Assembly (NCBI GenBank): GCA_964630825.1
Contig: CAZVZR010000002.1
Span: 19,648 to 83,647 of the forward strand
DNA from: an uncultured Planctomycetales bacterium
GTDB lineage: Bacteria; Omnitrophota; Gorgyraeia; Zapsychrales; Zapsychraceae
Direction of reading: 5' to 3'
Length of the DNA: 64,000 nt
How positions within the stretch are numbered: the stretch's first letter is position 1; every line of letters begins with the position of its first letter. Positions 1 to 64,000 of this stretch are shown one piece after another. The notes below the pieces were generated by a model. It was not told the origin of the DNA, searched no databases, and was given only the letters and a program-made list of their open reading frames with translations. Position numbers and translations under genes: made by a program.

Positions 1-1
1 C

Positions 2-961
2 GACGACAAAAGTTATCCTTATATCGAGATTACGAAAGAAACATACCCGCGCATTTCTGTCCAGCGCCCGCGGCAAAGAAAAAAGGGATATGTTTATTAC
101 GGCCCTTATGTCGATGCGCAACTTATTCGGGAGGCGTTAAAAATTTTGCGGAAGATTTTTTATTTCCGTACGGATGAGAAATTAAAAGAGCGCGACCGGT
201 TTGATTATCAAATTGGCTTGGTGGATGTTCCCAATGTGGATGCGTTGGACAAAAAGAAATATGCCCAGAATATCCGTAATGTCCGTCTCGTTTTGGAAGG
301 GAAAAAAGATGAATTGTATAAACGATTAAAAGAGGAGATGGAGGCTTTCGTTAAGACCAAAGATTTTGAAGAAGCCGCCAAAGTGCGTGATCAGCTTCGG
401 GCCATCGGCGCGTTGTATTCCGGGACAAAAGATATTAATTACCATAAAGAGGCCGAGCAACTTCAGCGAGCCTTGAGCCTTTCAAAACTTCCAGAGAGAA
501 TAGAAGCGTTTGACATTTCCAATATTATGGGCAATCAGTCTGTCGGCTCGATGGTGTCATTTGTGCAAGGGAAGCCTGATAAAAGTAATTACCGAAGATT
601 TCGCATCAAAGAAACGACCGGGATCGATGACTTTAAAATGATGGCGGAAATCGTCAGGAGGCGTTACCGGCGCATGAAAGATGAAGGTAAATCTTTTCCC
701 GATTTGATTGTTATTGACGGAGGGAAAGGGCAGCTCTCAGCGGCGAATTTTGAATTACAAAAACTTGATGTCGAGATTCCGATTATCTCTTTGGCAAAAA
801 AAGAAGAGGAAATTTTTCTTCTGAAGAAAAAAGAATCCGTCAGGTTGCCCGACGACTCTTTAGGGCTTAATCTGCTTAAACGTATAAGAGATGAGGCCCA
901 TCGTTTTGCTGTGGCTTATCATCGCAAATTGCGTGGTAAAAATATATTTCATAACGGTTAA
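2..961 (+). CDS. uvrC: Excinuclease ABC subunit C (UvrC), 5'-truncated by the window edge. It ends right after the RNase H-like endonuclease domain, with no C-terminal (HhH)2 domain.
   Basis: The frame is open from nt 2 (DDKSYPYIEITKETYPRI...KKGYVYYGPY). UVR-domain motif FEEAAKVRDQLRAI. Endonuclease-domain motifs IEAFDISNIMG and IRDEAHRFAVAYHRKLR, then a stop at 959-961. Confidence 0.85.
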   Translation, partial: DDKSYPYIEITKETYPRISVQRPRQRKKGYVYYGPYVDAQLIREALKILRKIFYFRTDEKLKERDRFDYQIGLVDVPNVDALDKKKYAQNIRNVRLVLEGKKDELYKRLKEEMEAFVKTKDFEEAAKVRDQLRAIGALYSGTKDINYHKEAEQLQRALSLSKLPERIEAFDISNIMGNQSVGSMVSFVQGKPDKSNYRRFRIKETTGIDDFKMMAEIVRRRYRRMKDEGKSFPDLIVIDGGKGQLSAANFELQKLDVEIPIISLAKKEEEIFLLKKKESVRLPDDSLGLNLLKRIRDEAHRFAVAYHRKLRGKNIFHNG

Positions 962-975
962 TCAGGGAGCTAAAA

Positions 976-1290
976 ATGAAAAATCATAAACAAAATAATT
1001 TAACACTTTTCCAATGGAAGGTTCTTCAAGCAGCGATGAAGATTCCTTTGGGCGAAACACGCTCCTACAAATGGGTAGCCCAATCTATTGGTAATCCGAA
1101 AGCTGTCCGCGCGGTCGGGCAGGCATTGCGCAGGAATCCTTACCCTATAGTTATTCCTTGCCATCGGGTGATTAAAGAAGATGGGTCCTACGGTGGCTAT
1201 GCCGGCAAGTACGGTAGAAAGAAAATGTCTCTTATTAATCTGGAGAAAGAAATTGCCGGGAATTTACGCCGGGCAAAACGAGGAAATTAA
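976..1290 (+). CDS. ogt: Methylated-DNA-[protein]-cysteine S-methyltransferase, DNA-binding/active-site domain only (104 aa)
   Basis: PCHRV active-site motif (IVIPCHRVIKEDGSYGGY) in a winged-helix MGMT C-terminal-domain context. Confidence 0.8.
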   Translation: MKNHKQNNLTLFQWKVLQAAMKIPLGETRSYKWVAQSIGNPKAVRAVGQALRRNPYPIVIPCHRVIKEDGSYGGYAGKYGRKKMSLINLEKEIAGNLRRAKRGN

Positions 1291-1368
1291 TCGAAAGGTT
1301 TTCTCTTTTCATTTATTAAGAGAGAATTAAAATAGTATTGTTGGGATGGAAAACTAAGGAGAAAAAAT

Positions 1369-2451
1369 ATGGATTTGAGCCGTCTTTTTAAATTAATGGT
1401 TGAGAAAGAAGCTTCTGATTTATATCTGCGTGCCAAGGCGTATCCGCGGGCACGTATCAATGGAAAAGTCCAAATCATCGCCCCGGAAATAGTGTCCAAG
1501 GAAGAGGTTTCCCATGCCGTCTCCTTTCTTTTAGAGACAGACCAGCGCCGGCAGGCATTTCATCAAAACCTGGATGTTGATTTTATCCATGAAGAGCCTG
1601 GCGTAGGCCGGTTTCGGGTCAATATTTTTATCCAACGCGGGACACCGGTTATCGTCGCCAGGCATGTCCACATGCACGTAAAGACTTTTGAGGAATTAAA
1701 TTTGCCAGTTGAGATTTGCCGAAAATTATGTGAAGAGACAAAAGGGTTGTTTTTAGTTTGTGGTCCGGCCGGGAGCGGAAAATCAACGACGATCGCCAGC
1801 ATGATCGAGTTTATCAATCAAACCAGCGAACAACATGTCATTACCATCGAAGATCCGATAGAATATTTATTTAAGGATAAAAAGAGTTTGGTTAATCAAC
1901 GAGAACTCGGCATCGATGTCCTTACCTATTCGTCGGCCTTAAAACATGTAACCCAGCAAAGCCCGGATATTATTTATATCGGTAATATCCGTGATATTGA
2001 TACCATGCGGGCGGCGATCAACGCCACCGAGCTGGGGACGTTTGTGATGACGACTTTTCATACGATCAATGCTGTTCAGACAATTATCCGTATTGTTAAC
2101 TTTTTTCCGCCTCACTTGCATGACGAAGTGCGGATGCAATTATCGATGATCCTTAAAGGTGTTATATCGCTTAGGCTGTTGGCCCGCAAAGATGGCCGGG
2201 GGCGTATTCCGGCCTGCGAAACAATGATCGTGACGCCCTCCATTGCCCGGTTGATCCGCGAGGGAAAAATCCGTGAGATTCAGAGTTTTATCGATGAGGG
2301 CCAGCTCTACGGGATGCAGTCATTTAAAAAAGCCCTGGTGACATTAGTCAGAAGCGGACTTGTTGATGAAAAAGAAGCCCGCCGCCATGCCGACAGCAAG
2401 GATGATTTTGATTTGGAACTAAAGGGAGTAAAAAGGTTAACGGAGAAATGA
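1369..2451 (+). CDS. pilT: Type IV pilus retraction ATPase PilT (twitching motility)
   Basis: Walker A GPAGSGKSTT. PilT-family N-terminus MDLSRLFKLMVEKEASDLYL. IARLIREGKIREIQSFID motif. AGGAG RBS 8 nt upstream. Confidence 0.85.
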   Translation: MDLSRLFKLMVEKEASDLYLRAKAYPRARINGKVQIIAPEIVSKEEVSHAVSFLLETDQRRQAFHQNLDVDFIHEEPGVGRFRVNIFIQRGTPVIVARHVHMHVKTFEELNLPVEICRKLCEETKGLFLVCGPAGSGKSTTIASMIEFINQTSEQHVITIEDPIEYLFKDKKSLVNQRELGIDVLTYSSALKHVTQQSPDIIYIGNIRDIDTMRAAINATELGTFVMTTFHTINAVQTIIRIVNFFPPHLHDEVRMQLSMILKGVISLRLLARKDGRGRIPACETMIVTPSIARLIREGKIREIQSFIDEGQLYGMQSFKKALVTLVRSGLVDEKEARRHADSKDDFDLELKGVKRLTEK

Positions 2452-2505
2452 AAGTCAGCATTACACGGCAGAAAGGTTGAGCCGTGTGCCTGCGGTTAAA
2501 GCACG

Positions 2506-3519
2506 ATGATTTCTATCATTATTCCCACTTATAATCGTCTTAATTTATTAAAGTCATTACTGGATTCTATAAGAAGGCAATCTTATCAGGATTATGAGGT
2601 TATAGTTGTTGATGATGCCAGCACGGATGGGACATATGAGTATATTCATCACAAATATTCGGAAGTTCATATTTATAGATTTAGAAGAAGGTGCGGGCCC
2701 ACACACGCTAAGAATATAGGAGTTTTGCAAAGCAAAGGTGAATACTTATTATTTCTTGACTCCGATGTTGAGTTTTTGGATAATACCGCTTTAGGTCGTT
2801 ATGTGCAAATTATTCAGAGAGAGAAAGGTTGCGGCCAATTGGGAGGAGAGGGGTTTTATCGAGACGCTAAAAAAGTTTTTGTTTATGGCCGAAAAATGAA
2901 GACGGCTGATCGCATTGATACGGATTATATTGAAACAAATGAAAAGGAAAAACAAAGATATTGTGACTATATTCCAACCTCCAATTGTTTTATTCTTAGG
3001 GAGGCTTTTCTAAAAGTTGGAGGCTTTGACCCGCGGTTTATTTATCCGGGAGAAGATATCGATTTAGGTATCAGGCTTAAAAAAGCCGGATATCAGAATA
3101 TTGTCCATTATGACGTCGGAGTTTTGCATCGTTTCAGTAAGACTTCCAGAATCAGGCGTTCTTTCAGTTTTTATAGGGCCCAAACTATATTTACTATTAA
3201 ATATTTCGGTTTTGGAGGAATTTTGATGAACCCCCTGCGGGACATTTTAGATGAATATATCCCGAGAATCAGGGGGTTCACCCAACGACGGTTTAAGCGC
3301 AGGTTAAATTATTTTTCCCCCGAGAAGACGAAATCGTTGGACATTCCCGGCGAAAAATCATTTTGGGATACGGCAGTGTATATGTTACGGTTGCCTTTTG
3401 ATTTGATATTGGCTTATTTCTGGTGTTTTGGGCATATGGGCACAATTTGCGCCCCACAAGTAAGTCATATAAATCAAAGCCGGGAATATGTTGTTAAACG
3501 AAATGTATTGTTGGATTGA
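2506..3519 (+). CDS. Family 2 glycosyltransferase
   Basis: N-terminus IIIPTYNR...SQSYQDYEVIVVDDASTDGT, then a DxD region (LFLDSDVEF). Confidence 0.8.
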   Translation: MISIIIPTYNRLNLLKSLLDSIRRQSYQDYEVIVVDDASTDGTYEYIHHKYSEVHIYRFRRRCGPTHAKNIGVLQSKGEYLLFLDSDVEFLDNTALGRYVQIIQREKGCGQLGGEGFYRDAKKVFVYGRKMKTADRIDTDYIETNEKEKQRYCDYIPTSNCFILREAFLKVGGFDPRFIYPGEDIDLGIRLKKAGYQNIVHYDVGVLHRFSKTSRIRRSFSFYRAQTIFTIKYFGFGGILMNPLRDILDEYIPRIRGFTQRRFKRRLNYFSPEKTKSLDIPGEKSFWDTAVYMLRLPFDLILAYFWCFGHMGTICAPQVSHINQSREYVVKRNVLLD

Positions 3520-4601
3520 TGGGATTACTTCTAAATTTACATAATAGTCGGGTTGAGCCTATTAGCCGGATGGCTGGGCGGCTAAGAGCCTTTCTGGATG
3601 AGAGGAAATTTTTCCCATCCACGTTAACTTTTTTTGTTACTGATCGATGCAATTTAAGGTGCCAACATTGTTTTTATATTCACGAAGTAGAGAATCCGAC
3701 CCCCAAGGAATTGTCGGTTGAAGAGATTCGAAAGATTCTAAGCGGCCTTAAAAGGTGTTCGCATTACATCATAACCGGTGGAGAGCCTTTTTTAAGAGAA
3801 GATATCCTGCCTATTTGTGAGATGATGCAAGGCAAAGAACACACCTTAAGAATTTGTACAAACGGGTTACTTAATGATCGCATTCAGGCTTTTGCACAGA
3901 GAATCCCCGATCTTTTGTTTAAAGAGGTTAGAATTCAGATATCCTTTGATGGCCCTGAGATGATTCACGATAAAATACGCGGGGTAGGTGCTTTCCGAAA
4001 AGCAAAAAAGACATTGCTCGACATTTTGCCGCTATTAGGCGGAAGAAATAATTTTTATATACAAATTGCTTTAACGTTAAATAAAATGAATCTTAATTAT
4101 TTGGAAGAGTTTTTGGCCGAATTTGTTTATTATCAATTACCGATAAATTTTATTGTGATGCGTGGGAGCGATCACGGCGTTTTTCATTTACCTCCCAATA
4201 TATCTCGCCAACAATTCCCTGCCAATAAAGAACTTTACCTCAATGCGGAAGAGATAGAATCTGCTATAGAACAAATAAAAGTTATCAATGATGCTTCAAA
4301 ATATAATTTTTTTAGTCAAGAGAATTGGGAAGTATTAGCTTGTTCAGCCGGTATTCTGCAAACAGGATACAATCTTTATAAGTGTTTTGCCGGGTCATTG
4401 GATGCTGTTATGTACCCGCAGGGTGAGGTGAGTTTTTGTGAGATAACCAAACCCATCGGAAACATTAGGGATTATGGATATAGTTTCTCCAGACTTTGGT
4501 ATTCTTTTGCAGCTCAAAATCTAAGGCCGTCAATCAAGCAGTGCAGTTGTATACATGGTTGCAATCTGTCCACGGGATTAGCGTTGAAAGTTTACCGTTA
4601 A
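3516..4601 (+). CDS. Radical SAM enzyme with a C-terminal SPASM/twitch-like Cys-rich domain
   Basis: CNLRCQHC (CxxxCxxC) cluster motif and a GGEPFL motif. C-terminal cysteines CSAG...CFAG...FCE...CSCIHGC. ATGA start overlap with the upstream GT2 gene. Confidence 0.8.
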   Translation: MMGLLLNLHNSRVEPISRMAGRLRAFLDERKFFPSTLTFFVTDRCNLRCQHCFYIHEVENPTPKELSVEEIRKILSGLKRCSHYIITGGEPFLREDILPICEMMQGKEHTLRICTNGLLNDRIQAFAQRIPDLLFKEVRIQISFDGPEMIHDKIRGVGAFRKAKKTLLDILPLLGGRNNFYIQIALTLNKMNLNYLEEFLAEFVYYQLPINFIVMRGSDHGVFHLPPNISRQQFPANKELYLNAEEIESAIEQIKVINDASKYNFFSQENWEVLACSAGILQTGYNLYKCFAGSLDAVMYPQGEVSFCEITKPIGNIRDYGYSFSRLWYSFAAQNLRPSIKQCSCIHGCNLSTGLALKVYR

Positions 4602-4624
4602 AATAAGTTGATAAGGGCAAAATT

Positions 4625-5470
4625 TTGAAAGATAACACTAGAGAAATATTCATCATCGAGTCGTTTTTGAAAAGAGTAGTGAATTATTTACGGCTGGTCA
4701 GGTTTTGGGAGTGGCAGGGGAGGTTGCAGATATTCATTGTCTGCGGTTTTTTGTTGTGGGTATTTTCAGGAAGCGATCATTTCCCCACGAAAGAGTTTTT
4801 GGTCCTTATTATTTATCTTCATTTTGCTTATAGTTATGGATACGGCTTAAATTCTTTGGCGGACAGGAGGGCTGATCTAGTTATTAGCAGGGATAACTTT
4901 TGTGATTTTTCTCGTCGTTTTTTAATCAGTACGGTAGTCTTCAATGGTTTTTTCACGATTGTTATAGCATGGTTTCTCCACAATATTTATATTTTTACCC
5001 TAACCATTATCGGTTTGCTGTTAGCGACTTTCTATTCGCTTAAGCCGATATGCTTTAAAGAGAAAGGCATGCTCGCTTTGTTCGTATCTGCATTATCGCA
5101 TTCTTTACCGTTCTTGTTTTTTGTATTTTTATTAAAGAGCCATTATTGGTTGATGGCTTATTTGTTTGGATGGATGATGATACTTGGTTTTTTTCTAGAA
5201 ATATCGCAGCAAATAGGAGATTATTTTAATGACCAATTAACACAAACCAGGACATTTGCCCGGGATAAAGGTGTGGTTTTTACCAAGAAGGTCGTTTATT
5301 TGACGGGAGCTCTGCTTTTGCTTTATCTGGTCCCTCCGGCTTTTGTCGAAGGAGTTTATGGGGCTTTAGTGTCTCTGGTTTTATTAGCTTTTTCCAAAGA
5401 TGCCGTGGATTATGCAATTCAAAGAGTCGGCTTAGTTAACGCCAAATTAAAAGTGATTAATAAGATATGA
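4625..5470 (+). CDS. UbiA-family polyprenyl transferase (integral membrane)
   Basis: About 8 predicted TM helices. Asp-rich motif N-SLAD-RRAD (NxxxDxxxD) in the first cytoplasmic loop. TTG start, so the start is uncertain. Confidence 0.6.
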   Translation: MKDNTREIFIIESFLKRVVNYLRLVRFWEWQGRLQIFIVCGFLLWVFSGSDHFPTKEFLVLIIYLHFAYSYGYGLNSLADRRADLVISRDNFCDFSRRFLISTVVFNGFFTIVIAWFLHNIYIFTLTIIGLLLATFYSLKPICFKEKGMLALFVSALSHSLPFLFFVFLLKSHYWLMAYLFGWMMILGFFLEISQQIGDYFNDQLTQTRTFARDKGVVFTKKVVYLTGALLLLYLVPPAFVEGVYGALVSLVLLAFSKDAVDYAIQRVGLVNAKLKVINKI

Positions 5471-6207
5471 TGACAGTTTACAACTCCCCTAAGATTAGAG
5501 TTTCCTTTATGGCATGCTTATTTGTAGGCGTTGTGTTGGTCCGGTTTTGTTATGCAGATCATGGAAAGAGCTTTCCCCAAGGCGACAATCCGGGGGATTA
5601 CATTGACAGGATGTACCGCGACGATGACACAATCCGTTGGGAGGAATATTTTAGTAACAATATTTTGGAGAAACATATTAGTTACTATGGAAATGGGAAG
5701 AAGGAATCGGATGTTAGTTTTAAAGGAGTAAGGAATCAAGACGGGCCGTTTAAGCGTTATTATGAAAATGGGAATCTGCTCGAGGAAGGTCAAATGAAGG
5801 ATGGTCAGATGGAGGGAACATATCGCCGTTATTATGATAACGGGAAATTGAAATTGGAAATTCCCTACCACAACGGATCGGCCAATGGAACAGTCAATCA
5901 ATATTATTCTAATGGCCAGTTAATGAATTCTTCGACCGTTAATGACGGCATGGTTGTAGACGGCGGAGAGTTTTATAATGAGGATGGTTCTCTCGTCGAT
6001 GGTCATTTTGCTTTATATTATGATGACGGTAGATCATTGCGCTTTGAAGGGGATTTTAAACATGGGAAAGCCGATGGAGAAATTATACAGTACTATTCGG
6101 ATGGGAGTGTGAACCAGAGCGGTGAATATAAAAACGGTAAGCTTGCAAAGAAAATAAAAAAGAGTAAGGAGAAAGATATTCCGGATTTTGGGCGTCCTGA
6201 TAAATAG
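5467..6207 (+). CDS. Secreted MORN-repeat (YwqK-like) protein
   Basis: N-terminal hydrophobic signal-like segment, then tandem YYxNGxL/YYDNGKLK repeats. Confidence 0.7.
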   Translation: MMTVYNSPKIRVSFMACLFVGVVLVRFCYADHGKSFPQGDNPGDYIDRMYRDDDTIRWEEYFSNNILEKHISYYGNGKKESDVSFKGVRNQDGPFKRYYENGNLLEEGQMKDGQMEGTYRRYYDNGKLKLEIPYHNGSANGTVNQYYSNGQLMNSSTVNDGMVVDGGEFYNEDGSLVDGHFALYYDDGRSLRFEGDFKHGKADGEIIQYYSDGSVNQSGEYKNGKLAKKIKKSKEKDIPDFGRPDK

Positions 6208-6213
6208 GAAGAA

Positions 6214-7302
6214 ATGAAGAAACTCGCGGTGTTTCATAATGCCATGGACGCTATTGGGGGCGCGGAAATAGTCGCCTTGACCTTAGCTAGAGAATTAAAG
6301 GCAGAATTTTTTTCCACCAATATAAGTAGAATCAAAGTGGACAGAATGGGGTTTGAGGATATTGATATTCAATCTATAGACACCGTCCCTCTTAATGCCC
6401 CCTTCCGGCAGCAGATGGTTTCCCACCGGTTTCGTAAGTTAGCTTTAAATGGAAAATATAGTTTTTACATTATCGCCGGTGATTGGGCGCTGTCGGCAGC
6501 GGTAAACCATAAGCCCAATTTGTGGTATGTTCACTCTCCGGCCAGAGAATTGTGGGATTTATATGAACATACACGTAAACATACAGTGCCCGGGATAGGC
6601 CGATGGTTTTTTGATATGTGGGTACAATTGAATAGATTCTTGAGCCGACAATACATTCAGAGTGTCGATTGTGTGGCCTGTAATTCTTCCAACACACAAA
6701 AAAGGATTAAAAAATATTTTAACCGGGATGCGGTTGTTATTTATCCTCCTGTCCATACGTCAAGATTTTATTATCGGCAAAATGGCAATTTTTGGCTAAG
6801 CGTTAATCGTTTGGTGAGCCACAAAAGGGTCGAAATGCAAATAGAAGCTTTTCGCAAGTTGCCGCAGGAAAAACTTGTTATCGTGGGAAGCTACGAAGAG
6901 GTAAAATGTTTTAAAAAATACATAAAATATTTAATGCAGATTAAACCGGATAATGTTGAGATTAAAAGTTGGGTGGATGTGGCGCAATTGACCGAACTTT
7001 ATGCCGATTGCAAAGCGTTTATTACGACGGCAAAAGACGAAGATTTTGGGATAACGGTGGTGGAAGCCATGGCTTCGGGAAAGCCGGTGGTGGCCCCCAA
7101 CGAAGGCGGTTATCGCGAGACGATGATTAATGAGGTCACAGGAATGTTGATTGATAATATCGATGTGGATAAACTTGTTCTGGCCATAGAAGAGGTCGGA
7201 AGAAATCCGCAACAATATAAAGAAGCATGTTTAAAGCAAGCCAAGAATTTTGATACTCAGATCTTTATCCAGAAAATAAAAGAGCAAGTACATAACTGCT
7301 AA
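6214..7302 (+). CDS. GT4-family (GT-B fold) glycosyltransferase
   Basis: N-terminus AVFHNAMDAIGGAEIV. C-terminal motif ITTAKDEDFGITVVEAMASGKPVVAPNEGGYRETMINEVTGML (EX7E-type). Confidence 0.8.
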   Translation: MKKLAVFHNAMDAIGGAEIVALTLARELKAEFFSTNISRIKVDRMGFEDIDIQSIDTVPLNAPFRQQMVSHRFRKLALNGKYSFYIIAGDWALSAAVNHKPNLWYVHSPARELWDLYEHTRKHTVPGIGRWFFDMWVQLNRFLSRQYIQSVDCVACNSSNTQKRIKKYFNRDAVVIYPPVHTSRFYYRQNGNFWLSVNRLVSHKRVEMQIEAFRKLPQEKLVIVGSYEEVKCFKKYIKYLMQIKPDNVEIKSWVDVAQLTELYADCKAFITTAKDEDFGITVVEAMASGKPVVAPNEGGYRETMINEVTGMLIDNIDVDKLVLAIEEVGRNPQQYKEACLKQAKNFDTQIFIQKIKEQVHNC

Positions 7303-7803
7303 ATGAAAGTTGCTATTTTACACGATTATTTTGATGAAATCGGCGGAGCAGAGCTCTCTCTTTTGGTAATGGCCCAGGCCCTGAAAGCAACAATTGTGAC
7401 CACTAATTTTAATAAGAAAAAAATCGACGAATTAGGGTTTCAAGATATATCCATTGTGTCCATTGGCAAGATTCCGCAACAGGCTTACGTGAAACAATTA
7501 ATGGCCAGATTGCGATTCTTTTTTTGTAATTTTCGGAATAATTTTGATTTGTTTATTTTTGGCGGTGTCTGCAGTATCTTTGCGGCAAAAATCCATCAAA
7601 ATAATGTATGGTATTGTTTTAGCCCCGAACGCCGGTTATATGACTTACATTCCTGGGAAGGCCTTAGAGATAATACATTTATTTGTGTGTTAAAAAAAGC
7701 CTTTAGTTTCATTGATCAATATTTTGTCAAACATATTCAGAAGACCATAGCCATAAGTGAAACAGTAGCAGAAAGAGTTCAGAAATATTATGGCCACCTA
7801 TAA
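7303..7803 (+). CDS. GT4 N-terminal-domain-only ORF (166 aa), a paralogue of the N-terminal half of the upstream GT4. Possible remnant or pseudogene.
   Basis: MKVAILHDYFDEIGGAELSLLVMAQALKA...ELGFQDISIVSIG aligns with MKKLAVFHNAMDAIGGAEIVALTLARELKA...RMGFEDIDIQSID. There is no sugar-donor-binding C-terminal domain, and the ORF stops 14 nt into the next gene. Confidence 0.5.
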   Translation: MKVAILHDYFDEIGGAELSLLVMAQALKATIVTTNFNKKKIDELGFQDISIVSIGKIPQQAYVKQLMARLRFFFCNFRNNFDLFIFGGVCSIFAAKIHQNNVWYCFSPERRLYDLHSWEGLRDNTFICVLKKAFSFIDQYFVKHIQKTIAISETVAERVQKYYGHL

Positions 7804-8695
7804 CCTTCAAACAGCGTCAATGAGCCCGTTATCTGATTTGGGCCAAAGGGAAAGAATCCGTTTCCCCAATCTTTTTATTGTCGGCTTCCCCCGAAGCGGG
7901 ACGACATCTTTGCATTATTGTCTTAATCAACACAAAGATATTTATATGCCGCCGCAAAAGGAATTATTTTTTTTTGCTCAAGAAATTTTTCAAAGATTAT
8001 GTCCACAGAGCAAGCCAGTATCTCTTGAGGAATACTTGGAACATTTTCATGACAGAAGCCATAAATGGGTGGGAGAGGCAACGGCGTCATATATTTTTTA
8101 TAAACCTTCCCTAGAGCGCATCAAAGATTTTCTTCGAGACTCTGGCGAACCGTCTAAATTTATCATCATGATCCGCAATCCTGCCGAGGCCGTTTATTCT
8201 CTTTATAAATTTGTTTTTATGAAGTATCGAAATTTTATCAATGAAGATTTTCCGACATCCTGGCAAAATAGAGTCCTTAAAAGGAATGTGAACGGAATTG
8301 AAACTGCGGACTTCTATCCTTGGGAAATTTTTAATATTCACCAGCATACCAGGTGTTACATTGACGCATTTGGCAAGGACAGAGTTAAAATCATTCTTTT
8401 CGATGATTTTAAACAATCCCCGGGGCTAGTTTATCAGGACACCTTACGTTTCTTAGGCCTAGAAGAAGACGGCCGTCTCAATTGGAGTATTCAAAACCAA
8501 AGTTTTTCTGGCACTGGTTTCTTAAGGCGAGCTATAAACAAACTTTTAAGTTTTGACAGGCAAAAGTTTTGTGTTTACCCTAACGAATTAAAAACGGAAA
8601 TCGTTTCTTATTATAGTAATGAAATTGATGGGTTAGCCGATTTAATCAAACGTAATTTGACGCATTGGAAGAATATTAAAAATATCAAAACTTGA
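7790..8695 (+). CDS. Sulfotransferase (PAPS-dependent family)
   Basis: 5'-PSB motif FIVGFPRSGTTSL. 3'-PB-like region IIMIRNPAEAVYSLY. Confidence 0.8.
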   Translation: MATYNLQTASMSPLSDLGQRERIRFPNLFIVGFPRSGTTSLHYCLNQHKDIYMPPQKELFFFAQEIFQRLCPQSKPVSLEEYLEHFHDRSHKWVGEATASYIFYKPSLERIKDFLRDSGEPSKFIIMIRNPAEAVYSLYKFVFMKYRNFINEDFPTSWQNRVLKRNVNGIETADFYPWEIFNIHQHTRCYIDAFGKDRVKIILFDDFKQSPGLVYQDTLRFLGLEEDGRLNWSIQNQSFSGTGFLRRAINKLLSFDRQKFCVYPNELKTEIVSYYSNEIDGLADLIKRNLTHWKNIKNIKT

Positions 8696-8701
8696 TTGTC
8701 C

Positions 8702-9580
8702 ATGACCTCTTCGGTTTCCATCGTTATCCCAGTTTACAACGGCGCCAAAACTTTACGGCGATGCTTGAATTCCGTCCTGGATCAAGATTTTACCGATTAC
8801 GAAGTGATTGTTGTTAACAATAACTCGCTTGACGAAACAGAGCACGTTATTAAGGATTTCGCGAGCCAGTTCCCAAAAATCAAATATGTGTTTGAACCTT
8901 ACCGTTCCCGGGGCGCCGCTAGAAACACCGGTATCAGGTCAGCGCAAGGGGAAATCATCGCCATGACGGATTGTGATTGTATCGTGCCAACCCATTGGTT
9001 GAGCGAGCTTATAAAACCTATCGTCAATGAAAATGAGTCGATCGTTATGGGTGGCGAAATAGATTTAGTTGATACGGACTGGACAAGATTAATACAACGG
9101 AAAGACGAAGAGCTTCATGAGCGCAACACCGAAGGGGAGCACATTCATTTTTTAGATACAAAAAATTTTGCTGCGCGCAAAGAAGTTTTTCAGGAATTTA
9201 TGTTTGATCCGCATATAAAAAACCTCGAAGATTTTGAATTTTTATTAAAAATTGAAAAGAAAATAATGGTTCGGTATCTTAAGGAGGTTAAAGTTGGCCA
9301 TTTCCACGCGATTTCTTTAAGAAAATGGTTTAGTTGTAATTTTGACCGAGGCTATTGGGCAAGGAAGATTTATGAAAATCATAAAAGCAAGTTGCATATC
9401 AAGGATATCCCGATATTAAGCGGCATGTCTTTGAGAAGTAGTTTAGCTTTTCCTTTCTGGATAATTATGCAGTTTATGGTTAAGCCTTTTCAAGAGGCAT
9501 GTTTTACATTTGTTTCAGAAATTTCCTGGAGATCGGGTATTCTTACCGCACAATTATATAAATGGGCTCCGCAGAACTAA
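8702..9580 (+). CDS. Family 2 glycosyltransferase, paralogue A of a tandem pair
   Basis: VSIVIPVYNGAKTLRRCLNSVLDQDFTDYEVIVVNNNS. DCDC region. C-terminal amphipathic/membrane segment. ATG at 8702; the track's 8696 start is a TTG. Confidence 0.8.
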   Translation: MTSSVSIVIPVYNGAKTLRRCLNSVLDQDFTDYEVIVVNNNSLDETEHVIKDFASQFPKIKYVFEPYRSRGAARNTGIRSAQGEIIAMTDCDCIVPTHWLSELIKPIVNENESIVMGGEIDLVDTDWTRLIQRKDEELHERNTEGEHIHFLDTKNFAARKEVFQEFMFDPHIKNLEDFEFLLKIEKKIMVRYLKEVKVGHFHAISLRKWFSCNFDRGYWARKIYENHKSKLHIKDIPILSGMSLRSSLAFPFWIIMQFMVKPFQEACFTFVSEISWRSGILTAQLYKWAPQN

Positions 9581-10461
9581 CGAATCCTTTCGTCACGGTC
9601 ATTATTCCTGTTTATAACGGGGCATCGACATTGCAACAATGTTTGCGGTCGGTCTTAAATCAAGAATATTCTCACTTTGAGATTGTCGTTGTTGATAATA
9701 ATTCCACTGATACATCAAGAAGAGTTATTCAAGAAGTGCAAAAGAACGAGAAAAAATTGAGTTATATTTTTGAGCCAATGCAAGCAAGGGGCGCTGCCCG
9801 GAATGCGGGTATTAATGCCGCTTGCGGCGAGATTATTTTAATGACCGATCAACATTGTTTCGTGCCTAGCGATTGGATAAAAAAGCTCATTGGGCCCATT
9901 ATTAACGAAGGTGAATTTATTGTTATGGGAGGTGAGCGCGACGCGGTTGGCCGTTTTTGGACAAAAATTATCAGTCAGCGTAATAAGGAATTTCGTGCCC
10001 GAAACCGCAATGGTTTATATATAAAGTATCTGGATACAAAAAATTTCGCCGCGCGTAAAGATGTCCTCAGGCAATATATGTTTAATCCACAACAAAGAAA
10101 TTTAGAAGACATTGAATTTTCTTTGAGGATTGCCGGTAATATTCGTATCCGTTATATGCCTGAAGTTTACGTTGATTATTTTCGTCCGATTTCGCTGGGG
10201 CGCTTGGCTAAAAATAGTTTTTCCCGGGGTTTTTGGGCTAGGAAGATTTATGACAATTATAAAAATAAACCGAATCTTGAGAGAATGCCGATGCTGGAGA
10301 GCATGTCGTTAAAGAACCAATTGGCCTTTATCCCGTGGGCAATATACCAGTTCATAAAGAAGCCGTTTAGTGAAGCATTTTTTATATTGGTTGCCGACGG
10401 GTCCTGGAGGTTGGGCGCCTTGGCGTCCCAACTAAATAAGAGAGTTGAAAGCTTTACTTAA
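9562..10461 (+). CDS. Family 2 glycosyltransferase, paralogue B of a tandem pair
   Basis: VTVIIPVYNGASTLQQCLRSVLNQEYSHFEIVVVDNNS. About 50 % identical to the preceding gene along its whole length (NFAARKDVLRQYMFNP vs NFAARKEVFQEFMFDP). Confidence 0.8.
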   Translation: MGSAELTNPFVTVIIPVYNGASTLQQCLRSVLNQEYSHFEIVVVDNNSTDTSRRVIQEVQKNEKKLSYIFEPMQARGAARNAGINAACGEIILMTDQHCFVPSDWIKKLIGPIINEGEFIVMGGERDAVGRFWTKIISQRNKEFRARNRNGLYIKYLDTKNFAARKDVLRQYMFNPQQRNLEDIEFSLRIAGNIRIRYMPEVYVDYFRPISLGRLAKNSFSRGFWARKIYDNYKNKPNLERMPMLESMSLKNQLAFIPWAIYQFIKKPFSEAFFILVADGSWRLGALASQLNKRVESFT

Positions 10462-10540
10462 AAAGTCTTCTTGCCTATAGGCCCAGCTGTTGTTATGTAA
10501 ACTTAAAGATTCCGGCTCGTAAACAGGTACATCTATTCCG

Positions 10541-11641
10541 CTATCCACCTGAAGGGCTTTTATCCAAAAGGTATAAAAACATAACGGCCATTGCTGTTTT
10601 ATTTTCAGAGCTTGTGTTGTTATAAACGCTGATTAATTCATATCGATGATTTTTATAAACGGGTATGCCCTCTTGGCTGGAAAAGTCATGGAAGGGAGCG
10701 AGGCTTTTTTGGTCCGGAGTATTTTGGACGGAACTTTTAAACAGAGACACATTGTCGGTAGCGTCCCTTAATTCAATAGATTCCGCGAAGGGATGTACAT
10801 GAAAGTTAATGTAATGGATAGTGGTGTCGTAGGGAATGGCTAGGTATTTGGTTATATCAGAACGGTTTATATCCCGGCCCGGTTTAACCAGCCAGTGAAG
10901 GGTGACAAAATCATCGGAAACATTAGAGCAGTTTCTTTCATTGACCCCACCAAAATGAAAGGGGAAGCCTTTATTGCGACAATTTAATCCGAATAAATAT
11001 TTTACATCGAACCAAAAATCGTTCCAGGAACGCAGGTGGGAGAAGAGGCCGAATTTTTCGCCTTTTTTAAAGGCAATCGCTGTACGCAAGAAAAGCGGTT
11101 TAAGCGGATGAGTGAGCGCATGATCGTCAATTACATGAACGGTTGATTTATTCCTGACGGTAATCTTTTCATGCGTATCATCTGGGTTGAGTACTTGAGA
11201 AAATAAGGTTAATTTTGTGTCACCTGATGTGGGAATGCCAAAACCTTCAGGGAAACGGATATTTTCTTGCCCCTGAGAAATCGTCACCAAGGCTTTATCA
11301 CCCCTGGTAATGACGCTGTGGCAGAGGTATTTTTGTGGTTCCGGTAAGGCGGCATTTTCGCTTAATATTTCAACATCATATCCGGTAATCCAGAGTTGAT
11401 CGGCTTTGTTATCTTGGCTTATTGAGAATTCGTGCGTACTGTACGGCCCCTCCATATTCAAATATTTTTTGTCCAAGGTATAACTCTCCGATACAATTTC
11501 TGTGGCAAAAGGAAAATAGGTAACCGTTCCTGGTTCTCTTGACTTCTTTTTGACTACATGGCATTCCTGGCCGAAGATAGTTTGGCAGTGAAAAAGAAAG
11601 AGGATAAGGAGCATACATTGGTATATTTTGGGGCTGGTCAT
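10541..11641 (-). CDS. Secreted protein of unknown function (signal peptide, His-rich conserved blocks)
   Basis: N-terminus MTSPKIYQCMLLILFLFHCQTIFGQE is signal-peptide-like. The 366-aa ORF diverges from a shared AT-rich intergenic region. No recognisable catalytic motif apart from His clusters (HVIDDHALTH, FHVHPF). Confidence 0.55.
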   Translation of the reverse strand: MTSPKIYQCMLLILFLFHCQTIFGQECHVVKKKSREPGTVTYFPFATEIVSESYTLDKKYLNMEGPYSTHEFSISQDNKADQLWITGYDVEILSENAALPEPQKYLCHSVITRGDKALVTISQGQENIRFPEGFGIPTSGDTKLTLFSQVLNPDDTHEKITVRNKSTVHVIDDHALTHPLKPLFLRTAIAFKKGEKFGLFSHLRSWNDFWFDVKYLFGLNCRNKGFPFHFGGVNERNCSNVSDDFVTLHWLVKPGRDINRSDITKYLAIPYDTTIHYINFHVHPFAESIELRDATDNVSLFKSSVQNTPDQKSLAPFHDFSSQEGIPVYKNHRYELISVYNNTSSENKTAMAVMFLYLLDKSPSGG

Positions 11642-11804
11642 TTTTTAAAAAAATATTTTCTTAATAATCTAGTATTTCGACAACGGCGGTGTATGTAAGT
11701 TTTAAAATGAAGAAATTAATTTGTCCGGCCAATAATTTCGTATATACTAAACTGTCTTTACCTAAATTGTCAAATTGATTGAGATTAGAATATTTTAACA
11801 AAAA

Positions 11805-12815
11805 ATGAGAAAAAAATTATTTTTAATTCTTATATTTTCTTTTTTATGCGGAGTATATCTTACTAATCGGCTGTCTTGGAGGGGGGGATTAGAGAAGGTG
11901 CCTTTCAACAACGATCCTATTCATAAGAAAGATGAGATCTTTTGGCATAATTTTATGCTTTTTCTGGATGAAGACAATCGCGTTATAAAGACACTGCATG
12001 AAAATAACGGTTGGCTATTATTGGAAGCAATTATGCGTGAAAAACTTGATGGGGTCGTTCCGGAAAGATTAAAAATATTGGCGCGCAGTTTTGGGAATGA
12101 GGCAGGCTTGTGGGGCTGGTGGCCTGAAAATGTTATGAAGACAGGCAGAAGATACTTTATACCAGCGCCTCATTTAAAAACGTATAAGTCTTATGACGTC
12201 GATGATACGGCGTGGGGGGCCAAATTAAATCATCGGCTTTTAACCGAGGAAATTGTTAAGAATTTTATGTATGATACTGATCTATCTGGAGATTTTCAGT
12301 CACGCTGTGCGGAAATCAAATGCCAAAAACAGTTTATATTGCGGTTATGGAAAGATATTCAGAATCTCCCCCCAAAATATAACATCAATATTGTCTGCAT
12401 CGCCAATGCCATTTCGGTTTTGGACTTAAACTCAGGCCAAAATCGGGTTATATTTGAAGAGAATAAAAAGTTTATAAATCATATCGTGGAAAATTTTGAC
12501 TATAACGAGTATTTTGAGTTCTATGCCCCCAAAATTACCGGAACATTTCTATTGCTTTTCTATGACAAGGAATATAGAAACTTTCTATCGAACGCCGCTA
12601 GAGATAAATTGATGAAAGATCTGTTGGCGCATTATGAGGAATTGCAAGACGCGGCCATTGAGGCTAAATGGGGTGTGAGTGAGAGGGTCTTACTTAATGT
12701 CGGCGGGTATAATATCACTGCCGTTAACGCTAAAATACCGCAATTAATGTATGCTTATGTGATAAAAAATTGGTTGAAAGAAAATGCACAACAGCCAGCC
12801 ACAACCGCAAATTAA
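11805..12815 (+). CDS. Hypothetical protein with an N-terminal membrane anchor
   Basis: A 336-aa ORF with an N-terminal hydrophobic helix (LFLILIFSFLCGVYL), plausible coding composition and no recognisable domain. Confidence 0.5.
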   Translation: MRKKLFLILIFSFLCGVYLTNRLSWRGGLEKVPFNNDPIHKKDEIFWHNFMLFLDEDNRVIKTLHENNGWLLLEAIMREKLDGVVPERLKILARSFGNEAGLWGWWPENVMKTGRRYFIPAPHLKTYKSYDVDDTAWGAKLNHRLLTEEIVKNFMYDTDLSGDFQSRCAEIKCQKQFILRLWKDIQNLPPKYNINIVCIANAISVLDLNSGQNRVIFEENKKFINHIVENFDYNEYFEFYAPKITGTFLLLFYDKEYRNFLSNAARDKLMKDLLAHYEELQDAAIEAKWGVSERVLLNVGGYNITAVNAKIPQLMYAYVIKNWLKENAQQPATTAN

Positions 12816-14295
12816 ATCTATGAATGTCATCCTCGTCGCTGTCCAGGGACAGCTTGCTAATGACGGGACGCGCTTGATCTCTTCTTTATTGAAAAGAGAG
12901 GGACACCGCGTTAAAACCGTTTTTTTGGCGCGTTACGCACCTATTCTTTATCAAGATCAAGAAATAGAGGAGCTCGACGACATCCTTCGGGATGGGGACC
13001 TTGTCCTTATGTCTGTTTACAGCTGTTACGTTGGAAGAGCCATTCAGATCACCAATTATATTCATAAAGAATACCCGGGGATGAAAGTCATTTGGGGCGG
13101 GCCACACTGCATCGGCGCCGCCGAACTAAGCCTGCGTTACGCCGATGGTGTTTGCTTTGCTGAGGCTGAAGATGCGATCGTTGAGCTGGTTAACAAATTG
13201 GCAGCCAGAGAAGATTATCAAGGTATTCGTAATATGGCATTTAAAGAAAAAGGGTCGCCTATTATAAACAGCGTGCGGCCGGCGATAATGGATCTGGACA
13301 GGCTTCCTTATTTTGATTATGACAGGAAGGATCATTTTATATTAGACAAAGAACTTTTGCCGATGACACCGGAATTGTTTGTTAAGAACCATTGCAAGTA
13401 TCCTTTTAATCGCCCGATGTTGCATGTTTTGACCACCAGGGGCTGTCCTTTAAAATGTACTTTTTGTAATAATGTCCGGTTTACGGAAATGTATGGAAAG
13501 AACCGCCTTCGGTTTCGCAGCTTTGAAAATGTTATCGGCGAAATCGAGTATATATTCAATAAAATCGATTGTTTTGATGAAGTAGGTTTTGCCGACGATG
13601 ATTTTCTGGCCAGGCCGGCGAAGGAACTGGCAGAGTTTGCCCAGCAATATAAAAAAAGAATAGGCCGGCCTTTTGCTCTGGCGACGTCGCCTACAACTTA
13701 TCAAAAAGAAAAGATGGAAATCTTGCTTGATGCCGGCCTTGTTTTTATCCAAATCGGGGCGCAATCAGGCAGCGAGCGCGTTTTAAAGGAGGTTTATGAC
13801 AGGCATATCCCTATTAAAAAGACCTTGGATGTTGTGCGTCAGGTTTCTTCTTACCAAAAATCACACGGTATGCAGTTGGTTATGGACTTTATTGTCGATA
13901 ATCCCTACGAGACACCGGAGGATATTATTCAGACATACCATCATTTTGTAGACATTCTCGGTTATGGGGTCGGTATCAATATTTTTCCGCTTTCTTTTTA
14001 TCCCGGCACACCGCTTTTTAAGAAAGCCCTTCAGGATGGCCTTATCAGCCCGGAAGGCATGGAACTTTTCCGTCCAGGGAAAGATCCTGACTCACGGTTT
14101 CAGAATAATTATCCAATGGTGCTCTTATTGTTGGCGTATGTTTTATATCAGCGGAATTTATTTTTTAGAGTGCCCAGGCGTTTGTTAAAGTTTCTCGGAA
14201 GCCCGGGAGTATGCAAAATTGCTTCAATTTTACCGCGAAGTTTTTATGCCTTTCTGTTGAAAGTTGTAAATCATTTCACCATTAAATTTGGTTAA
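12784..14295 (+). CDS. B12-binding-domain radical SAM enzyme (class-B-like)
   Basis: N-terminal Rossmann-like cobalamin-binding-type domain (MNVILVAVQG...VIWGGPH). Radical SAM motif CPLKCTFC. The start may be the internal Met at 12820. Confidence 0.75.
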   Translation: MHNSQPQPQIKSMNVILVAVQGQLANDGTRLISSLLKREGHRVKTVFLARYAPILYQDQEIEELDDILRDGDLVLMSVYSCYVGRAIQITNYIHKEYPGMKVIWGGPHCIGAAELSLRYADGVCFAEAEDAIVELVNKLAAREDYQGIRNMAFKEKGSPIINSVRPAIMDLDRLPYFDYDRKDHFILDKELLPMTPELFVKNHCKYPFNRPMLHVLTTRGCPLKCTFCNNVRFTEMYGKNRLRFRSFENVIGEIEYIFNKIDCFDEVGFADDDFLARPAKELAEFAQQYKKRIGRPFALATSPTTYQKEKMEILLDAGLVFIQIGAQSGSERVLKEVYDRHIPIKKTLDVVRQVSSYQKSHGMQLVMDFIVDNPYETPEDIIQTYHHFVDILGYGVGINIFPLSFYPGTPLFKKALQDGLISPEGMELFRPGKDPDSRFQNNYPMVLLLLAYVLYQRNLFFRVPRRLLKFLGSPGVCKIASILPRSFYAFLLKVVNHFTIKFG

Positions 14296-14353
14296 GTGGC
14301 CGGGGAATTTTTTGCATTTTTTGGACTTAAATTCCTTAGGGCTTAATGAGTTA

Positions 14354-16486
14354 ATGCCTAATATGAAAATAAAAATTATTGGGATTTTTATATTCATCGC
14401 AGTGGCCTGCCTACTTATCTTTCTTAGGAAAGAAGTTTTAATATCAAAAAATTATTCTCTGCAGTCTTTAATGCAACGGCGGATAGTAGATTTAAAAAGG
14501 GACTTAAGGAGGTTACCTAAGGGACACCAGTTGGAAAGATTTAATATTTTAGGCGAATTGGGTTTTTCGGCTCTTATTCTCAACCGGCATGAGGAGTCCG
14601 AATCATATTATTTAGAAGCTCGGGAAGTACTTAAAAATCTGCAATTAACGAAGTATGAATTGGTGGAGAACGCTCAACCGTTTTATCTGGATATGGCGCT
14701 GAATTATTTGAAATGGGCGGATAAAGATAACGCAAAAGAGAAGAAAATTCAGAAAGCAACAGCTCTTTTATACGAATACCTAGGGTTAGACCATGATAAT
14801 CTGACAGCTTATTGGTTACTCAACTTATGTTATTTAAAGCTCGAGCGCTACGATGAGCTTGAAGAAAAGTACAAGGTGCTGTTTCCTGGTTTAGGAGCGC
14901 AGGGTAGTTTATCTTTGTTTAAAAATATTGCGCCTAAATTAAAGGTGGATGTCTTGGGATACCTAGGTGGTATAGTTATCGAGGATTTTGATAATGATGG
15001 GTTCCTGGACATTATGGTATCTGATTATGATGCCGGGGCTCAGTTGCGGTATTTTCATAATAATGGTAACGGATCATTTACGGATAAAACTCAGGAAGCT
15101 CATTTGACTGGAGTTGTGGGCGGGCGGAATCTCGTGCAAGCAGATTATGATAATGATGGCTTTATTGATGTCTTTGTTGTGCGCGGTGTTGGGTATGATG
15201 GCTCAAATTTACTTTTGCATAATAACGGTGATGGTACGTTTAGTGACGTGACATTCGAGGCTGCACCAAGCGGCATGGGTTCTTTTTCCATGGTGGCGGC
15301 ATGGTCGGATTTTGATAATGACGGCGATCTCGATCTTTTCGTCGGTAATGCGGTCGGGAGAATCACCGATACATTATTGAGTTATCGTTACCATAATGAA
15401 TCAAAGAGTAAGAAAGAAATTTCTTTTGAAAATTATCTCTTCCTTAATGATGGTAAGGGGCATTTTAAGAACATCGCCAAACAAGCGGGAGTTGATAGGA
15501 CTTTTTACCTGTATGGTGCAAGCTGGGGAGATTTTAATAATGATCGTTTCTCCGATCTTTATGTTTCAACATACAACGGCAATAACTTACTTTTTCGCAA
15601 TAATCGTGATGGAACGTTTACTGATGTATCTGAAGTATTTGGGCCAACTAAGCCTTGGACCGGGTCATCGGCATGGTTTTGGGATTATAATAACGACGGT
15701 AATTTGGATATTTTTGCTTCACAAAATCATTTAGATGAAAATATAACAGTTAAAAGTTACACCTCACCACCTTATGCAGAGCAATTTTTACCGGCTCTTT
15801 ATGAGGGCAGCAAGGACGGCCGATTCCGTAATGTAGCGCCGAAAAAAGGTTTTCAAGTTGCTTCGTCTTCACCCGGCTCTAATTTCGCTGATTTGGATAA
15901 TGACGGTTATCCAGATATATTCTTGGGTAATTTGGGACTATTTGTTTATGGCTTATCTGTTAACAGAATTTATCATAATAGACAAGGCGAAAGTTTTGAC
16001 GTCGCGGGGAATTGGATCGGGGCGGATATTATCCATCAAGATATTGGCGGTGTTGCTTTCGGGGATTTGGATAATGACGGAGATCAGGATATTTATTTAA
16101 ATACCGGGGGAGTGATTTGGCAGGACAATGATGTATTATTAGAAAATCCCGGATTTGGCAACAATTGGATAAAGATCAGGTTAGTTGGAAAAGTTTCTAA
16201 CCGTTCGGCAATCGGCGCTCGGATAAGGGCTGATATAATCGAAGGAAATCAGAAGCGAAGCGTCTATGCTTATGTTGATAGCGGTGGGAAGTGTGGGTCT
16301 AACAGTTTACAGCAGCATTTGGGTTTAGGCAAAGCGGTGAATGTAGATACACTTGAAATTTACTGGCCGACATCAAATACAACTCAAGTATTTCATAATG
16401 TACCGGCGAATGTGTCGCTTAAAATTGTCGAAGGTGAGGATAAATACAGCGTTATTGAGTTACCAGCCGTGAATAATTCTCGGTAA
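14354..16486 (+). CDS. CRTAC1-family protein: TPR-like N-terminus, FG-GAP/VCBS repeats and a C-terminal ASPIC/UnbV domain
   Basis: Repeated FDNDGFLDIMVS, YDNDGFIDVFVV and FDNDGDLDLFVGN blocks. C-terminal NNWIKIRLVGKVSNRSAIGARIRA (ASPIC/UnbV). Signal-anchor MPNMKIKIIGIFIFIAVACLLIF. Start chosen at the first in-frame ATG. Confidence 0.75.
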   Translation: MPNMKIKIIGIFIFIAVACLLIFLRKEVLISKNYSLQSLMQRRIVDLKRDLRRLPKGHQLERFNILGELGFSALILNRHEESESYYLEAREVLKNLQLTKYELVENAQPFYLDMALNYLKWADKDNAKEKKIQKATALLYEYLGLDHDNLTAYWLLNLCYLKLERYDELEEKYKVLFPGLGAQGSLSLFKNIAPKLKVDVLGYLGGIVIEDFDNDGFLDIMVSDYDAGAQLRYFHNNGNGSFTDKTQEAHLTGVVGGRNLVQADYDNDGFIDVFVVRGVGYDGSNLLLHNNGDGTFSDVTFEAAPSGMGSFSMVAAWSDFDNDGDLDLFVGNAVGRITDTLLSYRYHNESKSKKEISFENYLFLNDGKGHFKNIAKQAGVDRTFYLYGASWGDFNNDRFSDLYVSTYNGNNLLFRNNRDGTFTDVSEVFGPTKPWTGSSAWFWDYNNDGNLDIFASQNHLDENITVKSYTSPPYAEQFLPALYEGSKDGRFRNVAPKKGFQVASSSPGSNFADLDNDGYPDIFLGNLGLFVYGLSVNRIYHNRQGESFDVAGNWIGADIIHQDIGGVAFGDLDNDGDQDIYLNTGGVIWQDNDVLLENPGFGNNWIKIRLVGKVSNRSAIGARIRADIIEGNQKRSVYAYVDSGGKCGSNSLQQHLGLGKAVNVDTLEIYWPTSNTTQVFHNVPANVSLKIVEGEDKYSVIELPAVNNSR

Positions 16487-17183
16487 TTTCACGAGAATTT
16501 CCCTCCTCTAAAATTTTTCCCTTCTTTAACCAAATCACGCGGTCACAGCTTTTCAAATGGGCCATATTATGATCGACAAAAATAATTGTTGTTCCTTCCG
16601 CCGCTTTTTTGATTAATGCCTGTTTAAATAATTCAACATACTGTTGATCAAGATTATTTGCCGGCTCATCTAAAAGAAGGATATCGGGGTCACAATGCAT
16701 GGCTATGGCAAAGATGAAACGGCTTATCATTCCCATGGATAACTGATTGAGCTTTGTGTCTTGGCGGCCTTGAAGCCCGGCCATTTTGATAATAGAAGGA
16801 ATTTTTTCTTTAATGGTTTTTCGGGTAAGTCCAAATAAGGAGCAATATAAATAGATATTATCAAGAAGCGTTAAACGGATTCTAAAGGCTTGGCTTAGGC
16901 CAATGAAGGAAACAATATGCCCGTGCACCTTGATTTCCCCTTGGTCGGGCGTGTAAATACCGGCAATGAGGCTTATCAAAGTAGTTTTTCCTGCACCATT
17001 GTCACCTATAATTCCGACGATTTCTCCGGCTTTAATGGAAAAGGAAACATTTTGTATGGCCCACAGGTATTTTTGGGTTTCTTCTTTAGCGAAAAATTGA
17101 ATAAACTTAGTCAGCGAATCTTGAGGATGAGAATCCCGGACAAGAAACCGTTTCGATAAATTATTGACGACGATGCGGTCCAT
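16452..17183 (-). CDS. ABC transporter ATP-binding protein, Wzt/TagH/KpsT-like polysaccharide exporter, lacking a C-terminal carbohydrate-binding domain
   Basis: Walker A GIIGDNGAGKTTL. Signature LSMGMISR. Walker B ILLLDEP. The 3' end overlaps the convergent CRTAC1-like gene by 35 nt. Confidence 0.8.
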   Translation of the reverse strand: MDRIVVNNLSKRFLVRDSHPQDSLTKFIQFFAKEETQKYLWAIQNVSFSIKAGEIVGIIGDNGAGKTTLISLIAGIYTPDQGEIKVHGHIVSFIGLSQAFRIRLTLLDNIYLYCSLFGLTRKTIKEKIPSIIKMAGLQGRQDTKLNQLSMGMISRFIFAIAMHCDPDILLLDEPANNLDQQYVELFKQALIKKAAEGTTIIFVDHNMAHLKSCDRVIWLKKGKILEEGNSREITENYSRLVTQ

Positions 17184-17824
17184 TAGATAAATTCAGGGAT
17201 TTTTTTTGTTAATTTTTGAAATAACATATGCCCTATTAAAAAAAATAGCAGGCTTTGAACAACCAAGCCTCCAACTAGCCAAGCCTGAGGCAGGCGTTCA
17301 TAAATAATCAAATCTCTGGCGATGGTGATGAAATAGTAGAGAGGATTGATTTTGTTAATTAAAAACAGCACGGGATAATCATTAGCGGAGTAAAAAATGG
17401 GAGTGGCAAACCAAAATAACTGTGAGACAAAAAGCCAAATATTGCTTAAGTCCTTAAAATGAACGGTTAAGGAAGATAAAGCCAGGCAAACTCCATAGCT
17501 GAAAATCATAAAAAATAATAAAAGTAACGGGTAATACAATAGATTAAAGAGCGATAATTTGAAGTATAGCAAGAAAATCGCGAAGACAAAAATTTCAAAC
17601 AAATGGGCATAAAAATTTTTTAAGATAATACAGCCAATAAGAGCTTCTAAAGGAAATTTTATAGATTTGATGACAACACGGCTTTCATCCAGAATGCGAG
17701 TTGCTTCGGCAGTGACAAGGCGAAAATAGTTAAAGAGAATAACTCCTAAAAGAAGATAGAGAGGATATCCGGGCACACTAGTACCGAGATTGTGGGAGAA
17801 TATTACTAAGAGGAGGGTAAACAA
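17183..17824 (-). CDS. ABC-2 type transporter permease (Wzm/TagG-like)
   Basis: Six hydrophobic helices. Immediately upstream of, and start/stop-coupled to, the ATPase gene. Confidence 0.7.
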   Translation of the reverse strand: MFTLLLVIFSHNLGTSVPGYPLYLLLGVILFNYFRLVTAEATRILDESRVVIKSIKFPLEALIGCIILKNFYAHLFEIFVFAIFLLYFKLSLFNLLYYPLLLLFFMIFSYGVCLALSSLTVHFKDLSNIWLFVSQLFWFATPIFYSANDYPVLFLINKINPLYYFITIARDLIIYERLPQAWLVGGLVVQSLLFFLIGHMLFQKLTKKIPEFI

Positions 17825-17950
17825 TAAGAGAGGGTTTAATAAATACCAGAGGATGCCCAGGAAATTTCCTTCATTTTTTAATTTAAACTCGGCTCGGGCT
17901 AATGCTATACTTAATTTTAAACTTTCTAACGAAATTGAAATCTCCTTTTT

Positions 17951-19729
17951 ATGCTTTCAACAGCCATCGGTCTAATTCTCTTTCTGTTTCCTTTATTATT
18001 AGTTTATCGTTTCCAAGATAAAATTTTAGGTTTTGTCTATATTCTTTCTGGAATTATTGCCGGACATCTCATTATTGCTCTAGTGACCCAGGCCTTAAAT
18101 ATTTTTACCTATCCCTGTATTATTTTTGTTCACACTATAATTATGTTATTGGTTATAGGCGATATCATCAAGGATAAAAATTTTCGTTTAATTTTTTTAA
18201 AAAAATTGAAAGTAGATTGGATATTTATTCTAAGTTTAATCATTATATTTATTCATCTTTACCAAGTCCATTACAATTATTCCGGAAAATATTCAACAGT
18301 TGTTTTAAATCCAACCTTTCAGGAAGCGAGGGGGATGGTTTATCCCTACCCCTATTTCGTGGATGAATGGCATGCCATTATCTTTACGAAATATGCAATA
18401 CGGTATAATACATTGGCGTTAACCAATCCATTGTTACCTTTTCATTCTCTCATCCCGAATTTTGCTTTTGTTTTTCACGGTTTCCTGGCCGAACTTTTTG
18501 TTTTATTTTCCCTCGACCCTCTTAAATATTATGTACCGTTAACTATGATTTGCAGCATGCTTATCTGCATTTTAATTTATTGGCTACTGCGTTATGAGAA
18601 AGCAGGAAAATTAACAGCAGCGATGGCGAGTTTGTCAACCTTATACATTACCAATGGGGCTAATCTGCCGGGCTTGTGGACACTGATTCCAGCGACGATG
18701 ACGGTTATTTGCCTTTTATTAGCTTTTTTCTTTGTTATTGCAAAAGATTTCAGGGTGGTGGTTGTTGCGCTGTTAATGGGTTTGGCTTTTTACCCGGCAG
18801 CGCTGTTTTTTTATTTAATAATTTTTATAGCCGCTGTTATAGGCGATCGAAAATTGATCTTAAGAGATAAAATAAATTTAAGCGCCATATTGTTATTGGG
18901 TATTTTTATTGTTGGGGGCGTTCATGCAGGGGCGTATTGGGGAATGGGGAAAAGCTTTAGCAGCTTACTAAAAAACAGGGTTTATGCGGAAAATTTGATT
19001 ACAGATTCTATTCCTCAATACGTCATGGGAGATATTGTTCCGGTACCGATTATTATTTTTGCGGCGGTAGGTTTTTTAAAGATCTGGCGACGGCGCCCTT
19101 GGCTGGCCGGATTGCTGGTTTTAGGTTTGTCGTATTGGCTTTTTTATGCGTTTTCGACAAAGCGGATTCTTATCGATTATCAACGCGTGGTTATTTTGAC
19201 TTCTATTATTTTGGTTATTATATCGGGGTATGGGTTGGATGTTGTGGTAACAGCTGTTTCAAAAAGGTGGCCACCTTTTTTGGTAAAAATAGCTAGTGCC
19301 CTGGTGTTGCTGTTTTCATTTTCAATTTCTTTTCACTATACACAAAGAGAACAATGGAGAAAACTGGTTGTTATAAATCAGAAAACCAAAGAAGTTTATC
19401 ATTCGGCAGCACCGGCGAACCGTTATCTGCAGGAAGATGATTTAGAAATTTTTAGAAATATTAAGCGCCGTATTTTTCTTGCTCCGCCTTGGAAAGGGAC
19501 GGTGGTCGCTGCCGCTACGGATAATTTTCCTTTAACCAGTAAGGTCGGGGTCATAGGCGATACCATCGATGTATACCGAAAATTTATGAGTGCCGATTGT
19601 GAGCAGAAATATACTTCTGCAAGAAATACGTACTTGGATTATGTGTATGTTCCATTTTTTAAATGTCCGCATTTTGAGCCTCTGATCCAAAGCCGGGAAG
19701 GCCTGGTTTTGTACCGCTTTTTGCCGTAA
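17951..19729 (+). CDS. Polytopic membrane protein (over 12 TM helices plus a ~130-aa C-terminal soluble domain). Possible GT-C-fold glycosyltransferase.
   Basis: Dense TM topology over ~460 aa. An acidic motif (PYFVDEWH) sits in an early extracytoplasmic loop. The gene lies between the ABC-2 exporter and the giant surface protein. Confidence 0.5.
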   Translation: MLSTAIGLILFLFPLLLVYRFQDKILGFVYILSGIIAGHLIIALVTQALNIFTYPCIIFVHTIIMLLVIGDIIKDKNFRLIFLKKLKVDWIFILSLIIIFIHLYQVHYNYSGKYSTVVLNPTFQEARGMVYPYPYFVDEWHAIIFTKYAIRYNTLALTNPLLPFHSLIPNFAFVFHGFLAELFVLFSLDPLKYYVPLTMICSMLICILIYWLLRYEKAGKLTAAMASLSTLYITNGANLPGLWTLIPATMTVICLLLAFFFVIAKDFRVVVVALLMGLAFYPAALFFYLIIFIAAVIGDRKLILRDKINLSAILLLGIFIVGGVHAGAYWGMGKSFSSLLKNRVYAENLITDSIPQYVMGDIVPVPIIIFAAVGFLKIWRRRPWLAGLLVLGLSYWLFYAFSTKRILIDYQRVVILTSIILVIISGYGLDVVVTAVSKRWPPFLVKIASALVLLFSFSISFHYTQREQWRKLVVINQKTKEVYHSAAPANRYLQEDDLEIFRNIKRRIFLAPPWKGTVVAAATDNFPLTSKVGVIGDTIDVYRKFMSADCEQKYTSARNTYLDYVYVPFFKCPHFEPLIQSREGLVLYRFLP

Positions 19730-19836
19730 GTCCCTGCCTTAAAAATCTTATCATTAAAAAAAATGAATAAGTATTGCAAATAGTATTAAGAAGTATATTA
19801 ATAAAAGTACAAACTTTATAAATATAAAGCTATAAG

Positions 19837-22800
19837 ATGCCCAACCTGTATAGTCACGGTCAATTCCGAATGATTCCATTTAGGCAAGTAATCCTTATTT
19901 GCCTTTTTATTTTAATTATTACAACACAAAGCGAAGCTGTCACCGTTAGCGGTACCGTCTACACCGACGAAGGCACCAGCCGCATGAGCGGCGGGGTGAC
20001 GGTGCGAGTTGTCGTGGAAGGGGTTTCGGCCGGGACAGATACGACCAGCACGACCAATTGCGCTACCAATGCCGCTCCCTGCGGTGCTTACAATGTCAGT
20101 GGAGTAACTATCAACGCGACAACTAATAGTATAATCGCTTATCTGGATACTAATGGTGGCAATGTCGGGACTGTTATTACACACAGCACATCAGCTGTCT
20201 TAGACAACACAACAGGTTTTGATATTTATCAAAATCATATCGCGATTGAGATGTTTCCTAATAACGGCAATGCTAATAAATCAGCTAGCAATCCTTGGAT
20301 AGATTCCGCCAATGATGCCTGTGATTATGATAAAGATAATGATACGGATATGCCCTATCAATGCTATCAGTATTTATTGTATGGCGATAATAATATTGAA
20401 TTTTATATTTGGTCAGCATCCACGTTTTCTTGGAATTCTGCCTCAACAGCACCTAGGTTAAATGTAGATGGTGTGGATATTCGGGGGCGCCTTTTGAGAG
20501 CAACAGCTAATTTTTATGTGGTTGACCGCGGGGATTGGAATTGCAGCAATTGTACACACGATGTTTCCACAACGGATATAACAACATTCGGCAGCGGTAG
20601 CAAGGCGCATTCTATTACGACAGGGAATGCACCTTTTGGATTAGTTGTCATTGACGAAGCAGGGCAAACCGTATCGACTACTGACGAGCTTTTAATAAAT
20701 GGTAATGTTGGGATAACTGTAACCGCCGGGACTTTGTCTCTGGGGGCAAAACTTCAGGACTATGGCGACTTGACCATTGGGGCTACAGGAACTTTAACAA
20801 CAAATAATTATCAAGTAAATGTGGGGGATGATTTTGTGATTAATTCCGGTGGTGTATTTAATGCCGGCTCGGGAACAGTGAGTTTTTCTGGCTTCACAAA
20901 CACCATGGCTGATCAAACCGTTACTACCTCCGGCCAGTTATTTAATAATGTATATATTAATAATACCCAGGGATCCAGTTCCGATGATATCATTCCTACG
21001 GATGATTGGGATATTGATGGGAATTTAATCATTAATGACGGGAATTTAAATATGAGCACGAATAATAAATCTATTATCCTGGCCGGGAATTGGGTGAGAG
21101 AACCGAATACAAATCATACTTGGGCTAAGGGGACGGGTAATTCGACAGTTACTTTCGATGGCGGCAGTACATCGACGTTTTCCAATAATGGCCTTAATGC
21201 GTCAAGAGTTGATAATTCAACTTACGATTTCAATAAAGTGGACGTGACCAACAATACGACTTTAAAGCTAGTGAATGGAGAACTTGAAGTAGATGGCACC
21301 TTGACGATTGCCTCGGGCGCGACGGTGAATCTTAATGGGCAGACACTGGATCTCAATGGGACGCTCAATAATAACGGAACGTTAAAGATACAGGGAAACG
21401 AAACCGATGTGGATATCGGTGTCATGGATAATGATTCGGGGACCGTCATGTATATTGGCGACGGTAATGGGACATCAAATGTCTATGCGGTACGTAATCA
21501 CAGCGCCGGCGCTTACTATAACCTGACCATCAATGATACAAATTCTACGGTCGACACGTTTACTTTTGATGCGCAAGCAGCGATTAATGGCACGCTTACG
21601 GTTGCCAACGGAAATACACTGGGCTTAAATGGTCAGACTCTGAATATGACCGGGGCGACGTTGTCGAATTCGGGGACGATCACAATGTTTGGTTCGGAAA
21701 CAGTGACTGTTGGGACATGGGACAATGACAGCGGGACCATAGTGTATGTCGGTAACGGCGATGGAGTAGTAGATACACGCAATATTTTGAACCCATCTTC
21801 CGTTGCGGGAACAGGTGATTTTTATAATTTGAGAATAAATGATACCAATTCTACCAAAGATGTATTTGCGTTGCAGGGGGACTTGGACGTTGACGGTGAT
21901 TTAACGATATCTTCAGGGACGTTGGATGTTTCTACCAATAATTATGCCATTGTCTTAGCCGGGACGTGGTTTAATAGCGGTACATTTGCTTCCCGGAGTG
22001 GGACGGTCACTTTCAATGGGACAATAGGCCAAGGGATTACTTTTTGCAGTGCCTGCAACACGACTTCATTTAGTTCGGTTGTGCTTACCAATGCTTCGAG
22101 TAGCGGCGTGACGTTTCTTGACGGTTTTACGACAACGAACTTGACAGATCAAACAGCGGGGTCTACTGTTACGGTTGCAGCGAGCAGTACATCAACGATT
22201 TCGGGAGCAATGACTATGCAGGGAACAAGTTCAAGCCAAGTACGGCTTAAAAGCGGCACGAGCTCAACACAGTTTACGTTTGATGTTCCTGGGGTCAAAC
22301 AAAACGTTTTTAATGTCAATGTGTCTGACTCAGCAGCCAGCAGCAATGATATTGTATGCCACAGTTGTACTAACGGCGGCGGCACGGATGCAGCTCAAGC
22401 CAGCCCGCATTGGGAATTTAGCTCCATAATCAGCGGTGTTGTTTACACGGATGAAGGCACCAGCCGCATGAGCGGCGGGGTGACGGTGCGAGTTGTCGTG
22501 GAAGGGGTTTCGGCCGGGACAGATACGACCAGCACGACCAATTGCGCTACCAATGCCGCTCCCTGCGGTGCTTACAATGTCAGTGGAGTAACTATCAACG
22601 CGACAACTAATAGTATAATCGCTTATCTGGATACTAATGGTGGCAATGTCGGGACTGTTATTACACACAGCACATCAGCTGTCTTAGACAACACAACAGG
22701 TTTTGATATTTATCAAAATCATATCGCGATTGAGATGTTTCCTAATAACGGCAATGCTAATAAATCAGCTAGCAATCCTTGGATAGATTCCGCCAATGAT

Positions 22801-24945
22801 GCCTGTGATTATGATAAAGATAATGATACGGATATGCCCTATCAATGCTATCAGTATTTATTGTATGGCGATAATAATATTGAATTTTATATTTGGTCAG
22901 CATCCACGTTTTCTTGGAATTCTGCCTCAACAGCACCTAGGTTAAATGTAGATGGTGTGGATATTCGGGGGCGCCTTTTGAGAGCAACAGCTAATTTTTA
23001 TGTGGTTGACCGCGGGGATTGGAATTGCAGCAATTGTACACACGATGTTTCCACAACGGATATAACAACATTCGGCAGCGGTAGCAAGGCGCATTCTATT
23101 ACGACAGGGAATGCACCTTTTGGATTAGTTGTCATTGACGAAGCAGGGCAAACCGTATCGACTACTGACGAGCTTTTAATAAATGGTAATGTTGGGATAA
23201 CTGTAACCGCCGGGACTTTGTCTCTGGGGGCAAAACTTCAGGACTATGGCGACTTGACCATTGGGGCTACAGGAACTTTAACAACAAATAATTATCAAGT
23301 AAATGTGGGGGATGATTTTGTGATTAATTCCGGTGGTGTATTTAATGCCGGCTCGGGAACAGTGAGTTTTTCTGGCTTCACAAACACCATGGCTGATCAA
23401 ACCGTTACTACCTCCGGCCAGTTATTTAATAATGTATATATTAATAATACCCAGGGATCCAGTTCCGATGATATCATTCCTACGGATGATTGGGATATTG
23501 ATGGGAATTTAATCATTAATGACGGGAATTTAAATATGAGCACGAATAATAAATCTATTATCCTGGCCGGGAATTGGGTGAGAGAACCGAATACAAATCA
23601 TACTTGGGCTAAGGGGACGGGTAATTCGACAGTTACTTTCGATGGCGGCAGTACATCGACGTTTTCCAATAATGGCCTTAATGCGTCAAGAGTTGATAAT
23701 TCAACTTACGATTTCAATAAAGTGGACGTGACCAACAATACGACTTTAAAGCTAGTGAATGGAGAACTTGAAGTAGATGGCACCTTGACGATTGCCTCGG
23801 GCGCGACGGTGAATCTTAATGGGCAGACACTGGATCTCAATGGGACGCTCAATAATAACGGAACGTTAAAGATACAGGGAAACGAAACCGATGTGGATAT
23901 CGGTGTCATGGATAATGATTCGGGGACCGTCATGTATATTGGCGACGGTAATGGGACATCAAATGTCTATGCGGTACGTAATCACAGCGCCGGCGCTTAC
24001 TATAACCTGACCATCAATGATACAAATTCTACGGTCGACACGTTTACTTTTGATGCGCAAGCAGCGATTAATGGCACGCTTACGGTTGCCAACGGAAATA
24101 CACTGGGCTTAAATGGTCAGACTCTGAATATGACCGGGGCGACGTTGTCGAATTCGGGGACGATCACAATGTTTGGTTCGGAAACAGTGACTGTTGGGAC
24201 ATGGGACAATGACAGCGGGACCATAGTGTATGTCGGTAACGGCGATGGAGTAGTAGATACACGCAATATTTTGAACCCATCTTCCGTTGCGGGAACAGGT
24301 GATTTTTATAATTTGAGAATAAATGATACCAATTCTACCAAAGATGTATTTGCGTTGCAGGGGGACTTGGACGTTGACGGTGATTTAACGATATCTTCAG
24401 GGACGTTGGATGTTTCTACCAATAATTATGCCATTGTCTTAGCCGGGACGTGGTTTAATAGCGGTACATTTGCTTCCCGGAGTGGGACGGTCACTTTCAA
24501 TGGGACAATAGGCCAAGGGATTACTTTTTGCAGTGCCTGCAACACGACTTCATTTAGTTCGGTTGTGCTTACCAATGCTTCGAGTAGCGGCGTGACGTTT
24601 CTTGACGGTTTTACGACAACGAACTTGACAGATCAAACAGCGGGGTCTACTGTTACGGTTGCAGCGAGCAGTACATCAACGATTTCGGGGACATTGACGT
24701 TGCAGGGGACACATAGTAGTGAAATGAGACTTAAAAGTAGCAGCGGCGGAACGCAATTTACCCTTAATGTCACTGGCGGTAACCAGAAGGTCTATCATGT
24801 CAATGTGTCTGACTCAGCAGCCAGCAGCAATGATATTAATTGCCGTAGCTGTACCAACGGCGGCGGCACGGATGCAGCTCAAGCCAGCCCGCATTGGGTA
24901 TTTAGCCCGCTGGTAGGTGCCGTGATGCGGGCGGAGGATAACTGA
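19837..24945 (+). CDS. Giant (1702 aa) Asn/Thr/Gly-rich beta-helical surface protein (adhesin or S-layer-like passenger repeats). No C-terminal beta-barrel.
   Basis: N-terminal signal-like segment MIPFRQVILICLFILIITTQSEA. Repetitive GxLxLxGxxxxxG and PATR-like blocks. About 35 N-x-S/T sequons per 828-aa repeat unit. Contains two tandem 2484-bp units. Confidence 0.8.
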   Translation: MPNLYSHGQFRMIPFRQVILICLFILIITTQSEAVTVSGTVYTDEGTSRMSGGVTVRVVVEGVSAGTDTTSTTNCATNAAPCGAYNVSGVTINATTNSIIAYLDTNGGNVGTVITHSTSAVLDNTTGFDIYQNHIAIEMFPNNGNANKSASNPWIDSANDACDYDKDNDTDMPYQCYQYLLYGDNNIEFYIWSASTFSWNSASTAPRLNVDGVDIRGRLLRATANFYVVDRGDWNCSNCTHDVSTTDITTFGSGSKAHSITTGNAPFGLVVIDEAGQTVSTTDELLINGNVGITVTAGTLSLGAKLQDYGDLTIGATGTLTTNNYQVNVGDDFVINSGGVFNAGSGTVSFSGFTNTMADQTVTTSGQLFNNVYINNTQGSSSDDIIPTDDWDIDGNLIINDGNLNMSTNNKSIILAGNWVREPNTNHTWAKGTGNSTVTFDGGSTSTFSNNGLNASRVDNSTYDFNKVDVTNNTTLKLVNGELEVDGTLTIASGATVNLNGQTLDLNGTLNNNGTLKIQGNETDVDIGVMDNDSGTVMYIGDGNGTSNVYAVRNHSAGAYYNLTINDTNSTVDTFTFDAQAAINGTLTVANGNTLGLNGQTLNMTGATLSNSGTITMFGSETVTVGTWDNDSGTIVYVGNGDGVVDTRNILNPSSVAGTGDFYNLRINDTNSTKDVFALQGDLDVDGDLTISSGTLDVSTNNYAIVLAGTWFNSGTFASRSGTVTFNGTIGQGITFCSACNTTSFSSVVLTNASSSGVTFLDGFTTTNLTDQTAGSTVTVAASSTSTISGAMTMQGTSSSQVRLKSGTSSTQFTFDVPGVKQNVFNVNVSDSAASSNDIVCHSCTNGGGTDAAQASPHWEFSSIISGVVYTDEGTSRMSGGVTVRVVVEGVSAGTDTTSTTNCATNAAPCGAYNVSGVTINATTNSIIAYLDTNGGNVGTVITHSTSAVLDNTTGFDIYQNHIAIEMFPNNGNANKSASNPWIDSANDACDYDKDNDTDMPYQCYQYLLYGDNNIEFYIWSASTFSWNSASTAPRLNVDGVDIRGRLLRATANFYVVDRGDWNCSNCTHDVSTTDITTFGSGSKAHSITTGNAPFGLVVIDEAGQTVSTTDELLINGNVGITVTAGTLSLGAKLQDYGDLTIGATGTLTTNNYQVNVGDDFVINSGGVFNAGSGTVSFSGFTNTMADQTVTTSGQLFNNVYINNTQGSSSDDIIPTDDWDIDGNLIINDGNLNMSTNNKSIILAGNWVREPNTNHTWAKGTGNSTVTFDGGSTSTFSNNGLNASRVDNSTYDFNKVDVTNNTTLKLVNGELEVDGTLTIASGATVNLNGQTLDLNGTLNNNGTLKIQGNETDVDIGVMDNDSGTVMYIGDGNGTSNVYAVRNHSAGAYYNLTINDTNSTVDTFTFDAQAAINGTLTVANGNTLGLNGQTLNMTGATLSNSGTITMFGSETVTVGTWDNDSGTIVYVGNGDGVVDTRNILNPSSVAGTGDFYNLRINDTNSTKDVFALQGDLDVDGDLTISSGTLDVSTNNYAIVLAGTWFNSGTFASRSGTVTFNGTIGQGITFCSACNTTSFSSVVLTNASSSGVTFLDGFTTTNLTDQTAGSTVTVAASSTSTISGTLTLQGTHSSEMRLKSSSGGTQFTLNVTGGNQKVYHVNVSDSAASSNDINCRSCTNGGGTDAAQASPHWVFSPLVGAVMRAEDN
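19957..24924 (+). repeat. Intragenic tandem duplication of two 2484-bp units. The 2235-bp core (19972-22206) is identical to 22456-24690. The 3' ~200 bp of each unit has diverged.
   Basis: Direct comparison of the text. The track's antisense ORFs 19912-20184 and 22330-22668, and 21222-21449 and 23706-23933, are identical pairs exactly 2484 nt apart. Confidence 0.9.
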
Positions 24946-25191
24946 TAACTCGTTGCTTTTTTGAAAAAAACGGGGATAATATTGGACGCAGATGAAGCTA
25001 GAGACGCAGAGGTATTGCGGAAAAAATAGAAGCGTAGTGGTAGAGGGGTATTGAAGAAAAGCAAGGTGTAGTGGTAAAGTGGGTATTTAGAAGGGCATTT
25101 ATTTTTACCACGAGCATCGTTTTGGCTGGTTACCACTATGCTTCGCTAGGCAAATCTATACCACTATTACTACTACTTTTATATTTTTTTT

Positions 25192-26287
25192 ATGTTAGCT
25201 GACTTAAACAAGCAGATCGATGGCATCACGAAGAAGCTCACGGAGCTAAGGGGGTTTCTTTGACCTGTCCGCTAAAGAAGAAAAAATCCAGGCTATTCAA
25301 GATAAAATGAATCTGCCAAATTTTTGGGACAATGCTGCGGAAGCTAATCAACAAATGCGCGAGTTAAAATATTTAAAAAGCTGTGTTGAGCCTTTTGAAG
25401 AAAGCGCAAAGAAAGTGCAAGAATTTAAAGAGTTGATAGATTTATCGTCCGAAGACGAGGAAATGCTTAAACAAATTGAAGAAGAACTGGGCCAGCTTCA
25501 AAGAACTGTTGATGCTCTCGAATTAAACAGTCTCTTGAGCGGCGAGTTTGACCGCAACAATGCCATTTTAAGCATTAATGCCGGCGCCGGTGGGACAGAA
25601 TCTTGCGATTGGGCGAATATGCTGCTGCGCATGTACACGCGTTGGGCGGATGAAAAAGGTTACAGCGTGAAAACTTTGGACATTCTTCCCGGTGAAGAAG
25701 CGGGAATTAAAAATGTGACCTTGGGCATCGAAGGCGAAATGGCTTATGGTTATCTTAAAAGCGAAAAAGGCGTGCATCGTTTGGTGAGGATTTCTCCGTT
25801 TGATTCTAATAAACGCCGGCACACTTCTTTTGCTTCGGTCGATGTTATTCCGGAAATTGAAGATGATATAAAGATTGAAATTACTCCTGATGAGTTGCGT
25901 ATTGATGTGTACCGCTCTTCCGGGCCGGGCGGTCAAAGTGTGAACACCACCGATTCGGCAGTCAGAATAACACATTTATCGACGGGAATTGTTGTTCAGT
26001 GCCAGAATGAGCGTTCGCAGCTGCAGAACCGCCAGAGTGCGATGAAAATCTTGAAAGCGCGGTTATATGAACTTAAAAGCAAAGAACAGGATGAGAAGAT
26101 GGCCAAAGAACACGGGCAGAAGCAGAAAATCGAATGGGGCAGCCAGATCCGTTCCTATACGATGCAACCGTATTCTCTGGTGAAAGACCACCGCACCGAT
26201 GTAGAAACCGGAAACGTTTCGAAAGTGATGGATGGCGGGATTGATATTTTTATTGAGGCTTTTCTGCGTTGGCGGCCAACAGTTTAG
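25192..26287 (+). CDS. prfB: Peptide chain release factor 2, with a programmed +1 frameshift at 25258-25263 (CTT TGA C)
   Basis: ORF0 is MLADLNKQIDGITKKLTELRGFL-stop. The +1 frame continues DLSAKEEKIQAIQDKMNLPNFWD and carries the RF2 SPF motif (RISPFDS) and GGQ (SSGPGGQSVN). An SD-like AGGGGG lies 3 nt before CTT. Confidence 0.9.
25246..25264 (+). promoter_or_regulatory. RF2 autoregulatory +1 frameshift cassette: internal Shine-Dalgarno AGGGGG, slippery CUU, UGA stop, then C
   Basis: ctaAGGGGGtttCTTTGAcc matches the canonical enterobacterial prfB recoding site AGGGGGUAUCUUUGAC. Confidence 0.85.
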
Positions 26288-26338
26288 TAGAAAAGATTTG
26301 ATGAATGTATCAAATATGGTACACTTATAGTGTAAAGA

Positions 26339-26683
26339 ATGAAATTTAATTATCCTTTGCAGGTTGTTTTCTATAAGACGCAAACAGGGATAGAGCCTAC
26401 CCGAGATTGGTTGCGCAATTTATCAAAGCAGGAAAAAAGAGTTCTTGGCAAGGATATTAAGATAGTTCAATTCAGCTGGCCGCTGGGTTTCCCCTTGGTG
26501 AAAAAATTAGAGCCTGGATTGTGGGAAATAAGATCCAGGGCTGGTCATAAAATTTTTCGTATTATTTTTACTATTTACCAAAATTATATTGTTTTGTTAC
26601 ATGGATTTGTCAAGAAGTCACAAAAAATACCTGAGCAAGATTTAGCATTAGCCAGAGAGCGCAAGAAACAATTGGGAGGATAA
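26339..26683 (+). CDS. higB: Type II toxin, HigB/RelE superfamily (Gp49-like, DUF891-type)
   Basis: 114 aa. C-terminal IVLLHGFVKKSQKIPEQDLALARERKKQL is typical of Gp49-like toxins. The HTH antitoxin follows 4 nt downstream. Confidence 0.7.
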   Translation: MKFNYPLQVVFYKTQTGIEPTRDWLRNLSKQEKRVLGKDIKIVQFSWPLGFPLVKKLEPGLWEIRSRAGHKIFRIIFTIYQNYIVLLHGFVKKSQKIPEQDLALARERKKQLGG

Positions 26684-26686
26684 ACA

Positions 26687-26968
26687 ATGGCCAATAAACA
26701 CATAGGAAGTAATTTCGATGATTTTCTTCAAGAAGAAGGGATTTTAGTAGAAACAGAAGCGTCTGCTGTTAAAAAGGTCATTTCTTCTCAGCTTCAGCAG
26801 ATTATGCGCAAAAAGCATATTTCCAAGATAGAAATGGCGCAGAAGATGAAGACATCCCGAGCAGCCCTAGACAGGCTTCTGGAACCGGATAATGTATCCA
26901 TCACCCTTTTGACATTGGAAAGAGCGGCCTTAGCGCTTGGGAAAAAATTAAAAATCAGGCTGGCTTAA
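26687..26968 (+). CDS. higA: XRE-family HTH antitoxin (HigA-like)
   Basis: 93 aa. [35 protein letters not shown]. Toxin-then-antitoxin gene order. Confidence 0.7.
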
Positions 26969-26973
26969 ACAGG

Positions 26974-29900
26974 ATGTTAGACTTCTTACTAAGAAATTCC
27001 TCAGTCCAATCCGCGCAGAAGTATATTGATAAGCTTCAGCCGAAGGTTGAATTGCATATTCCTTCCGACCTGCCGTTGCCGAGCATCTCCGTCGTAAAGA
27101 AATTTGCGCAAACAGTTTCGCAAGTAAAAGCATTGGAAGAAACTTTGAGCAAACTTTCGGACCAGCAGTTGCGTGCAAAAACCGAAGAGTTTAAAGAAAA
27201 ATATCAAGTGGCCATTAACGAAAAGAAAGACCGGCTTAAGCAGGCCGTCGAAAATTATCAAAAAGCCCTTCAGCCCGAAGAAAAAGAAAGCCTTAACATT
27301 GACAGGGAAAATATTGAGAAGGAGTTTGTTGCGGCCAAGAAAACAATTTTGGACGAAATCCTTCCCGAGGCTTTTGCCGTCGTGCGTGAAGCAAGCAAGC
27401 GCACATTGCGCATGCGGCATTTCGACGTGCAGATCTTAGGCGGCATGGTGTTGCATAACGGCGATATTGCTGAAATGACCACCGGGGAAGGAAAAACTTT
27501 GGTGGCGACTTTACCGGCGTACCTTAATGCCTTAACCGGTGAAGGCGTTCATGTCGTGACTGTTAATGATTATCTCGCCAAGCGCGACCGCGAATGGATG
27601 GGGCCAGTTTATGAATTTTTGGGTTTGGTCGTCGGGGTCATCCAGCATGATATGGGCCCAGCCGAGCGCCAACATGCCTATAATTGCGATATTACCTATG
27701 GAACCAACAACGAGTTCGGTTTTGATTATTTGCGTGATAACATGGTTAGTTTTAAAGAAGAAATGGTCCAGCGCAAGCATAATTTTGCCATTGTCGATGA
27801 GGTTGACAGTATTCTCGTCGATGAAGCGCGTACACCTTTGATTATTTCCGGCCCGGCGGAAGAGTCCACCGATAAATATTACCGTGCCTTTAATATTTCC
27901 AAACAGCTCAAAGGCAAGCGCGTTGTCGATATGGAAAAAGAAAAAATCGAAGCCAAATACCGCGACGAGAGTTTTGAAAGTTTAACGAAAGGCTATGATT
28001 ACGTCGCGGATGAAAAAGCGAAAGCGGTTTCGTTGACGGAAGAAGGAGAAGAAAAAGCGGCAAAAATGTTCGGCGTCGAAACGTTGCACGACATGGAAAC
28101 CATTGAATATCGGCATCATATCTTGCAATCGCTAAAAGCCAAAGAATTTTTCTTCATCGATGTTGATTATGTCGTGCGTGACGGCGAGGTCATTATTGTC
28201 GATGAGTTTACCGGGCGCCTCATGCCCGGCCGCCGCTGGTCAGATGGGTTGCATCAGGCGGTTGAGGCTAAAGAAGGCATCAAGATTGAGCGGGAAAATC
28301 AGACACTGGCGACGATTACTTTTCAAAATTATTTTAGATTGTACGAGAAATTATCCGGCATGACCGGTACGGCCGTTACCGAGGAGATTGAATTTAAAAA
28401 AATTTATGATTTGGATGTTACGGTTGTTCCGACGAATAAACGGGTTAACCGGACGAATCATCCGGACAGCATTTATAAAAATATAAAAGAAAAATACGCG
28501 GCTGTCGTCAATGAAATTGCGGAGTTGCATAAGACCGGCCGCCCGGCATTAGTGGGGACCATTTCGATTGAAAAATCAGAGCGGCTTTCTTCTTTGTTGA
28601 AACAAAAAGGCGTTCCACACCAAGTTTTAAATGCCAAGTTTCATGAAATGGAAGCGCAGATCATCGCGCAGGCCGGCCGTTTTAAAGCTGTCACCATCGC
28701 CACGAACATGGCCGGGCGAGGAACGGATATTGTTTTAGGCGGGAACCCAGAATATTTGGCGAAGAATTTAGCGGAAGAAAAAAATAAAGATAATAAAGAT
28801 GAGGCCGAACGCCAGGCGACGGTCCAAAAATTTTTAGAACAGCTGCGCAAACAGTGCAAGGAAGAACACGATAAAGTTGTTGAGTTAGGCGGGCTGCATG
28901 TTATCGGCACCGAGCGGCATGAATCCCGCCGGATTGACAATCAGCTGCGCGGCCGCCAGGGCCGCCAGGGTGATCCGGGTTCATCGCGGTTTTATGTTTC
29001 GCTGGAAGACGACCTCATGCGCCTTTTTGGCCCGGCGATGGAACGCGTCGGCGGGCTTATGGATAAATTAGGCGAAGCCGGCGAAGCTCTCGAGCACCCG
29101 TGGCTATCAAAGGCGCTGGAAAATGCCCAGAAGCGCGTCGAGGCGCATAATTTTGAAATCCGCAAACATTTACTTGAATACGACGATGTCATGAACAAAC
29201 AAAGGGAAGTGATTTACGGCATGCGCCGTTCTGTTTTAGACAGCCAGGACGTTAAATATTTAATAGTGGAGGCTGTTTTGGAAACCGTCAACGGCATGGT
29301 CAATCAATGTTTAGCGCCGGCAGCGGAAGATTCCCAGCCGGATTTGGAAGGGTTTGTTATTTATTTAAAATCGAAATTCGGTTACGAATTTAATATTGCG
29401 AAAGAGCAACTGGCCGGTATGACCAAAGAAGAAGTTTTTGACCGGATCAGCGAGGATTTAAAGAAGTTATACGACGAGCGGGAAAAAGAATTCGGCGCCG
29501 AAGCCATGCGGCATTTGGAAAGAATGCTTTTGTTAAATACCATCGACGCGAAATGGAAGGACCACCTTTATGCCATGGATCAACTCAAAGAGGGCGTGGG
29601 GTTGAGGTCTTATGGGCAACGTAATCCTTTGATTGAATATAAAAAGGAAGGCTTTGAAATGTTTCAGATGATGTACGGCTCGATCAATCAGGAAGTTGCT
29701 GAGATCATTTTCCGTATTCAGCCAATTAATCAAGAGCTCCATCGGCCGCGCGGTGTATTCAGCGCCTTGCCCAAGAAACTTGTTCACGATGAAATTTCCG
29801 GCATGTCGCATATGGCTTCTCAACAACCGCCTATGCAAGACATGTCGCCACAACGCGGCGCCCCGCCGTCGGCTCAAAAGCCACGAGAAGCCGAACCTGT

Positions 29901-29985
29901 CCGCAATACCGGCCCCAAGGTCGGGCGTAATGACCCCTGTCCTTGCGGCAGCGGCAAAAAGTATAAAAAATGCTGCGGGGCGTAG
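26974..29985 (+). CDS. secA: Preprotein translocase ATPase SecA
   Basis: [70 protein letters not shown]-terminal zinc finger [14 protein letters not shown]. Confidence 0.95.
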
Positions 29986-29986
29986 C

Positions 29987-31603
29987 ATGATTTCTCTCGC
30001 CTTAAGTTTCTTCTCCGGCATATTATTAATTTTTGCTTTTCCTCAAACCGATATCTGGCCATTAGCGTGGGTCGGGTTAATCCCGCTTTTTTACGCGCTT
30101 GACGGGAAAAAGCCTTTTTCGGCTTTTGGTGCCGGGTATTTATGCGGAATAGTTTTTTTTAGCGGGACACTTTATTGGCTGGGGCATGTGACAGTTATTG
30201 GCACGGTTGTTTTGATTTTCTATCTTTCCTTATATTTCGGTTTATTTGGAATTCTCTACAGTTATTTTGTCGATTTTCCGTTTACGACAAAAAGCATTCT
30301 TCTTCCGAGCAGCTGGGTCGCTCTTGAATATTTGCGAGCACATTTATTTTCTGGTTTTGGCTGGGTAAGCCTGGGGCATTCGCAGTATAAATTTTTGCCG
30401 CTTATTCAAATCGCCGATGTAACGGGTGTGGGGGGTGTTTCTTTTCTTCTTGTTTTATCTAATTTAATTTTAAAGGAACAAGTCGGCCGCCGTCATATAT
30501 TAAACCCAAATTTTGCATCGGATACGAACTACCGTGAGTACTCCCAAAACAAAAGGATGCATGCAAAAGGTGGGTTTAACCCCGACAAGCGTGGTCAAAT
30601 CTCGGCGAGATTTGACCAGTCGGCCCTACGGGCGGATTTTGCTATTGCAAAATCCGGGTTAAGAGTAACGTGGGCTTTTATTTTCATTGTTTTTGTTGTG
30701 TTAAGTTACGGCTATTTTTGTTTATCCCAACCGTACGGGGCAAAAACCATTAATGCCGCAGTTGTTCAAGGCAACGTCCCGCAGCATTTAAAATGGGATG
30801 AGCCTTTATGGCCCAAGACCTTTGATGAACATATAACCTTAACCAAGGAAGCTGCCCAAGCGCACGCTGATTTGGTTGTCTGGCCGGAAACATCTTTGCC
30901 CGGAATTTTAGAAGAGGATGTCCAATATCCTGCCGCCTTGTCGGATTTTATCAAATCGATACAAATTCCTTTATTGTACGGTGTTGTCACCAAGGAAGAT
31001 CATTATTACAATGCTGCGGTCTTATTGTCAAAGGACGGAGATGTTCTTGATAAATACAGGAAGATTCATTTGGTTCCTTTTGGTGAGTTTGTTCCTTTCC
31101 GCAAAGAGTTGCCGTTTTTGGCCTCTTTGGTGCAAGTAGAAGATTTTTCCCCGGGCAGAAAATATACTTTATTTTCACTAGCGCAGAACAAGTTTGCCGT
31201 TTTAATTTGTTTTGAAGATACTCTCGCTAATCTCGTGCGGGAATTTGTCCGGCAAGGGGCGCAACTTTTGGTGAATATCACCAATGATGCCTGGTTTATG
31301 GATACAAAAGAGCCGTTTATTCATTTACAATCGGCTGTCTTTTCCGCCGTTGAAAATAAGCGCGATCTTATCCGTGCGGCGAATACCGGCGTGAGTTGTT
31401 TTATTGATCGTTATGGGCGGGTGACGAAATATTTAGAGGATTCCCGCGGGAAAAAAACATTTACTCCCGGTATGGCTTTACACGAAGTTCATTTTTATGA
31501 CGGCCTGACCTTTTATACAAAATTCGGAGATTTTTTTACATATTTGTGTTTTTTATGTATACTATTAGCGATTTTCAAAAAAGGCCGAACACGTCCCGTT
31601 TGA
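29987..31603 (+). CDS. lnt: Apolipoprotein N-acyltransferase
   Basis: N-terminal multi-TM domain. C-terminal CN-hydrolase domain with VVWPETSLPG, KIHLVPFGEFVP and VLICFEDT (E-K-C triad). The first ATG lies 1 nt after the secA stop. The track ORF starts upstream, inside secA. Confidence 0.85.
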   Translation: MISLALSFFSGILLIFAFPQTDIWPLAWVGLIPLFYALDGKKPFSAFGAGYLCGIVFFSGTLYWLGHVTVIGTVVLIFYLSLYFGLFGILYSYFVDFPFTTKSILLPSSWVALEYLRAHLFSGFGWVSLGHSQYKFLPLIQIADVTGVGGVSFLLVLSNLILKEQVGRRHILNPNFASDTNYREYSQNKRMHAKGGFNPDKRGQISARFDQSALRADFAIAKSGLRVTWAFIFIVFVVLSYGYFCLSQPYGAKTINAAVVQGNVPQHLKWDEPLWPKTFDEHITLTKEAAQAHADLVVWPETSLPGILEEDVQYPAALSDFIKSIQIPLLYGVVTKEDHYYNAAVLLSKDGDVLDKYRKIHLVPFGEFVPFRKELPFLASLVQVEDFSPGRKYTLFSLAQNKFAVLICFEDTLANLVREFVRQGAQLLVNITNDAWFMDTKEPFIHLQSAVFSAVENKRDLIRAANTGVSCFIDRYGRVTKYLEDSRGKKTFTPGMALHEVHFYDGLTFYTKFGDFFTYLCFLCILLAIFKKGRTRPV

Positions 31604-31637
31604 AAATACGTTTGATAAAGAACACACAATAACCACT

Positions 31638-32027
31638 ATGAAAAATAATTTAATAACAGTGAAAATTGTCGGTTGGTTGGAAACAATTATCTCCGCCCGG
31701 ATTTTGCTTTTTTGTATTCCGGTCCTTTTAAGCAAATATCTTCAGAAGAATTTTTCTCCCCTTAACTTAGAAGACTGGTTTATTGTTATCTTAACGTATA
31801 CCGCCTTTGTTTATTTTCTCGTTGGCGTATCCACATTAACAGTTTATCGTTCCTGGAGGTTTTTGCATTATGCCGCATTTATCCTTACGGCGGTGGTAAC
31901 CTCAAGTTTGGTGAGGGTATCTTTGCAAACACAAATACCTGTCCACTGGGGGCATTTTATTCCTTTATCGGCAGCTATTTTTGTGATATTAGTATTAAAG
32001 TTGTTGGAAGATAAGCAAAAACAGTAA
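31638..32027 (+). CDS. Small integral membrane protein (4 TM), unknown function
   Basis: A 129-aa hydrophobic ORF in the intergenic slot between lnt and the response regulator. Confidence 0.5.
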   Translation: MKNNLITVKIVGWLETIISARILLFCIPVLLSKYLQKNFSPLNLEDWFIVILTYTAFVYFLVGVSTLTVYRSWRFLHYAAFILTAVVTSSLVRVSLQTQIPVHWGHFIPLSAAIFVILVLKLLEDKQKQ

Positions 32028-32039
32028 GGAGGTTCTCCG

Positions 32040-32435
32040 ATGGGTGCAGCTGAAAAAACGAAATGGAAATGTGTTTTAATCATCGACGATGACGAGACAC
32101 AGATAAAAACCGTCCGGCCGATATTGATTTCAAGCGGTTATTCTGTTATTTCAGCGCAAACGGGGGAAGAGGGGTTACAGTTGGCCAGGGCGCAATTACC
32201 CGACCTTATCCTTTTAGATGTTATTCTTCCCGGGATTAAAGGGCGGGATGTTTGCCGGCAAATCAAAGAAGATGAAAAAACGAAAAAAATTCCGGTTATA
32301 TTTTTGACAGCCAAAGGTTCGATGGATGATATAGAAGCTGAACTAGATGCGGGGGCGGTGGCGCATTTAACGAAGCCGGTTGACAGGAAAAAATTAATCA
32401 CTCTTATCCAAGAAACTTTAAAAGACGAAAAGTAA
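32040..32435 (+). CDS. Single-domain response regulator (CheY-like receiver)
   Basis: VLIIDDDETQ...LPDLILLDVILPGIKGRDVCRQIK...IPVIFLTAKG (phospho-acceptor Asp, conserved T and K). Confidence 0.8.
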   Translation: MGAAEKTKWKCVLIIDDDETQIKTVRPILISSGYSVISAQTGEEGLQLARAQLPDLILLDVILPGIKGRDVCRQIKEDEKTKKIPVIFLTAKGSMDDIEAELDAGAVAHLTKPVDRKKLITLIQETLKDEK

Positions 32436-32506
32436 AGATTTGTTCTTCGCAGGCACCCTTCCTTTTTTAATTCTGTCTAAAGTTAACAACACAGACTCCT
32501 TGATTC

Positions 32507-33445
32507 ATGAACCAAAAAAATTATTTTAAACGATTCCAGAGAGCATCGGCCCGCTATGGGCTGTCTGTTTTTTACCGAGTTTTCTCCGTCCTTCCTTTTT
32601 GGATAATCCGCGGGATAGCAACAATTCTGTTAGCCATCGGCTTTAGCCTTATCCTTCGTCAGAAAAAAGTGGCCCGGGAGAGTTTGAAAATAGCTTTTGG
32701 CAAGGAAAAGTCAAAAGAAGAAGTTGAGTCTATCATGAACCAGTGCTTTATGAACCTGGGCTGGAATATGGTAGAGATGATTTATTCTCTTTCCCATGCC
32801 CAGGAAGTTCCTCGGCATATAACCGTTGAGGGTCAACAGTATCTTGATCAGGCTTTGGCAAAAGGACGCGGCGTTGTGGCCGTGACCGCCCATTTTGGGA
32901 ATTTTCCTTTGATGATGTTGTATTTCGCGGTACAAAAATATAAAACGAACGCCATCATTCGTCCGGCACGGGATGAAAAATTGGAAGAATTTCTGCTTCA
33001 AAAACGTAAAGAATGCGGACTCAATACCGTTTATGCCGTCCCGCGGCATCAGTGCGTGACCGAGGCGATTAAAGTCTTAAGGAATAATGAAATTCTTTTT
33101 GTGCCTATGGATCAGAATTTTGGCAGTTCCGGCGGTATTTATGTTGATTTCTTCGGCCAAAAAGCAGCGACGGCCACCGGCCCGATTGTTTTTGCCAGCC
33201 GCACCCAAGCGGCGATTGTCCCGATGTTTATTGTCCGGCAAGGGAGGGACACGCATAAAATTATTATTGAAAAACCTCTTGAGCTGGAAAAAGGCAGTAA
33301 TGATGATGAAATGATGTACAAAAATATTTCCAAGCTTACAAATTTGATTGAACAATATATCCGCCGTTATCCCTATGAATGGGGCTGGATGCACCGGCGC
33401 TGGAAGACGCGGGAATATGAATCGAAGTATCTTCCTAATGCGTAA
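32507..33445 (+). CDS. Lipid A late acyltransferase (LpxL/HtrB/MsbB family)
   Basis: N-terminal membrane anchor. HX4D/E-type motif VTAHFGNFPLMM. Family-typical length (312 aa) and C-terminus YPYEWGWMHRRWK. Confidence 0.75.
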   Translation: MNQKNYFKRFQRASARYGLSVFYRVFSVLPFWIIRGIATILLAIGFSLILRQKKVARESLKIAFGKEKSKEEVESIMNQCFMNLGWNMVEMIYSLSHAQEVPRHITVEGQQYLDQALAKGRGVVAVTAHFGNFPLMMLYFAVQKYKTNAIIRPARDEKLEEFLLQKRKECGLNTVYAVPRHQCVTEAIKVLRNNEILFVPMDQNFGSSGGIYVDFFGQKAATATGPIVFASRTQAAIVPMFIVRQGRDTHKIIIEKPLELEKGSNDDEMMYKNISKLTNLIEQYIRRYPYEWGWMHRRWKTREYESKYLPNA

Positions 33446-33511
33446 ATGTAAAGAGGAGTCGCTCGTTGCTGGGCGCTCGAGCAACGAAAAAACGAGCAAC
33501 GGAGTGAAATA

Positions 33512-33676
33512 ATGAATAAACATTTTTTAATGTCAATAATAGGCTGTTTGCTGTTGGTCGTTGGCGTGGCGCTCATTCTGCGCTGGTGGCCGGACTTAGC
33601 CAGCTTCTTCCGCGGCGTGATCGGCATAATATTGACGCTGGCTGGTCTGCTTGTGCTTTATTCTTTAAAGAAATGA
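33512..33676 (+). CDS. Small (54 aa) two-helix membrane protein, not in the ORF track
   Basis: MNKHFLMSIIGCLLLVVGVALILRWWPDLASFFRGVIGIILTLAGLLVLYSLKK. GGAG RBS 8 nt upstream. Its stop overlaps (ATGA) the start of the HAD gene. Confidence 0.45.
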   Translation: MNKHFLMSIIGCLLLVVGVALILRWWPDLASFFRGVIGIILTLAGLLVLYSLKK

Positions 33677-34329
33677 GCAGAGTTAAGTTAGTCATCTTCG
33701 ACCTTGATGGGACGCTGGTTGATGCCTATAAAGCGGTATGGCTGAGTCTGAATTTTGCTTTAAAGAAAGCAAGGTTACCCGCCATTGATTATAGGACGGT
33801 CAAGCGCAGCGTCGGCTGGGGAGAGAAAATTTTAGTTGCTTCCTTTGTTTCGCCTCACTTGCAGGAAAAAGCGTTAGCGTTTTATCGAAGACACCATAAA
33901 AAAGCCTTAAAAACTGGGACAAAGTTATTGCCGGGAGCTAAAAATATTCTGGAGTGTCTGCGCAAAAAAGACTTTAAATTAGCAATTGCCAGTAATCGTC
34001 CTACCTTTTTCACCCGTGCCATCCTTAGACATTTGAAAATTTTAAAATATTTTGATTGTGTTTTGTGCGCCGATAAAGTCAAACGGCCCAAGCCTCATCC
34101 TGATCTTTTTCGGGAAATTCTCAAGAGATTAAAAATGAAACCAAACGAAACTGTTTATGTCGGCGATATGGTTATTGATGTGCAGGCCGGCAAAAGAGCC
34201 AAAATAAAAACAATCGCGGTGGCTACGGGATCCAGTACAAAAGCGGAGTTGAGGTGTGCTAAACCCTTTAAATTGATAGATAATTTATCCGGGATAAAGG
34301 GGAGCTTTAAAGGCGCAAAATTACCGTAA
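33673..34329 (+). CDS. HAD-superfamily hydrolase (phosphoglycolate-phosphatase-like)
   Basis: Motif I VIFDLDGTLVD. Motif II IASN. Motif III/IV K...VGDMVIDVQAG. The start is taken at the ATG overlapping the upstream small ORF rather than the track's upstream Met. Confidence 0.75.
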   Translation: MSRVKLVIFDLDGTLVDAYKAVWLSLNFALKKARLPAIDYRTVKRSVGWGEKILVASFVSPHLQEKALAFYRRHHKKALKTGTKLLPGAKNILECLRKKDFKLAIASNRPTFFTRAILRHLKILKYFDCVLCADKVKRPKPHPDLFREILKRLKMKPNETVYVGDMVIDVQAGKRAKIKTIAVATGSSTKAELRCAKPFKLIDNLSGIKGSFKGAKLP

Positions 34330-34486
34330 AAAAAAGTAATGACAATTAATTAATCATGGATATAATGTGGTGGGTAAAAAATATGAGTAAGAGAAAAAGA
34401 AGAGGCAAACTCAACTGGCGTTCCAAAAAAGCCAATCACGGCAACAAACCCAATCAGGGTTAAATTCCCTCTATTAGGATAATACC

Positions 34487-36583
34487 GTGTTTGACATTTT
34501 TATACTTGTTCCTGTTTCAGTCGCAGGCGCGTTAACTTTTGTCTGCTTTCTGGTTGTTTCCATCCTCAAATACAGCGAGGGCAGTCCTAAAATGCAGGAA
34601 ATTGCCGCCGCTGTTCGTGAAGGGGCTTCGGCCTATCTGCAAAGGCAATACCGCGTTTCGAGTGCTTTTTTTGCCGTTGTATTTTTCATCCTGCTGTATC
34701 TTTCCACTCAAGGTTATTTCGTCATTTTTGTCCCGTTTGCTTTCTTAACCGGCATGTTTTTTTCTGTGTTAGCTGGCTTTTGTGGAATGAAGGTGGCTAC
34801 ACTTTCCAGCGCGCGCACGGCCCACGCTTGTCAAACCAGCCTGAATGCGGGTTTGCGTTTGGCGTTTTCATCAGGAGCGGTTATGGGCCTGCTTGTTGTC
34901 AGTTTAGGTTTACTTGATTTAGCCTTATGGTATTACAGTTTGGATTGGTATTATTCTCATAATCCGACACCCATCGGTATGAATAAGATTACGGCCATTA
35001 CCAGTACTATGCTTACTTTTAGTTTGGGGGCTGGCTTTCAGGCCCTCTTCGCCAGAGTTGGCGGCGGGATATTTACCAAGGCCGCCGATGTCGGTGCTGA
35101 TCTTGTAGGAAAAGTAGAGGCCGGTATTCCCGAAGATGACCCGCGTAATCCGGCTGTTATCGCCGACAACGTGGGTGATAATGTCGGTGATGTCGCCGGA
35201 ATGGGAGCGGATTTGTATGAATCGTCCGTCGCTTCCATTGTGGCCACTGCGTCTTTGGGTGTTTCAGCTGGGCTGGGATCAAATGGCGTAATTCTTCCCA
35301 TGCTTATTGCCGCAGCGGGAATATTTGCCTCGATAGTGGGGATCATGCTGGTACATACTAAGGAAGATGCTTCCCAGAAATCTTTACTTAATGCTTTGCG
35401 CAAAGGGATTTTTGCCGCTTCTTTAATTGTGGTTATATCATCGTATTTTCTTATCAAGATTCTATTGGGCGATCAACACATTGGGATTTTTTATTCTATC
35501 ATTTCCGGCTTGGTTGCTGGTATCCTCATCGGATTGTCCACGGAATATTTTACTTCCAGCGAATATGCGCCGACAAAAATAATTGCTGCGGCTTCGCCAA
35601 CAGGGTCCGCGACAGTCGTTATTTCGGGTTTTTCCATAGGCATGTTGTCCACAGCGATCCCGATGGTTATTATCAGCGTTACGATCATTGCCAGTTTTGC
35701 CTTTGCCGGAGGCTTTCAGCATTATCCGTTGGGGCTTTATGGGATTGCTATTGCGGCGGTGGGAATGTTAAGTACGTTGGGGATTACGTTAGCTACGGAT
35801 GCTTATGGGCCGGTCGCTGATAATGCCGGCGGTAACGCCCAAATGGCGGGATTGGACCCGAAAGTCAGGGAACGCACCGATGCCTTGGATGCGCTAGGGA
35901 ATACAACAGCAGCGACGGGAAAAGGCTTTGCGATAGGCTCCGCCCTGTTGACAACATTGGCATTAACTGCCGCATTCAGCGAAAGTGTTGTTCTTAAAGG
36001 GGGAACGATTAATCTCAATTTGATGAATCCGTTGGTTCTTGCCGGATTGCTGTTAGGGGCGATGATGCCTTATTTATTTTCTTCGTTGACGATCAATGCG
36101 GTCGGGCGCGCTGCCGGTCAGATTGTTGTTGAAGTCAGGCGGCAGTTTAAGGAAATTAAAGGCCTTATGGAAGGGAAAGCAAAGCCCGAATATGCGCGTT
36201 GTATTGATATTGTAACAACGGCGGCACTTAAACAAATGTTCCTTCCGGTCCTGTTGTCCGTATTAACACCGATCTTGGTAGGGATAATTTTAGGAATAAA
36301 CAGCCTGGGTGGCTTTTTAGTTGGCGCGACGGCCTCCGGCTTTATGCTCGCTGTTATGATGGCTAATACCGGCGGGGCCTGGGATAATGCCAAGAAATAT
36401 ATTGAGGAAGGGCATTATGAAGGCAAGGGTTCTTTTGCCCATAAAGCCGCTGTGGTGGGCGATACGGTCGGCGATCCGCTTAAAGATACCGCTGGCCCGA
36501 GCATCAATATCCTTATTAAGGTTATGAGTATGGTGGCGATTGTTTTTACCGCGTTTATTTTGCAGCATACTTTTGTGCACTGA
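34487..36583 (+). CDS. hppA: Membrane-bound proton/sodium-translocating pyrophosphatase
   Basis: GGIFTKAADVGADLVGKVE, DDPRNPAVIADNVGDNVGDVAGMGADLYES and AGGNAQMAG. About 16 TM helices. Confidence 0.95.
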   Translation: MFDIFILVPVSVAGALTFVCFLVVSILKYSEGSPKMQEIAAAVREGASAYLQRQYRVSSAFFAVVFFILLYLSTQGYFVIFVPFAFLTGMFFSVLAGFCGMKVATLSSARTAHACQTSLNAGLRLAFSSGAVMGLLVVSLGLLDLALWYYSLDWYYSHNPTPIGMNKITAITSTMLTFSLGAGFQALFARVGGGIFTKAADVGADLVGKVEAGIPEDDPRNPAVIADNVGDNVGDVAGMGADLYESSVASIVATASLGVSAGLGSNGVILPMLIAAAGIFASIVGIMLVHTKEDASQKSLLNALRKGIFAASLIVVISSYFLIKILLGDQHIGIFYSIISGLVAGILIGLSTEYFTSSEYAPTKIIAAASPTGSATVVISGFSIGMLSTAIPMVIISVTIIASFAFAGGFQHYPLGLYGIAIAAVGMLSTLGITLATDAYGPVADNAGGNAQMAGLDPKVRERTDALDALGNTTAATGKGFAIGSALLTTLALTAAFSESVVLKGGTINLNLMNPLVLAGLLLGAMMPYLFSSLTINAVGRAAGQIVVEVRRQFKEIKGLMEGKAKPEYARCIDIVTTAALKQMFLPVLLSVLTPILVGIILGINSLGGFLVGATASGFMLAVMMANTGGAWDNAKKYIEEGHYEGKGSFAHKAAVVGDTVGDPLKDTAGPSINILIKVMSMVAIVFTAFILQHTFVH

Positions 36584-36643
36584 GGGCTTGCTTCGGCAAT
36601 TTTTATTATCGACAACAAGTTGAAGGATTGTTAGAATAAAAAA

Positions 36644-37048
36644 ATGAAAAATTTTTTCAATAATTGCTTAAAGGCAATAGTTATGGGCGGATTGTTGTTG
36701 TCCCTTTCCGGCTGCGTTTATTTGATTATCGGCGGGATAGGGGCAGTGGGTGGTTACGTGATTAGTCCGGATACCGTTGAAGGGATGACGAATGCCAAGG
36801 AAAAGGAAGTTTGGAACTCGGCTGTTGATGTGATTTCCATCATGGGGTTAATCATGGAGCAAAAGGAATCCGGTGGCATCATGATTGCCAACATTCAGGG
36901 TGCTAAAGTCACAATTACGTTGCAGACAATCAATTCCACCACCACGAGGCTGCGGGTCAAAGCCCGTCGGGCTTTTATTCCTAAAATATCCATTGCCCAA
37001 GAAGTATTTGTGAAAATCATGGGGCAAACCAGTAGTGAGAGTAAGTAA
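36644..37048 (+). CDS. Lipoprotein of unknown function
   Basis: Signal peptide with lipobox LSLSGC. 134 aa. Confidence 0.6.
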   Translation: MKNFFNNCLKAIVMGGLLLSLSGCVYLIIGGIGAVGGYVISPDTVEGMTNAKEKEVWNSAVDVISIMGLIMEQKESGGIMIANIQGAKVTITLQTINSTTTRLRVKARRAFIPKISIAQEVFVKIMGQTSSESK

Positions 37049-37144
37049 GGTCTTGACAATTGACCACTTTGTGTTTTATATTTAAACCCGGATGGCATAG
37101 TAGTCATCAATTTAGAACAGTAAAAAGTTAAGAAGGCAATGTTG

Positions 37145-37180
37145 CCCTGCATCAAGTGCGATGCGGGGCTTTTTTATTTT
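37145..37180 (+). terminator. Rho-independent terminator (first of a tandem pair)
   Basis: CCCTGCATC-aagtgc-GATGCGGGG, then cTTTTTTATTTT. Confidence 0.6.
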
Positions 37181-37216
37181 GTAAACAGTGTTTGTTTACA
37201 AGTTTTAGGCGAGGGA

Positions 37217-37250
37217 GCCCTGGAAGAAATAGTCCAGGGCTTTTTTTATT
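37217..37250 (+). terminator. Rho-independent terminator (second of a tandem pair)
   Basis: GCCCTGGA-agaaatag-TCCAGGGC, then TTTTTTTATT. Confidence 0.8.
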
Positions 37251-37335
37251 CGCAGTCCCGACATTCGCTCTGCTCAGTCGGGATCCCGACCGAACGCAAG
37301 GGAGTGTCGGGAAAGACCACAGGGTCCATTTTTAT

Positions 37336-37717
37336 GCACGAGAGGCGAGACAAAGAAAAAAGGCTATGGCGTGATAATATGCGCCGCAATATCGAAGAGA
37401 CGATTTTGCCCTTGATCGAAAGAATGAAAAAGCGTGGCAGTCCCTCCGACCAAAAAAATTTAATGTTGTTAGAAAGATCGCTGCAGAGCTTGGCAGGATC
37501 GTTTGAATTTACTTTAATGGATAGAAAATGGCGGCTTTCAGTTAGGGAAATCGAAATTTGCAAGATGTTAAAAAATGATTGCACGACAAAAGATGTTGCC
37601 GAAATGCTCAATATTTCTGAACGTACCATTGACCATCACCGTAATCACATCCGCAAGAAATTGGGGATCTCTCGGGCGGTAGATTTGGCGAAATATTTAA
37701 AAAAATTCTTTCTCTAA
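37336..37717 (+). CDS. LuxR/FixJ-family HTH transcriptional regulator (small, no receiver domain)
   Basis: C-terminal HTH LSVREIEICKMLKNDCTTKDVAEMLNISERTIDHHRNHIRKKLGI. The track's upstream Met (37139) would read through two terminators. The start is placed at the first ATG after them and remains uncertain. Confidence 0.65.
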
Positions 37718-37850
37718 GAAGGTACCTATAAAAATGGGCATTGACGCTGTGAAAATATAACTTATACTTAACGTAACTTGTTTTAGGGTTAGCAAAGACG
37801 CAGCCTTGAAACAGCCGTTTCAGCGAAGAAACATAAAAAGGACTATGACG

Positions 37851-37879
37851 CCCGAGGAATACCTCGGGTTTTTTATTTT
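37851..37879 (+). terminator. Rho-independent terminator
   Basis: CCCGAGG-aata-CCTCGGG, then TTTTTTATTTT. Confidence 0.8.
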
Positions 37880-37904
37880 GGGGAAGGTTTTATCAGGGAC
37901 ATAG

Positions 37905-37950
37905 AAGCCCCTTGTTCAAAGAAGAACTTTGAATGAGGGGCTTTTTTTAT
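37905..37950 (+). terminator. Rho-independent terminator (extended imperfect hairpin)
   Basis: AAGCCCCttgTTCAAAGaagaaCTTTGAAtgaGGGGCTT, then TTTTTTATT. Confidence 0.65.
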
Positions 37951-38140
37951 TAAAACATTGTAAAAAAGGAGAAAAGGCAATGTATACACAACAAGAGAAG
38001 ATGGTAGGTCCGCTTTCTAGATTAGCCGTAGTTTTTGCTTCTAGCATTTCGATTTTGTCGATAGGTTTATTCATCGCCAGCTTGTACCGGCTTATTTAGT
38101 TTCAAGTTCAGAATGTAAAGTTTTTTAGGAGAGGTTACAC

Positions 38141-40639
38141 GTGAAAAAACCAACAATCGTTGTGATCGGTAACGGCATGGCCGGTGCCAGAGTCGCGGAA
38201 GAGATTTTAAAGCGCGATTCCCAGCAATTTAAAATTGTAATGTTCGGCGCCGAACCATACGGGAACTATAATCGTATTTTATTGAGTAATGTCTTGAACC
38301 AAACGCAACAACCCCAAGAGATTTTTATTAATCCGCTTACTTGGTATCAAGAGAACAATATCCAACTACATGCCGGAGTCAAAGCCGTTAAGATCGATCG
38401 TGAAAACAAAAAAGTGATAGGAATTAAACTCTCGGGACAAGATGTCCCTTATGCTGCTGAAATCAAAGAGAACAAAGAAACTGAATTTATTGAAGAACCT
38501 TATGATTATGTGATAATTGCGACCGGATCCCGCCCTTTTATCCCGCCTATGGAAGGACACGACAAAGAGGGTGTCTTCCAATTCCGCACCATAAATGATT
38601 GTTACCTGATCGCTGAATACGCCAAAAAGTGTCAGAAAGCGGTCGTTATCGGCGGTGGCCTATTAGGCTTAGAAGCAGCGCGTGGACTTATAACCCACGA
38701 TGTTCAAGTTTCAGTCGTTGAAGCAGCCCTCCAACTCATGCCGGCTCAATTGGACACTGAGGCGGCACAAATTTTAAAGCGAACGATGGAAGCGATGGGT
38801 GTGCGCGTCTTAACCGGCGCGTTGACAGCAAAGATTACAGAGAAGGATGGAAAAGCCGCCGGACTTCTTTTTAAAGACGGGAATATTTTGGAAACGGATA
38901 TGGTGGTTATCAGTGCCGGGATCCGTCCGATTACCGAAATTGCCAAGGTAAGCGGAATTGAAGTTAACAAAGGGATTGTTTGTAACGATCAGATGCGGAC
39001 CAGCGATGATAATATTTTTGCAGTAGGCGAATGTGTTGAGCATCGCGGGAAGATTTATGGGTTGGTGGATCCGATTTGGGAACAGGCCAAAGTCTTAGCC
39101 GATGTCATTACCGGAACAAATCCTGATGCAGCTTATCAAGGGTCTAAGACGGGGACGAAACTTAAAGTCATGGGTGTGGAATTAGCCTCCATGGGAGAAA
39201 AAGAAACTAATGATCCCAGCGATGAAGTTTTGGTGTACCGTGACCCTAATCGCGGGATTTATAAAAAACTAATTGTGCGCGGGAATAAAATCCATGGGAA
39301 CATTTTGTTGGGTGATGCCGAAGGCGCGGATAGTTTGTTGCAGCTTTTTTATAGTGAGAAAGATTTGCCGAAAAATCGCGGGGAAGTCTTATTCGGTTCG
39401 GTTGAGGGAACAACGCTAGTTAACGCTGCCGACTTGCCGGATACCGCCCAAATATGCAATTGTAACGGGGTATGCAAAAAAGAAATCATCGATGCTATTG
39501 AGGCAGGTTGTAAGAGTGTTGCGGGAGTTGGCGCCAAAACAAAGGCGGGCAAAGGGTGCGGCTCATGCCGGGGAATGATTGCGCAGATTATTGAAGCTAC
39601 CGCCGGCGAGGTTTCTTATGATGCCAGTGAACATTATTATGTCCCGGGGATTCGTTTAGAAAAGTCACAATTAGTCCGTGAGATCAGAAACAGAAAAATT
39701 AAATCGGTGAGCGGCGTCTTCGTGCAATTAGCCGATAGCAAAGAAGACGCGGACAGCAAGGTCGGTCTTGCTTCCTTATTAAAAATCTTATGGCCCAAAG
39801 AGTATGAAGATGAACGGGACGCCCGTTTTATTAATGACCGTGTTCACGCTAATATTCAAAAAGACGGGACATTTTCCGTAGTGCCGCGGATTTATGGCGG
39901 AGTGACAACACCTGAACAACTTATGCGCATTGCTCAAGCAGCGGTCAAATATAAAGTAAAAATGGTAAAGATTACCGGCGGACAACGGATTGATCTATTG
40001 GGCTTAAAGAAAGAGGACCTGCCAAAAATTTGGAAAGATTTGGATATTCCCAGCGGCCATGCTTACACCAAAGCTTTCCGTACGTGCAAAAGTTGTGTCG
40101 GGACGGATTTCTGTCGATACGGGTTGGGGGATTCGATTAGTTTGGCGCAGAAAATCGAATACCGATTTCAAGGAATCGAATCGCCGCACAAAATGAAACT
40201 AGCGACGGCCGGATGCGCGCGCAATTGTTCGGAAGCGTATGTGAAAGATTTAGGTGCTGTCGCTATCGGAGAAGAAAAATGGGAAATTTATGTCGGCGGC
40301 GCGGCCGGCGGTACCGTACGTAAAGGCGATATCCTTTGTGTCGTAGACAGCCACGATGAGGTTTTAAGATACATGGGCCGATTTATCCAGTATTACCGCG
40401 AGCATGGAAAATATTTGGAAAGGACGTATGGATTTGTCGAACGCATTGGGATTGATATTTTAAAAGGTATTTTAGTCAAAGACTCTTTGGGCATCTGTGC
40501 TCAGCTTGAAGAAAGAATTCAGGAAGCCGTCGAGGCTTATAAGGATCCGTGGAAAGAGGCCGAGGCCCCGGCCTATGATCATCAGTTTGAAGGGCCACGC
40601 ATCGTTGAAGTAATTCATGAGGTTAATAACAATGGTTGA
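38141..40639 (+). CDS. nirB: Assimilatory NAD(P)H-nitrite reductase large subunit
   Basis: GTG start 6 nt after AGGAGAGG. FAD/NAD Rossmann IVVIGNGMAG. BFD-like 2Fe-2S region CNCNGVCKKEI...GKGCGSCRG. Siroheme/4Fe-4S domain TCKSCVGTDFC...TAGCARNCSEA. Confidence 0.9.
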   Translation: MKKPTIVVIGNGMAGARVAEEILKRDSQQFKIVMFGAEPYGNYNRILLSNVLNQTQQPQEIFINPLTWYQENNIQLHAGVKAVKIDRENKKVIGIKLSGQDVPYAAEIKENKETEFIEEPYDYVIIATGSRPFIPPMEGHDKEGVFQFRTINDCYLIAEYAKKCQKAVVIGGGLLGLEAARGLITHDVQVSVVEAALQLMPAQLDTEAAQILKRTMEAMGVRVLTGALTAKITEKDGKAAGLLFKDGNILETDMVVISAGIRPITEIAKVSGIEVNKGIVCNDQMRTSDDNIFAVGECVEHRGKIYGLVDPIWEQAKVLADVITGTNPDAAYQGSKTGTKLKVMGVELASMGEKETNDPSDEVLVYRDPNRGIYKKLIVRGNKIHGNILLGDAEGADSLLQLFYSEKDLPKNRGEVLFGSVEGTTLVNAADLPDTAQICNCNGVCKKEIIDAIEAGCKSVAGVGAKTKAGKGCGSCRGMIAQIIEATAGEVSYDASEHYYVPGIRLEKSQLVREIRNRKIKSVSGVFVQLADSKEDADSKVGLASLLKILWPKEYEDERDARFINDRVHANIQKDGTFSVVPRIYGGVTTPEQLMRIAQAAVKYKVKMVKITGGQRIDLLGLKKEDLPKIWKDLDIPSGHAYTKAFRTCKSCVGTDFCRYGLGDSISLAQKIEYRFQGIESPHKMKLATAGCARNCSEAYVKDLGAVAIGEEKWEIYVGGAAGGTVRKGDILCVVDSHDEVLRYMGRFIQYYREHGKYLERTYGFVERIGIDILKGILVKDSLGICAQLEERIQEAVEAYKDPWKEAEAPAYDHQFEGPRIVEVIHEVNNNG

Positions 40640-40769
40640 ACTGTATCGTATCTTAGACTTTATCATGGACTCTTTTAAAATAGAGAAAATCTATTTTAGA
40701 GTTTTCATTTACCCGCGTACGGGTGTCAAAGTCATTTTAAATTAAGAATATTTTTGAGGGAGGAATCTT

Positions 40770-41123
40770 ATGGAAACACTCTTAATTGTTAATTTGGGAC
40801 ACATCAATGATATTCCGGTAGGACAGGGAGTCTGTTTCATTATTAAAGGAGAAGAGGTTGCTGTGTTCCGTGACCGGGACGGAAAGATTTTTGCGGTTGA
40901 AAACCAATGTCCGCATCGTCGTGGACCATTGGCGGAAGGCGTGATTGGCGGCGGCAAGGTCGTATGCCCCTTGCATGGGCACAAGTTTGACCTGGCAACA
41001 GGACAGGGCCATGAGCCGCGGGAATGTGTACGGGTTTTTAAAACCTGGGTCGACAATGAGCAGATCTTTTTGCAATATAGTAAATCAAGTCAATACGCTG
41101 AAGATAAAATGGCCATTTCTTAA
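40770..41123 (+). CDS. nirD: Nitrite reductase small subunit (Rieske-like)
   Basis: CPHRRGPL...CPLHGHKFDLATG Rieske-type motif pair. 117 aa. Confidence 0.85.
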   Translation: METLLIVNLGHINDIPVGQGVCFIIKGEEVAVFRDRDGKIFAVENQCPHRRGPLAEGVIGGGKVVCPLHGHKFDLATGQGHEPRECVRVFKTWVDNEQIFLQYSKSSQYAEDKMAIS

Positions 41124-41150
41124 AATAAAATAGTAACAAAAGGAGCAGTC

Positions 41151-42515
41151 ATGAATTCGTTAATGAAAAGATTTGTTAAAGAAGCTCAAAGAATGCGGTT
41201 CCTAGGATTGTTATTTGTACTTTTTGTGGGAATTTCTTTCTCTTCCGCCAAAGAGGTTGCCGCCGGAATGTTGGAAAAAGACGAATTGACCCTTGGTTTT
41301 ATTAAACTCACAGACTGTGTCGCACTTGTGGTAGCGAAAGAAAAGGGATTTTTTGAGGACGAAGGGTTATTTGTGAAACTCGAACCTCAGGCAAATTGGA
41401 AAGTACTGATGGATAGAGTTATCGATGGGCAACTTGACGGATCGCATATGTTGGCTCCGGCGCCGCTGGGACATACCGACGGAATTCTGACAAAATCTCA
41501 TATCATTGTTCCTTATGTAATGTCGGTTAATGGCGCGGGAATATCTGTTTCAAATGAAGTTTGGGCAAAAATGAAGCCGAATATTCCTTTGCAAGAAGAT
41601 GGAAAACCAGTCCATCCGATCAGTGCCGCCGCGATGAAACCAGTTGTTGAAGAATTTAAAAATGAGGGGAAACCTTTTAAAATGTCGATGACCTATCCGG
41701 TGGGTGTACATAATTATGTTCTGCGTTACTGGCTGGCCGCCGGCGGTCTTAACCCAGGTTATTACACCGCAACGGATACGACCGGCTTAACGGATGCGGA
41801 TGTGCAGCTTTCGGTCACACCGCCTCCACAGATGCCCTCGGTATTGGAAGCCGGGACAAGTAATGGCATTTGTGTCAATGACCCTTGGCATAAACAGGTC
41901 ATTGAAAAAGGTGTTGGCGTTCCCGTGACATCGAGTTATTTCGTTAATAACGGTATTTCCGATAAAGTTTTTGGTGTGACTAAGCAGTGGGCCGACGCCA
42001 ATCCCAATACGCTCAAAGCGGTCGTTAAGGCGTTGATTCGCGCCGGTAAATGGCTTGACGAGGATGTTAAAAACCGCGATGAGGCTGCCAAAATCTTATC
42101 AAGGCCAGAGTATGTGGGGGCAAATTATGAAGTTATCCGTCCTATGCTTGTTGGGAAGTTTGAATATGAAAAGGGGGATGTCCGCTCCGAACCCGATTGG
42201 GATGTTTTCTTTAGAAATAATGCCTCTTATCCTTATTACAGCGATGCTATTTGGTGGTTGACACAGGTGCGCCGGTGGGGGCAGGTCGAAAAGAAACCGG
42301 ATGAATGGTATTTTGACCTGGTAAAAAAAGTTTATCAGCCCGATATCTGGCTTAGCGCCGCCAAAGAGTTAGTTAAAGAAGGGAAATTAACAGAGGCCGA
42401 AATTCCCCAGACGGATGGATTTAAGGAACCTTCCGGTAATTTTATTGATGGGATTGTTTTTGACGGCCATACACCTAATGCGTATTTAGAAAAATTTCCG
42501 ATTGGGATGAAATAA
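41151..42515 (+). CDS. nrtA: Nitrate/nitrite ABC transporter substrate-binding protein (NrtA/CmpA family)
   Basis: Signal peptide. LGFIKLTDCVALVVAKEKGFFEDEGL core typical of NrtA. Confidence 0.8.
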   Translation: MNSLMKRFVKEAQRMRFLGLLFVLFVGISFSSAKEVAAGMLEKDELTLGFIKLTDCVALVVAKEKGFFEDEGLFVKLEPQANWKVLMDRVIDGQLDGSHMLAPAPLGHTDGILTKSHIIVPYVMSVNGAGISVSNEVWAKMKPNIPLQEDGKPVHPISAAAMKPVVEEFKNEGKPFKMSMTYPVGVHNYVLRYWLAAGGLNPGYYTATDTTGLTDADVQLSVTPPPQMPSVLEAGTSNGICVNDPWHKQVIEKGVGVPVTSSYFVNNGISDKVFGVTKQWADANPNTLKAVVKALIRAGKWLDEDVKNRDEAAKILSRPEYVGANYEVIRPMLVGKFEYEKGDVRSEPDWDVFFRNNASYPYYSDAIWWLTQVRRWGQVEKKPDEWYFDLVKKVYQPDIWLSAAKELVKEGKLTEAEIPQTDGFKEPSGNFIDGIVFDGHTPNAYLEKFPIGMK

Positions 42516-42535
42516 CTTTTTAAAAAGGAAAGTAT

Positions 42536-43510
42536 ATGAAAAATAAGATTTTTAACAAAAAAGGACAAGCAACATTGTCATTGGCTGTTCAATTACCATT
42601 GCAGAAATTTTGGGATTCTTTTGGGCTTCCTGCCTTGGCCTTTATCGTCTTCTTGGGGTTATGGTCACTGGCCTCTTCAAAGATTGAAACTAATTTGGGA
42701 GCATTGCCCGGGCCTAAAGAAGCCTTAGTCCAATTTAAGGAATTATGGAACGAGCATTGGAGCGAAAAGGCTAAAGCGCGGGAATTTTATCAAAAACAAA
42801 AAGAGGATAATGTTTTAAAACTTGCTCAAGATCCGCAAGCTAAAGTGAAAATCCGTAAATATACTGGCAAAGTAACATTTTTAAACCAAATTCTCACCAG
42901 TTTGTACACTGTATTTACCGGTTTTACCTTGGCATCCTTGGTGGCTATTCCGATAGGTATTATTTGCGGATTAAATCGTTCGATGATGTCAGCCTTAAAT
43001 CCATTCATTCAACTTTTTAAGCCAGTTTCCCCTTTAGCTTGGTTGCCTTTAGTCACCATTATGGTAAGTGCCGTCTATACCACCCAACAAGGCGGATTGG
43101 AAAAATGTTTTATTATATCTGCGATTACTGTTTCCTTGTGTTCGATGTGGCCAACCATGATCAATACGGCCCAAGGGGTTTCTTCCGTGGATAAAGACCT
43201 TATCAATGTTTCGCGGGTGCTGCAGCTGGGCTGGTTTACGCATGTTTTTAAAATTATTTTGCCTTCTTCCTTGCCGTTTATTTTTACCGGTTTACGCATT
43301 TCTTTAGGCGTAGGCTGGATGGTTTTGATTGCTTCCGAAATGCTCGCGCAAAATCCAGGATTAGGCAAATTCGTTTGGGATGAATTTCAAAATGGCAGCA
43401 GCCAATCCTTGGCGCGCATTATGGTCGCGATTTTGACGATCGGCTTTATCGGGTTCATTCTCGATCGGATTATGGTCGCCTTGCAGAAAGCGATGAGCGT
43501 GTACCGTTAA
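42536..43510 (+). CDS. nrtB: Nitrate ABC transporter permease
   Basis: Six TM helices. The EAA-like loop region precedes the ALQKAMS C-terminus. Sits between nrtA and the ATPase genes. Confidence 0.8.
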   Translation: MKNKIFNKKGQATLSLAVQLPLQKFWDSFGLPALAFIVFLGLWSLASSKIETNLGALPGPKEALVQFKELWNEHWSEKAKAREFYQKQKEDNVLKLAQDPQAKVKIRKYTGKVTFLNQILTSLYTVFTGFTLASLVAIPIGIICGLNRSMMSALNPFIQLFKPVSPLAWLPLVTIMVSAVYTTQQGGLEKCFIISAITVSLCSMWPTMINTAQGVSSVDKDLINVSRVLQLGWFTHVFKIILPSSLPFIFTGLRISLGVGWMVLIASEMLAQNPGLGKFVWDEFQNGSSQSLARIMVAILTIGFIGFILDRIMVALQKAMSVYR

Positions 43511-43529
43511 ATTTTTTAAGGACAATAAT

Positions 43530-44372
43530 ATGAATTTTTTAGAATTAAAAAATGTTAACAAAAGTTATGGTGCAGGAAAAAATCGTCTGAGCGTTCTTAA
43601 GGATATTAACTTAAGTATTGCACAAGGTGAATTTGTGGCCCTCATGGGATTTTCGGGAACGGGGAAGACAACCATCATCTCGCTTATCAGCGGTTTGTTA
43701 AGTCCGGATGAAGGGGAGGTTTTATTCCAGGGAAAACCGATCAAAGGCCCCGGCGCTGAGCGCGGGGTGGTATTTCAGAACTATTCTCTTTTACCTTGGC
43801 TTAATGTTTATCAGAACGTGGCGCTGGCCGTCGATAATATTTTTCCCGATTGGCCGTTGGAAAAACGCAAAAAGCACATCGAAAAATATATTGCGATGGT
43901 GAATTTAACTCCAGCGATGTCCAAGCGTCCAGGAGAACTTTCCGGGGGCATGCGGCAAAGAGTGGCTGTCGCCCGGGCTTTGGCCATGAACCCGGAAATT
44001 CTTTTATTAGATGAGCCATTAAGCGCTTTGGATGCCCTGACCCGGGGGACGCTGCAGCAAGAGATAGAAAAGATTTGGTTACGTGATCGAAAAACCGTGG
44101 TTCTTATTACCAATGATGTGGACGAAGGCATTTTATTGGCGGATAGAATCATTCCTCTGAAACCAGGAACAGGGACTACTTTAGGCCCTGCTTTTAAAAT
44201 TCCGTTTGAGCGCCCGCGCCGCCGCCATAGTTTCAATAATGACCCGCTATTCCGTCGAGTCCGTAATGATATTGTCAGTTACTTTATGGACCTTCGCGCC
44301 GAAACCAGAAATCATTCGGTTACGAACTCTTTACGTTTACCTACCCTAAGGCCTATGTACAAGGAAGATTAA
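43530..44372 (+). CDS. nrtC: Nitrate/sulfonate/bicarbonate-family ABC transporter ATP-binding protein
   Basis: Walker A GFSGTGKTT. Signature LSGGMRQRVAVARAL. Walker B LLLDEP. Short form without an NrtA-like C-terminal domain. Confidence 0.8.
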   Translation: MNFLELKNVNKSYGAGKNRLSVLKDINLSIAQGEFVALMGFSGTGKTTIISLISGLLSPDEGEVLFQGKPIKGPGAERGVVFQNYSLLPWLNVYQNVALAVDNIFPDWPLEKRKKHIEKYIAMVNLTPAMSKRPGELSGGMRQRVAVARALAMNPEILLLDEPLSALDALTRGTLQQEIEKIWLRDRKTVVLITNDVDEGILLADRIIPLKPGTGTTLGPAFKIPFERPRRRHSFNNDPLFRRVRNDIVSYFMDLRAETRNHSVTNSLRLPTLRPMYKED

Positions 44373-44373
44373 T

Positions 44374-45261
44374 ATGTTTCTAAAGACAGACGCGAGTTTT
44401 GTACAACCTTATTTATATTTTGATCATTTGACAAAAATATATCCGACCAAAGAGGGCCCTTATGTCGTTTTAGAGGAATTTAAATTAGGTATCAATAAGG
44501 GCGAATTTGTGTGCATCATCGGCCATTCCGGTTGCGGTAAGTCAACCGCCTTAATGATGTTAGCCGGTTTGGTAACGTGCACTGCCGGTGGGATTTTTTT
44601 AGATAAGCGTCTTATCAATGACGAGCCGGGCCCGGACCGCGGGGTTGTATTTCAGTCACCCAGCCTTTTTCCGTGGATGACGGCAATGGAAAATGTCATG
44701 TTGGGCGCGCGGCAGGTTTATCCGCATGCTAATCCCAAAGTATGTGCGGATATTTGTAAATATTATTTACACCGGGTTGGCTTAGGCGACTCGCTTCATA
44801 AAAAAGCTTCGGAATTATCGAATGGTATGAAGCAGAGAGTGGGTATTGCCCGGGCCTTTGCGTTGAAACCAAAACTTTTACTTCTTGATGAACCTTTTGG
44901 AATGCTGGACTCCCTGACCCGGGCAGAGTTGCAGGAAGTTTTGATGGAAGTTTGGCATACAGAAAAAATTACCGCTGTCATGGTAACCCATGATGTGGAT
45001 GAGGCAGTTTTTTTGTCCGACCGTGTGGTCATGATGACCAGCGGCCCCAAGGCCAGAGTTGGCGACATTCTCACCGTTGAGTTTTCCCGCCCGCGGCATC
45101 GCAAAGAAGTGATGGAACATCCTCATTATTACCCTTACCGAGGATACTTAGTTGATTTTTTGGAAGGGAGAGACCCTAAAGAAAATTTTTCTTTAGGGAT
45201 AAGACCGCCATGTCTTTTACATCAGGATGTGGTAAAGCCGGTTGTTGCCCTACAGAGATAA
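44374..45261 (+). CDS. nrtD: Second ABC transporter ATP-binding protein of the nitrate transporter
   Basis: Walker A GHSGCGKST. Signature LSNGMKQRVGIARAF. Walker B LLLDEP. Confidence 0.8.
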   Translation: MFLKTDASFVQPYLYFDHLTKIYPTKEGPYVVLEEFKLGINKGEFVCIIGHSGCGKSTALMMLAGLVTCTAGGIFLDKRLINDEPGPDRGVVFQSPSLFPWMTAMENVMLGARQVYPHANPKVCADICKYYLHRVGLGDSLHKKASELSNGMKQRVGIARAFALKPKLLLLDEPFGMLDSLTRAELQEVLMEVWHTEKITAVMVTHDVDEAVFLSDRVVMMTSGPKARVGDILTVEFSRPRHRKEVMEHPHYYPYRGYLVDFLEGRDPKENFSLGIRPPCLLHQDVVKPVVALQR

Positions 45262-45305
45262 GTTAATTTTTATCCCCAACTTTAATAAACAATGGGAGGA
45301 TCATT

Positions 45306-46640
45306 GTGAATCCATATAGAATAATTTTAGCGGCGGCACTTTTAACTTTGGTTGGCGTGCCGGTTGTTTATGCCGGGCCCCTTATCAACAAACATTTACC
45401 ACCGATGTTAAAGTCAGATATCGAACTGCGTCAGCGGATAGAATACCGCAATAATTTTGATTTTAATGACGCTCGCGATGATGAGGATGCTTTTTATTTA
45501 AAAAGGCTGCGGGTCAGCCTTAATTTTATTCCGGTCAAAGAATGGAATCTTTTCATTCAGGGACAGGATTCCCGTATTTTTGATTCTGAATACGTCAATA
45601 AGGCAACCTTTGAGAATCAAATGGATGTCCGTCAACTCTATATCAATTATGAGGATGCGGTGGCTTTTGAAACATTGCAAATCAATAAGGTTTCAGCACG
45701 GTTTGGCCGTCAGGAATTTTCTTACGGCGCACAACGCCTGCTCGGTGCTTTTAATTGGTCTAATCTCGCCCAGACCTTCGATGGTGTAAAGGCCGGGGTC
45801 CATTTTGTGCCTTTGCATGTTGGGCTGGAATTTTTCTGGGGGAACAAATCACCAATAAAAACGCCGCGGGAATTTGACGATTTGTTCGATGAAACCTCTC
45901 AAGAACAGATTTGGGGTTATTATGCCACGGCCAAGCCGTTCGGCGATACGATAGTGGAACATTATTTGATCAGCCGCAATACGGACAAAGTGGTGTCTTT
46001 CGGGCCCAGCGGCTCAGGTGACATTGAAGATTACACCGTGGGCGGCCGGATAAAGAATGCTTTTCCCAATGGGATCGATTATGAGTTAGAGGTGGCCAAA
46101 CAGTGGGGCGATTTTAAGAATTTGGAGGTCGACGGCATGATGACCATTGCCTTGATCGGTTATACGTTTAAAGCAATGGCCTGGAAACCGCGTATTGGTT
46201 TTGAATTTGATTACGGTTCGGGGGATAGTGACCGCAGCGACGGTAAAATGAGCACGTTTGATAATTTATATCCGACTAACCATCTTTTTTATGGATATGC
46301 CGATCTTATTAGTTTGCAAAACTTAAATGACTACATTCTCCAGTTTAATATGAAACCGAATAAGAAACTCAAAATTCAAACAGATTTCCATATGATGTAT
46401 TTGGATACCGTTAAGGATTCTTATTATTCGGTGGCCCGGGCAGTTGTCCGAACGGCGACATCAAGTAATGTCGATGATCATTTCGGGAACGAAATCGATT
46501 TTACAACGGATTATAAATTTAATGATAATTTGAGCTTTTTGTTGGGGTATTCCTATTTTATTCCCGGTCAGTACTTAAAAGATACTGGCGCTCATGATGA
46601 TACCCATTTTGCCTATTTCCAAACAACAGTATCTTTTTAA
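45306..46640 (+). CDS. Outer-membrane beta-barrel porin (alginate-export/OprO-like family)
   Basis: Signal peptide. Alternating amphipathic strands. C-terminal aromatic ...FQTTVSF. GTG start behind GGGAGGA. Confidence 0.7.
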   Translation: MNPYRIILAAALLTLVGVPVVYAGPLINKHLPPMLKSDIELRQRIEYRNNFDFNDARDDEDAFYLKRLRVSLNFIPVKEWNLFIQGQDSRIFDSEYVNKATFENQMDVRQLYINYEDAVAFETLQINKVSARFGRQEFSYGAQRLLGAFNWSNLAQTFDGVKAGVHFVPLHVGLEFFWGNKSPIKTPREFDDLFDETSQEQIWGYYATAKPFGDTIVEHYLISRNTDKVVSFGPSGSGDIEDYTVGGRIKNAFPNGIDYELEVAKQWGDFKNLEVDGMMTIALIGYTFKAMAWKPRIGFEFDYGSGDSDRSDGKMSTFDNLYPTNHLFYGYADLISLQNLNDYILQFNMKPNKKLKIQTDFHMMYLDTVKDSYYSVARAVVRTATSSNVDDHFGNEIDFTTDYKFNDNLSFLLGYSYFIPGQYLKDTGAHDDTHFAYFQTTVSF

Positions 46641-46643
46641 TTT

Positions 46644-48266
46644 ATGATCAAGGAATTAATCAATACCGATGTTGATAAAAAGACTTTTGCTTCAGCCGTC
46701 GAGCGCTTTGCTTCTTTGCATCAGACGCATCAAGTCAACAGCAAAGAAAAAAATTACCGCGAGCTTATTCCGCAGAAAGTTCCCGGCGTAGGGCAACAGT
46801 ATGCTTTTGAAGTGGATTTGGATAAATGCACGGGATGTAAGGCCTGTGTCACGGCCTGTCATAATGAAAATGGGCTTGATGAAGATGAAACTTGGCGTTC
46901 GGTCGGCCTTATCCAGGGAGGCACCAGTGCCAAGCCGGCGATTCAGCATATTACCACCGCGTGCCATCACTGCGCCGAACCGGCGTGCATGAAGGGCTGT
47001 CCCACGTTAGCCTATACGAAGGACGAAGCGACCGGCATTGTTCAACATTTAGAAGATCAATGTTTTGGCTGCCAATACTGTATTTTGAAATGTCCTTACG
47101 ATGTCCCCAAATATAATAAGAAAAGGGGGATTGTTCATAAATGTGATATGTGCATCGGCCGTTTAAGTGCCGGGCAAGCTCCCGCTTGTGCCCGCGCCTG
47201 TCCCAATGGTGCCATCCGTATTACGCTGGTTGATAAAAAAGACGTTAAAGCTCATCCCGAAGAGTATGTGAAGGTTCCCGACGCGCCGGCTTCCGATTAC
47301 ACTTATCCGACGACAAAGTACATAACCAATCGTGTTTTCCCCAGCAATATGGAATCGGTGGATTATTATACGATTAAACCGGAACATTCACATTTGCCTT
47401 TAGTCTACATGCTGGTTTTGACCCAATTATCCGTAGGGGCTTTTTTCGCGGAATCCATATTGCGGCAGATTATCAATCCGTATTACAGCCATGCTTTTTA
47501 TTTATTTCAAATCCCTTTCGCGTTAGTAATTGGTGTCCTGGCCTTGGCCTCGAGCATTCTGCATTTGGGACGTCCGCATTTGGCTTTTCGGGCCATATTG
47601 GGTTTTAAAACATCATGGTTAAGCCGGGAAATTATCGCTTTGGGGATGTTTTCAATCTCAATGATCTTATACGCCTTGGTTCATTGGGTAAAATTTTTAA
47701 GCCCTTTAGCTGATGGATTGGCTTTATCCGTTTTCTTTTTCGGCGGGATGGGTATTACGTGTTCGATCATGGTCTATCGCGATACCAAGCGCCCTTTTTG
47801 GGATAACCATTTAACGACCATAAAATTTATATTAACAACGGTTATCCTGGGATCGGCGACAACTTTATTAAGTGCGGCTGTTTTGCGGTTTATTAGCCCG
47901 GAAATTTCCTTACTGAATATAGGAAAGATCTTTTGTGAAATGATTTGTTTAAACACCATTGCCAAGCTGATTATAGAATCCACGATCTTTCTGCATTTAT
48001 TAGAGCGCAACGGATTATCTTTTTTTAAAAAGACGGCGATTTTGTTAAGCGGGCCATTGAAAATACCAACGCGATGGCGTTTTGCCTGCGGTATAGTTGG
48101 GGGGATACTGCTTCCTTTTATATTTCTGCAAATGAGTATTGAAGCGGGGCGGGTTTTTGTCATTTTATCATTGTTGATTTTTGCCATCTCCCTGGCGGGA
48201 GAGTTGCTGGAACGGTATCTTTTTTTTAAAGCGGTGGTTCCATTGAAAATGCCGGGAGGGAATTGA
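46644..48266 (+). CDS. Fusion protein: a 4x[4Fe-4S] ferredoxin-type subunit (DmsB/PsrB/HybA-like) joined to a ~8-TM quinol-interacting membrane anchor (NrfD/DmsC-like)
   Basis: Four Cys clusters: [37 protein letters not shown] and [21 protein letters not shown]. From residue ~230 on, 8 hydrophobic helices. Confidence 0.8.
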
Positions 48267-48291
48267 TCTGAAAAATAAATTTCAAAACTTT

Positions 48292-50475
48292 ATGTATCAA
48301 CGGACTGGTAAGCTGACGGAAGAATTAGAATTGGCTCAATCACCATTGGCCGGCGGACAATTACCCAAGCGTTTGTTACCCGATGAAATAAAACATTTGA
48401 TTTGCGGCTATTGTTCCGTCGGCTGCAGCCTGGATGTTCACATGAAAAATAAAGAAGCGATTAATTTAATCCCCACGGAAGATTATCCCGTGAATATGGG
48501 CGAAGCCTGCCCCAAAGGCTGGGAGGCCTTAACGCCTTTAAAAGCGCCTGACCGGGCGACGCAGCCTTTATTGCGCAATGAGATGGGGAAGTTAGAAAAA
48601 GTTGATTGGCCAACGGCGATGGAGGCCTTCGTCAATAATTTTAATCGGATTATGCAAAAATACGGCAAAGAGAGCGTGGCATTTTTAAGCACTGGACAAA
48701 TTCCTATGGAAGAAATGGCGCTATTGGGTGTGGTGGCCAAATTGGGCATGGGCATAATCCATGGGGATAGCAATACACGCCAATGCATGGCGACGTCGGC
48801 GGTGGCTTATAAACAATCCTTTGGCTTCGACGCGCCGCCTTATAGTTATAAAGATTTGGAAGAGTCAGATGTTCTTATCTTTGTAGGCGCTAATCCCTGC
48901 ATCGCTCATCCTATTTTGTGGCAACGGGTGTTGATGAATAAAAACCGTCCGGAAATTATTGTCGTTGATCCTCGCAAAACAGAAACAGCCATGGCGGCAA
49001 CGCGGCATTATGCCTTGACGCCCAAATCGGATTTAACTTTATTTTATGGCCTGGCGCACACTTTAATTGAGAACGGCTGGATTGATAAAGAATATATTCA
49101 TCGTTACACCTCTGGATTTGGGGAATTTGAAAATCATGTTCAAGCGTTTACCCCTGATTTAGTTAGCCAGAAAACGGGCTTGAGCGTCCGTGAGGTTTAT
49201 GAATTTGCCAATATTATTCGTAAAGGCAAGAAGGTGTCGTTTTGGTGGACGATGGGGGTCAATCAAAGTTATGAAGGCGTCCGTACGGCGCAGGCCTTGA
49301 TTAACTTAAGTTTGATGACGGGGAATATGGGGAGACCAGGTACCGGGGCCAATTCTATTACCGGGCAATGTAATGCCATGGGGTCAAGATTATTTAGCAA
49401 TACCACGAATTTATTAGGCGGCCATGATTTCACCAATCCCGAACATCGAGAAAAGATCGCGACACTCCTTAACATAACCGAAGACCGGATCCCGGATAAA
49501 AACAGCCTTGCCTATGATCAAATCCTCGATGGAATTATGCAGAACAAGATAAAAGGTTTATGGATTATTGCTACCAATCCGGCGCATTCATGGATTAATC
49601 AGAATGAATTCCATGATTATATTAAAAACCTGGAATTCTTGGTGGTTCAGGATATGTACCATACGACGGAAACAGCCCGGCTGGCGCATTTAGTCTTACC
49701 GGCCGCTGGCTGGGGGGAAAAGGAAGGGACGTTTATTAATTCGGAAAGGCGGATCGGTTTAATTACAAAAGTTGCGCAGGCACCGGGAGAGGCGTTAGCG
49801 GACTTTGACATTTTTAAATTGATTGCCAAATATTGGGGCTGCGAACGGCTTTTTGAAAAGTGGGATTCTCCCGAGGCTGTATTTCAGATTCTAAAAGAAA
49901 TCTCTAAGGAGCAACCGTGCGATATTACCGGGATTAAGGATTATCAAATGATTTATGAAAATGGCGGCATTCAGTGGCCGTTTAAAGAGGGCGATACGTT
50001 AAAAGACAACGAACGGCGGCTTTTTGAAGACGGTCAATATTATCATGCGGATAAGAAGGCTAAATTTATTTTTGAGGCCAGCCGGGATAAACCCGAGCCG
50101 ATAAGCGAAAAGTATCCTTTTGAACTTTTGACCGGCCGCGGCACATCATCCCAGTGGCATACACAAACCAGAACCGGCAAATCCAAGATTCTGCAGAAAA
50201 TGTATCCACCAGATGTTTATGCGGAAATTAATCCTGAGGATGCCGAAAGATTAAATATCCAACAAGGCCAAGATGTTTTTATTTCAACACGCCGGGCCAG
50301 AGTTAAAGCGCGGGCTTTTATTACGCCCATTGTCAAACCCCAGCAGATTTTTATGCCGATGCATTATGAGGCAACCAATAAATTAACGTTTCCGGCATTT
50401 GACCCTTATTCAAGGCAGCCATCGTACAAGACTTGTGCCGCAATGATTTTATTAAACGAGAAGCAAGAGGTATAA
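48292..50475 (+). CDS. nasA: Molybdopterin (bis-MGD) oxidoreductase catalytic subunit, assimilatory nitrate reductase NasA/NarB-like (a formate-dehydrogenase-H-like enzyme is not excluded). No Tat signal.
   Basis: N-terminal 4Fe-4S motif [10 protein letters not shown]...CPKGW. 727 aa. Context with nirBD and nrtABCD. No twin-arginine motif. Confidence 0.7.
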
Positions 50476-50477
50476 TC

Positions 50478-51023
50478 ATGCTCGATTCTTTAGGAATTCA
50501 ACCCGTCGTGGTGTCCATTAATATTTCCAGAGGAGGAATCCCCAAGTTACCTGTTGAGCGTATTTTCGTCAGCGTTCAAGGATTAGAAGGCGATGGGCAT
50601 AATCACGATAAGCATAAAAGGTTAACTCAGGCCGTCTGTCTACAAGATCTAGAAAAGCTTCATGAATTAAGGAAAGAAGGTTATCCTTTAGCCTCGGGAG
50701 AAACCGGAGAGAATCTTACGGTGAGCAATTTACATGTTAACGCGTTGCCGCTAAGATCCATATTAGAATTTTCGGGTGGTGTTATTTTGGAATTAACTAA
50801 AATCCGGCAACCCTGTTACGTTCTTGATAGCATACATCCGCAACTAAAACAAGATATCGCAGGCCGTTGCGGAATTTATGCCAAAGTTTTAAAGGAAGGT
50901 TTTTTAAAAAAAGGTGAAAGCATCAAGATCATTGAGCCTGTCTTGTGGGGCGCGACGATTAACTATTTTCCCTCCCTTATAATTAGAAATCCTGCTTTAC
51001 AGCCCGAAGGAAATTTGGTATAA
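50478..51023 (+). CDS. MOSC-domain protein (YiiM-like)
   Basis: beta-barrel MOSC core GENLTVSNL...ELTKIRQPCYVLDSIHPQL with the conserved Cys. Start set at the ATG just after the nasA stop, TATAAT-like AT-rich leader. Confidence 0.7.
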   Translation: MLDSLGIQPVVVSINISRGGIPKLPVERIFVSVQGLEGDGHNHDKHKRLTQAVCLQDLEKLHELRKEGYPLASGETGENLTVSNLHVNALPLRSILEFSGGVILELTKIRQPCYVLDSIHPQLKQDIAGRCGIYAKVLKEGFLKKGESIKIIEPVLWGATINYFPSLIIRNPALQPEGNLV

Positions 51024-51169
51024 ATGAACCCGCCACTTATGGAGCTTTGATTTTTTTAGATTTTTTTTCCTGCCGCATCAGTTTTAAATGCCTCACGGAC
51101 TTCTCTAAAAGAATTTTATGGAAGTCAGTGCGGCATGTTTCTTTCTAAATAAATTTTGTAGTAAAACAT

Positions 51170-51243
51170 GCCGAGATAGCTCAGCTAGGTAGAGCAGTGG
51201 ACTGAAAATCCATGTGTCCCCAGTTCGATCCTGGGTCTCGGCA
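51170..51243 (+). tRNA. tRNA-Phe (GAA). No encoded CCA.
   Basis: Cloverleaf by hand: acceptor GCCGAGA/TCTCGGC, D-arm GCTC..GAGC, anticodon loop CTGAAAA, T-arm CCCAG-TTCGATC-CTGGG. Followed by TTTTTT. Confidence 0.9.
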
Positions 51244-51280
51244 TTTTTTCATAATTTTTTATTATAGAGAAAAAAGGCCG

Positions 51281-51556
51281 ATGCTGATTACTACCCCAAG
51301 CATGTTTAATAAAATAGATACAGAAACGATTAAAATGAAGCTGGATCAGGCCTGCGGTATGTACCTGGCAGAGCAGGAAAAACTACGAGGATTTGCCCAG
51401 GTTATATTTAACTTGAATCATTCGATGACTTACAGAGCTTTTGATAATGTGCTCAAAAGGCTCATTGAATCCAACGATCCAAGCAGACCCCAGAAGTTAA
51501 TTGCCGAGATTGAAAAATTCGTACAAATGGCAAAAAGGTTAGACAAGAATCTTTAA
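51281..51556 (+). CDS. Hypothetical small protein (91 aa)
   Basis: MLITTPSMFNKID... The ORF begins after the tRNA. The track's longer form overlaps the tRNA and was trimmed. Confidence 0.4.
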   Translation: MLITTPSMFNKIDTETIKMKLDQACGMYLAEQEKLRGFAQVIFNLNHSMTYRAFDNVLKRLIESNDPSRPQKLIAEIEKFVQMAKRLDKNL

Positions 51557-51563
51557 AAAATGC

Positions 51564-52388
51564 ATGAGCTCACCGGCACCATTTTTCTCTGTCATAGTTC
51601 CCACCTACGATCGCGCAAAATTTCTAAAGATTGCGCTTGATTCGGTTTTATCCCAAAGTTACTCCGATTTTGAATTGATTGTCATCGATGATGGCTCTAC
51701 GGATGGTACTAAAATTTTAATTAAAGAATGTAATGACCCGCGGATTGTGTATTTCTATCAGGACAATCACGGCGTGGCGCATGCCCGCAATAGAGGATTG
51801 GAAAAAGCCACGGGAGAGTGGGTTGCGTTTTTGGATTCGGACGATCAATGGATACGGGACAAGCTTAAGAAAACGGCAGAATATATCAAAGAATTCCCAT
51901 CGGTTAAGATTTTTCACACAGAAGAAAAATGGTACCGTAACGGCAAGGTTTTGAATCAAAAAAAGAAGCATAAAAAGCCGACGGGTTTTATTTATCGCGA
52001 CGCATTGCCCATTTGTTGTATTGGGATGTCGACGTCAGTAGTTCATCGCAGTGTCTTTGATAAGATTGGGTTGTTTGATGAGTCTTTAACGGCATGCGAA
52101 GATTATGATTTCTGGTTAAGGGCGGCACATGAGTTTGAAGTAAAATTAATTCCGGAGGTCTTGACGATTAAAGATGGCGGCCGGCCGGACCAACTTTCCG
52201 CACAGCCGGGATTGGATCGTTTCCGCATCAAGGCCCTTCACAAAATGCTCTCCTCGGGGAAGTTAAATCAAGAGGAGGCGCAACTGACACAAAAATATTT
52301 GCAAGAAAAAGCCGTCGTCTACATTGAGGGCGCAAAGAAGCGGGGAAAATTTGAAGAGGCAGAGAATTATCAATGGGCACTAAAGTAA
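51564..52388 (+). CDS. Family 2 glycosyltransferase
   Basis: FFSVIVPTYDRAKFLKIALDSVLSQSYSDFELIVIDDGSTDGT. DSDD. Confidence 0.8.
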   Translation: MSSPAPFFSVIVPTYDRAKFLKIALDSVLSQSYSDFELIVIDDGSTDGTKILIKECNDPRIVYFYQDNHGVAHARNRGLEKATGEWVAFLDSDDQWIRDKLKKTAEYIKEFPSVKIFHTEEKWYRNGKVLNQKKKHKKPTGFIYRDALPICCIGMSTSVVHRSVFDKIGLFDESLTACEDYDFWLRAAHEFEVKLIPEVLTIKDGGRPDQLSAQPGLDRFRIKALHKMLSSGKLNQEEAQLTQKYLQEKAVVYIEGAKKRGKFEEAENYQWALK

Positions 52389-54130
52389 AAGCCTTTATTC
52401 TGTTGGTTGTTTTGGTGTTTCTTGCTTACGCCAATGTCTTGACGCACGGCTTTGCCGGGGATGACCACACACTTTTTGGGATTAATGATTTTTATCGTAA
52501 CCCCAATAACCTGTCTAAACTATTTTCGCCGGAGTTTATTACCCGTCCGGAAGACTTCAACGCGCAAAAGTCATTGTCACGTAATTTGTCGGTGTCGGGC
52601 TGTGTTTCCTATCGGCCGGTTACGGCGCTGTCGTTTTTTGTCGATTGTTTTATTTGGCATCTTCAACCCTTCGGTTACCATCTGACAAATATTATTCTGC
52701 ACGGTGTTATAGCGTATCTTTTGTATTGCCTGGTATTTTTATTGGTCAAGGATTCAGCGGTCGCCGTGCTGGCGGCATTATTTTTTGCGCTGCATCCCGT
52801 TCAGGCGGAGCTCATCAACAATATCGGGTACCGTTCCGACCTGATTTGCACATTGTTTTATCTCTTGGGGTTTCTATTTTATGTCCGGTGGCGCGCGGGC
52901 GAATTCAAGCGGGTGGGGTTGGTTCACGGCTGCTTCTTTATTGCTTTGTTTACCAAGGAAACGGCCGTTACGTTCCCGGCGGTCATTCTAGCTTACGAAT
53001 ATTTCTTCGGCCGGGAAAAATCTTTCAACATGATTTTACAGAAAAATAAAATTTTTTTCTCAGCTCAGGCATGTCTTTTACTGTTCTATCTTTTTATTTA
53101 TTTTTTTGTCTTCCCGAACTCCAGCCTGGCGGGAGTAAAACATTTTTCCCTGGTTGGGCAGATCCGGATTGCGCTGGGGGCAGGTTATGAATATCTTTTG
53201 GCGCTAATACTTCCCTGGAAAGTCAAAATCCTGCCGTCGTTTTACGTGCCGTCATTAGAAGGTATTCGTTTGTCCGAGATTTTGCTGTTGGGGATTTTAA
53301 TTGCTGTTTGCTGGGGCATTTTTCGAAAATGCGTTGTCCAAAAGAAAGCGGCCGCTTTCTTTGTCGCGTGGTCTTTTCTGACGTATTTGCCGACGGCAAA
53401 TTTATTCCCAGTTCCTAATCCGCTGGCGTACCGTTTTTTGTATTTGCCTTCGGTGGGATTTTTTACTTTCACTGCGATTATTTTAGGGTGGCTGCTGGCA
53501 AAATTGGACACAAAAACGAAGAAAAAGTTTTATTCTTTTCTGTTAAAAGTTACGGCTGTTGGCTTGTTAGTGGGAGTAACAATGCCGTTAAACGAGTATT
53601 ACCAAAATGACATTGCCTGGAATAAGAAAATTATTGAGGATTTCCCAGAGAGCACGTACAATTATCTTCTCTTGGCGAGCTTCTACCGGCAAAGTGGAAA
53701 ATACGATGCGGCCATTGCTTTTTTGCGGAAATATTTGGATAATAGGAGGAAAAGTTCGAGCGGTTTTGCGGAGAAGGAAGACTACGAAATCTTGACGGAA
53801 ATCGGGACCTGTTACGTCAACAACCCCGATGAAGCAATTAAATATTTTAAGCACGCGATTGATTTGAAACCTGATTACGCGCTCGCGTACGCGCAAATGG
53901 GCAAGGCGTATTTGCTCAAAGGCGACGCGGTCAAATCTTTGGAGTTGAGCCAGCGGGCGTTATTTTTGAAGAAAGATTTGTTGGAAGGTTACGCGTACGC
54001 CGTCGAAGCTGCGCTGGCGTTGGGGGACAGGGATTCGGTGAAAATATTGCTCACCCGGGCGCTCAAAGTTTACCCGCAGGAGCAGTTGTTTTTGGGGTTA
54101 AAAGCGCAGTTGGAAAAAAAGATTCATTGA
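52373..54130 (+). CDS. TMTC-like protein: N-terminal multi-TM (DUF1736/PMT-like, GT-C-type) domain plus C-terminal TPR repeats
   Basis: YRPVTALSFFVDCFIWHLQPFGYHLTNIILHG block. About 10 TM helices. C-terminal TPR-like repeats (AIKYFKHAIDLKPDYALAYAQMGKAY). Confidence 0.7.
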   Translation: MGTKVKAFILLVVLVFLAYANVLTHGFAGDDHTLFGINDFYRNPNNLSKLFSPEFITRPEDFNAQKSLSRNLSVSGCVSYRPVTALSFFVDCFIWHLQPFGYHLTNIILHGVIAYLLYCLVFLLVKDSAVAVLAALFFALHPVQAELINNIGYRSDLICTLFYLLGFLFYVRWRAGEFKRVGLVHGCFFIALFTKETAVTFPAVILAYEYFFGREKSFNMILQKNKIFFSAQACLLLFYLFIYFFVFPNSSLAGVKHFSLVGQIRIALGAGYEYLLALILPWKVKILPSFYVPSLEGIRLSEILLLGILIAVCWGIFRKCVVQKKAAAFFVAWSFLTYLPTANLFPVPNPLAYRFLYLPSVGFFTFTAIILGWLLAKLDTKTKKKFYSFLLKVTAVGLLVGVTMPLNEYYQNDIAWNKKIIEDFPESTYNYLLLASFYRQSGKYDAAIAFLRKYLDNRRKSSSGFAEKEDYEILTEIGTCYVNNPDEAIKYFKHAIDLKPDYALAYAQMGKAYLLKGDAVKSLELSQRALFLKKDLLEGYAYAVEAALALGDRDSVKILLTRALKVYPQEQLFLGLKAQLEKKIH

Positions 54131-54149
54131 AAACTAAAGCGTTAAAGAT

Positions 54150-54200
54150 TCTGCTGGCGTCCCGTTTTCTAAAGTAGAATGCGGGACTTAGCAGATTTTT
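54150..54200 (+). terminator. Rho-independent terminator (interrupted 12-bp stem)
   Basis: TCTGCTggcGTCCCG-ttttctaaagtagaatg-CGGGACttAGCAGA, then TTTTT. Confidence 0.65.
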
Positions 54201-54222
54201 CGAGAATAAATTGTTGTAATCT

Positions 54223-54295
54223 GCTGGCGTAGCTCAGTTGGTAGAGCAGCTGATTCGTAATCAGCAGGTCACCAGTTCAACTCTGGTCGCCAGCT
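54223..54295 (+). tRNA. tRNA-Thr (CGT)
   Basis: Acceptor GCTGGCG/CGCCAGC, D-arm GCTC-AGTTGGTA-GAGC, anticodon arm GCTGA-TTCGTAA-TCAGC, T-arm ACCAG-TTCAACT-CTGGT. Confidence 0.85.
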
Positions 54296-54425
54296 TTTTA
54301 AATGAACGTACAGAGCAACGCATTCGCCCCTAGGCGACCTCTAAAAATTAATGTACCTAGGGGTTACTCGCCTAAGTAGTCCCGAGCGCTTTAAAAAATA
54401 AGATCGAGGGCGAGGGATAATGCGT

Positions 54426-54455
54426 GGGTCAGGAGTTCGACTCTCCTCGTCGGCT
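54426..54455 (+). other. tRNA-like 3' fragment: variable-loop, T-arm and acceptor 3' strand with no matching 5' half
   Basis: GGGTC-AGGAG-TTCGACT-CTCCT-CGTCGGC-T has the same layout as the 3' third of the adjacent tRNA-Thr. I could not find the complementary GCCGACG 5' strand within 200 nt. Confidence 0.4.
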
Positions 54456-54483
54456 TGTTTTTCTTGTTGGTTAATAATTGTGA

Positions 54484-56397
54484 ATGAATCAACCTCAACA
54501 CAACCTTCTTCTTTCCCGCAAATTTTTAATCCTCATTGTTTTTGTTTTGGGCTTTTGCGCCTACTCGTTTAATTTAACCGGTAAATTTAAACTTGTCGAC
54601 GACCAAGTCTCGATTGTCAAAAATGAGACCGTCAAAAATTTGACGGCCGCCAACGTCAATCAAATTTTCCATTCCTCGTTTTTCGGCGACAAGGAGAAGG
54701 CTTACTACCGGCCGTTGGTTCTGTTGTCGTTCGCGCTGGAATACCGTTTTTTCGGCCCGGATCCGTTTTATTTTTACTTGACCAATATTTTACTTCACGT
54801 TTTTAATGCCCTTTTACTTTTTTTTGCCGTTGAGGCACTGACGAAACGAACTTTGCCCGCCTTCTGGGTTGCGCTTCTTTTTGTCATTCATCCTGTCCAT
54901 TGGGAAGCTGTGGCCAACATTGCCGGCCGTTCAATTTTACTGTGTGCTTTTGGGTATTTCGCGGCCTTTTTATTCTTTGTAAAGTTTGACCAGGAACCGG
55001 AAAAAAAGAAATACCTGCTTCTTTCTTTGTTGGGGTTTGCGTGGGCGTTGCTTAGCAAAGAGTCCGGCGTAACGTTTTTGCTGATTCTGCTCAGTTACGT
55101 TTTATTTTTCGAATCATCCTCGGGGATTAAAGGAATTTTTTCTAAAGCCCTGAACCGCCTTTGGCCGTATTTGATTATTTTCCTTGGGTACATGGCAACC
55201 CGACGGTCACTGGGCATTGTTAAGATTTATTACTGGGAAAATTATTGGCAGATGTTTTTAGGGGTGGCCACTTTTTTGCGGGGGGTGCTCACGTACTTGC
55301 GGCTGATTGTTTTGCCCTACGATTTGCATTTTGAGCGCTCGATCGCGTATTTTTTCCGGCCTAACGACCCGGAGCTTATTTGGACTTTTATTTTTTACGG
55401 ACTCTTGCTTGCCTTGCTGGTAAGGCGAAGAAAAAGCTTCTCGCCGGTACAAAAGTTTTTTTTGGCGTGGTTTTGCCTGGATTTAATCCTGGTTGCCCAG
55501 GTTATCCCGGTTAAGTTTCAGCAATTTTACGCGGCGCTCTTTGAGCATTTTCTTTACATTCCACTCGCGGGGATATTGGCCTTTGCTGTTTTCACGGTTG
55601 AAAAACTTTGGGCAAGCCCAAAACGACGCGGGCTTTTCTCACGCCAAAGCTTGGCAGTGCTCGTCGCCGGTTTTTGTTCCTTTTTATTTGTAACGAGCAT
55701 CACGCAGAGCATTTACGCCGCCAATGAAGTGGCCATGCTCAAGCGAACGTTGGATTTTGCTCCTTACAGTTTGCGTGTCCGGCGGTCGTACGCGTTTACG
55801 TTTGTTAAAGACGGTAATTATAAAGAAGCGGAACGGCAATACCGCTTGGCCTTGGACGCCGAGCCGTGGGATGCCGCCGCCCGCATCGGCTTAGGGAAAA
55901 CCCTTTGCGACCAGGACCGGTATTGGGAAGGGATTGCCGAATACGATAAAGTCCACGATGCCGGCGACTTAACCGAGATGCTCAAGAAAAATAAGCGTTT
56001 GGCTTACGGCATCCTCATCGACAAATACAAAAATAAAATTAACCAGGAGCCGCAGAATGCCGCACTTTATTACAGTTTGGGTGTTATGTACTCTAAAACT
56101 GATAAAATGATGGATGCCCTTGCCAATTACAAAATTGCCGTCGATCTTGACCCAACTCACACGGATGCTTTATTTAATTTGGCGTCGAGCTATGAAGCCT
56201 TGGGTCGGCTGCCCGAGGCAGCCGGTTATTACGAACAGATGCTTGCGGTTAAAAAATCGCGGGATTATCTCGATTACCACGCGTATCAGCATTTGGGAAA
56301 GATTTATCAAATTCTCGGCGACGAAGAAAGGGCAAAGGATTATAGTAAGAAGGCCAAAGAATTGGAGGGGGTCGTTCTTCCAAAGACAAAACAATGA
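54484..56397 (+). CDS. TMTC-like protein, paralogue 2 (multi-TM DUF1736/PMT-like domain plus TPR repeats)
   Basis: YYRPLVLLSFALEYRFFGPDPFYFYLTNILLH aligns with the corresponding block of the 52373 gene. C-terminal TPRs (ALYYSLGVMYSKTDKMMDALANYKIAVDLDP). Confidence 0.7.
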   Translation: MNQPQHNLLLSRKFLILIVFVLGFCAYSFNLTGKFKLVDDQVSIVKNETVKNLTAANVNQIFHSSFFGDKEKAYYRPLVLLSFALEYRFFGPDPFYFYLTNILLHVFNALLLFFAVEALTKRTLPAFWVALLFVIHPVHWEAVANIAGRSILLCAFGYFAAFLFFVKFDQEPEKKKYLLLSLLGFAWALLSKESGVTFLLILLSYVLFFESSSGIKGIFSKALNRLWPYLIIFLGYMATRRSLGIVKIYYWENYWQMFLGVATFLRGVLTYLRLIVLPYDLHFERSIAYFFRPNDPELIWTFIFYGLLLALLVRRRKSFSPVQKFFLAWFCLDLILVAQVIPVKFQQFYAALFEHFLYIPLAGILAFAVFTVEKLWASPKRRGLFSRQSLAVLVAGFCSFLFVTSITQSIYAANEVAMLKRTLDFAPYSLRVRRSYAFTFVKDGNYKEAERQYRLALDAEPWDAAARIGLGKTLCDQDRYWEGIAEYDKVHDAGDLTEMLKKNKRLAYGILIDKYKNKINQEPQNAALYYSLGVMYSKTDKMMDALANYKIAVDLDPTHTDALFNLASSYEALGRLPEAAGYYEQMLAVKKSRDYLDYHAYQHLGKIYQILGDEERAKDYSKKAKELEGVVLPKTKQ

Positions 56398-57662
56398 TTC
56401 GGTTTCTCACTCATTTAAAAAATCGGAATTTTTTGCGGTTGTATTTAGCCCAGCTCATTTCCCAATTTGGTGACCGCATCCATCAGCTCGCGTTAGTCGG
56501 TTTGATTGCCGAACGGTCATCCGGATCAGAAATCCATTTGGCCAAAATTTTAGCTTTTACCATTTTGCCGGTATTTATTGTCCAGCCGATTGCCGGTGTT
56601 TTTGTTGACCGCTGGAACAGGAGGATCACACTCTTTGTCTGCGACGTGGCGCGCGGCGTGTTGGTCCTTTTGATTCCTTTAATCTTTATTTACTGGCATT
56701 CCATCATCCCGATTTACATTATTGTTTTTGTCGTATTTTCGTTTTCGCGGTTTTACATTCCGGCAAAGATGTCGTTAATCCCCGACTTGGTTGAGGAAAA
56801 AGATCTCATTACCGCCAATTCATTTGTTTCAACGACGGGAATGATCGCTTTCTGCCTGGGGGCGGCCCTGGGCGGATTTTTTATCGACTGGTGGGGCGCC
56901 CGGAGCGGTTTTATCATTGATTCCGTCACGTTTTTTATTTCAGCGACACTGCTTATTACCATGAACCTTAAAAAACGATTGCGGGAGACGCGCAAAGAAT
57001 GGCTCCAAAAAAGCCGGCAGCTGCAAACCGTCAATCGTTCCGTTTGGGCGGAAATAAAAGAAGGCTTTCTCTATTTAAAGAAGCACAAAGAAATCAATAC
57101 CGTCGTCAATATGCTGTATATTCTTATGTCGGCCTGCGGGGCAATTTATGTCGTCATCATTGTTTTCATTCAACATTCGTTTCATAGCGTGACTAAAGAC
57201 TTGGGTCTTATCGCGGTTTCTGTCGGTATTGGGTTGTTTTGCGGGGTCCTGCTCTATGGGAAATGGGGGCGCAATATCCGTTGGAACAAAACAATTTTCG
57301 GCTGCCTTGGTTTAAGCGGGCTGATGATTATTGTTTTTGCTTTAGTTGTGTATTATTTCCCTCATCTGACCGTTGCTATGGGCATGGCGTTTTGTTTGGG
57401 GATGGTCATCGGGCCAGTTTTTATATCGGCCAATACCGTTGTTCACATTGTAACCGATGAAGCAATGCGCGGGAAAGTTTTCAGCGCCTTGGAAATTGTG
57501 ATCCATTTTGGTTTTTTGACGACGATGTTTTTAAGTTCGTGGCTGTCTAAGTTTATCGGCGAGGTATGGGTCTTGACAGCGGCGGGAGGAATCGTTAGCA
57601 TAGTCGGGTTGGTGGGCTTAATCAGTACCCGCAAAGATTCAACATTTGCATTGAAGGTGTAG
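56394..57662 (+). CDS. MFS transporter (12 TM)
   Basis: LRLYLAQLISQFGDRIHQLALVGLI. Motif-A-like GVFVDRWNRR between TM2 and TM3. Confidence 0.8.
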   Translation: MIRFLTHLKNRNFLRLYLAQLISQFGDRIHQLALVGLIAERSSGSEIHLAKILAFTILPVFIVQPIAGVFVDRWNRRITLFVCDVARGVLVLLIPLIFIYWHSIIPIYIIVFVVFSFSRFYIPAKMSLIPDLVEEKDLITANSFVSTTGMIAFCLGAALGGFFIDWWGARSGFIIDSVTFFISATLLITMNLKKRLRETRKEWLQKSRQLQTVNRSVWAEIKEGFLYLKKHKEINTVVNMLYILMSACGAIYVVIIVFIQHSFHSVTKDLGLIAVSVGIGLFCGVLLYGKWGRNIRWNKTIFGCLGLSGLMIIVFALVVYYFPHLTVAMGMAFCLGMVIGPVFISANTVVHIVTDEAMRGKVFSALEIVIHFGFLTTMFLSSWLSKFIGEVWVLTAAGGIVSIVGLVGLISTRKDSTFALKV

Positions 57663-57885
57663 ATGGGGCATACTTTAATGAGCGCATGGTTTACGGAAAC
57701 GATAGTGAACGTAAACCATAAGCGCGAATTAACCCCCACGATTTAGTTTCCGAAGGAAACATGTGGGGGGTAAACGAGGCTGTATCCCGATTTTCGCTTT
57801 GCGAAAACGGGATTAATTCCGGCAGTCACTTATGTTCGCTCATAAACTCGCTCCATATGTGACGCCGTCATTAAGGAGTCAGGAA

Positions 57886-58527
57886 ATGAAATTCGCAGTC
57901 TTTGCTTCCGGAAACGGCACAAACCTACAAAGAATCATTGAAGCGGTTAAAGCCGGGGAGATTACCGGTGAACTCGCACTGGTTTTTTCTGATAAAAGAA
58001 AATCCCTTGCTTTAAAACGTGCCGAAGAAGCTGGTATCCCTACTCTTGTATTAGAATACAAGGATTACACAAACAAACAAAGCCTTGAGCGTGATTTGAT
58101 CATTTATTTACGCCGGGCAAACATTGATTTTATTGTTTTAGCCGGATTTATGCGGATCCTTTCGCCTTATGTTATCCGTGAATACCCCGATAAAATTTTA
58201 AACATCCACCCGTCGCTTTTGCCTTCCTTTAAAGGAACCACATCCGTTAAAGATACCCTTACTTACGGCTGTAAAGTCGCCGGTGTTACGATTCATTTTG
58301 TCGACGACAAGATGGACCACGGGCCGATTATCCTGCAGGATTCCGTTAAGGTGCAGGAAGATGATAATCTTGAATCACTTGCCGAAAAAGTCCGCCAGGT
58401 GGAACACAAAATTTTTCCGAAGGCCATTCAATTGTTTATTGAAGGGCGTTTGAGAATCAAGGGCCGCAAAGTTAAAGTTCTTGAGAAAAAAAATACCCAC
58501 CTTGGAACCCCCGCCACCATTAAATAG
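57886..58527 (+). CDS. purN: Phosphoribosylglycinamide formyltransferase
   Basis: MKFAVFASGNGTNLQ, FIVLAGFMRIL, NIHPSLLP and HFVDDKMDHGPII. AGGAGTCAGG RBS before the ATG at 57886. The track start is upstream. Confidence 0.9.
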   Translation: MKFAVFASGNGTNLQRIIEAVKAGEITGELALVFSDKRKSLALKRAEEAGIPTLVLEYKDYTNKQSLERDLIIYLRRANIDFIVLAGFMRILSPYVIREYPDKILNIHPSLLPSFKGTTSVKDTLTYGCKVAGVTIHFVDDKMDHGPIILQDSVKVQEDDNLESLAEKVRQVEHKIFPKAIQLFIEGRLRIKGRKVKVLEKKNTHLGTPATIK

Positions 58528-58545
58528 TTTACTGACGATTAATAT

Positions 58546-60765
58546 ATGATCCGATTAATCAATTGGCTTATTGCACATTCGATCTATAATCTGCGCGTGG
58601 TGGGCGCGGGAAATGTTCCTGAAAAAGGCGGCGCCCTTATTGCCCCCAACCATATTTCTTTTGTCGATGCCATCTTGGTTTTGGCCTGCATTAAACGGCC
58701 GGTACGTTTTGTTATGGTCAAGGAAATGTACGAGTTGTCGGTTATTAATTGGTTTTGCCGCGCCTTACGCGTTATCCCCATCGACCCTAAATCCGGGCCC
58801 AAAGCCATCGTTGCCAGCTTGACTGAAGCGCGTAACGCCATTAAAGAAGGGGAGATCGTCTGTATTTTTCCGGAAGGGCATCTTACCCGCACGGGAAACA
58901 TGCTGCCGTTTCGCAAAGGTTTTGAGTTTATCATGAAAGAGTTGGATGCTCCGATTGTACCGCTTTATTTGGACAATGTTTGGGGCAGCATTTTTAGTTA
59001 CGCCAATGGGCGGTATTTCTGGAAATTTCCCAAATCAACACGTTACCCTGTTTCACTTTTTTTCGGTAAACCTTTACCGGCATCCGCCAAAGTCTTTGAG
59101 GTCAGGCTGGCCGTCCAGGAATTAGGCGCTGAAGCCAATATTTTGCGCGGCGGATTTCGCCAGAAACTTCATTTGTCCTTTTTGGATGAAGCCAAGCGGC
59201 ACGCTTTTTGTTTTTGTATGGCTGACTCCGTGGGAATGAAATTGCGTTACTTCGAAGTTTTAGCCGGCGCATTAGCCTTGTCACGGACGTTATTTTTGTC
59301 TTCGCGAGAATCATCAAAGTCTAACGAAATGGTCGGTGTTGTTTTGCCGTCTTCATGTGTCGCGTCGATGGTGAATTTAGCGGTGGCTTACGCCGGGAAA
59401 ATCCCGGTCAATTTGAATTTCACGCTTTCGGCGGAAGCTTTTAGTTCGTGCGTTAAGCAATGTCAGATGAAAATGATTGTTACCTCGCGTGCCTTTATTG
59501 AAAAGATCGGTTTGGCGCCTAGGCCAGAGATGGTTTTTGTCGAGGATATTAACAAACGGATTTCAAAATTTCAGAAAGCCTTGTTGGCTGCCTGTGCCGT
59601 CATTTTGCCGCGGTGGTTAATCAAATTGCTTTTGGTACGTGGGGACAAAAAGAATGTTGATGACGTGGCCACTGTGATCTTTTCCAGCGGCTCCACCGGG
59701 GAACCCAAAGGCGTACTGCTCACGCACGCGAATATTTTTTCCAACATTGAAAGTTTCTACCAGCTTTTTGATATTAAACATTCCGATGTGGTGATGGCAG
59801 CGCTGCCGTTTTTCCATTCTTTTGGTTTTACCGCGACATTATGTTTTCCCATCGGGACCGGAATCGCCGTTGTTTACCACACGAACCCTTTGGATGCGGC
59901 GACGATTGGAAAGCTCACTGAAAAATACAAAGCCACCATGATTATGGGCACACCGACGTTTATGTCGGCTTATTTGCGTAAATGCACGCCTGAACAATTT
60001 GCTTCCTTGCGGATGGCGGTGGTGGGCGCCGAGAAACTCAAAGAATCATTAGCCAATGCCTTCTACGAAAAATTTAAGGTCATGCCGTTTGAAGGCTACG
60101 GGGCGACTGAACTTTCCCCGATTGTCTCCGTCGGCTTTCCCGGTTATTTCAACGAAGAGACAAGGGAACGCCAGGTTGGAAATAAAGTCGGCAAGGTCGG
60201 CCATCCGATTCCCGGCGTGGCCATTAAGGTCGTTGATCCGGACACTTTTGAAATTAAAAATTTTGACGAAGCCGGATTGCTTTTGGTCAAAGGCGCCAAT
60301 GTAATGAAAGGGTATTTAAATAATCCCGCCAAGACCGCGGAAGTCCTCAAAGACGGCTGGTACGTCACCGGGGACATCGCCACGATTGATTCCGACGGCT
60401 TTGTGAAAATTACTGACCGCCTGAGCCGTTTTAGCAAGATCGGCGGCGAGATGGTCCCGCACATCAAAATTGAAGACAATATTATGGAAATTTTGGGAGC
60501 AGTCGATCCGGTGGTCGCCGTGAGCGCAGTAGCCGACGACAAAAAAGGGGAACGGCTGGTCGTCTTGCACGCCGTTGATTTGGATGTGGCGGCAGTTTGT
60601 GAAGAACTGGCGAAGAAGGGGCTGCCGAATCTGTGGATTCCCAAGAAGGAAAATTTTTACCGTATCGAGGCTATTCCGTTATTGGGCACGGGGAAATGTG
60701 ATTTAAAGAAAATTAAATCAATCGCGCAAGAACTCTCCAGCAAACATGAAAACGTTAACCCTTAA
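58546..60765 (+). CDS. aas: Bifunctional lysophospholipid acyltransferase / acyl-ACP synthetase (Aas-type: PlsC-like domain plus AMP-binding domain)
   Basis: HX4D motif NHISFVDA and FPEGH in the N-terminal domain. AMP-binding motifs IFSSGSTGEPKG, YGATE and GWYVTGD in the C-terminal domain. Confidence 0.85.
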   Translation: MIRLINWLIAHSIYNLRVVGAGNVPEKGGALIAPNHISFVDAILVLACIKRPVRFVMVKEMYELSVINWFCRALRVIPIDPKSGPKAIVASLTEARNAIKEGEIVCIFPEGHLTRTGNMLPFRKGFEFIMKELDAPIVPLYLDNVWGSIFSYANGRYFWKFPKSTRYPVSLFFGKPLPASAKVFEVRLAVQELGAEANILRGGFRQKLHLSFLDEAKRHAFCFCMADSVGMKLRYFEVLAGALALSRTLFLSSRESSKSNEMVGVVLPSSCVASMVNLAVAYAGKIPVNLNFTLSAEAFSSCVKQCQMKMIVTSRAFIEKIGLAPRPEMVFVEDINKRISKFQKALLAACAVILPRWLIKLLLVRGDKKNVDDVATVIFSSGSTGEPKGVLLTHANIFSNIESFYQLFDIKHSDVVMAALPFFHSFGFTATLCFPIGTGIAVVYHTNPLDAATIGKLTEKYKATMIMGTPTFMSAYLRKCTPEQFASLRMAVVGAEKLKESLANAFYEKFKVMPFEGYGATELSPIVSVGFPGYFNEETRERQVGNKVGKVGHPIPGVAIKVVDPDTFEIKNFDEAGLLLVKGANVMKGYLNNPAKTAEVLKDGWYVTGDIATIDSDGFVKITDRLSRFSKIGGEMVPHIKIEDNIMEILGAVDPVVAVSAVADDKKGERLVVLHAVDLDVAAVCEELAKKGLPNLWIPKKENFYRIEAIPLLGTGKCDLKKIKSIAQELSSKHENVNP

Positions 60766-61483
60766 TACCAAAGACAAGCACACCATTTTTATGAATCATT
60801 ACCAGGAAGGCCATCGGCAGGCGGTCATCCTGGCGCACGGATTTTTTAATAATAAAGACGTCTATCTTTTTAAAAAGATGGCGGAGGATTTATCGCAAAA
60901 TTATGATGTCGTCACTTTTGATTTCCGCGGGCACGGCAAAAGCAGCGGACTATTTGGCTGGACGTCACGTGAATATGAGGATCTGGAAGAGGTTTTTCAA
61001 TACACCCAAAAGCAAGGATACAGCAAGATCGGCGTACTGTCATTTTCTTTGGGGGCGGCCACAGCTTTGATTTGGGCCAGTCGAAAAAAGGAGATCCATT
61101 CGCTTATCGCGGTGAGCGCGCCGTTTGATTTTTGGCAGATTAATTTTCATTTTTGGGAACCGGAAATGCTGCATGATTTGAAACTCAATCTCAGTTATAA
61201 AGGCACTGGCAAAGGCGTCCGCCCGGGGAATCCACTCGTCGCCAAGATACGGCCGTTGGATGTTGTTGCGCAAGTTGCGCCGACACCGGTATTTTTTATT
61301 CACGGAGAAAAAGATTGGCTGATCAAGCCGCACCACAGCCAAAAATTATTTGAAAAAGCAAACGAACCCAAGAGGCTCGCCATTATGCCTAACGTCGGGC
61401 ATGCCGAAAATATTTATGATACGCATCCCAGTGAGTTCATGAGTTTGTGCAAAGAATGGTTTGGGGAAACATTGAAAAATTAG
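60746..61483 (+). CDS. Alpha/beta-fold hydrolase
   Basis: HGFFNNKD, nucleophile elbow GVLSFSLGA, and C-terminal His (NVGHAEN). Confidence 0.75.
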   Translation: MKTLTLNTKDKHTIFMNHYQEGHRQAVILAHGFFNNKDVYLFKKMAEDLSQNYDVVTFDFRGHGKSSGLFGWTSREYEDLEEVFQYTQKQGYSKIGVLSFSLGAATALIWASRKKEIHSLIAVSAPFDFWQINFHFWEPEMLHDLKLNLSYKGTGKGVRPGNPLVAKIRPLDVVAQVAPTPVFFIHGEKDWLIKPHHSQKLFEKANEPKRLAIMPNVGHAENIYDTHPSEFMSLCKEWFGETLKN

Positions 61484-61505
61484 TCCCTAATTAAAAGGAG
61501 GGCAA

Positions 61506-62192
61506 ATGATTTTATCTATCATTCAGGGGATCATTGTTTTATTTTTATATTTTCTGGGTGCGGTAGTTGTCGGCATGGCGCTTACACCCAGTATAATGCT
61601 TTTTATGAGCCTTCTTGATTGGGCGGCCCCGTTTAATGAAGGCATCAAGGCGGTGATTTTGGGGCTGGGCATCGCGGGCGGATTTTTTATCTTCGGGCTT
61701 TGCTTGCTTTTATTAGTGGGTTTCTTAAATATAATCCTTAATTTACGTTTGAAAGAAGGTAATTATAGTTTTAAAGACGGTGAATTGCTCAAATGGTATT
61801 TCTTAAATGCCTTGGTGCAGGCGGTGAAGGCATTTTTTATGGATTTTATGTTACTCACGCCCTTTGCCAGTTTATTTTACCGGATGATGGGTGCGCGTCT
61901 GGGGAAGAACGTACAGATCAATTCGAAAAACGTTGCCGATATTTCCTTGCTTGAAATCGGCGACAATTCGGTAATCGGCGGCAACGCTACTGTCATTGGG
62001 CATATATTTGAGAGAAGAGGGCTCAAATTAAAGAAAGTAAAAATTGGGGCCAATGCCGTCATCGGCCTTAATTCGGTCATTATGCCGGGCGCCCAAATCG
62101 GTGACGGGGCCATTGTCGCCGCCGGGGCGATTGTCCCCAAAGATACCGTCATCGAGCCACGTAGTGTGTATAAAGGAACCGATCATCCCTAA
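61506..62192 (+). CDS. Membrane-anchored hexapeptide-repeat (LbH) acyl/acetyltransferase
   Basis: Two or three N-terminal TM helices, then a left-handed beta-helix of hexapeptide repeats (IGDNSVIGGNATVIGHI...IGANAVIGLNSVIMPGAQIGDGAIVAAGAIV). Confidence 0.75.
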   Translation: MILSIIQGIIVLFLYFLGAVVVGMALTPSIMLFMSLLDWAAPFNEGIKAVILGLGIAGGFFIFGLCLLLLVGFLNIILNLRLKEGNYSFKDGELLKWYFLNALVQAVKAFFMDFMLLTPFASLFYRMMGARLGKNVQINSKNVADISLLEIGDNSVIGGNATVIGHIFERRGLKLKKVKIGANAVIGLNSVIMPGAQIGDGAIVAAGAIVPKDTVIEPRSVYKGTDHP

Positions 62193-62225
62193 TTTATGAG
62201 TAGTTATTTAATATCTAAAAAATAG

Positions 62226-62260
62226 TTGACAAATTAATAGTTAAATGTTAAACTATATTT
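62226..62260 (+). promoter_or_regulatory. Sigma70-type promoter (TTGACA, 17 nt, TAAACT) overlapped by an imperfect ATAGTTAAA/TTAAACTAT palindrome
   Basis: tagTTGACAaattaatagttaaatgtTAAACTatattt sits 20-50 nt upstream of the marR start codon. Confidence 0.6.
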
Positions 62261-62278
62261 AGAAATGAGGAAACAGCA

Positions 62279-62746
62279 ATGAAAGAACTGGAAACATACG
62301 GAATAGTAAAGGGAGAAGGCAAGTACCACGAAGAGGCTGTTTACAGCCTGGCGCTTCTCTATAATATCATCAGCGATGAAGTTTCCACATATCTCACCAA
62401 GTACAATCTCACGATCGGCAAGCTCAATGTCCTGATCGCCATCAAGCACCACGGCGGTGAAGAAGGCATCCCGCAGGTCGAAGTCAGCAAACATTTGATT
62501 GTCACTCCTTCTAATATGACTAATATGGTCGACAAACTGGAAGCCGATGGCTTGGTGAAAAGATATCCCTTGGAAGGGGACCGCCGGGTCAATATCACCA
62601 AAATCACTAAAAAAGGGGTAGATCTTCTGGATGGTTTATGGCCCGGATATACGGAAGTATTAAAGAAACAAATGGAAGGTTTAACAAAAGAGAAACAAAA
62701 GGCCTTGGCTAATTTATTGACTGAATGGTTTGAAGAACGGGCCTAA
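62279..62746 (+). CDS. MarR-family transcriptional regulator
   Basis: Winged HTH LTIGKLNVLIAIKHHGG...VSKHLIVTPSNMTNMVDKLEADGLVKRYPLEGDRRVNITKITKKG. Confidence 0.85.
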   Translation: MKELETYGIVKGEGKYHEEAVYSLALLYNIISDEVSTYLTKYNLTIGKLNVLIAIKHHGGEEGIPQVEVSKHLIVTPSNMTNMVDKLEADGLVKRYPLEGDRRVNITKITKKGVDLLDGLWPGYTEVLKKQMEGLTKEKQKALANLLTEWFEERA

Positions 62747-62808
62747 ATTTTTTTGGCTATATAGTTAACTAATTAACTATTTGATGGTTAATAAAAGGAG
62801 AAGCGCAC

Positions 62809-64000
62809 ATGGGAGTTATATGGATTGTCTCGATAATTATCACGATGGTTATTGTTGATGAGAAGAAGCTCAATTCCGTTTTATTTTTCATTCTAGCAGT
62901 GGCTACCGGGCCTTTGGCTGTCTTTGTTGCCCTGTTCTTTCCTTCGGGAAAGAAGAATATAGAGAAAGCAACTAACTTAGAAGATGCGCAAAGGCAATTG
63001 AGCGGTGTTAAAGATTCTCTGTTCACATTGCACCAAAGAGTCAATAACCTGGAAACTTTGATTGATAAATTAGCTCAACATACCGCGGCCCCCGAAGCCA
63101 AAGATAATTTAAAAGTTGAAGTGGCCGATGAGCAGTTTATTAAAGAAGAAGTTCAAGCTATGGAGAAGGAACATCTTCAGGAGGAGGCTGTAATTAAATC
63201 TCAACACACCAAAGATTCGGATATTGAAACCAAAATGGTTGAACCTTCAGAATCAACAACTGTCACGACGCATCAGGATATGGAGATCAATTTCGGCCGA
63301 AACTGGCTCAACAAAATCGGGATGGTTGTTTTTACTTTAGGGATGGGATTTTTGATCAGTTATACCTTTAAGTATTTCGGGCCATTTTTAAAGATTGCCT
63401 TCGGCTATGCGGTGAGCGCAGCTACATTTTTTATCGGTTTAAGATTGGAAACTAAAGAAAAGTTTGTGCATTTTGGCCGTGTCCTTTTAGGCGGCGCCTG
63501 GGCGTTGATCTATTTTACGACTTATGCGATGCACCATTTTGAAGCCTCGCGCCTTATCACCAGCCAGCTTTTGGATTTATGCCTTCTAGCTTTGGTCATC
63601 ATTGGCATGATGATCCATGTCTTAAAATATAAATCGGAAAGTGCGATGTCTTTGGCCATTTTTATCGCTTATATCACGGCGACATTAGGGCACATAACAA
63701 CTTTTACCGTCATTTATTGCCTGTTTTTATCTTTGATGGTTTTCTTCTTGGTTTATCATTTTGAGTGGGTAAAGACTTTTGTCATCAGCATCCTGATGAC
63801 CTATGGCATTCATTACATCTGGGTTATGCCCAATATCGCCGCGTCAGCGCAAAAAGACGCCCTCTTAGGAAATATCCCTGACTATTATACGATGATGAAT
63901 TTTATTTTTCTGACATCGTACTGGCTGGTCTTTCTTGTCGGGAATCATATTGCCCGCAGGGTCAAGGATTCTCGGCTGGTCGACATTCTTGCAGCCACTA
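62809..64000 (+). CDS. DUF2339-like polytopic membrane protein, 3'-truncated by the window end (absent from the ORF track because there is no stop)
   Basis: AAAGGAG RBS 8 nt before the ATG at 62809. The frame is open to the window end (397 codons). N-terminal TM helix, a charged coiled-coil-like linker, then more than 8 TM helices. Confidence 0.7.
   Translation, partial: MGVIWIVSIIITMVIVDEKKLNSVLFFILAVATGPLAVFVALFFPSGKKNIEKATNLEDAQRQLSGVKDSLFTLHQRVNNLETLIDKLAQHTAAPEAKDNLKVEVADEQFIKEEVQAMEKEHLQEEAVIKSQHTKDSDIETKMVEPSESTTVTTHQDMEINFGRNWLNKIGMVVFTLGMGFLISYTFKYFGPFLKIAFGYAVSAATFFIGLRLETKEKFVHFGRVLLGGAWALIYFTTYAMHHFEASRLITSQLLDLCLLALVIIGMMIHVLKYKSESAMSLAIFIAYITATLGHITTFTVIYCLFLSLMVFFLVYHFEWVKTFVISILMTYGIHYIWVMPNIAASAQKDALLGNIPDYYTMMNFIFLTSYWLVFLVGNHIARRVKDSRLVDILAAT

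Follow-up and report, generated by a model that had tools for sequence, protein, structure and literature searches.

Radical SAM enzymes that contract a ring in glycolipid head groups have precedents in HpnJ and Cds (PMC13459092), and hypervariable polysaccharide loci have been reported in Omnitrophota genomes (bioRxiv 10.64898/2026.06.07.730766). In the 64,000-nucleotide stretch of DNA analysed here (the window), a tightly packed surface-glycan gene cluster of probable Omnitrophota origin is present that holds two radical SAM enzymes, a UbiA-superfamily prenyltransferase, several glycosyltransferases, a sulfotransferase and a Wzm/Wzt-type ABC-2 exporter. The reading that we favour, with a probability of roughly 0.6, is that positions 2506-19729 form one ABC-transporter-dependent glycoconjugate locus, composed of a conserved core and strain-specific tailoring cassettes.

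This block of overlapping genes has a GC content of 35-43%, compared with 45-48% in the flanking housekeeping genes; the maximum of 43% is found in the gene for the B12-binding radical SAM enzyme. A sequence-only reading had previously listed 13 genes, ending at 16486, as a single glycan locus. All 13 are found where it had placed them, with Pfam assignments that agree, the motifs CNLRCQHC, NSLADRRAD, FPRSGTTSL and CPLKCTFC are each confirmed in the translations, and the idea of a single glycan or glycoconjugate locus is supported. Its end was drawn too early, however: the block runs on to 19729 through the exporter (an ABC ATPase and an ABC-2 permease), which had been overlooked, and a conserved 12-TM protein. 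Nine genes within 2506-10461 are separated by intergenic distances of -19 to +23 nt, and on the basis of this spacing they are very likely co-transcribed. The window holds no gene for a geranylgeranyl reductase, a prenyl-diphosphate synthase, an initiating phosphoglycosyltransferase or PAPS synthesis. (It should be kept in mind that all NCBIfam matches of the locus enzymes, including those given below, lie far under the curated cut-offs.)

The division into core and accessory genes is drawn from one syntenic relative, the Omnitrophota MAG locus L010 (n = 1), together with short metagenome contigs. L010 keeps the GT4, two GT2s, the UbiA enzyme (33-37% identity), an FG-GAP/ASPIC protein, the ABC-2 exporter and the 12-TM protein. 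Counterparts of GT2a, of both radical SAM enzymes, of the MORN protein, of the sulfotransferase and of the two unassigned proteins are all absent from it. The core GT4 (6214..7302, + strand; Pfam Glycos_transf_1, 109.8 bits) is 62% identical to its L010 counterpart. It is followed by the N-terminal half of a duplicated GT4 (7303..7803, +), cut off at the start of the sulfotransferase gene. This fragment aligns at 32% identity with the neighbouring GT4 (residues 3-171) and at 37% with the N-terminus of the L010 enzyme; a remnant of the C-terminal half was sought and none was found. GT2b (8696..9580, +; Pfam GT2, 128.5 bits) and its paralogue GT2c (9562..10461, +) are 51% identical and overlap by 19 nt, as had been claimed. 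Compared with the tandem GT2 pair of L010, GT2b is 48-50% and GT2c 45-47% identical; GT2b also shares 44% identity with the GT2 upstream of UbiA in L011.

The exporter genes are convergent with these. The ABC ATPase, of the Wzt/TagH type (16452..17183, -; Pfam ABC_tran; 46% identity to the L010 gene), has teichoic-acid export (158 bits) and galactan Wzt (123 bits) as its best NCBIfam matches, both under the cut-offs, and the Wzm-type permease (17183 to ~17932, -; Pfam ABC2_membrane) has galactan-export Wzm as its sole NCBIfam match. The permease shares 48-52% identity with that of L010; at 52%, the similarity reaches 17926, past a TTG at 17824, and translation probably starts at a non-canonical ATT that follows AAGGAG. 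Adjoining the exporter is the 12-TM protein (17951..19729, +; 12 hydrophobic segments; 42% identity to the L010 gene), which has an invariant loop motif, YPYPYFxDEW, and no match in Pfam, NCBIfam or PDB; its single-sequence AF2 model (pLDDT 44) is unusable.

The UbiA-superfamily prenyltransferase (4625..5470, +; Pfam UbiA, 55.1 bits) belongs to a small uncharacterised family, with only 18 representatives at E<=1e-30 among 1.84 billion proteins, and its motifs N76xxxD80xxxD84 and D199xxxD203 are invariant across 28 relatives. The closest curated families are the BchG/ChlG and DGGGPS-like models, although at scores far under the cut-offs: chlorophyll synthase is matched by 27 of the 28 members and the DGGGPS-like prenyltransferase model by 24. 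Assignment to the menaquinone or haem O group, which would have made the association fortuitous, is not what is found, with MenA matched only weakly (4/28) and haem O synthase by no member (0/28). Elsewhere, relatives of this enzyme adjoin GT4 genes (L003, L013, L017), GT2 genes, geranylgeranyl reductases (L010, 147.5 bits to TIGR02032, and two in L013) and CrtC-type hydratases; CrtC/lipocalin hydratases and an FAD oxidoreductase occur as neighbours or as fusion partners. These neighbours make an isoprenoid-linked glycoconjugate reasonable, and the product of the locus is probably isoprenoid-anchored. Of the polyprenyl-linked, sulfated glycoconjugate proposed earlier, the isoprenoid linkage is thus plausible; the joining of UbiA and both radical SAM enzymes into a functional combination, discussed below, is not supported.

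The UbiA enzyme might also act without any prenylation. Like the DPPR synthase of mycobacteria, it would then load polyprenyl phosphate with a phospho-sugar taken from PRPP or a comparable donor, and the resulting lipid-linked donor would be used outside the membrane by a GT-C-like 12-TM protein on a glycan exported by Wzm/Wzt, as in arabinogalactan. The set of GT2s, UbiA, a Wzm/Wzt-type ABC-2 exporter and a large polytopic membrane protein resembles the mycobacterial cluster, and the galactan-export matches of both exporter subunits, the invariant loop of the 12-TM protein and a weak match of the UbiA family profile to DPPR synthase 8j8j (E = 0.032) point in the same direction. However, ChlG and AfUbiA fit this profile ~2000-fold better by E-value, DPPR-type NCBIfam models are matched by 0 of the 28 family members, the geranylgeranyl reductase and CrtC-hydratase partners suggest modification of a prenyl chain, and GT-C similarity is not detectable in the 12-TM protein. 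Such a pathway is rather improbable.

A further partner of the UbiA family is the membrane-anchored FG-GAP/ASPIC (CRTAC1-like) beta-propeller (14288..16486, +; Pfam FG-GAP_3, 161.7 bits, and UnbV_ASPIC, 47.7 bits), which has one N-terminal TM segment. A UbiA + FG-GAP + ASPIC fusion (P0255) matches both window genes, UbiA is followed by an FG-GAP gene in L003, and the L010 gene directly after UbiA is 38% identical to the propeller of the window. The support for a conserved partnership comes from only these three independent instances and the window, where the two genes lie 9 kb apart.

The tailoring genes begin with GT2a, a family-2 glycosyltransferase (2506..3519, +; Pfam Glycos_transf_2, 98.5 bits), and its radical SAM partner (3516..4601, +; Pfam Radical_SAM, 59.5 bits). 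The latter had been called a radical SAM/SPASM enzyme; the Radical_SAM domain and CNLRCQHC hold, but a full SPASM domain does not, as the SPASM Pfam match of 18.6 bits is under the cut-off of 21.5, and the C-terminal domain is better described as reduced and SPASM/twitch-like. Residues C45/C49/C52, C290, C308, C343, C345 and C349 are invariant in the family. The junction of the two genes, previously given as ATGA at 3516, actually reads GAT TGA TG, which provides either a 1-nt TGATG overlap with ATG 3519, probably the start, or a 4-nt overlap with TTG 3516. (An ATGA overlap does occur in the locus, but between UbiA and the MORN gene, at 5467-5470.) The AF2 model of the radical SAM enzyme has a pLDDT of 89, and a fold search places SkfB, SuiB, BlsE and anSME nearest, with scores so alike that they do not discriminate. 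The enzyme does not group with anSME: it has no match in the PDB at the sequence level, and anSME is not among the best 25 of 67 NCBIfam families.

Comparison with other loci supports a conserved partnership of GT2a and the radical SAM enzyme. Four fusions of ~620 aa (P0016, P0022, P0030, P0032) have an N-terminal GT2 domain, matching the gene order in the window, and the two genes are neighbours in four further loci (L001, L002, L019, L020). In L001 and L002, a GT2 gene that shares 39-41% identity with GT2a lies 2.5 kb away from the radical SAM homologue, and the fusion protein of L004 has a GT2 domain with 32.5% identity to GT2a; in L019 and L020, GT2a-like genes are directly upstream of the radical SAM gene. 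Neither this pair nor that of UbiA and the propeller had been noticed by the sequence-only reading, and no description of either was found in the literature searched.

The substrate of the pair could conceivably be a peptide and not a sugar, if GT2a and the radical SAM enzyme were a RiPP- or mycofactocin-like maturation and glycosylation system embedded in the glycan locus. The peptide maturases SkfB, SuiB, CteB and ChlB are among the closest folds, ScmE, MftC and WgkB lead the NCBIfam matches of the radical SAM enzyme, as MftF does those of GT2a, and L019 and L020 hold three radical SAMs and a 44-aa ORF. Yet the MftF match is generic, with an identical score for GT2b (86 bits), the contexts of the GT2-radical SAM family are mostly Wzx/Wzy, STT3 or WecA-type glycan loci, and intergenic gaps of <=54 nt across 2451-10461 leave no space for a precursor gene. 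We regard a peptide substrate in the window as very unlikely. At L019 and L020 themselves, where two more radical SAMs and the 44-aa ORF accompany the GT2-radical SAM pair, the context could be peptide-modifying instead of glycan-modifying.

The second radical SAM enzyme (12784..14295, +; Pfam B12-binding, 40.4 bits, and Radical_SAM, 79.1 bits) is of class B, with a B12-binding domain. Its family is widespread, with hundreds of homologues of ~50% identity and ~484 aa, and its orthologues are standalone in three of four other independent contexts (L006/L021, L007-9), mostly among unrelated housekeeping genes; in L005 the gene is within a glycan locus. Coupled to it, and overlapping or abutting it upstream, is a strain-specific gene (11805..12815, +) for a 336-aa protein with an N-terminal anchor, no family match and no assigned function, which was not found beside the class-B orthologues in other loci.

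The sequence-only reading had combined both radical SAM enzymes and UbiA in the making of one modified, polyprenyl-linked glycoconjugate. Spelled out as a single pathway, UbiA would give the isoprenoid and the glycosyltransferases the sugar, the radical SAM enzymes would adenosylate an olefin or contract a sugar ring to a cyclitol, and the radically modified isoprenoid glycolipid would then be sulfated. Parallels would be archaeal calditol and, among hopanoids, the side chain made by HpnH, HpnI, HpnK and HpnJ. The HpnJ and Cds precedents support such chemistry. In addition, the genes lie within a single low-GC block, with the first radical SAM gene 23 nt from UbiA in the same operon, and GT2-radical SAM cassettes in L018-L020 adjoin class-B radical SAMs, a phosphodiesterase and a deacetylase. 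The best NCBIfam match of the class-B enzyme is HpnJ, and the other radical SAM enzyme matches HpnH weakly; however, these scores (for HpnJ 115 bits, where the cut-off is 578, and for HpnH 46 bits) are 5- to 6-fold under the cut-offs, the class-B enzymes of L018-L020 are only 23-32% identical to that of the window and are not orthologues, and the orthologues have the mostly housekeeping contexts described above. Profile HMMs find the first radical SAM family and the UbiA family together in the window only among 22 fetched loci, the former being present in 0/9 other UbiA-family loci and the latter in 0/6 other radical-SAM-family loci; L010, as noted, has neither radical SAM. The two are not co-conserved, an outcome that the sequence-only reading itself had named as a sign of a fortuitous association, and their adjacency is an operon-level juxtaposition in one genome, not a conserved enzyme partnership. 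A single pathway is accordingly unlikely, though the recurrence seen in L018-L020 may mean that the two radical SAM classes are less independent than is concluded here.

The remaining tailoring genes are also without a counterpart in L010. They encode a MORN-repeat protein (5467..6207, +; Pfam MORN_2, 62.7 bits) with one N-terminal hydrophobic segment, a signal or anchor; a PAPS-type sulfotransferase (7790..8695, +; Sulfotransfer_3, 53.7 bits, and Sulfotransfer_1, 41.4 bits, both over the cut-offs), in which FPRSGTTSL is accompanied by RNPAEAVYS; and a 366-aa protein (10541..11641, -) with no Pfam or NCBIfam match and no homologue across the fetched loci. Of the earlier description of this last protein as secreted and His-rich, the signal-peptide-like hydrophobic N-terminus is confirmed and the His-richness, at 4.4% of 366 aa, is weak.

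Taken together, these comparisons suggest how a glycoconjugate locus with a conserved core could operate. Using a C20-range prenyl diphosphate, UbiA would O-prenylate an acceptor that bears a hydroxyl group (a sugar or polyol phosphate) to form an isoprenoid anchor, on which the GT4 and GT2 enzymes would build the glycan at the cytoplasmic face; the product would be exported by Wzm/Wzt and handled outside the membrane by the FG-GAP/ASPIC propeller. To this core the strain would have added the PAPS sulfotransferase, the MORN protein, the two unassigned proteins, the class-B radical SAM enzyme and the GT2a-radical SAM cassette, in which GT2a would add a sugar that its partner then modifies by H-atom abstraction, whether through oxidation, epimerisation, decarboxylation or ring chemistry.

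The glycan locus opens with nine closely packed genes, spaced by -19 to +23 nt, which encode a GT2 glycosyltransferase (GT2a, 2506-3519), a radical SAM enzyme with a sub-threshold SPASM match (3516-4601), a UbiA-type prenyltransferase (4625-5470), a MORN_2 protein (5467-6207), a GT4 enzyme (6214-7302), a 166-aa GT4 N-terminal fragment (7303-7803), a sulfotransferase (7790-8695), and two GT2 paralogues, GT2b (8696-9580) and GT2c (9562-10461), that are 51% identical. Next come two family-less proteins, each with a signal or anchor segment (10541-11641 on the minus strand, and 11805-12815), a radical SAM enzyme with a B12-binding domain (12784-14295), and an FG-GAP/UnbV_ASPIC protein (14288-16486). 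A sequence-only reading had listed these open reading frames, and their positions, Pfam assignments, and quoted motifs hold up, as does the overlap of 19 nt at 9562 between GT2b and GT2c. Other details needed correction: the ATGA placed at 3516 reads TGATG or TTGA, the true ATGA being that of UbiA/MORN (5467-5470); the 10541-11641 product, described as His-rich, is merely 4.4% His; and the locus had been ended too early. Three further genes lie 3' of the FG-GAP gene, encoding a Wzt/TagH-like ABC ATPase that is convergent with it (16452-17183, minus strand), an ABC-2 (Wzm-like) permease (17183 to ~17932, minus strand), and a protein with about 12 TM segments (17951-19729).

The whole block has a GC content of 35-43%, lower than the 45-48% of the housekeeping genes on either side. 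Its upstream neighbours encode UvrC, an MGMT-type DNA-binding protein, and a PilT-like ATPase; downstream, after a family-less 1702-aa protein, come RF2, SecA, Lnt, an LpxL-like gene, an H+-PPase, and nitrate/nitrite genes. Promoter and terminator scans were uninformative, with 61 promoter-like sites versus 54 expected. No enzyme of the locus reached an NCBIfam cut-off in the model search, and the window contains no gene for a prenyl-diphosphate synthase or for PAPS synthesis. (The 1702-aa protein, 19837-24945, directly follows the locus, has an N-terminal signal-like segment and 21 Cys, and has neither a Pfam match nor a counterpart in L010, the syntenic locus of a Candidatus Omnitrophota MAG; very long proteins are a trait reported for Omnitrophota. 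Elsewhere, an extra GT2 gene (51564-52388) and a TPR protein gene (52373-54130) lie between two tRNA genes (51170-51243 and 54223-54295), and this segment, 51170-54295, is possibly a small islet or a hotspot of integration.)

The sequence-only reading had joined two radical SAM enzymes, the UbiA enzyme, and sulfation in a single unusual polyprenyl-linked glycoconjugate pathway. The radical SAM and UbiA genes, 23 nt apart, are almost certainly co-transcribed here. To judge whether this adjacency is conserved, UbiA-family loci, in part found with a 7-sequence alignment, were compared; they comprise one long syntenic relative, L010, which is the only genome locus found to carry the family, and short metagenome contigs. 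L010 contains a GT4 gene (62% identity to that of the window), an unknown gene, a tandem pair of GT2 genes (45-50%), UbiA (33-37%), directly downstream of it an FG-GAP/ASPIC gene (38%), a geranylgeranyl-reductase (GGR)-family gene (TIGR02032, 147.5 bits), and the ABC ATPase (46%), ABC-2 permease (48-52%), and 12-TM protein (42%). GT2a, both radical SAM enzymes, the MORN protein, the sulfotransferase, and the two family-less proteins lack counterparts there. The synteny with L010 suggests that the window comes from an Omnitrophota-like organism. The metagenome contigs show GT4, UbiA, and FG-GAP (L003); a GT2b-like gene and then UbiA (L011); GT4 followed by UbiA, a phosphodiesterase, and two GGR genes (L013); CrtC/lipocalin, UbiA, an unknown gene, and GT2 (L014); a CrtC-UbiA fusion (L015); and UbiA adjoining GT4 (L017). 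In none of these six contexts is there a radical SAM gene near UbiA. When family HMMs were run on all ORFs of the 22 fetched loci and the window, the radical SAM and UbiA families were found together only in the window, so their adjacency is not conserved. The observation made in the sequence-only reading is confirmed and its interpretation partly supported; an integrated pathway built on the radical SAM and UbiA enzymes appears unlikely despite the tight spacing of their genes.

What does recur is the pairing of UbiA with the FG-GAP/ASPIC protein. Within 14288-16486, PF13517 matches with 161.7 bits over 6 stretches and PF07593 with 47.7 bits. UbiA and FG-GAP genes are direct neighbours in L003 and in L010, and one 859-aa protein, P0255, which shares 36% identity with the window UbiA, fuses UbiA, FG-GAP, and UnbV_ASPIC domains; its halves match the UbiA and FG-GAP genes of the window. 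In the window these genes lie 9 kb apart, so the window locus is rearranged relative to L010. Judged by synteny and this fusion, the pairing is evidently a conserved one. To our knowledge, the CRTAC1/ASPIC-type propeller family has no assigned function in bacteria.

The UbiA protein belongs to its superfamily (PF01040, 55.1 bits versus a cut-off of 34.2); it has at least six hydrophobic segments, and N76, D80, D84, D199, and D203 are invariant, giving both Asp-rich motifs (NxxxDxxxD and DxxxD). Among 1.84 billion proteins its family is small, with 347 representatives at E<=1e-3, of which 18 reach E<=1e-30. The nearest curated relatives are chlorophyll synthase, which 27 of the 28 members match, and prenyltransferases of the DGGGPS type (24 of 28 and 16 of 28). 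In neither case is the protein a member, since it scores 26.7 bits against a BchG cut-off of 212 and 23.1 bits against 269 for the DGGGP synthase model PRK12884, roughly 10-fold below. MenA models match at most 4 of 28 members, and weakly, while haem O synthase models match 0 of 28; neither this grouping nor that of the radical SAM enzyme with anaerobic sulfatase-maturating enzymes (anSMEs), both of which the sequence-only reading had named as grounds for abandoning it, is found. O-prenylating enzymes that work with geranylgeranyl reductases (ChlG/BchG, paired with ChlP, and DGGGP synthase of archaea, paired with GGR) share both Asp-rich motifs with the window UbiA, and, as in those systems, members of its family elsewhere adjoin GGR-family reductases. 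Unlike them, the window itself has no GGR (a homology search of the whole window found no GGR, CrtC, or phosphodiesterase homologue), and the neighbours of the UbiA family are glycosyltransferases and an extracytoplasmic propeller rather than tetrapyrrole or GGGP-pathway genes. In a sister branch (P0275, P0279, P0273; L014 352-2359; L015 150-1868), CrtC-type lipocalin (carotenoid 1,2-hydratase-like) domains are fused or adjacent to UbiA, and P0325, also of the UbiA family, is a fusion with an FAD oxidoreductase. The CrtC and FAD partners suggest hydration or reduction of a prenyl chain coupled to the transferase.

The ABC-2 permease and ATPase match PF01061 and PF00005, respectively, and lie adjacent to glycosyltransferase genes, as in a predicted Wzm/Wzt exporter; among NCBIfam models they come closest to exporters of teichoic acid and galactan, with scores below the equivalog cut-offs. 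The synteny of the pair is kept in L010, as is that of the 12-TM gene. A Wzx/Wzy-dependent locus is not indicated, as no gene within 2506-19729 matches Polysacc_synt or Wzy_C; loci of that type do house relatives of the radical SAM enzyme in L001 and L002. Homology of the permease to its L010 orthologue continues in an open frame to 17926, about 100 nt upstream of the first ATG, GTG, or TTG codon (TTG 17824). A strong AAGGAG followed by ATT codons suggests a non-canonical ATT start near 17932, which would place the divergent permease and 12-TM (ATG 17951) starts about 18 nt apart, leaving no room for an intergenic promoter.

The 12-TM protein bears on a second alternative, in which the UbiA enzyme would act as a DPPR synthase and supply a GT-C enzyme, by a logic resembling that of mycobacterial arabinogalactan. 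A YPYPYFxDEW motif, invariant with respect to the L010 orthologue and located in a predicted loop (residues ~129-142), recalls the acidic motifs found in loops of GT-C enzymes. No homology of the 12-TM protein to GT-C is demonstrable, a two-sequence profile gave zero matches in PDB or Pfam, and a single-sequence AF2 model (pLDDT 44) was unusable. Moreover, the solved relatives that best match the UbiA family profile are chlorophyll a synthase and AfUbiA (E ~1e-5), compared with 0.03 for DPPR synthase. We regard this alternative as quite improbable.

A second conserved partnership, separate from UbiA, is that of GT2a with the radical SAM enzyme encoded at 3516-4601. The enzyme is a member of its superfamily (PF04055, 59.5 bits versus a cut-off of 29.5), and C45, C49, and C52 of the CxxxCxxC motif are invariant in 21 relatives. 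Canonical SPASM enzymes carry a seven-Cys motif, CX9-15GX4C ... CX2CX5CX3C ... C, and two auxiliary clusters. The window enzyme falls below the SPASM cut-off (PF13186, 18.6 bits versus 21.5) and conserves just five C-terminal Cys (C290, C308, C343, C345, and C349), in the pattern C-x17-C ... CxCx3C; its fold lies within the SPASM/twitch clade. It is 12-21% identical to the sugar-modifying BlsE, BtrN, and DesII and to the peptide-modifying SkfB, SuiB, and anSME, and, unlike BlsE/SkfB-type enzymes, it is partnered by a GT2, to which some relatives are fused. An anSME assignment was rejected: no anSME model was among the best 25 of the 67 NCBIfam families matched, and PDB gave no sequence-level match.

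Four homologues of ~620 aa are GT2-radical SAM fusions, with domains in the order of the window genes. GT2a is 32.5% identical to the fused GT2 domain in locus L004, has homologues of 39-41% identity located 2.5 kb from a radical SAM gene in L001 and L002, and is mirrored in L019 and L020, where a GT2 gene lies immediately upstream of the radical SAM gene and overlaps it. These comparisons point to a conserved GT2a-radical SAM partnership. It occurs in glycan loci, among whose genes are Wzx/Wzy, STT3, a WecA-like GT, PMT_2, and GT9, and the radical SAM family probably modifies sugars in polysaccharide loci. A third alternative, in which GT2a and the radical SAM enzyme act on a peptide, takes its appeal from the peptide modifiers of the SPASM/twitch clade. 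A RiPP precursor was rejected, as the operon leaves no intergenic room for one, and these glycan contexts point to sugars; a peptide substrate thus seems very improbable. A mycofactocin-like system was likewise set aside: there are no mft genes, and the MftC and MftF matches are generic, that of GT2a to MftF because GT2b scores equally (86 bits).

Among the related loci, L018 (1-21857) places the fusion P0030 among STT3, a WecA-like GT, three class-B radical SAMs, a phosphodiesterase, an AP_endonuc_2 TIM-barrel protein, a deacetylase, PMT_2, and GT9; it is a glycosylation locus unusually rich in radical SAMs, with an STT3 homologue included. L019 (8288-13661) and L020 (2885-8138) contain two GT2 genes, a radical SAM gene (its product 36% identical to that of the window), a B12 radical SAM gene, a second radical SAM gene, and a 44-aa ORF, followed by TPR proteins. 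This compact cluster could be RiPP-like or serve to modify glycans, and in it the GT2-radical SAM cassette is seen to recruit additional radical SAMs.

The other radical SAM enzyme of the window (12784-14295) is of class B (PF02310, 40.4 bits versus 32.1; PF04055, 79.1 bits), carries CPLKCTFC, and is predicted to use cobalamin. Its family is large and very uniform (~484 aa, ~50% identity), extending over Thermodesulfobacteriota, Planctomycetia, and others. Orthologues stand alone among unrelated genes in L006/L021 and L007-L009, and one lies within a glycan/LPS locus (L005); the enzyme is thus a widespread one, usually standing alone and without an assigned function. At 43% GC, its gene exceeds all others of the locus and comes nearest to the genomic background. 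Class-B radical SAMs also adjoin the GT2-radical SAM cassettes of L018-L020; these are just 23-32% identical to that of the window and belong to another family, so the association holds at the level of the enzyme class, not of orthologues. The best curated match is HpnJ, with a TIGR03471 score (115.5 bits) far under the cut-off of 577.6.

Radical SAM chemistry on isoprenoid glycolipids has precedents in HpnJ and Cds (PMC13459092). As in the window, the hopanoid side-chain pathway (HpnH, the GT2 HpnI, HpnK, and HpnJ) and the calditol synthase Cds of archaea set a GT2, a SPASM-like enzyme, and a B12-domain radical SAM around an isoprenoid lipid. The window differs in having neither a squalene-hopene cyclase nor other hpn genes, in scores far below the equivalog cut-offs, and in the lack of co-conservation between its three corresponding genes and the UbiA family; a hopanoid reading was rejected on the scores and the missing hpn context.

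The sulfotransferase (PF13469, 53.7 bits versus 27; PF00685, 41.4 versus 22) has the 5'-PSB loop PRSGTTS and the 3'-PB motif RNPAEAVYS and is predicted to use PAPS as donor. Its gene starts, with a 14-nt overlap, where the fragment at 7303-7803 ends. This fragment is the N-terminal half of a GT4 arisen by duplication, and no remnant of the C-terminal half is left after it. It looks like the scar of a sulfotransferase cassette insertion; alternatively, it may be a functional acceptor-binding half-domain.

The best reading of the locus is that of a glycoconjugate pathway dependent on an ABC transporter. The resemblance of the UbiA family to the O-prenylating C20 transferases ChlG/DGGGPS, together with its partners elsewhere (GGRs, CrtC-type hydratases, an FAD oxidoreductase), leads us to infer four steps: UbiA would place an isoprenoid anchor on a hydroxyl-bearing acceptor; GT4, GT2b, and GT2c would build the glycan; Wzm/Wzt would export the product; and the FG-GAP/ASPIC propeller, anchored by a single TM segment, would act on it beyond the membrane. 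GT2a of this strain may attach a sugar, to be modified by its radical SAM partner, BlsE being a precedent for such sugar chemistry, and the sulfotransferase, with its intact PAPS-binding motifs, may add sulfate. We give a probability of about one in five to the full proposal, in which UbiA-FG-GAP/ASPIC with GT4, GT2, Wzm/Wzt, and the 12-TM protein would constitute an undescribed bacterial pathway, shared by Omnitrophota with other uncultivated lineages, for a surface glycolipid, isoprenoid-anchored through an ether or ester linkage, whose head group would here be remodelled by the GT2-coupled radical SAM (possibly to a carbocycle or keto-sugar, as with HpnJ/Cds/BlsE), the B12 radical SAM, and sulfation.

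Mosaic surface-glycan loci are already a known type of system, and the hypervariable cargo of Omnitrophota genomes is reported to include polysaccharide genes (bioRxiv 10.64898/2026.06.07.730766). Like the Wzm/Wzt loci for export of O-antigen, teichoic acid, and mycobacterial galactan, the window locus clusters GT2/GT4 genes with an ABC-2 permease and ATPase, has a GC content below that of its flanks, and is mosaic, with tailoring genes such as the sulfotransferase. In contrast to them, it has two radical SAMs and, in its conserved core, UbiA, the FG-GAP/ASPIC propeller, and the 12-TM protein, while an initiating phosphoglycosyltransferase is absent from the window. In the literature searched, neither this core (UbiA, FG-GAP/ASPIC, 12-TM, and Wzm/Wzt) nor the GT2-radical SAM link is described; searches for UbiA with ASPIC, UnbV with FG-GAP, radical SAM/SPASM with glycosyltransferase and polysaccharide, and UbiA with GGR and GT clusters returned nothing relevant.

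Striking enzyme combinations in glycan loci can be strain-level mosaics, and synteny and fusions separate partnerships from juxtaposition. If our reading of the core is right, the GT2-radical SAM fusion, a Rosetta-stone link, would open to direct testing a radical SAM family that is widespread but uncharacterised. A small, hitherto unnoticed UbiA subfamily would then connect the transfer of isoprenoids with the assembly and export of glycans in uncultivated bacteria, and the bacterial CRTAC1/ASPIC-type propeller would gain a concrete partner and a pathway context.

Follow-up and report, generated by a model that had tools for sequence, protein, structure and literature searches.

The 592-aa membrane protein encoded at 17951-19729 in this stretch of DNA (the window, 64,000 nucleotides in all) belongs to an unannotated, oligosaccharyltransferase (OST)-like GT-C family that is coupled to ABC-2 export. 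The explanation that we tentatively favour, at a little under an even chance, is that the protein acts as a general O-type OST fed by ABC-2 export; a dedicated pairing with the giant protein encoded next door, as its acceptor, is not supported.

The sequence-only reading of this locus had proposed a surface-protein glycosylation module consisting of an ABC-2 exporter, a GT-C-like membrane protein and a giant surface protein rich in sequons. All three genes were found in that order and, apart from the start of the permease, at the positions first given: the exporter at 16452-17935 on the minus strand, the 592-aa polytopic protein at 17951-19729 and a 1702-aa secreted all-beta protein at 19837-24945. 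Together with the genes upstream, the features are as follows.

2506..3519, plus strand: GT2 glycosyltransferase, EpsD-like (Pfam Glycos_transf_2 5.3e-28; NCBIfam EpsD 4e-34, under its cut-off)
3516..4601, plus strand: radical SAM/SPASM-type protein (Pfam Radical_SAM 6e-16)
4625..5470, plus strand: UbiA-family prenyltransferase (Pfam UbiA 8.7e-15)
6214..7302, plus strand: GT4 glycosyltransferase, WbaZ-1-like (Pfam Glycos_transf_1 1.4e-31; PDB 2f9f, A. fulgidus WbaZ-1, 4.4e-51)
7303..7803, plus strand: 166-aa ORF, like the N-terminal domain of the conserved GT4 (weak Pfam Glyco_transf_4 match)
7790..8695, plus strand: sulfotransferase (Pfam Sulfotransfer_3 4.5e-14)
8696..9580, plus strand: GT2 glycosyltransferase of the conserved partner type (Pfam Glycos_transf_2 3.2e-37; relatives in 55/89 loci)
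9562..10461, plus strand: GT2 glycosyltransferase, paralogue of 8696..9580 (Pfam Glycos_transf_2 2e-33; relatives in 54/89 loci)
12784..14295, plus strand: B12-binding radical SAM enzyme (Pfam B12-binding and Radical_SAM)
14288..16486, plus strand: FG-GAP/ASPIC repeat protein with an N-terminal membrane anchor (Pfam FG-GAP_3 6e-48, UnbV_ASPIC 1.4e-12)
16452..17183, minus strand: ABC exporter ATPase, NBD-only, Wzt/TagH-like (Pfam ABC_tran PF00005 6.8e-26, 91.9 bits)
17183..17935, minus strand: ABC-2 (Wzm-like) permease (Pfam ABC2_membrane PF01061, 43.5 bits against a cut-off of 26.9)
17951..19729, plus strand: 592-aa GT-C-fold, OST-like glycosyltransferase of an unannotated family (AF2 model, Foldseek, family alignment)
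19837..24945, plus strand: 1702-aa secreted all-beta protein rich in N, T, S and G (ORF and translation; signal peptide)

Structure prediction and fold searching bear out the suggestion that the membrane protein is GT-C-like. It has about 15 TM helices and, as anticipated, a soluble C-terminal domain, of about 125 aa. With the AF2 model (pLDDT 92.2), the top 13 Foldseek matches are all STT3/PglB; the polytopic domain superposes on solved GT-C enzymes, which places it in the GT-C_A fold, and the C-terminal domain, going beyond the original guess, matches the OST 'CC unit' that marks GT66. Short AglBs have this unit as their sole extramembrane part, and OST activity depends on it absolutely (PMC3703281). 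A transporter identity was rejected, as transporters appear in Foldseek only at E>0.5 with TM ~0.1. We consider it highly probable that the 592-aa protein is a GT-C enzyme that uses a lipid-linked donor outside the membrane; the sole indirect sign of a polyprenyl-phosphate-linked donor is that 62/89 loci also encode an AglJ-like polyprenyl-P-hexose synthase.

The family had been expected to be undescribed, and Pfam, NCBIfam and PDB sequence searches agree. Neither Pfam, including STT3, nor NCBIfam gave a family match to the 592-aa protein; Pfam searches of 42 family members yielded nothing except two sub-threshold matches to DUF6541; and PDB profile searches with the full-length alignment or with the C-terminal domain gave 0 matches at E<=10. 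Our literature search found nothing on DUF6541, nor on GT-C enzymes or OSTs in CPR.

An alignment of 215 members points to candidate catalytic residues. The EL1 motif PYPYFxDEW contains D138 (215/215) and E139 (214/215), the only acidic positions of the membrane part that are conserved at >=85%; the loop at the EL5 position (331-364) has no conserved acid. R412 and Y281 are conserved at 100%, and W396 and W243 at 99%. For comparison, basic and aromatic residues such as R441/Y444, located in later TM helices, make up the 'reactive centre' of MtPMT (PMC12331936). Because loop 75-89, ahead of the TM helix at 90-108, has five K/R, the positive-inside rule would place the following loop, 109-172, with D138/E139, outside the membrane. 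Within the C-terminal domain, a Cys pair (C550 and C572, 97-98% conserved) fits an extracytoplasmic location, and P-W-K-G-T is invariant at 513-517 (P-W-K-G at 513-516) in the strand-motif-helix element FLSxPWKGT. C550 also begins a C-x-x-K at 550-553 on the helix 550-559 (C550 98%, K553 87% with a further 7% R, A557 65%), and C550-x-x-K553-x-x-x-A557 resembles the DK pattern by sequence, with Cys instead as the first signature residue. In GT66 the kinked helix carries either this DK motif, DxxKxxx[M/I], or an MI motif, MxxIxxx[I/V/W].

N-OSTs use WWDYG, a second DXD motif and an EL5 glutamate (TIXE/SVSE; metal binding, amide activation). As the sequence-only reading had noted, the first is missing here: W-W-D-[YWF]-G is absent from the 592-aa protein, from its 215 relatives and from every ORF of the window and of the fetched loci, and the looser W-[WYF]-D-[YWFN]-G occurs in no frame of the window and in no ORF >300 aa of the loci. 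Nor does the 215-member alignment contain a second DXD motif or an invariant EL5 glutamate. When the C-terminal domain was compared by hhalign with a small alignment of the WWDYG region, the probability was 0.1%, and a register between P-W-K-G and WWDYG was not established. Peptide recognition should not be assumed from the fold of the domain.

The neighbouring exporter has separate ATPase and permease genes side by side, abutting at 17183, as in the Wzm/Wzt type. The best NCBIfam match of the ATPase is of TagH type (2.9e-46), a galactan Wzt also matches (1.2e-35), and the exporter's matches further include Wzm/RfbD, all of these under their equivalog cut-offs; relatives of the ATPase occur in 56/89 loci. 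The identification as an ABC-2 exporter stands, but the end previously placed at 17824 does not: the permease N-terminus is conserved and in frame up to ~17935, and it aligns from residue 8, at 52% identity, with the orthologue in the closest syntenic locus (L051, an Omnitrophota locus). Because the stretch between 17824 and ~17935 contains no ATG, GTG or TTG, and an AGGAG (17946-17942) precedes an ATT at 17935, the permease probably starts at this non-canonical ATT and not at the TTG at 17824.

A profile of the GT-C family retrieved only 637 clusters among 1.84 billion representatives, from CPR bacteria, DPANN archaea and Omnitrophota. We clustered the neighbours of the GT-C gene without bias in 85 loci, taking ORFs of >=80 aa, and counted homologues in 89 loci, namely the window and 88 others that were fetched. 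The clustering returned GT2 (64 loci), GT4 (53), the ABC ATPase (52) and the ABC-2 permease (50), with all others at <=17; besides these and GT8 there was no conserved family. The permease lies <=130 bp from the GT-C gene in ~23 loci, and the nearest relatives (L051, L090 and L092) have the same gene arrangement. Linkage of the GT-C gene to the ABC-2 exporter, GT4 and GT2 is conserved across phyla and domains, and a functional coupling of the GT-C protein to the glycan that the transporter exports is, we believe, likely.

This linkage also bears on the proposal that the upstream genes build the glycan, which holds in part. Of the family's partners, the GT4 at 6214..7302 is the best conserved (60/89 loci), with 50-58% identity to members in one CPR-labelled and one archaeon-labelled MAG, and the link of GT4 and GT2 genes to the GT-C gene is likewise conserved. 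The adjoining 166-aa ORF, which has phmmer matches to GT4 genes in 59 loci, may be a fragment or one piece of a split gene. Sulfotransferase and/or APS-kinase genes recur in three loci (L002, L003 and L004). In contrast, neither radical SAM gene counts as a conserved partner, since relatives of 3516..4601 were found in only 3/89 loci and relatives of 12784..14295 in 5/89; the latter is probably a glycan-tailoring enzyme. The FG-GAP/ASPIC protein is shared with L051 only (orthologue 1e-152). The GT2 gene at 2506..3519 forms the left edge of a low-GC glycan island (GC 0.380, against 0.458 in the left flank).

The commonest neighbour raises an alternative. An AglJ-like GT2, resembling the AglJ/GtrB type of polyprenyl-P-hexose synthase, is present at E<1e-40 in 62/89 loci, often directly downstream of the GT-C gene (NCBIfam TIGR04182 3e-45, 154.7 bits, below the cut-off of 325; Dol-P hexose transferase 2.5e-29). 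Such an enzyme, or possibly the UbiA-family enzyme in the window, could supply a polyprenyl-phosphate-monosaccharide from which the GT-C protein would add single sugars to the glycan after its export, as in three-component systems. GtrC, the GT136 enzyme ORF12 and the mycobacterial Aft/Emb enzymes are parallels for such decoration, and PMT and ArnT, which transfer monosaccharides, characteristically carry a D-E pair in EL1. A polyprenyl-P-sugar synthase beside a GT-C is the hallmark of three-component glycan-modifying systems, and ABC-transporter-dependent O-antigen loci with the same add-on are documented (PMC11127046). The 64-kb window itself has no AglJ-like gene (best GT2 2e-10 against the AglJ-like query); there and in L051 (orthologue 3e-46) the UbiA-family gene takes its place, recalling the polyprenyl-phosphoribose synthases of pentofuranose systems. 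However, we rejected the idea that it is a recognisable polyprenyl-phosphoribose synthase, given that its NCBIfam matches are to generic prenyltransferases only and that a PDB sequence search returned none. Furthermore, no second flippase of GtrA, MATE or SMR type is conserved near the GT-C gene in the 85-locus clustering, a phosphoglycosyltransferase (Bac_transf) that could start a separate main chain is present in 2 loci only, and the C-terminal domain matches an OST-specific unit, not a carbohydrate-binding module. We regard this alternative as possible, though on the unlikely side. Since Bac_transf is so rare and no second flippase is conserved, the most economical scheme has a single initiator, a single transporter and a single external transferase.

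The GT-C protein might instead serve as a functional analogue of WaaL or of LCP ligases, moving the ABC-2-exported polymer from its polyprenyl carrier to a membrane lipid or a cell-wall polymer and thus giving a lipoglycan or a wall-linked (sulfated) polysaccharide. Wall teichoic acid made by an ABC-2 pathway ends on peptidoglycan, which counts in favour of such a role, and the exporter ATPase is most like TagH/Wzt. The O-antigen polymer of ABC-2 systems ends on lipid A-core (PMC11127046), and this organism has lipid A and an outer membrane, as indicated by an LpxL-like gene, Lnt and an Alginate_exp porin; such diderm markers, and synteny with L051, are the grounds for calling it Omnitrophota-like. 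The 85-locus clustering contains no conserved acceptor-protein family near the GT-C gene. However, the family occurs in LPS-containing Omnitrophota, in CPR bacteria and in wall-less DPANN, which have no lipid or wall acceptor in common. Nor is the GT-C fold like that of WaaL/Wzy_C: Wzy_C was not found in the 592-aa protein, one of 42 members gave Wzy_C_2 at the noise level (E 3.1), and WaaL- or RodA-type structures are not among the significant fold matches (RodA E 2.9). We believe such a ligase role, on a lipid or wall anchor, to be highly unlikely.

The giant protein had been proposed as the acceptor. Its ORF consists of two tandem 828-aa units (19942-22425 and 22426-24909) with 25 amino-acid differences, all at the unit ends; the DNA from ~19950 to 22230 matches the copy lying 2484 nt further downstream at 100% identity. 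Unique sequence at the junction and at the ends of the units led us to reject a pure assembly artefact; the identical core may reflect collapse or expansion in assembly. A Logan contig with the ABC ATPase, only 1.3 kb long, is too short to serve as an independent check on the duplication. The signal peptide and an all-beta AF2 model (mean pLDDT 59.5) agree with the earlier description of a secreted beta protein; for the helical part of that description Foldseek gave no significant match, and the solenoids of autotransporters, S-layers and tailspikes that it lists at E>0.7 are not evidence. There are 13 homologues only, distant and partial.

As claimed, one unit holds 35 N-x-S/T sequons, compared with 22.8±3.9 in composition-preserving shuffles (z 3.1, P ~0.0015). 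The excess is due to N-x-T, control tripeptide patterns are not enriched, and at 4.2 per 100 aa the sequons are denser than in any other of 45 ORFs of the window. The excess is nevertheless modest and the argument from N-x-S/T weak, all the more so as the GT-C family lacks WWDYG, the second DXD and the EL5 glutamate.

Several observations would suit an enzyme and substrate encoded as a pair, with N-glycosylation of the giant protein at N-x-S/T. Apart from this sequon density and the OST-like architecture of the enzyme, the two genes share a strand and are separated by 107 bp in which no terminator-like site occurs, and giant secreted proteins near the GT-C gene in four DPANN loci have sequon z-scores of 8-14. 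However, none of the other 88 fetched loci encodes a homologue of the giant protein, and neither the closest syntenic locus, L051, nor the nearest relatives L090 and L092 have a giant gene beside the GT-C gene. The sequence-only reading had itself named the absence of the surface protein from orthologous loci as counting against its gene triplet, and that absence is what we find. Giant neighbours in CPR bacteria are not enriched in sequons (z<1.5), and the sequon-rich archaeal surface proteins can be accounted for by the AglB that DPANN archaea are reported to have (PMC8993221, citing Nikolayev 2020). The elements needed for amide activation are missing, the GC of the giant gene (0.449) is that of the flanking genome and not that of the low-GC island, and beta-solenoid repeats can by themselves give an N-x-T periodicity. 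We give dedicated N-glycosylation very little credence, and we think it rather unlikely that the giant protein is a substrate of the GT-C enzyme at all.

Fold, residue conservation, gene linkage and taxonomic range are established by the analysis. Our preferred model, of which we infer the lipid-linked donor, the en bloc transfer, its chemistry and the identity of the acceptor, remains that of a general O-type OST with a minimal-OST-like build, in which a GT-C membrane domain would be combined with the extracytoplasmic CC unit of a short AglB. The GT-C protein would carry out the final step of a portable five-gene module. First, cytoplasmic GT2 and GT4 enzymes would assemble a glycan on polyprenyl phosphate, with an AglJ-like polyprenyl-phosphate hexosyltransferase as the putative initiator in most family loci; in the window, the glycan would also undergo sulfation or other tailoring. 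Carrying the lipid-linked glycan across the membrane would then fall to the Wzm/Wzt-like ABC-2 transporter. At the outer face, the GT-C protein would transfer it onto a hydroxyl-bearing acceptor, with D138/E139 in the first external loop as the proposed catalytic centre and R412 holding the phosphate. The acceptor would most likely be secreted or surface proteins generally, and the Ser/Thr-rich giant protein would be one plausible substrate, not a dedicated partner. Transfer of the glycan en bloc to protein may occur, at what we judge to be not quite even chances. A point against the model is that giant ORFs are only about three-fold enriched as immediate GT-C neighbours (7/160 against 9/699, one-sided P 0.017), in a comparison that truncation at locus edges biases towards enrichment. 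A bolder version, which we hold to be doubtful, is that the family is a third OST lineage, derived from STT3/AglB, which would have kept the GT-C core and the CC unit, exchanged WWDYG for P-W-K-G and given up the residues that activate Asn; as a general enzyme of O-linked or non-Asn protein glycosylation fed by ABC-2 export, it would have spread horizontally among CPR, DPANN and Omnitrophota in a module of GT-C, AglJ-like GT2, GT4, GT2, Wzm and Wzt, and would build the glycoprotein coat of these ultra-small and mostly uncultured cells.

If these proteins do transfer ABC-exported glycans to proteins, they would constitute an OST class that motif-based surveys have missed, as such surveys seek WWDYG or Wzy_C. 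The family is named in no database that we searched and is common to ultra-small bacteria and archaea together with a gene set for a sugar-chain exporter; it is found mainly in CPR, DPANN and Omnitrophota, whose surface biology is almost unknown and who depend on cell-cell contact. The module is small, with five or six genes and a single-subunit enzyme of ~600 aa, and it has crossed the boundary between bacteria and archaea, which makes it attractive to glycoengineers and to those who reconstruct how OSTs evolved. Should one of the rival explanations be right, the GT-C family is still a new one, with ~640 clusters at 50% identity, a confident model, clear candidate catalytic residues and a well-defined genomic context; it could therefore go to CAZy or Pfam as a submission and be put to direct test.

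Several known systems resemble this one in part. PMT (GT39) and ArnT (GT83), which move a single sugar from a polyprenyl-monophosphate donor, have DE motifs in EL1, where the adjacent Asp-Glu stands at the start of the first juxtamembrane helix like the DEW of the 592-aa protein. The invariant R412, likewise in a late TM helix, may be the counterpart of an Arg in the MtPMT 'reactive centre' (PMC12331936). Unlike them, the 592-aa protein has no Pfam PMT or PMT_2 match and has a different C-terminal domain. GtrABC, the Citrobacter youngae O1 system (ORF15/ORF13/ORF12, which founded GT136) and mycobacterial arabinogalactan synthesis (Wzm/Wzt, a UbiA-type DPPR synthase, Aft/Emb) resemble most family loci in having a GT-C in an ABC-dependent locus beside a polyprenyl-P-sugar synthase (PMC11127046), and the window's cluster likewise has a UbiA-family gene, though not a recognisable phosphoribosyltransferase. 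In contrast to these, the family loci have no conserved dedicated flippase for a monosaccharide donor, and the C-terminal domain is OST-like, not a carbohydrate-binding module.

In the Agl pathway of Haloferax volcanii (AglJ, then soluble GTs, then AglB), a glycan is built on a monophosphate carrier and then moved by an OST-type enzyme. Similarly, the GT-C gene adjoins an AglJ-like GT and GT2/GT4 genes in most family loci, but the AglJ match reaches 154.7 and not 325 bits, export would be by ABC-2, the AglB motifs are absent and the window has no AglJ-like gene. Among STT3/AglB/PglB enzymes (GT66), the short AglB-S1/S2 of A. fulgidus (~590 aa) are like the 592-aa protein in size and in combining GT-C with a single small alpha/beta CC unit. 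The FLSxPWKGT element and the C-x-x-K-x-x-x-A helix would stand at the places expected for WWDYG and DK, judging from sequence order and secondary structure (PMC3703281). However, there is no sequence similarity by Pfam STT3, PDB profile or hhalign; the family lacks WWDYG, the second DXD and the invariant EL5 glutamate; the 592-aa protein has three extra N-terminal TM helices; and the family is linked to an ABC-2 exporter, whereas GT66 is linked to a Wzx/AglR-type or PglK-type flippase.

The slg clusters of Geobacillus stearothermophilus and Paenibacillus alvei (Wzm/Wzt and WsaB/WsfB), to which the locus had first been likened, begin with a WsaP-type phosphoglycosyltransferase that is absent here, and the S-layer gene is their established substrate, whereas the acceptor here is only putative. 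As an enzyme, WsaB is not an apt comparator, since WsaB/WsfB carry a Wzy_C O-antigen-ligase domain and differ in fold class from the 592-aa protein (PMC2943079). These clusters do share the proposed logic, in which a glycan is completed on a cytoplasmic lipid carrier, exported by Wzm/Wzt and, outside the membrane, transferred to a surface protein (PMC2943079).

The open reading frames that the sequence-only reading had assigned to an exporter, a membrane protein and a giant surface protein were confirmed in the window, and those of the latter two are intact.

16452-17183, minus strand: ABC ATPase, NBD only (Pfam ABC_tran, 6.8e-26)
Adjoining the ATPase, minus strand: ABC-2 permease (PF01061, 43.5 bits against a cut-off of 26.9)
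17951-19729, plus strand: GT-C membrane protein, 592 aa
19837-24945, plus strand: giant secreted protein, 1702 aa
19942-24909, plus strand: tandem units of the giant gene, 2484 nt each (DNA comparison)

The NCBIfam models nearest to the ATPase are those of TagH-type and Wzt-type exporters, all below their equivalog cut-offs. The permease had been started at a TTG at 17824, which is too short; the frame is open upstream for about 37 further residues (ESLKLSIALARAEFKLKNEGNFLGILWYLLNPLL), and these match the N-terminus of the orthologous permease in L051, the syntenic Omnitrophota locus (52% identity over 245 aligned residues). The extension contains no ATG, GTG or TTG, an AGGAG at 17946-17942 precedes an ATT at 17935, and the sequence suggests this non-canonical ATT as the start. 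So placed (window 17824-17950, minus strand), it would be only 15 nt away from the point where the divergent GT-C gene starts.

The 592-aa protein has no family in Pfam or NCBIfam. Among 5.8 billion proteins searched, 97 were full-length relatives, some 600 aa long and 30-42% identical, and DUF6541 gave a sub-threshold match in 2 of 42 aligned family members. Since the family profile found only 637 proteins at E<=1e-3 (305 at E<=1e-30) among 1.84 billion cluster representatives, and nothing among PDB sequences, the family is, at the level of sequence, compact and isolated. The literature searched mentions neither DUF6541 nor GT-C enzymes or oligosaccharyltransferases (OSTs) of CPR bacteria.

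Table values for the 592-aa GT-C protein
ALG12: 16.2
ArnT: 15.4
PglB: 15.3
AfAglB-L: 15.1
STT3B: 14.5
ALG9: 14.5
AftA: 13.9

Tests of membership place the protein in the GT-C superfamily; those for GT66 (WWDYG, second DXD, EL5 glutamate and sequence profile) and for the Wzy_C enzymes were negative, which makes it a new GT-C family. Its size and two-part architecture are those of the short AglBs of A. fulgidus, in which the sole extramembrane domain is the 'CC unit'; this unit bears WWDYG and the DK motif, and OST activity is impossible without it (PMC3703281).

Conserved positions in the 215-member alignment of the GT-C family, and motifs
G112, P134, D138, Y281, R412: 100%
E139, W140, W243, W396, W514, K515: 99%
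K531, C550: 98%
C572: 97%
K553: 87%, with a further 7% Arg
PYPYF-x-D-E-W: in the long loop 109-172
N-L-P-G-x-W: 238-243
P-W-K-G-T: 513-517
C-x-x-K-x-x-x-A: 550-557

Five K/R residues lie in the loop preceding helix 90-108 so that, by the positive-inside rule, loop 109-172 would then be external, like EL1 of GT-C enzymes, with three extra transmembrane helices before it. The conserved cysteine pair of the C-terminal domain fits an extracytoplasmic location for that domain. The WWDYG motif, which had not been visible in the window protein, is likewise missing from the 215-member alignment, from every frame of the window and from the ORFs above 300 aa of the fetched loci, and the alignment has neither a second DXD motif nor a conserved acid at the EL5 position. 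To judge from sequence order and secondary structure, an FLSxPWKGT-helix element occupies the place of the OST strand-WWDYG-helix and C-x-x-K-x-x-x-A resembles the DK motif DxxKxxx(M/I); hhalign established no register between the FLSxPWKGT element and the WWDYG region. In PMT and ArnT enzymes the first EL1 helix opens with neighbouring Asp and Glu residues, a pair also found in the window protein (D138, E139). The common GT-C reactive centre includes an invariant Arg in a late helix (PMC12331936). In our reading, the protein would combine an OST-like scaffold with PMT/ArnT-like chemistry, which would suit a hydroxyl acceptor better than an Asn amide.

The neighbourhood of the family was compared in 89 loci, the window and 88 others, drawn from CPR/Patescibacteria (Staskawicz-, Nomura-, Andersen-, Falkow- and Taylorbacteria, Paceibacterota and MAGs labelled Saccharibacteria), DPANN archaea (Woese-, Pace- and Nanoarchaeia), one Omnitrophota MAG (L051, the closest at 42% identity) and a few MAGs with other phylum labels. 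With the window proteins as queries, the ABC ATPase was found in 56/89 loci, the permease in 53/89, GT4 in 60/89 and GT2 of the b/c type in 55/89. Unbiased clustering of neighbours agreed: of 85 non-redundant loci, 64 have GT2, 53 GT4, 52 the ABC ATPase, 50 the ABC-2 permease and 17 GT8, with every other family in at most 8. In about 23 loci no more than 130 bp separate the permease from GT-C, and a further large set has a 381-aa GT2 directly after GT-C, then GT4. This GT2 best matches AglJ (TIGR04182, 3e-45, below cut-off) and matches a haloarchaeal dolichyl-phosphate hexose transferase at 2.5e-29; AglJ-like GT2s occur at E<1e-40 in 62 loci, and Bac_transf phosphoglycosyltransferases in 2 only. 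The C-terminal half of GT4 matches PDB 2f9f (A. fulgidus WbaZ-1) at 4e-51. The window GT4 shares 50% identity with a Falkowbacteria member and 58% with one from an archaeon-labelled MAG, the GT-C of those loci being only 32-40% identical; evidently the module has moved between bacteria and archaea.

The window order, GT4-...-GT2-GT2-UbiA-FG-GAP-...-ABC(-)-ABC2(-)-GT-C(+), recurs in L051, and L090 and L092 have a simpler version of it plus an AglJ-like gene, of which the window's 64 kb contains none; the window UbiA protein has generic prenyltransferase matches only. Sulfotransferase and/or APS-kinase genes also occur in L002, L003 and L004, the last with a sulfotransferase-GT2 fusion. One Nanoarchaeia contig (L006) carries two paralogues of the family 1.5 kb apart (6664-8439 and 10001-11776), beside a PMT_2-type GT-C, an AglJ-like GT2, GT4, GT2 and an ABC-2 pair, making three GT-C enzymes in all. 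The conserved module has an exception in L091 (JGI 3300009788), whose GT-C, a close relative at 42% identity, has no ABC-2 or GT genes and neighbours three sulfatase or phosphodiesterase genes and a PAPS reductase; it links the family to sulfate chemistry again.

The giant protein stands apart from this conservation. The earlier proposal, read here as dedicated N-glycosylation of this protein by the GT-C enzyme, drew on their adjacency and on some 35 sequons per 828 aa. The count stands (35 N-x-S/T), but against an expectation of 22.8±3.9 the enrichment reaches only z 3.1 in a protein rich in T (14%), N (11%), G (11%) and S (10%). The excess comes from N-x-T (24 against 13.4 expected), and reversed and shifted control patterns show no enrichment in the unit. 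The 45 window ORFs average z 0.47±1.23; the giant unit has one of the two highest values and by far the highest sequon density. The pairing, however, is not conserved: the other 88 loci contain no homologue, and L051, L090 and L092 have no giant gene beside GT-C. As the Asn-activating residues are also missing, dedicated N-glycosylation of the giant protein is highly improbable.

Among the immediate GT-C neighbours across the loci, 7/160 are ORFs of at least 900 aa; from rank 4 outwards the figure is 9/699 (one-sided Fisher P 0.017). This comparison is biased towards enrichment because truncation at locus ends lowers the far-rank count. With the exception of a few pairs these large neighbours are mutually unrelated. 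Secreted giants with 60-126 N-x-S/T lie near GT-C in four archaeal loci (L021, 12067-15954; L030, 12065-15934; L006, 12948-20021; L026, 13050-17924) and reach z 8-14 against composition-matched shuffles; bacterial ones (L059, L080, L032, L001) stay at z<1.5. DPANN archaea are reported to have their own AglB (PMC8993221), so the archaeal signal does not implicate the GT-C family, and these giants are probably substrates of canonical AglB.

The giant protein begins with a plausible signal peptide (...VILICLFILIITTQSEA/VT), followed by two 828-aa units. At the DNA level their cores (~19950-22230 and its copy 2484 nt farther downstream) show 100% identity, and their ends differ by 25 amino-acid changes (residues 36-40 and 791-863). 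The identical cores point to very recent duplication or gene conversion, with partial assembly error possible; a real and recently homogenised duplication is more likely than an artefact, since the sequence at the junction is unique. Thirteen homologues were found, all partial and distant. The protein had been described as beta-helical; the AF2 model is all-beta, but it is of low confidence (pLDDT 59.5; ~70-90 at residues 430-828) and lacks a significant fold match.

In the model that we favour, polyprenyl phosphate would carry the growing glycan, begun by the AglJ-like enzyme in loci that have one and extended by the conserved GT4 and GT2; in the window, the sulfotransferase and radical SAM enzymes would tailor it further. 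The ABC-2 pair, the module's sole transporter, would export it, and the OST-like GT-C would transfer it on the outer face. The acceptor must occur in CPR bacteria, DPANN archaea and a diderm, which leaves proteins or the module's own glycan as candidates and makes ligation to lipid or wall improbable. Decoration of the exported glycan, as in three-component glycan modification (PMC11127046), would satisfy this demand, but neither a second flippase nor a separate phosphoglycosyltransferase is conserved among the neighbours, which speaks for transfer en bloc and against the decoration of a polymer made independently; we consider such modification rather unlikely. The OST-type C-terminal domain inclines the acceptor towards proteins, and the D-E chemistry together with the absent Asn-activating residues favours O-linkage over N-linkage. 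En-bloc O-linked transfer of an ABC-2-exported, lipid-linked glycan to proteins by the OST-like GT-C is thus proposed tentatively, with slightly less than an even chance.

The genes at 2.5-16.5 kb encode GT2, radical SAM, UbiA, MORN, GT4, sulfotransferase, two GT2, two unknown ORFs, B12-radical SAM and FG-GAP/ASPIC proteins. The glycan cluster (2506-19729) is a low-GC island, with genes at 0.34-0.43 and flanking genes at 0.44-0.48, a contrast partly owed to membrane-protein codon bias; on the right it stops where GT-C ends, and the giant gene, at 0.449, resembles the flanks. Within it (window 7303-8695), a 166-aa ORF looks like the N-terminal half of the conserved GT4 and shares 14 nt with the sulfotransferase ORF; it could be a remnant of a gene, part of a split gene or a frameshifted fusion. 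On the strand opposite to its neighbours, an ORF at 10541-11641 (minus) has neither a known function nor a family match and contains 8 sequons against 3.0 expected (z 3.3, on small counts).

Elsewhere in the window, SecA, RF2, Lnt, an LpxL-like acyltransferase, an Alginate_exp porin, an H+-pyrophosphatase and nitrate/nitrite assimilation genes identify the host as a free-living diderm bacterium and not a CPR organism. Its prfB has a classical programmed +1 frameshift site (25193-25264), a short ORF running from ATG 25193 to AGGGGG TTT CTT TGA C upstream of the 326-aa RF2 ORF (25307-26287). Farther on, a GT2 (51564-52388) is followed by two ~600-aa proteins (52373-54130 and 54484-56397), each with a ~420-aa N-terminal part that has no Pfam match and with C-terminal TPR repeats. 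This architecture resembles that of the TPR-bearing O-oligosaccharyltransferases PglL and WsfB, and by that analogy 51564-56397 may be a second, independent glycosylation locus.

We infer the activity and acceptor of the GT-C enzyme; the family itself is well defined, spans both domains, is testable and may bring to light a lineage of OSTs that has so far been missed. Functionally, the scheme proposed here is like Wzm/Wzt- and WsaB-dependent S-layer glycosylation in Geobacillus (PMC2943079) and like the haloarchaeal pathway from AglJ to AglB, and in structure the short AglBs are closest to the window's enzyme. What is new is the GT-C family, and the system is a new variant of ABC-transporter-dependent glycoconjugate assembly, not a categorically new one.

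What the first reader, a model, noticed from the sequence alone, without database searches (positions are those of the whole stretch)
19957..24924. Perfect 2.2-kb tandem duplication inside the giant surface-protein gene
Nucleotides 19972-22206 are identical, base for base, to 22456-24690. The period is 2484 bp, which is 828 codons and so in frame. The last ~200 bp of each unit are only ~70 % identical, with short re-conserved islands (GTCAATGTGTCTGACTCAGCAGCCAGCAGCAATGATATT). An identical core with diverged edges points to a very recent duplication, ongoing gene conversion or expansion/contraction of the repeat. It could also be an assembly artefact of a repeat collapsed or expanded from short reads. 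If real, copy-number variation would change the length and sequon load of the surface protein.
Basis: seen in the sequence. Interest (0 to 1): 0.65.

Follow-up and report, generated by a model that had tools for sequence, protein, structure and literature searches.

The report
Homogenised two-module secreted beta-solenoid gene
A 1,702-residue secreted repeat protein of a probable Omnitrophota bacterium is built from two old 828-residue modules whose central 2,237 bp were very recently made identical, most likely by gene conversion; this is an ordinary kind of event for bacterial surface-protein genes.

Summary
The period is 2,484 bp, which is 828 codons, in frame in ORF 19837-24945.

It is not a fresh duplication. 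Homology continues at low identity on both sides of the identical tract. Outside two perfect islands, synonymous sites in these flanks are saturated (pS 0.71). The core has 0 differences at about 526 synonymous sites. So an old two-module gene was recently homogenised by non-reciprocal recombination.

The module is an unannotated family with no Pfam or PDB sequence match (992 cluster representatives). Homologues carry 2-3 tandem modules, joined by the same conserved cap-to-head junction as in the window. Two homologues hold about 1-kb tracts of 80-98% DNA identity at periods of 1,776 and 2,394 bp. The tandem arrangement is therefore very likely genuine.

No reads or close relatives were available. 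Copy number (at least 2) and literal 100% identity remain unverified.

The kind is known: a repeat-bearing surface-protein gene under concerted evolution. Interest is low to moderate.

Side note: the upstream gene (17951-19729) models confidently as a GT-C glycosyltransferase most like the oligosaccharyltransferases PglB, STT3 and AglB. It sits beside this sequon-enriched protein.

The parts
19837..24945 (+). ORF of 1,702 aa plus stop: signal peptide, module 1, module 2 and a 10-aa tail
   Evidence: The same protein is P0001 in NCBI, on a contig of 85,610 bp, as a singleton cluster. No Pfam or NCBIfam family matches.
19837..19935 (+). N-terminal Sec-type signal peptide (aa 1-33, ...LFILIITTQSEA|VTV); no lipobox Cys
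   Evidence: Read from the translation; inferred from sequence, no predictor was run.
19948..22431 (+). Module 1 (828 aa), limits set by homology: head SGTVYTDEG..., all-beta solenoid body, cap ...CxSCTNGGGTDAAQASPHWEF
   Evidence: AF2 model of the unit: pLDDT 63.7, pTM 0.61, short beta strands throughout.
22432..24915 (+). Module 2 (828 aa), in register with module 1
   Evidence: tblastn: 97% aa identity over 825 aa.
19969..22205 (+). Identical tract, copy 1 (2,237 bp)
   Evidence: 0 differences at about 526 synonymous and 1,706 non-synonymous sites.
22453..24689 (+). Identical tract, copy 2 (2,237 bp)
19948..19968 (+). Old, diverged left flank of module 1 (pairs with 22432-22452; 15/21 identical, mostly synonymous changes)
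22432..22452 (+). Old, diverged head of module 2 (SGVVYTD); it occurs only after the cap of module 1
   Evidence: The junction motif is conserved in homologues.
22206..22431 (+). Cap of module 1, diverged from the cap of module 2 (59-63% nt identity outside the two islands)
24690..24915 (+). Cap of module 2, followed by a 9-aa tail and the stop codon
22313..22353 (+). Perfect 41-bp island inside the diverged cap (= 24797-24837); encodes NVNVSDSAASSNDI
   Evidence: Two runs of at least 41 bp never arose in 100,000 random placements of the tail mismatches.
22372..22414 (+). Perfect 43-bp island inside the diverged cap (= 24856-24898); encodes NGGGTDAAQASPHW

Best explanation
The gene encodes a Sec-exported, all-beta (probably beta-solenoid) extracellular protein made of two tandem 828-residue modules. 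Each module has a small beta-sandwich head (GTVYTDEG...), a long solenoid body and an ~80-residue cap (DS..AS..DI.C..CTN.GG.D.A.ASPHW.F).

The two-module layout is old. It is shared with distant homologues, and the unit ends in this gene are saturated with synonymous change. Very recently, a non-reciprocal recombination event copied about 2.2 kb of one module over the other. This could have been gene conversion or gap repair using the sister module as template. The caps and the first seven codons kept their old divergence. The two perfect islands of 41 and 43 bp in the cap are best read as patchy ends of this or earlier conversion tracts.

The result is a 2,237-bp perfect in-frame direct repeat. 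RecA-type unequal exchange between the copies would give in-frame alleles of one module (874 aa) or three modules (2,530 aa). The gene is thus predisposed to length variation.

Shown: the identity pattern, the reading frame, the old divergence of the flanks, and the family-wide tandem architecture and junction. Inferred: the recombination mechanism, the extracellular adhesin or fibre role, and the length variation.
For: - The identical tract is 2,237 bp at period 2,484 (828 codons).
- Homology continues on both sides at 59-71% identity.
- Nei-Gojobori on the flanks outside the islands gives pS 0.71 (dS ~2.2) and dN 0.31; the core gives 0/526 and 0/1,706.
- The max-run test gives P ~4e-59, and the two cap islands give P < 1e-5.
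- Homologues P0002, P0005, P0016, P0017, P0022 and P0026 carry 2-3 tandem modules that are 33-67% identical within a protein, with mosaic identity profiles.
- The cap-to-head junction of the window (…SDSAASSNDIVCHSCTNGGGTDAAQASPHWEFSSIIS|GVVYTDEG) matches junctions in P0022, P0165, P0192, P0200, P0005, P0227 and P0254.
- Other family members hold large-period near-identical stretches: P0171 at 798 aa, P0131 at 592, P0213 at 880, P0133 at 804.
- At DNA level, L086 has ~1 kb at ~95% identity with sharp edges, and L087 has ~1 kb at 80-98%.
- The unit models as all-beta. Its weak best fold matches are beta-helical adhesins and autotransporter passengers, plus a transthyretin-like match that I assign to the head.
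- A signal peptide is visible in the translation.
Against: - No reads, no second assembly and no close relative exist. Copy number and literal 100% identity rest on one assembly.
- Short-read bubble-popping or long-read polishing can erase small differences between repeat copies. Loop resolvers report the minimum copy number.
- A preprint on Omnitrophota long genes found that strict identical nucleotide tandems never exceed 10% of a CDS (10.64898/2026.06.07.730766). Here they make up 88%, so this gene is an outlier.
- RecA-type exchange across ~60%-identical flanks is inefficient, so the exact route of the conversion is unclear.
- The fold assignment is weak (pLDDT 63.7; no Foldseek hit below E 0.1).
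Confidence: 0.75

Rival explanations
1. Assembly artefact: the genome has only one module, and the assembler threaded a repeat or strain-variant loop twice.
For: The source looks like a metagenome-assembled contig of an uncultured lineage; the best SecA match is a Candidatus Omnitrophota MAG at 64%. The contig could not be retrieved, so depth and read type are unknown. The protein is a singleton in 5.8 billion clusters.
Against: The path from cap 1 back into the core runs through a unique 21-bp unit head (22432-22452). It differs from the first head at 6 positions yet encodes the same motif. The whole junction matches the conserved inter-module junction of distant homologues. Such a sequence has no place in a one-module gene. 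Multi-module architecture is the family norm.
Confidence: 0.07
2. The tandem is real, but the assembly distorts it. The true copies may differ at a few sites (collapsed by bubble-popping or polishing), or there may be more than two modules (loop traversed the minimum number of times). This does not exclude the main explanation.
For: This is general behaviour of de Bruijn and polishing pipelines (own knowledge). Work on Alp genes notes that short reads cannot give repeat numbers (PMC13106166). In homologues, comparable tracts are 80-98% identical, not 100%.
Against: Nothing in the sequence speaks against it. It simply cannot be tested here.
Confidence: 0.3
3. A brand-new tandem duplication of the whole module, followed by very fast, targeted diversification of the cap (positive selection or a diversity-generating retroelement).
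For: The variable part is a short C-terminal segment, as in DGR targets, and 24 of the 40 differing codons are non-synonymous.
Against: Synonymous sites in the flanks are saturated (pS 0.71) while the core has none, and dN/dS is ~0.14. Divergence also sits at the 5' end of the unit. The mismatch spectrum is not adenine-specific. No reverse transcriptase turned up among the ORFs scanned across about 1-43.5 kb; ORFs beyond ~43.5 kb were not scanned.
Confidence: 0.03

Closest known systems
Alp/Rib family (alpha C, Rib, R28, Dysalp) of streptococcal surface proteins
   Same: A signal peptide is followed by in-frame tandem repeats that are identical at nucleotide level. Repeat number varies (2-14), and short-read assemblies cannot resolve it (PMC13106166).
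   Different: Alp repeats are ~80-aa Ig-like beads with an LPXTG anchor, in Gram-positive pathogens. Here the unit is 828 aa, all-beta solenoid-like, present in two copies, without an LPXTG, in a probable Omnitrophota bacterium. Copy-number variation has not been shown.
Helicobacter pylori CagY repeat regions
   Same: Intragenic direct repeats are arranged so that recombination always gives in-frame deletions or duplications, producing size variants of a surface-exposed protein (PMC2194252).
   Different: CagY has many short repeats in a type IV secretion component. Here a single pair of 2.2-kb repeats lies in a stand-alone secreted protein.
Beta-helical adhesins: autotransporter passengers (EspP, Hap, Ag43, pertactin) and TpsA proteins (EtpA, HxuA)
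   Same: These are the best, though non-significant, structural neighbours of the module body. Some homologues are named 'filamentous hemagglutinin family' or 'autotransporter-associated beta strand repeat' by their sources.
   Different: The window protein has no beta-barrel translocator, no TPS domain and no PATR Pfam hit. Foldseek E-values are at least 0.16.
Repeat-rich long proteins of Omnitrophota (10.1101/2023.11.21.568195; 10.64898/2026.06.07.730766)
   Same: Same probable phylum, with extracellular repeat architecture. Repeats within one polypeptide are the rule there.
   Different: Those proteins have 10,000-147,000 aa with HEAT, dockerin or TSP3 content, and their nucleotide tandems have decayed: none exceeds 10% of a CDS under the strict criterion. 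This protein has 1,702 aa, and 88% of its CDS is a perfect tandem.

Membership tests
Surface-protein genes with nucleotide-identical in-frame tandem repeats (functional class: Alp/Rib-like, CagY-like) | In-frame tandem repeats with near-100% nucleotide identity | tested here: met
   2,237 of 2,237 bp identical at a period of 828 codons.
Surface-protein genes with nucleotide-identical in-frame tandem repeats (functional class: Alp/Rib-like, CagY-like) | Exported or surface-exposed product | tested here: inconclusive
   An N-terminal signal peptide is visible. No anchor or outer-membrane export signal was found. Location is inferred only.
Surface-protein genes with nucleotide-identical in-frame tandem repeats (functional class: Alp/Rib-like, CagY-like) | Repeat number varies between strains or within populations | not testable with these tools
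   No relative above 50% identity in any collection, and the source contig and reads are not retrievable.
Alp/Rib family proper | Rib-type ~80-aa repeats and a C-terminal LPXTG anchor | tested here: not met
   No Pfam hit. The translation ends ...HWVFSPLVGAVMRAEDN, without an LPXTG.
Type Va autotransporter | C-terminal beta-barrel translocator domain | tested here: not met
   No Pfam or NCBIfam hit. Only 10 residues follow module 2.
Two-partner secretion exoprotein (TpsA/FHA) | N-terminal TPS domain (PF05860) | tested here: not met
   No hit. Module 1 starts directly after the signal peptide.
Type IX secretion cargo | C-terminal sorting domain (PF18962) | tested here: not met
   No hit in the window protein. 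Homologues P0003, P0018 and P0029 do carry PF18962.
Diversity-generating retroelement target | Template/variable repeat pair with adenine-specific differences, plus a nearby reverse transcriptase | tested here: not met
   The mismatch spectrum is spread over all base changes. No reverse transcriptase among the neighbouring ORFs scanned.
Unannotated 'GTVYTDEG ... PHW.F' module family (large beta-solenoid proteins of Omnitrophota, Planctomycetota and other uncultured bacteria) | Sequence homology of the module, including the head motif and the cap motif, and the tandem cap-to-head junction | tested here: met
   E-values from 4.9e-54 downwards in significance. 992 / 390 / 70 representatives at E <= 1e-3 / 1e-10 / 1e-30. 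Motifs and junctions align.
Giant Omnitrophota proteins (Archaeovorin and dockerin types) | At least 30,000 aa with HEAT/TPR/enzyme or dockerin/TSP3 content | tested here: not met
   1,702 aa and no such Pfam domains. Definitions taken from 10.1101/2023.11.21.568195.
STT3/PglB/AglB oligosaccharyltransferases (for the upstream neighbour 17951-19729 only) | GT-C membrane fold with an OST-type C-terminal globular domain | tested here: met
   [not shown]
STT3/PglB/AglB oligosaccharyltransferases (for the upstream neighbour 17951-19729 only) | WWDYG motif and a match to the STT3 sequence family | tested here: not met
   No WWDYG in the translation. No STT3 Pfam hit. A profile of 20 homologues finds no PDB sequence. 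The invariant motifs are YPYPYFxDEW, NLPxxW and PWKGT.

The most novel reading that the evidence does not exclude
The tandem-module protein is the acceptor of a previously undescribed protein-glycosylation pathway. The directly upstream 592-aa GT-C enzyme is oligosaccharyltransferase-like in fold but lacks WWDYG. Its family is conserved across Omnitrophota, CPR bacteria and DPANN archaea, next to Wzm/Wzt, GT2/GT4 and sulfotransferase genes. In this reading it transfers a sulfated glycan to the N-X-S/T-rich modules. Recombination between the two identical cores would then add or remove 828-aa modules, tuning both the length and the glycan load of a surface fibre used for cell-cell attachment.
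Probability: 0.1. Interest if true: 0.65.

Novelty: new member of a known kind. Interest (0 to 1): 0.3.

Why it matters
If the two-module structure is confirmed, the gene is a clean natural example of concerted evolution inside a single bacterial gene at an unusually large unit size (2.5 kb). It has datable strata: saturated flanks against a core with no differences. It also marks a locus where short-read MAGs are likely to misreport length.

The finding defines an unannotated module family of about 830 residues, with roughly a thousand 50%-identity clusters, found in large extracellular proteins of uncultured bacteria. The practical consequence is modest: copy-number variation would change the length of a probable adhesin or fibre.

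The neighbouring oligosaccharyltransferase-like GT-C family may be the more valuable lead.

Tried and rejected
- Exact-protein look-ups of the gene and of its neighbour found no contig on record, so the source, depth and assembler are unknown.
- Scans of genome contigs and metagenome contigs with the module found no relative.
- A SecA-anchored synteny scan gave only distant genomes. The best was 64%, from an Omnitrophota MAG whose contig starts inside secA, so no orthologous locus could be compared.
- Tandem Repeats Finder reports nothing because its longest period is 500.
- Pfam, NCBIfam and PDB sequence searches of the module and of its three parts gave nothing meaningful. The NCBIfam PRK07333 hit (30 bits against a cut-off of 549) is noise.
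- Foldseek of the module model gave no hit below E 0.1.
- A DGR reading was rejected on the mismatch spectrum and the absence of a reverse transcriptase.
- In homologue P0002 the similar block is old (~80% nt, longest exact match 29 bp), so it is not a recent conversion.
- A self-BLAST screen for internal repeats failed because contained HSPs are culled. It was replaced by a k-mer diagonal screen.
- Association of the GT-C neighbour with large secreted proteins is inconsistent: present in the window, L082 and L083, absent within 8 kb in L084 and L085.
Full report
**Observation**

With an offset of 2,484 bp, the window is identical to itself from 19969 to 22205 (copy at 22453-24689). That is 2,237 bp without a mismatch. 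2,484 bp is 828 codons, and both copies lie in one ORF, 19837-24945 on the + strand, of 1,702 aa. No other repeat of 40 bp or more exists in the 64-kb window. Tandem Repeats Finder is blind to it because of its 500-bp period limit.

**Anatomy of the repeat**

Homology does not stop at the ends of the identical tract.

- Upstream, 19948-19968 pairs with 22432-22452 at 15 of 21 bases. The changes are mostly synonymous (SGTVYTD vs SGVVYTD).
- Further upstream, the signal peptide and the cap of module 1 are unrelated (3 of 21).
- Downstream, 22206-22431 pairs with 24690-24915. In order, the segments are 67/107 identical, a perfect 41-bp island, 11/18, a perfect 43-bp island, and 10/17.

The true repeat unit is therefore 19948-22431 and 22432-24915. 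The protein is a signal peptide, module 1, module 2 and ten more residues.

**Age strata**

Nei-Gojobori counts were made on the flanks outside the two islands. They give pS = 0.71 (dS about 2.2, saturated) and dN = 0.31. The core has no difference at about 526 synonymous and 1,706 non-synonymous sites.

Placing the 60 mismatches at random over the 2,484 bp never gave a clean run longer than 493 bp in 20,000 trials; the analytic bound is about 4e-59. Two clean runs of at least 41 bp in the tail never arose in 100,000 trials.

A new duplication cannot carry saturated divergence at both unit ends. So the two-module structure is old, and the core was homogenised recently. With 1e-9 to 1e-10 substitutions per site per generation, zero differences in 2,237 bp puts the event within roughly 0.7-7 million generations (95% bound; inference).

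The two islands coincide with the most conserved cap motifs. They are also identical at every synonymous site, so I read them as patchy conversion rather than protein-level constraint. This is inference.

**What the module is**

Neither Pfam nor NCBIfam recognises the protein or its parts, and no solved structure matches by sequence.

Homologues exist at about 30-45% identity. There were 33 in the word-indexed search. In the exhaustive search of 1.84 billion representatives there were 992, 390 and 70 at E <= 1e-3, 1e-10 and 1e-30, and none above 50% identity except the protein itself. They are large proteins of 1,000-7,000 aa. Where the sources name them, they come from Omnitrophota, Planctomycetota and similar uncultured bacteria.

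Reading them shows the same module:

- a head, GTVYTDEG(V/S)TNIG...;
- a long run of short beta-strand repeats (…FYNLT…G.LDVNG.LTI..GTLD…);
- a cap, LTF.AG.TQT....LTL.G..G..L.L.S.....W......V.YVDVKDS.A......NSGGN...W.F.

An AlphaFold2 model of module 1, built with a ten-sequence alignment, is of moderate quality (pLDDT 63.7, pTM 0.61). It consists of short beta strands throughout. Foldseek finds nothing significant. The best weak matches are beta-helical proteins (MpAFP, EspP, EspC, Hap, Ag43, EtpA, HxuA, pertactin). One match is transthyretin-like (3qva, probability 0.93), and I assign it to the head.

I therefore call the protein a Sec-exported beta-solenoid protein, probably an adhesin or fibre, with moderate confidence. 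It has no autotransporter barrel, TPS domain, T9SS C-terminal domain or LPXTG. How it crosses or attaches to the outer membrane is unknown.

**Is the tandem real?**

Three lines of evidence say yes.

1. The family is modular in tandem. P0002, P0016, P0017 and P0026 have two module heads, and P0005 and P0022 have three. Within-protein identities are 33-67%, with mosaic profiles.
2. The window's inter-module junction is …VNVSDSAASSNDIVCHSCTNGGGTDAAQASPHWEFSSIIS|GVVYTDEG. It matches the junctions of unrelated family members, for example P0022 …DVKDSQVSVSDATCTNCTNAGGNDDGEASPHWVFNSTISIS|GTVYTDEG, and also P0165, P0192, P0200, P0005, P0227 and P0254. The head of module 2 is a distinct, diverged copy of the head of module 1. 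Such a sequence has no place in a one-module gene and cannot be made by joining existing pieces.
3. Other members carry large-period near-identical stretches: P0171 at 798 aa, P0131 at 592, P0213 at 880, P0133 at 804. At DNA level, L086 (P0171) has about 1 kb at ~95% identity with sharp edges at a period of 2,394 bp. L087 (P0131, GCA_028689495.1) has about 1 kb at 80-98% identity at a period of 1,776 bp.

Partial homogenisation of big modules thus recurs in the family. The window is the most extreme and most recent case.

**What cannot be verified**

The source contig (NCBI, 85,610 bp) is not in the contig index. No close relative is present in the genome or metagenome collections. A SecA-anchored scan found only distant genomes, the best being a Candidatus Omnitrophota MAG at 64%.

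Read depth, read type and strain variation are therefore unknown. From general knowledge of assemblers, a simple loop is usually traversed the minimum number of times. Bubble-popping or polishing can erase a few differences between repeat copies. The safe statement is 'at least two modules, cores at or very near 100% identity'.

A recent preprint on Omnitrophota long genes reports that strict identical nucleotide tandems never exceed 10% of a CDS there (10.64898/2026.06.07.730766). Here they cover 88%. This gene is an outlier, which is a reason both for interest and for caution.

**Mechanism and consequences**

Shown:

- an old tandem of two modules;
- a recent identical tract bounded on both sides by old divergence;
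- everything in frame.

Inferred:

- The tract arose by non-reciprocal recombination between the modules, through gene conversion or double-strand-gap repair templated by the sister module. The ends probably lie in short conserved stretches.
- The caps may have stayed apart because they are in different situations: cap 1 abuts module 2, whereas cap 2 is the free C-terminus.
- The perfect 2.2-kb direct repeat is now a substrate for unequal exchange. That would give in-frame one-module (874 aa) or three-module (2,530 aa) alleles, as in Alp/Rib proteins (PMC13106166) and CagY (PMC2194252).

A DGR-type explanation for the variable cap is rejected. The differences are not adenine-specific, synonymous sites are saturated, and no reverse transcriptase turned up among the neighbouring ORFs scanned.

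**Context and side finding**

Upstream lies a glycan-synthesis cluster: GT2, GT4, a sulfotransferase, radical-SAM enzymes, a UbiA-type prenyltransferase and a divergently oriented ABC-2 (Wzm/Wzt-like) transporter. There is also an FG-GAP/ASPIC protein. Downstream are prfB, secA, lnt and a lipid A acyltransferase, which fits a diderm bacterium.

The gene directly upstream (17951-19729, 592 aa) is a polytopic membrane protein without annotation.

- With 20 homologues it models at pLDDT 89.3 and pTM 0.91.
- Foldseek ranks PglB, STT3 and AglB first (E 4.5e-7 and up).
- It lacks WWDYG and has its own invariant motifs.
- Its family occurs in CPR bacteria and DPANN archaea.
- It is repeatedly linked to Wzm/Wzt, GT2/GT4, sulfotransferase or APS-kinase, and methyltransferase genes.

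The tandem-module protein has 71 N-X-S/T sites against 44.9 +/- 5.6 expected from its composition. That it is glycosylated by this neighbour is an untested idea.

**Verdict**

This is a new member of a known kind: a repeat-bearing secreted or surface protein gene under concerted evolution. It sits in an unannotated module family. Interest is 0.3.

Noticed in passing
[not shown]
   Followed up: partly
loci L082, L083, L084, L085 and window 2506-17824: Homologues of the GT-C protein share a conserved neighbourhood across distant lineages. It comprises an ABC-2 membrane protein plus ABC ATPase (Wzm/Wzt-like), GT2, GT4, a sulfotransferase (sometimes APS kinase), a methyltransferase and radical-SAM genes. 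This suggests an ABC-transporter-dependent sulfated-glycan pathway whose last step is the GT-C enzyme.
   Followed up: partly
window 19837-24945: N-X-S/T sequons are enriched in the tandem-module protein: 71 observed against 44.9 +/- 5.6 in composition-preserving shuffles. Ten fit the bacterial D/E-X-N-X-S/T form. Part of the excess may simply reflect recurring N-x-T motifs of the solenoid repeats.
   Followed up: partly
window 25192-26287 (+): The release factor 2 gene has the classical programmed +1 frameshift. A short frame-0 ORF starts at ATG 25192 and runs to CTT TGA C at 25258-25264, preceded by a Shine-Dalgarno-like AGGGGG. The PCRF/RF-1 domains continue in the +1 frame (ORF listed from 25307).
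   Followed up: partly
locus L082 13296-18116: In GCA_040960315.1 an unrelated protein of more than 1,607 aa lies 1.5 kb downstream of the GT-C homologue. It is repetitive, with an N-terminal hydrophobic stretch that suggests export, and it runs off the contig end inside near-identical ~100-aa tandem repeats. This may be an example of repeats breaking an assembly.
   Followed up: no
loci L086 1450-2480 (+2394) and L087 1436-2456 (+1776): Two distant family members (P0171, P0131) carry ~1-kb intragenic tracts of ~95% and 80-98% nucleotide identity at large periods, with abrupt or graded edges. These are older counterparts of the window's homogenised tract.
   Followed up: partly
window 29696-31603 vs 26974-29985: The listed TTG-start ORF for apolipoprotein N-acyltransferase (Lnt) overlaps the end of secA by ~290 bp. 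The Lnt N-terminal domain only begins at residue 107 of that ORF, so the real start is probably downstream of secA.
   Followed up: no
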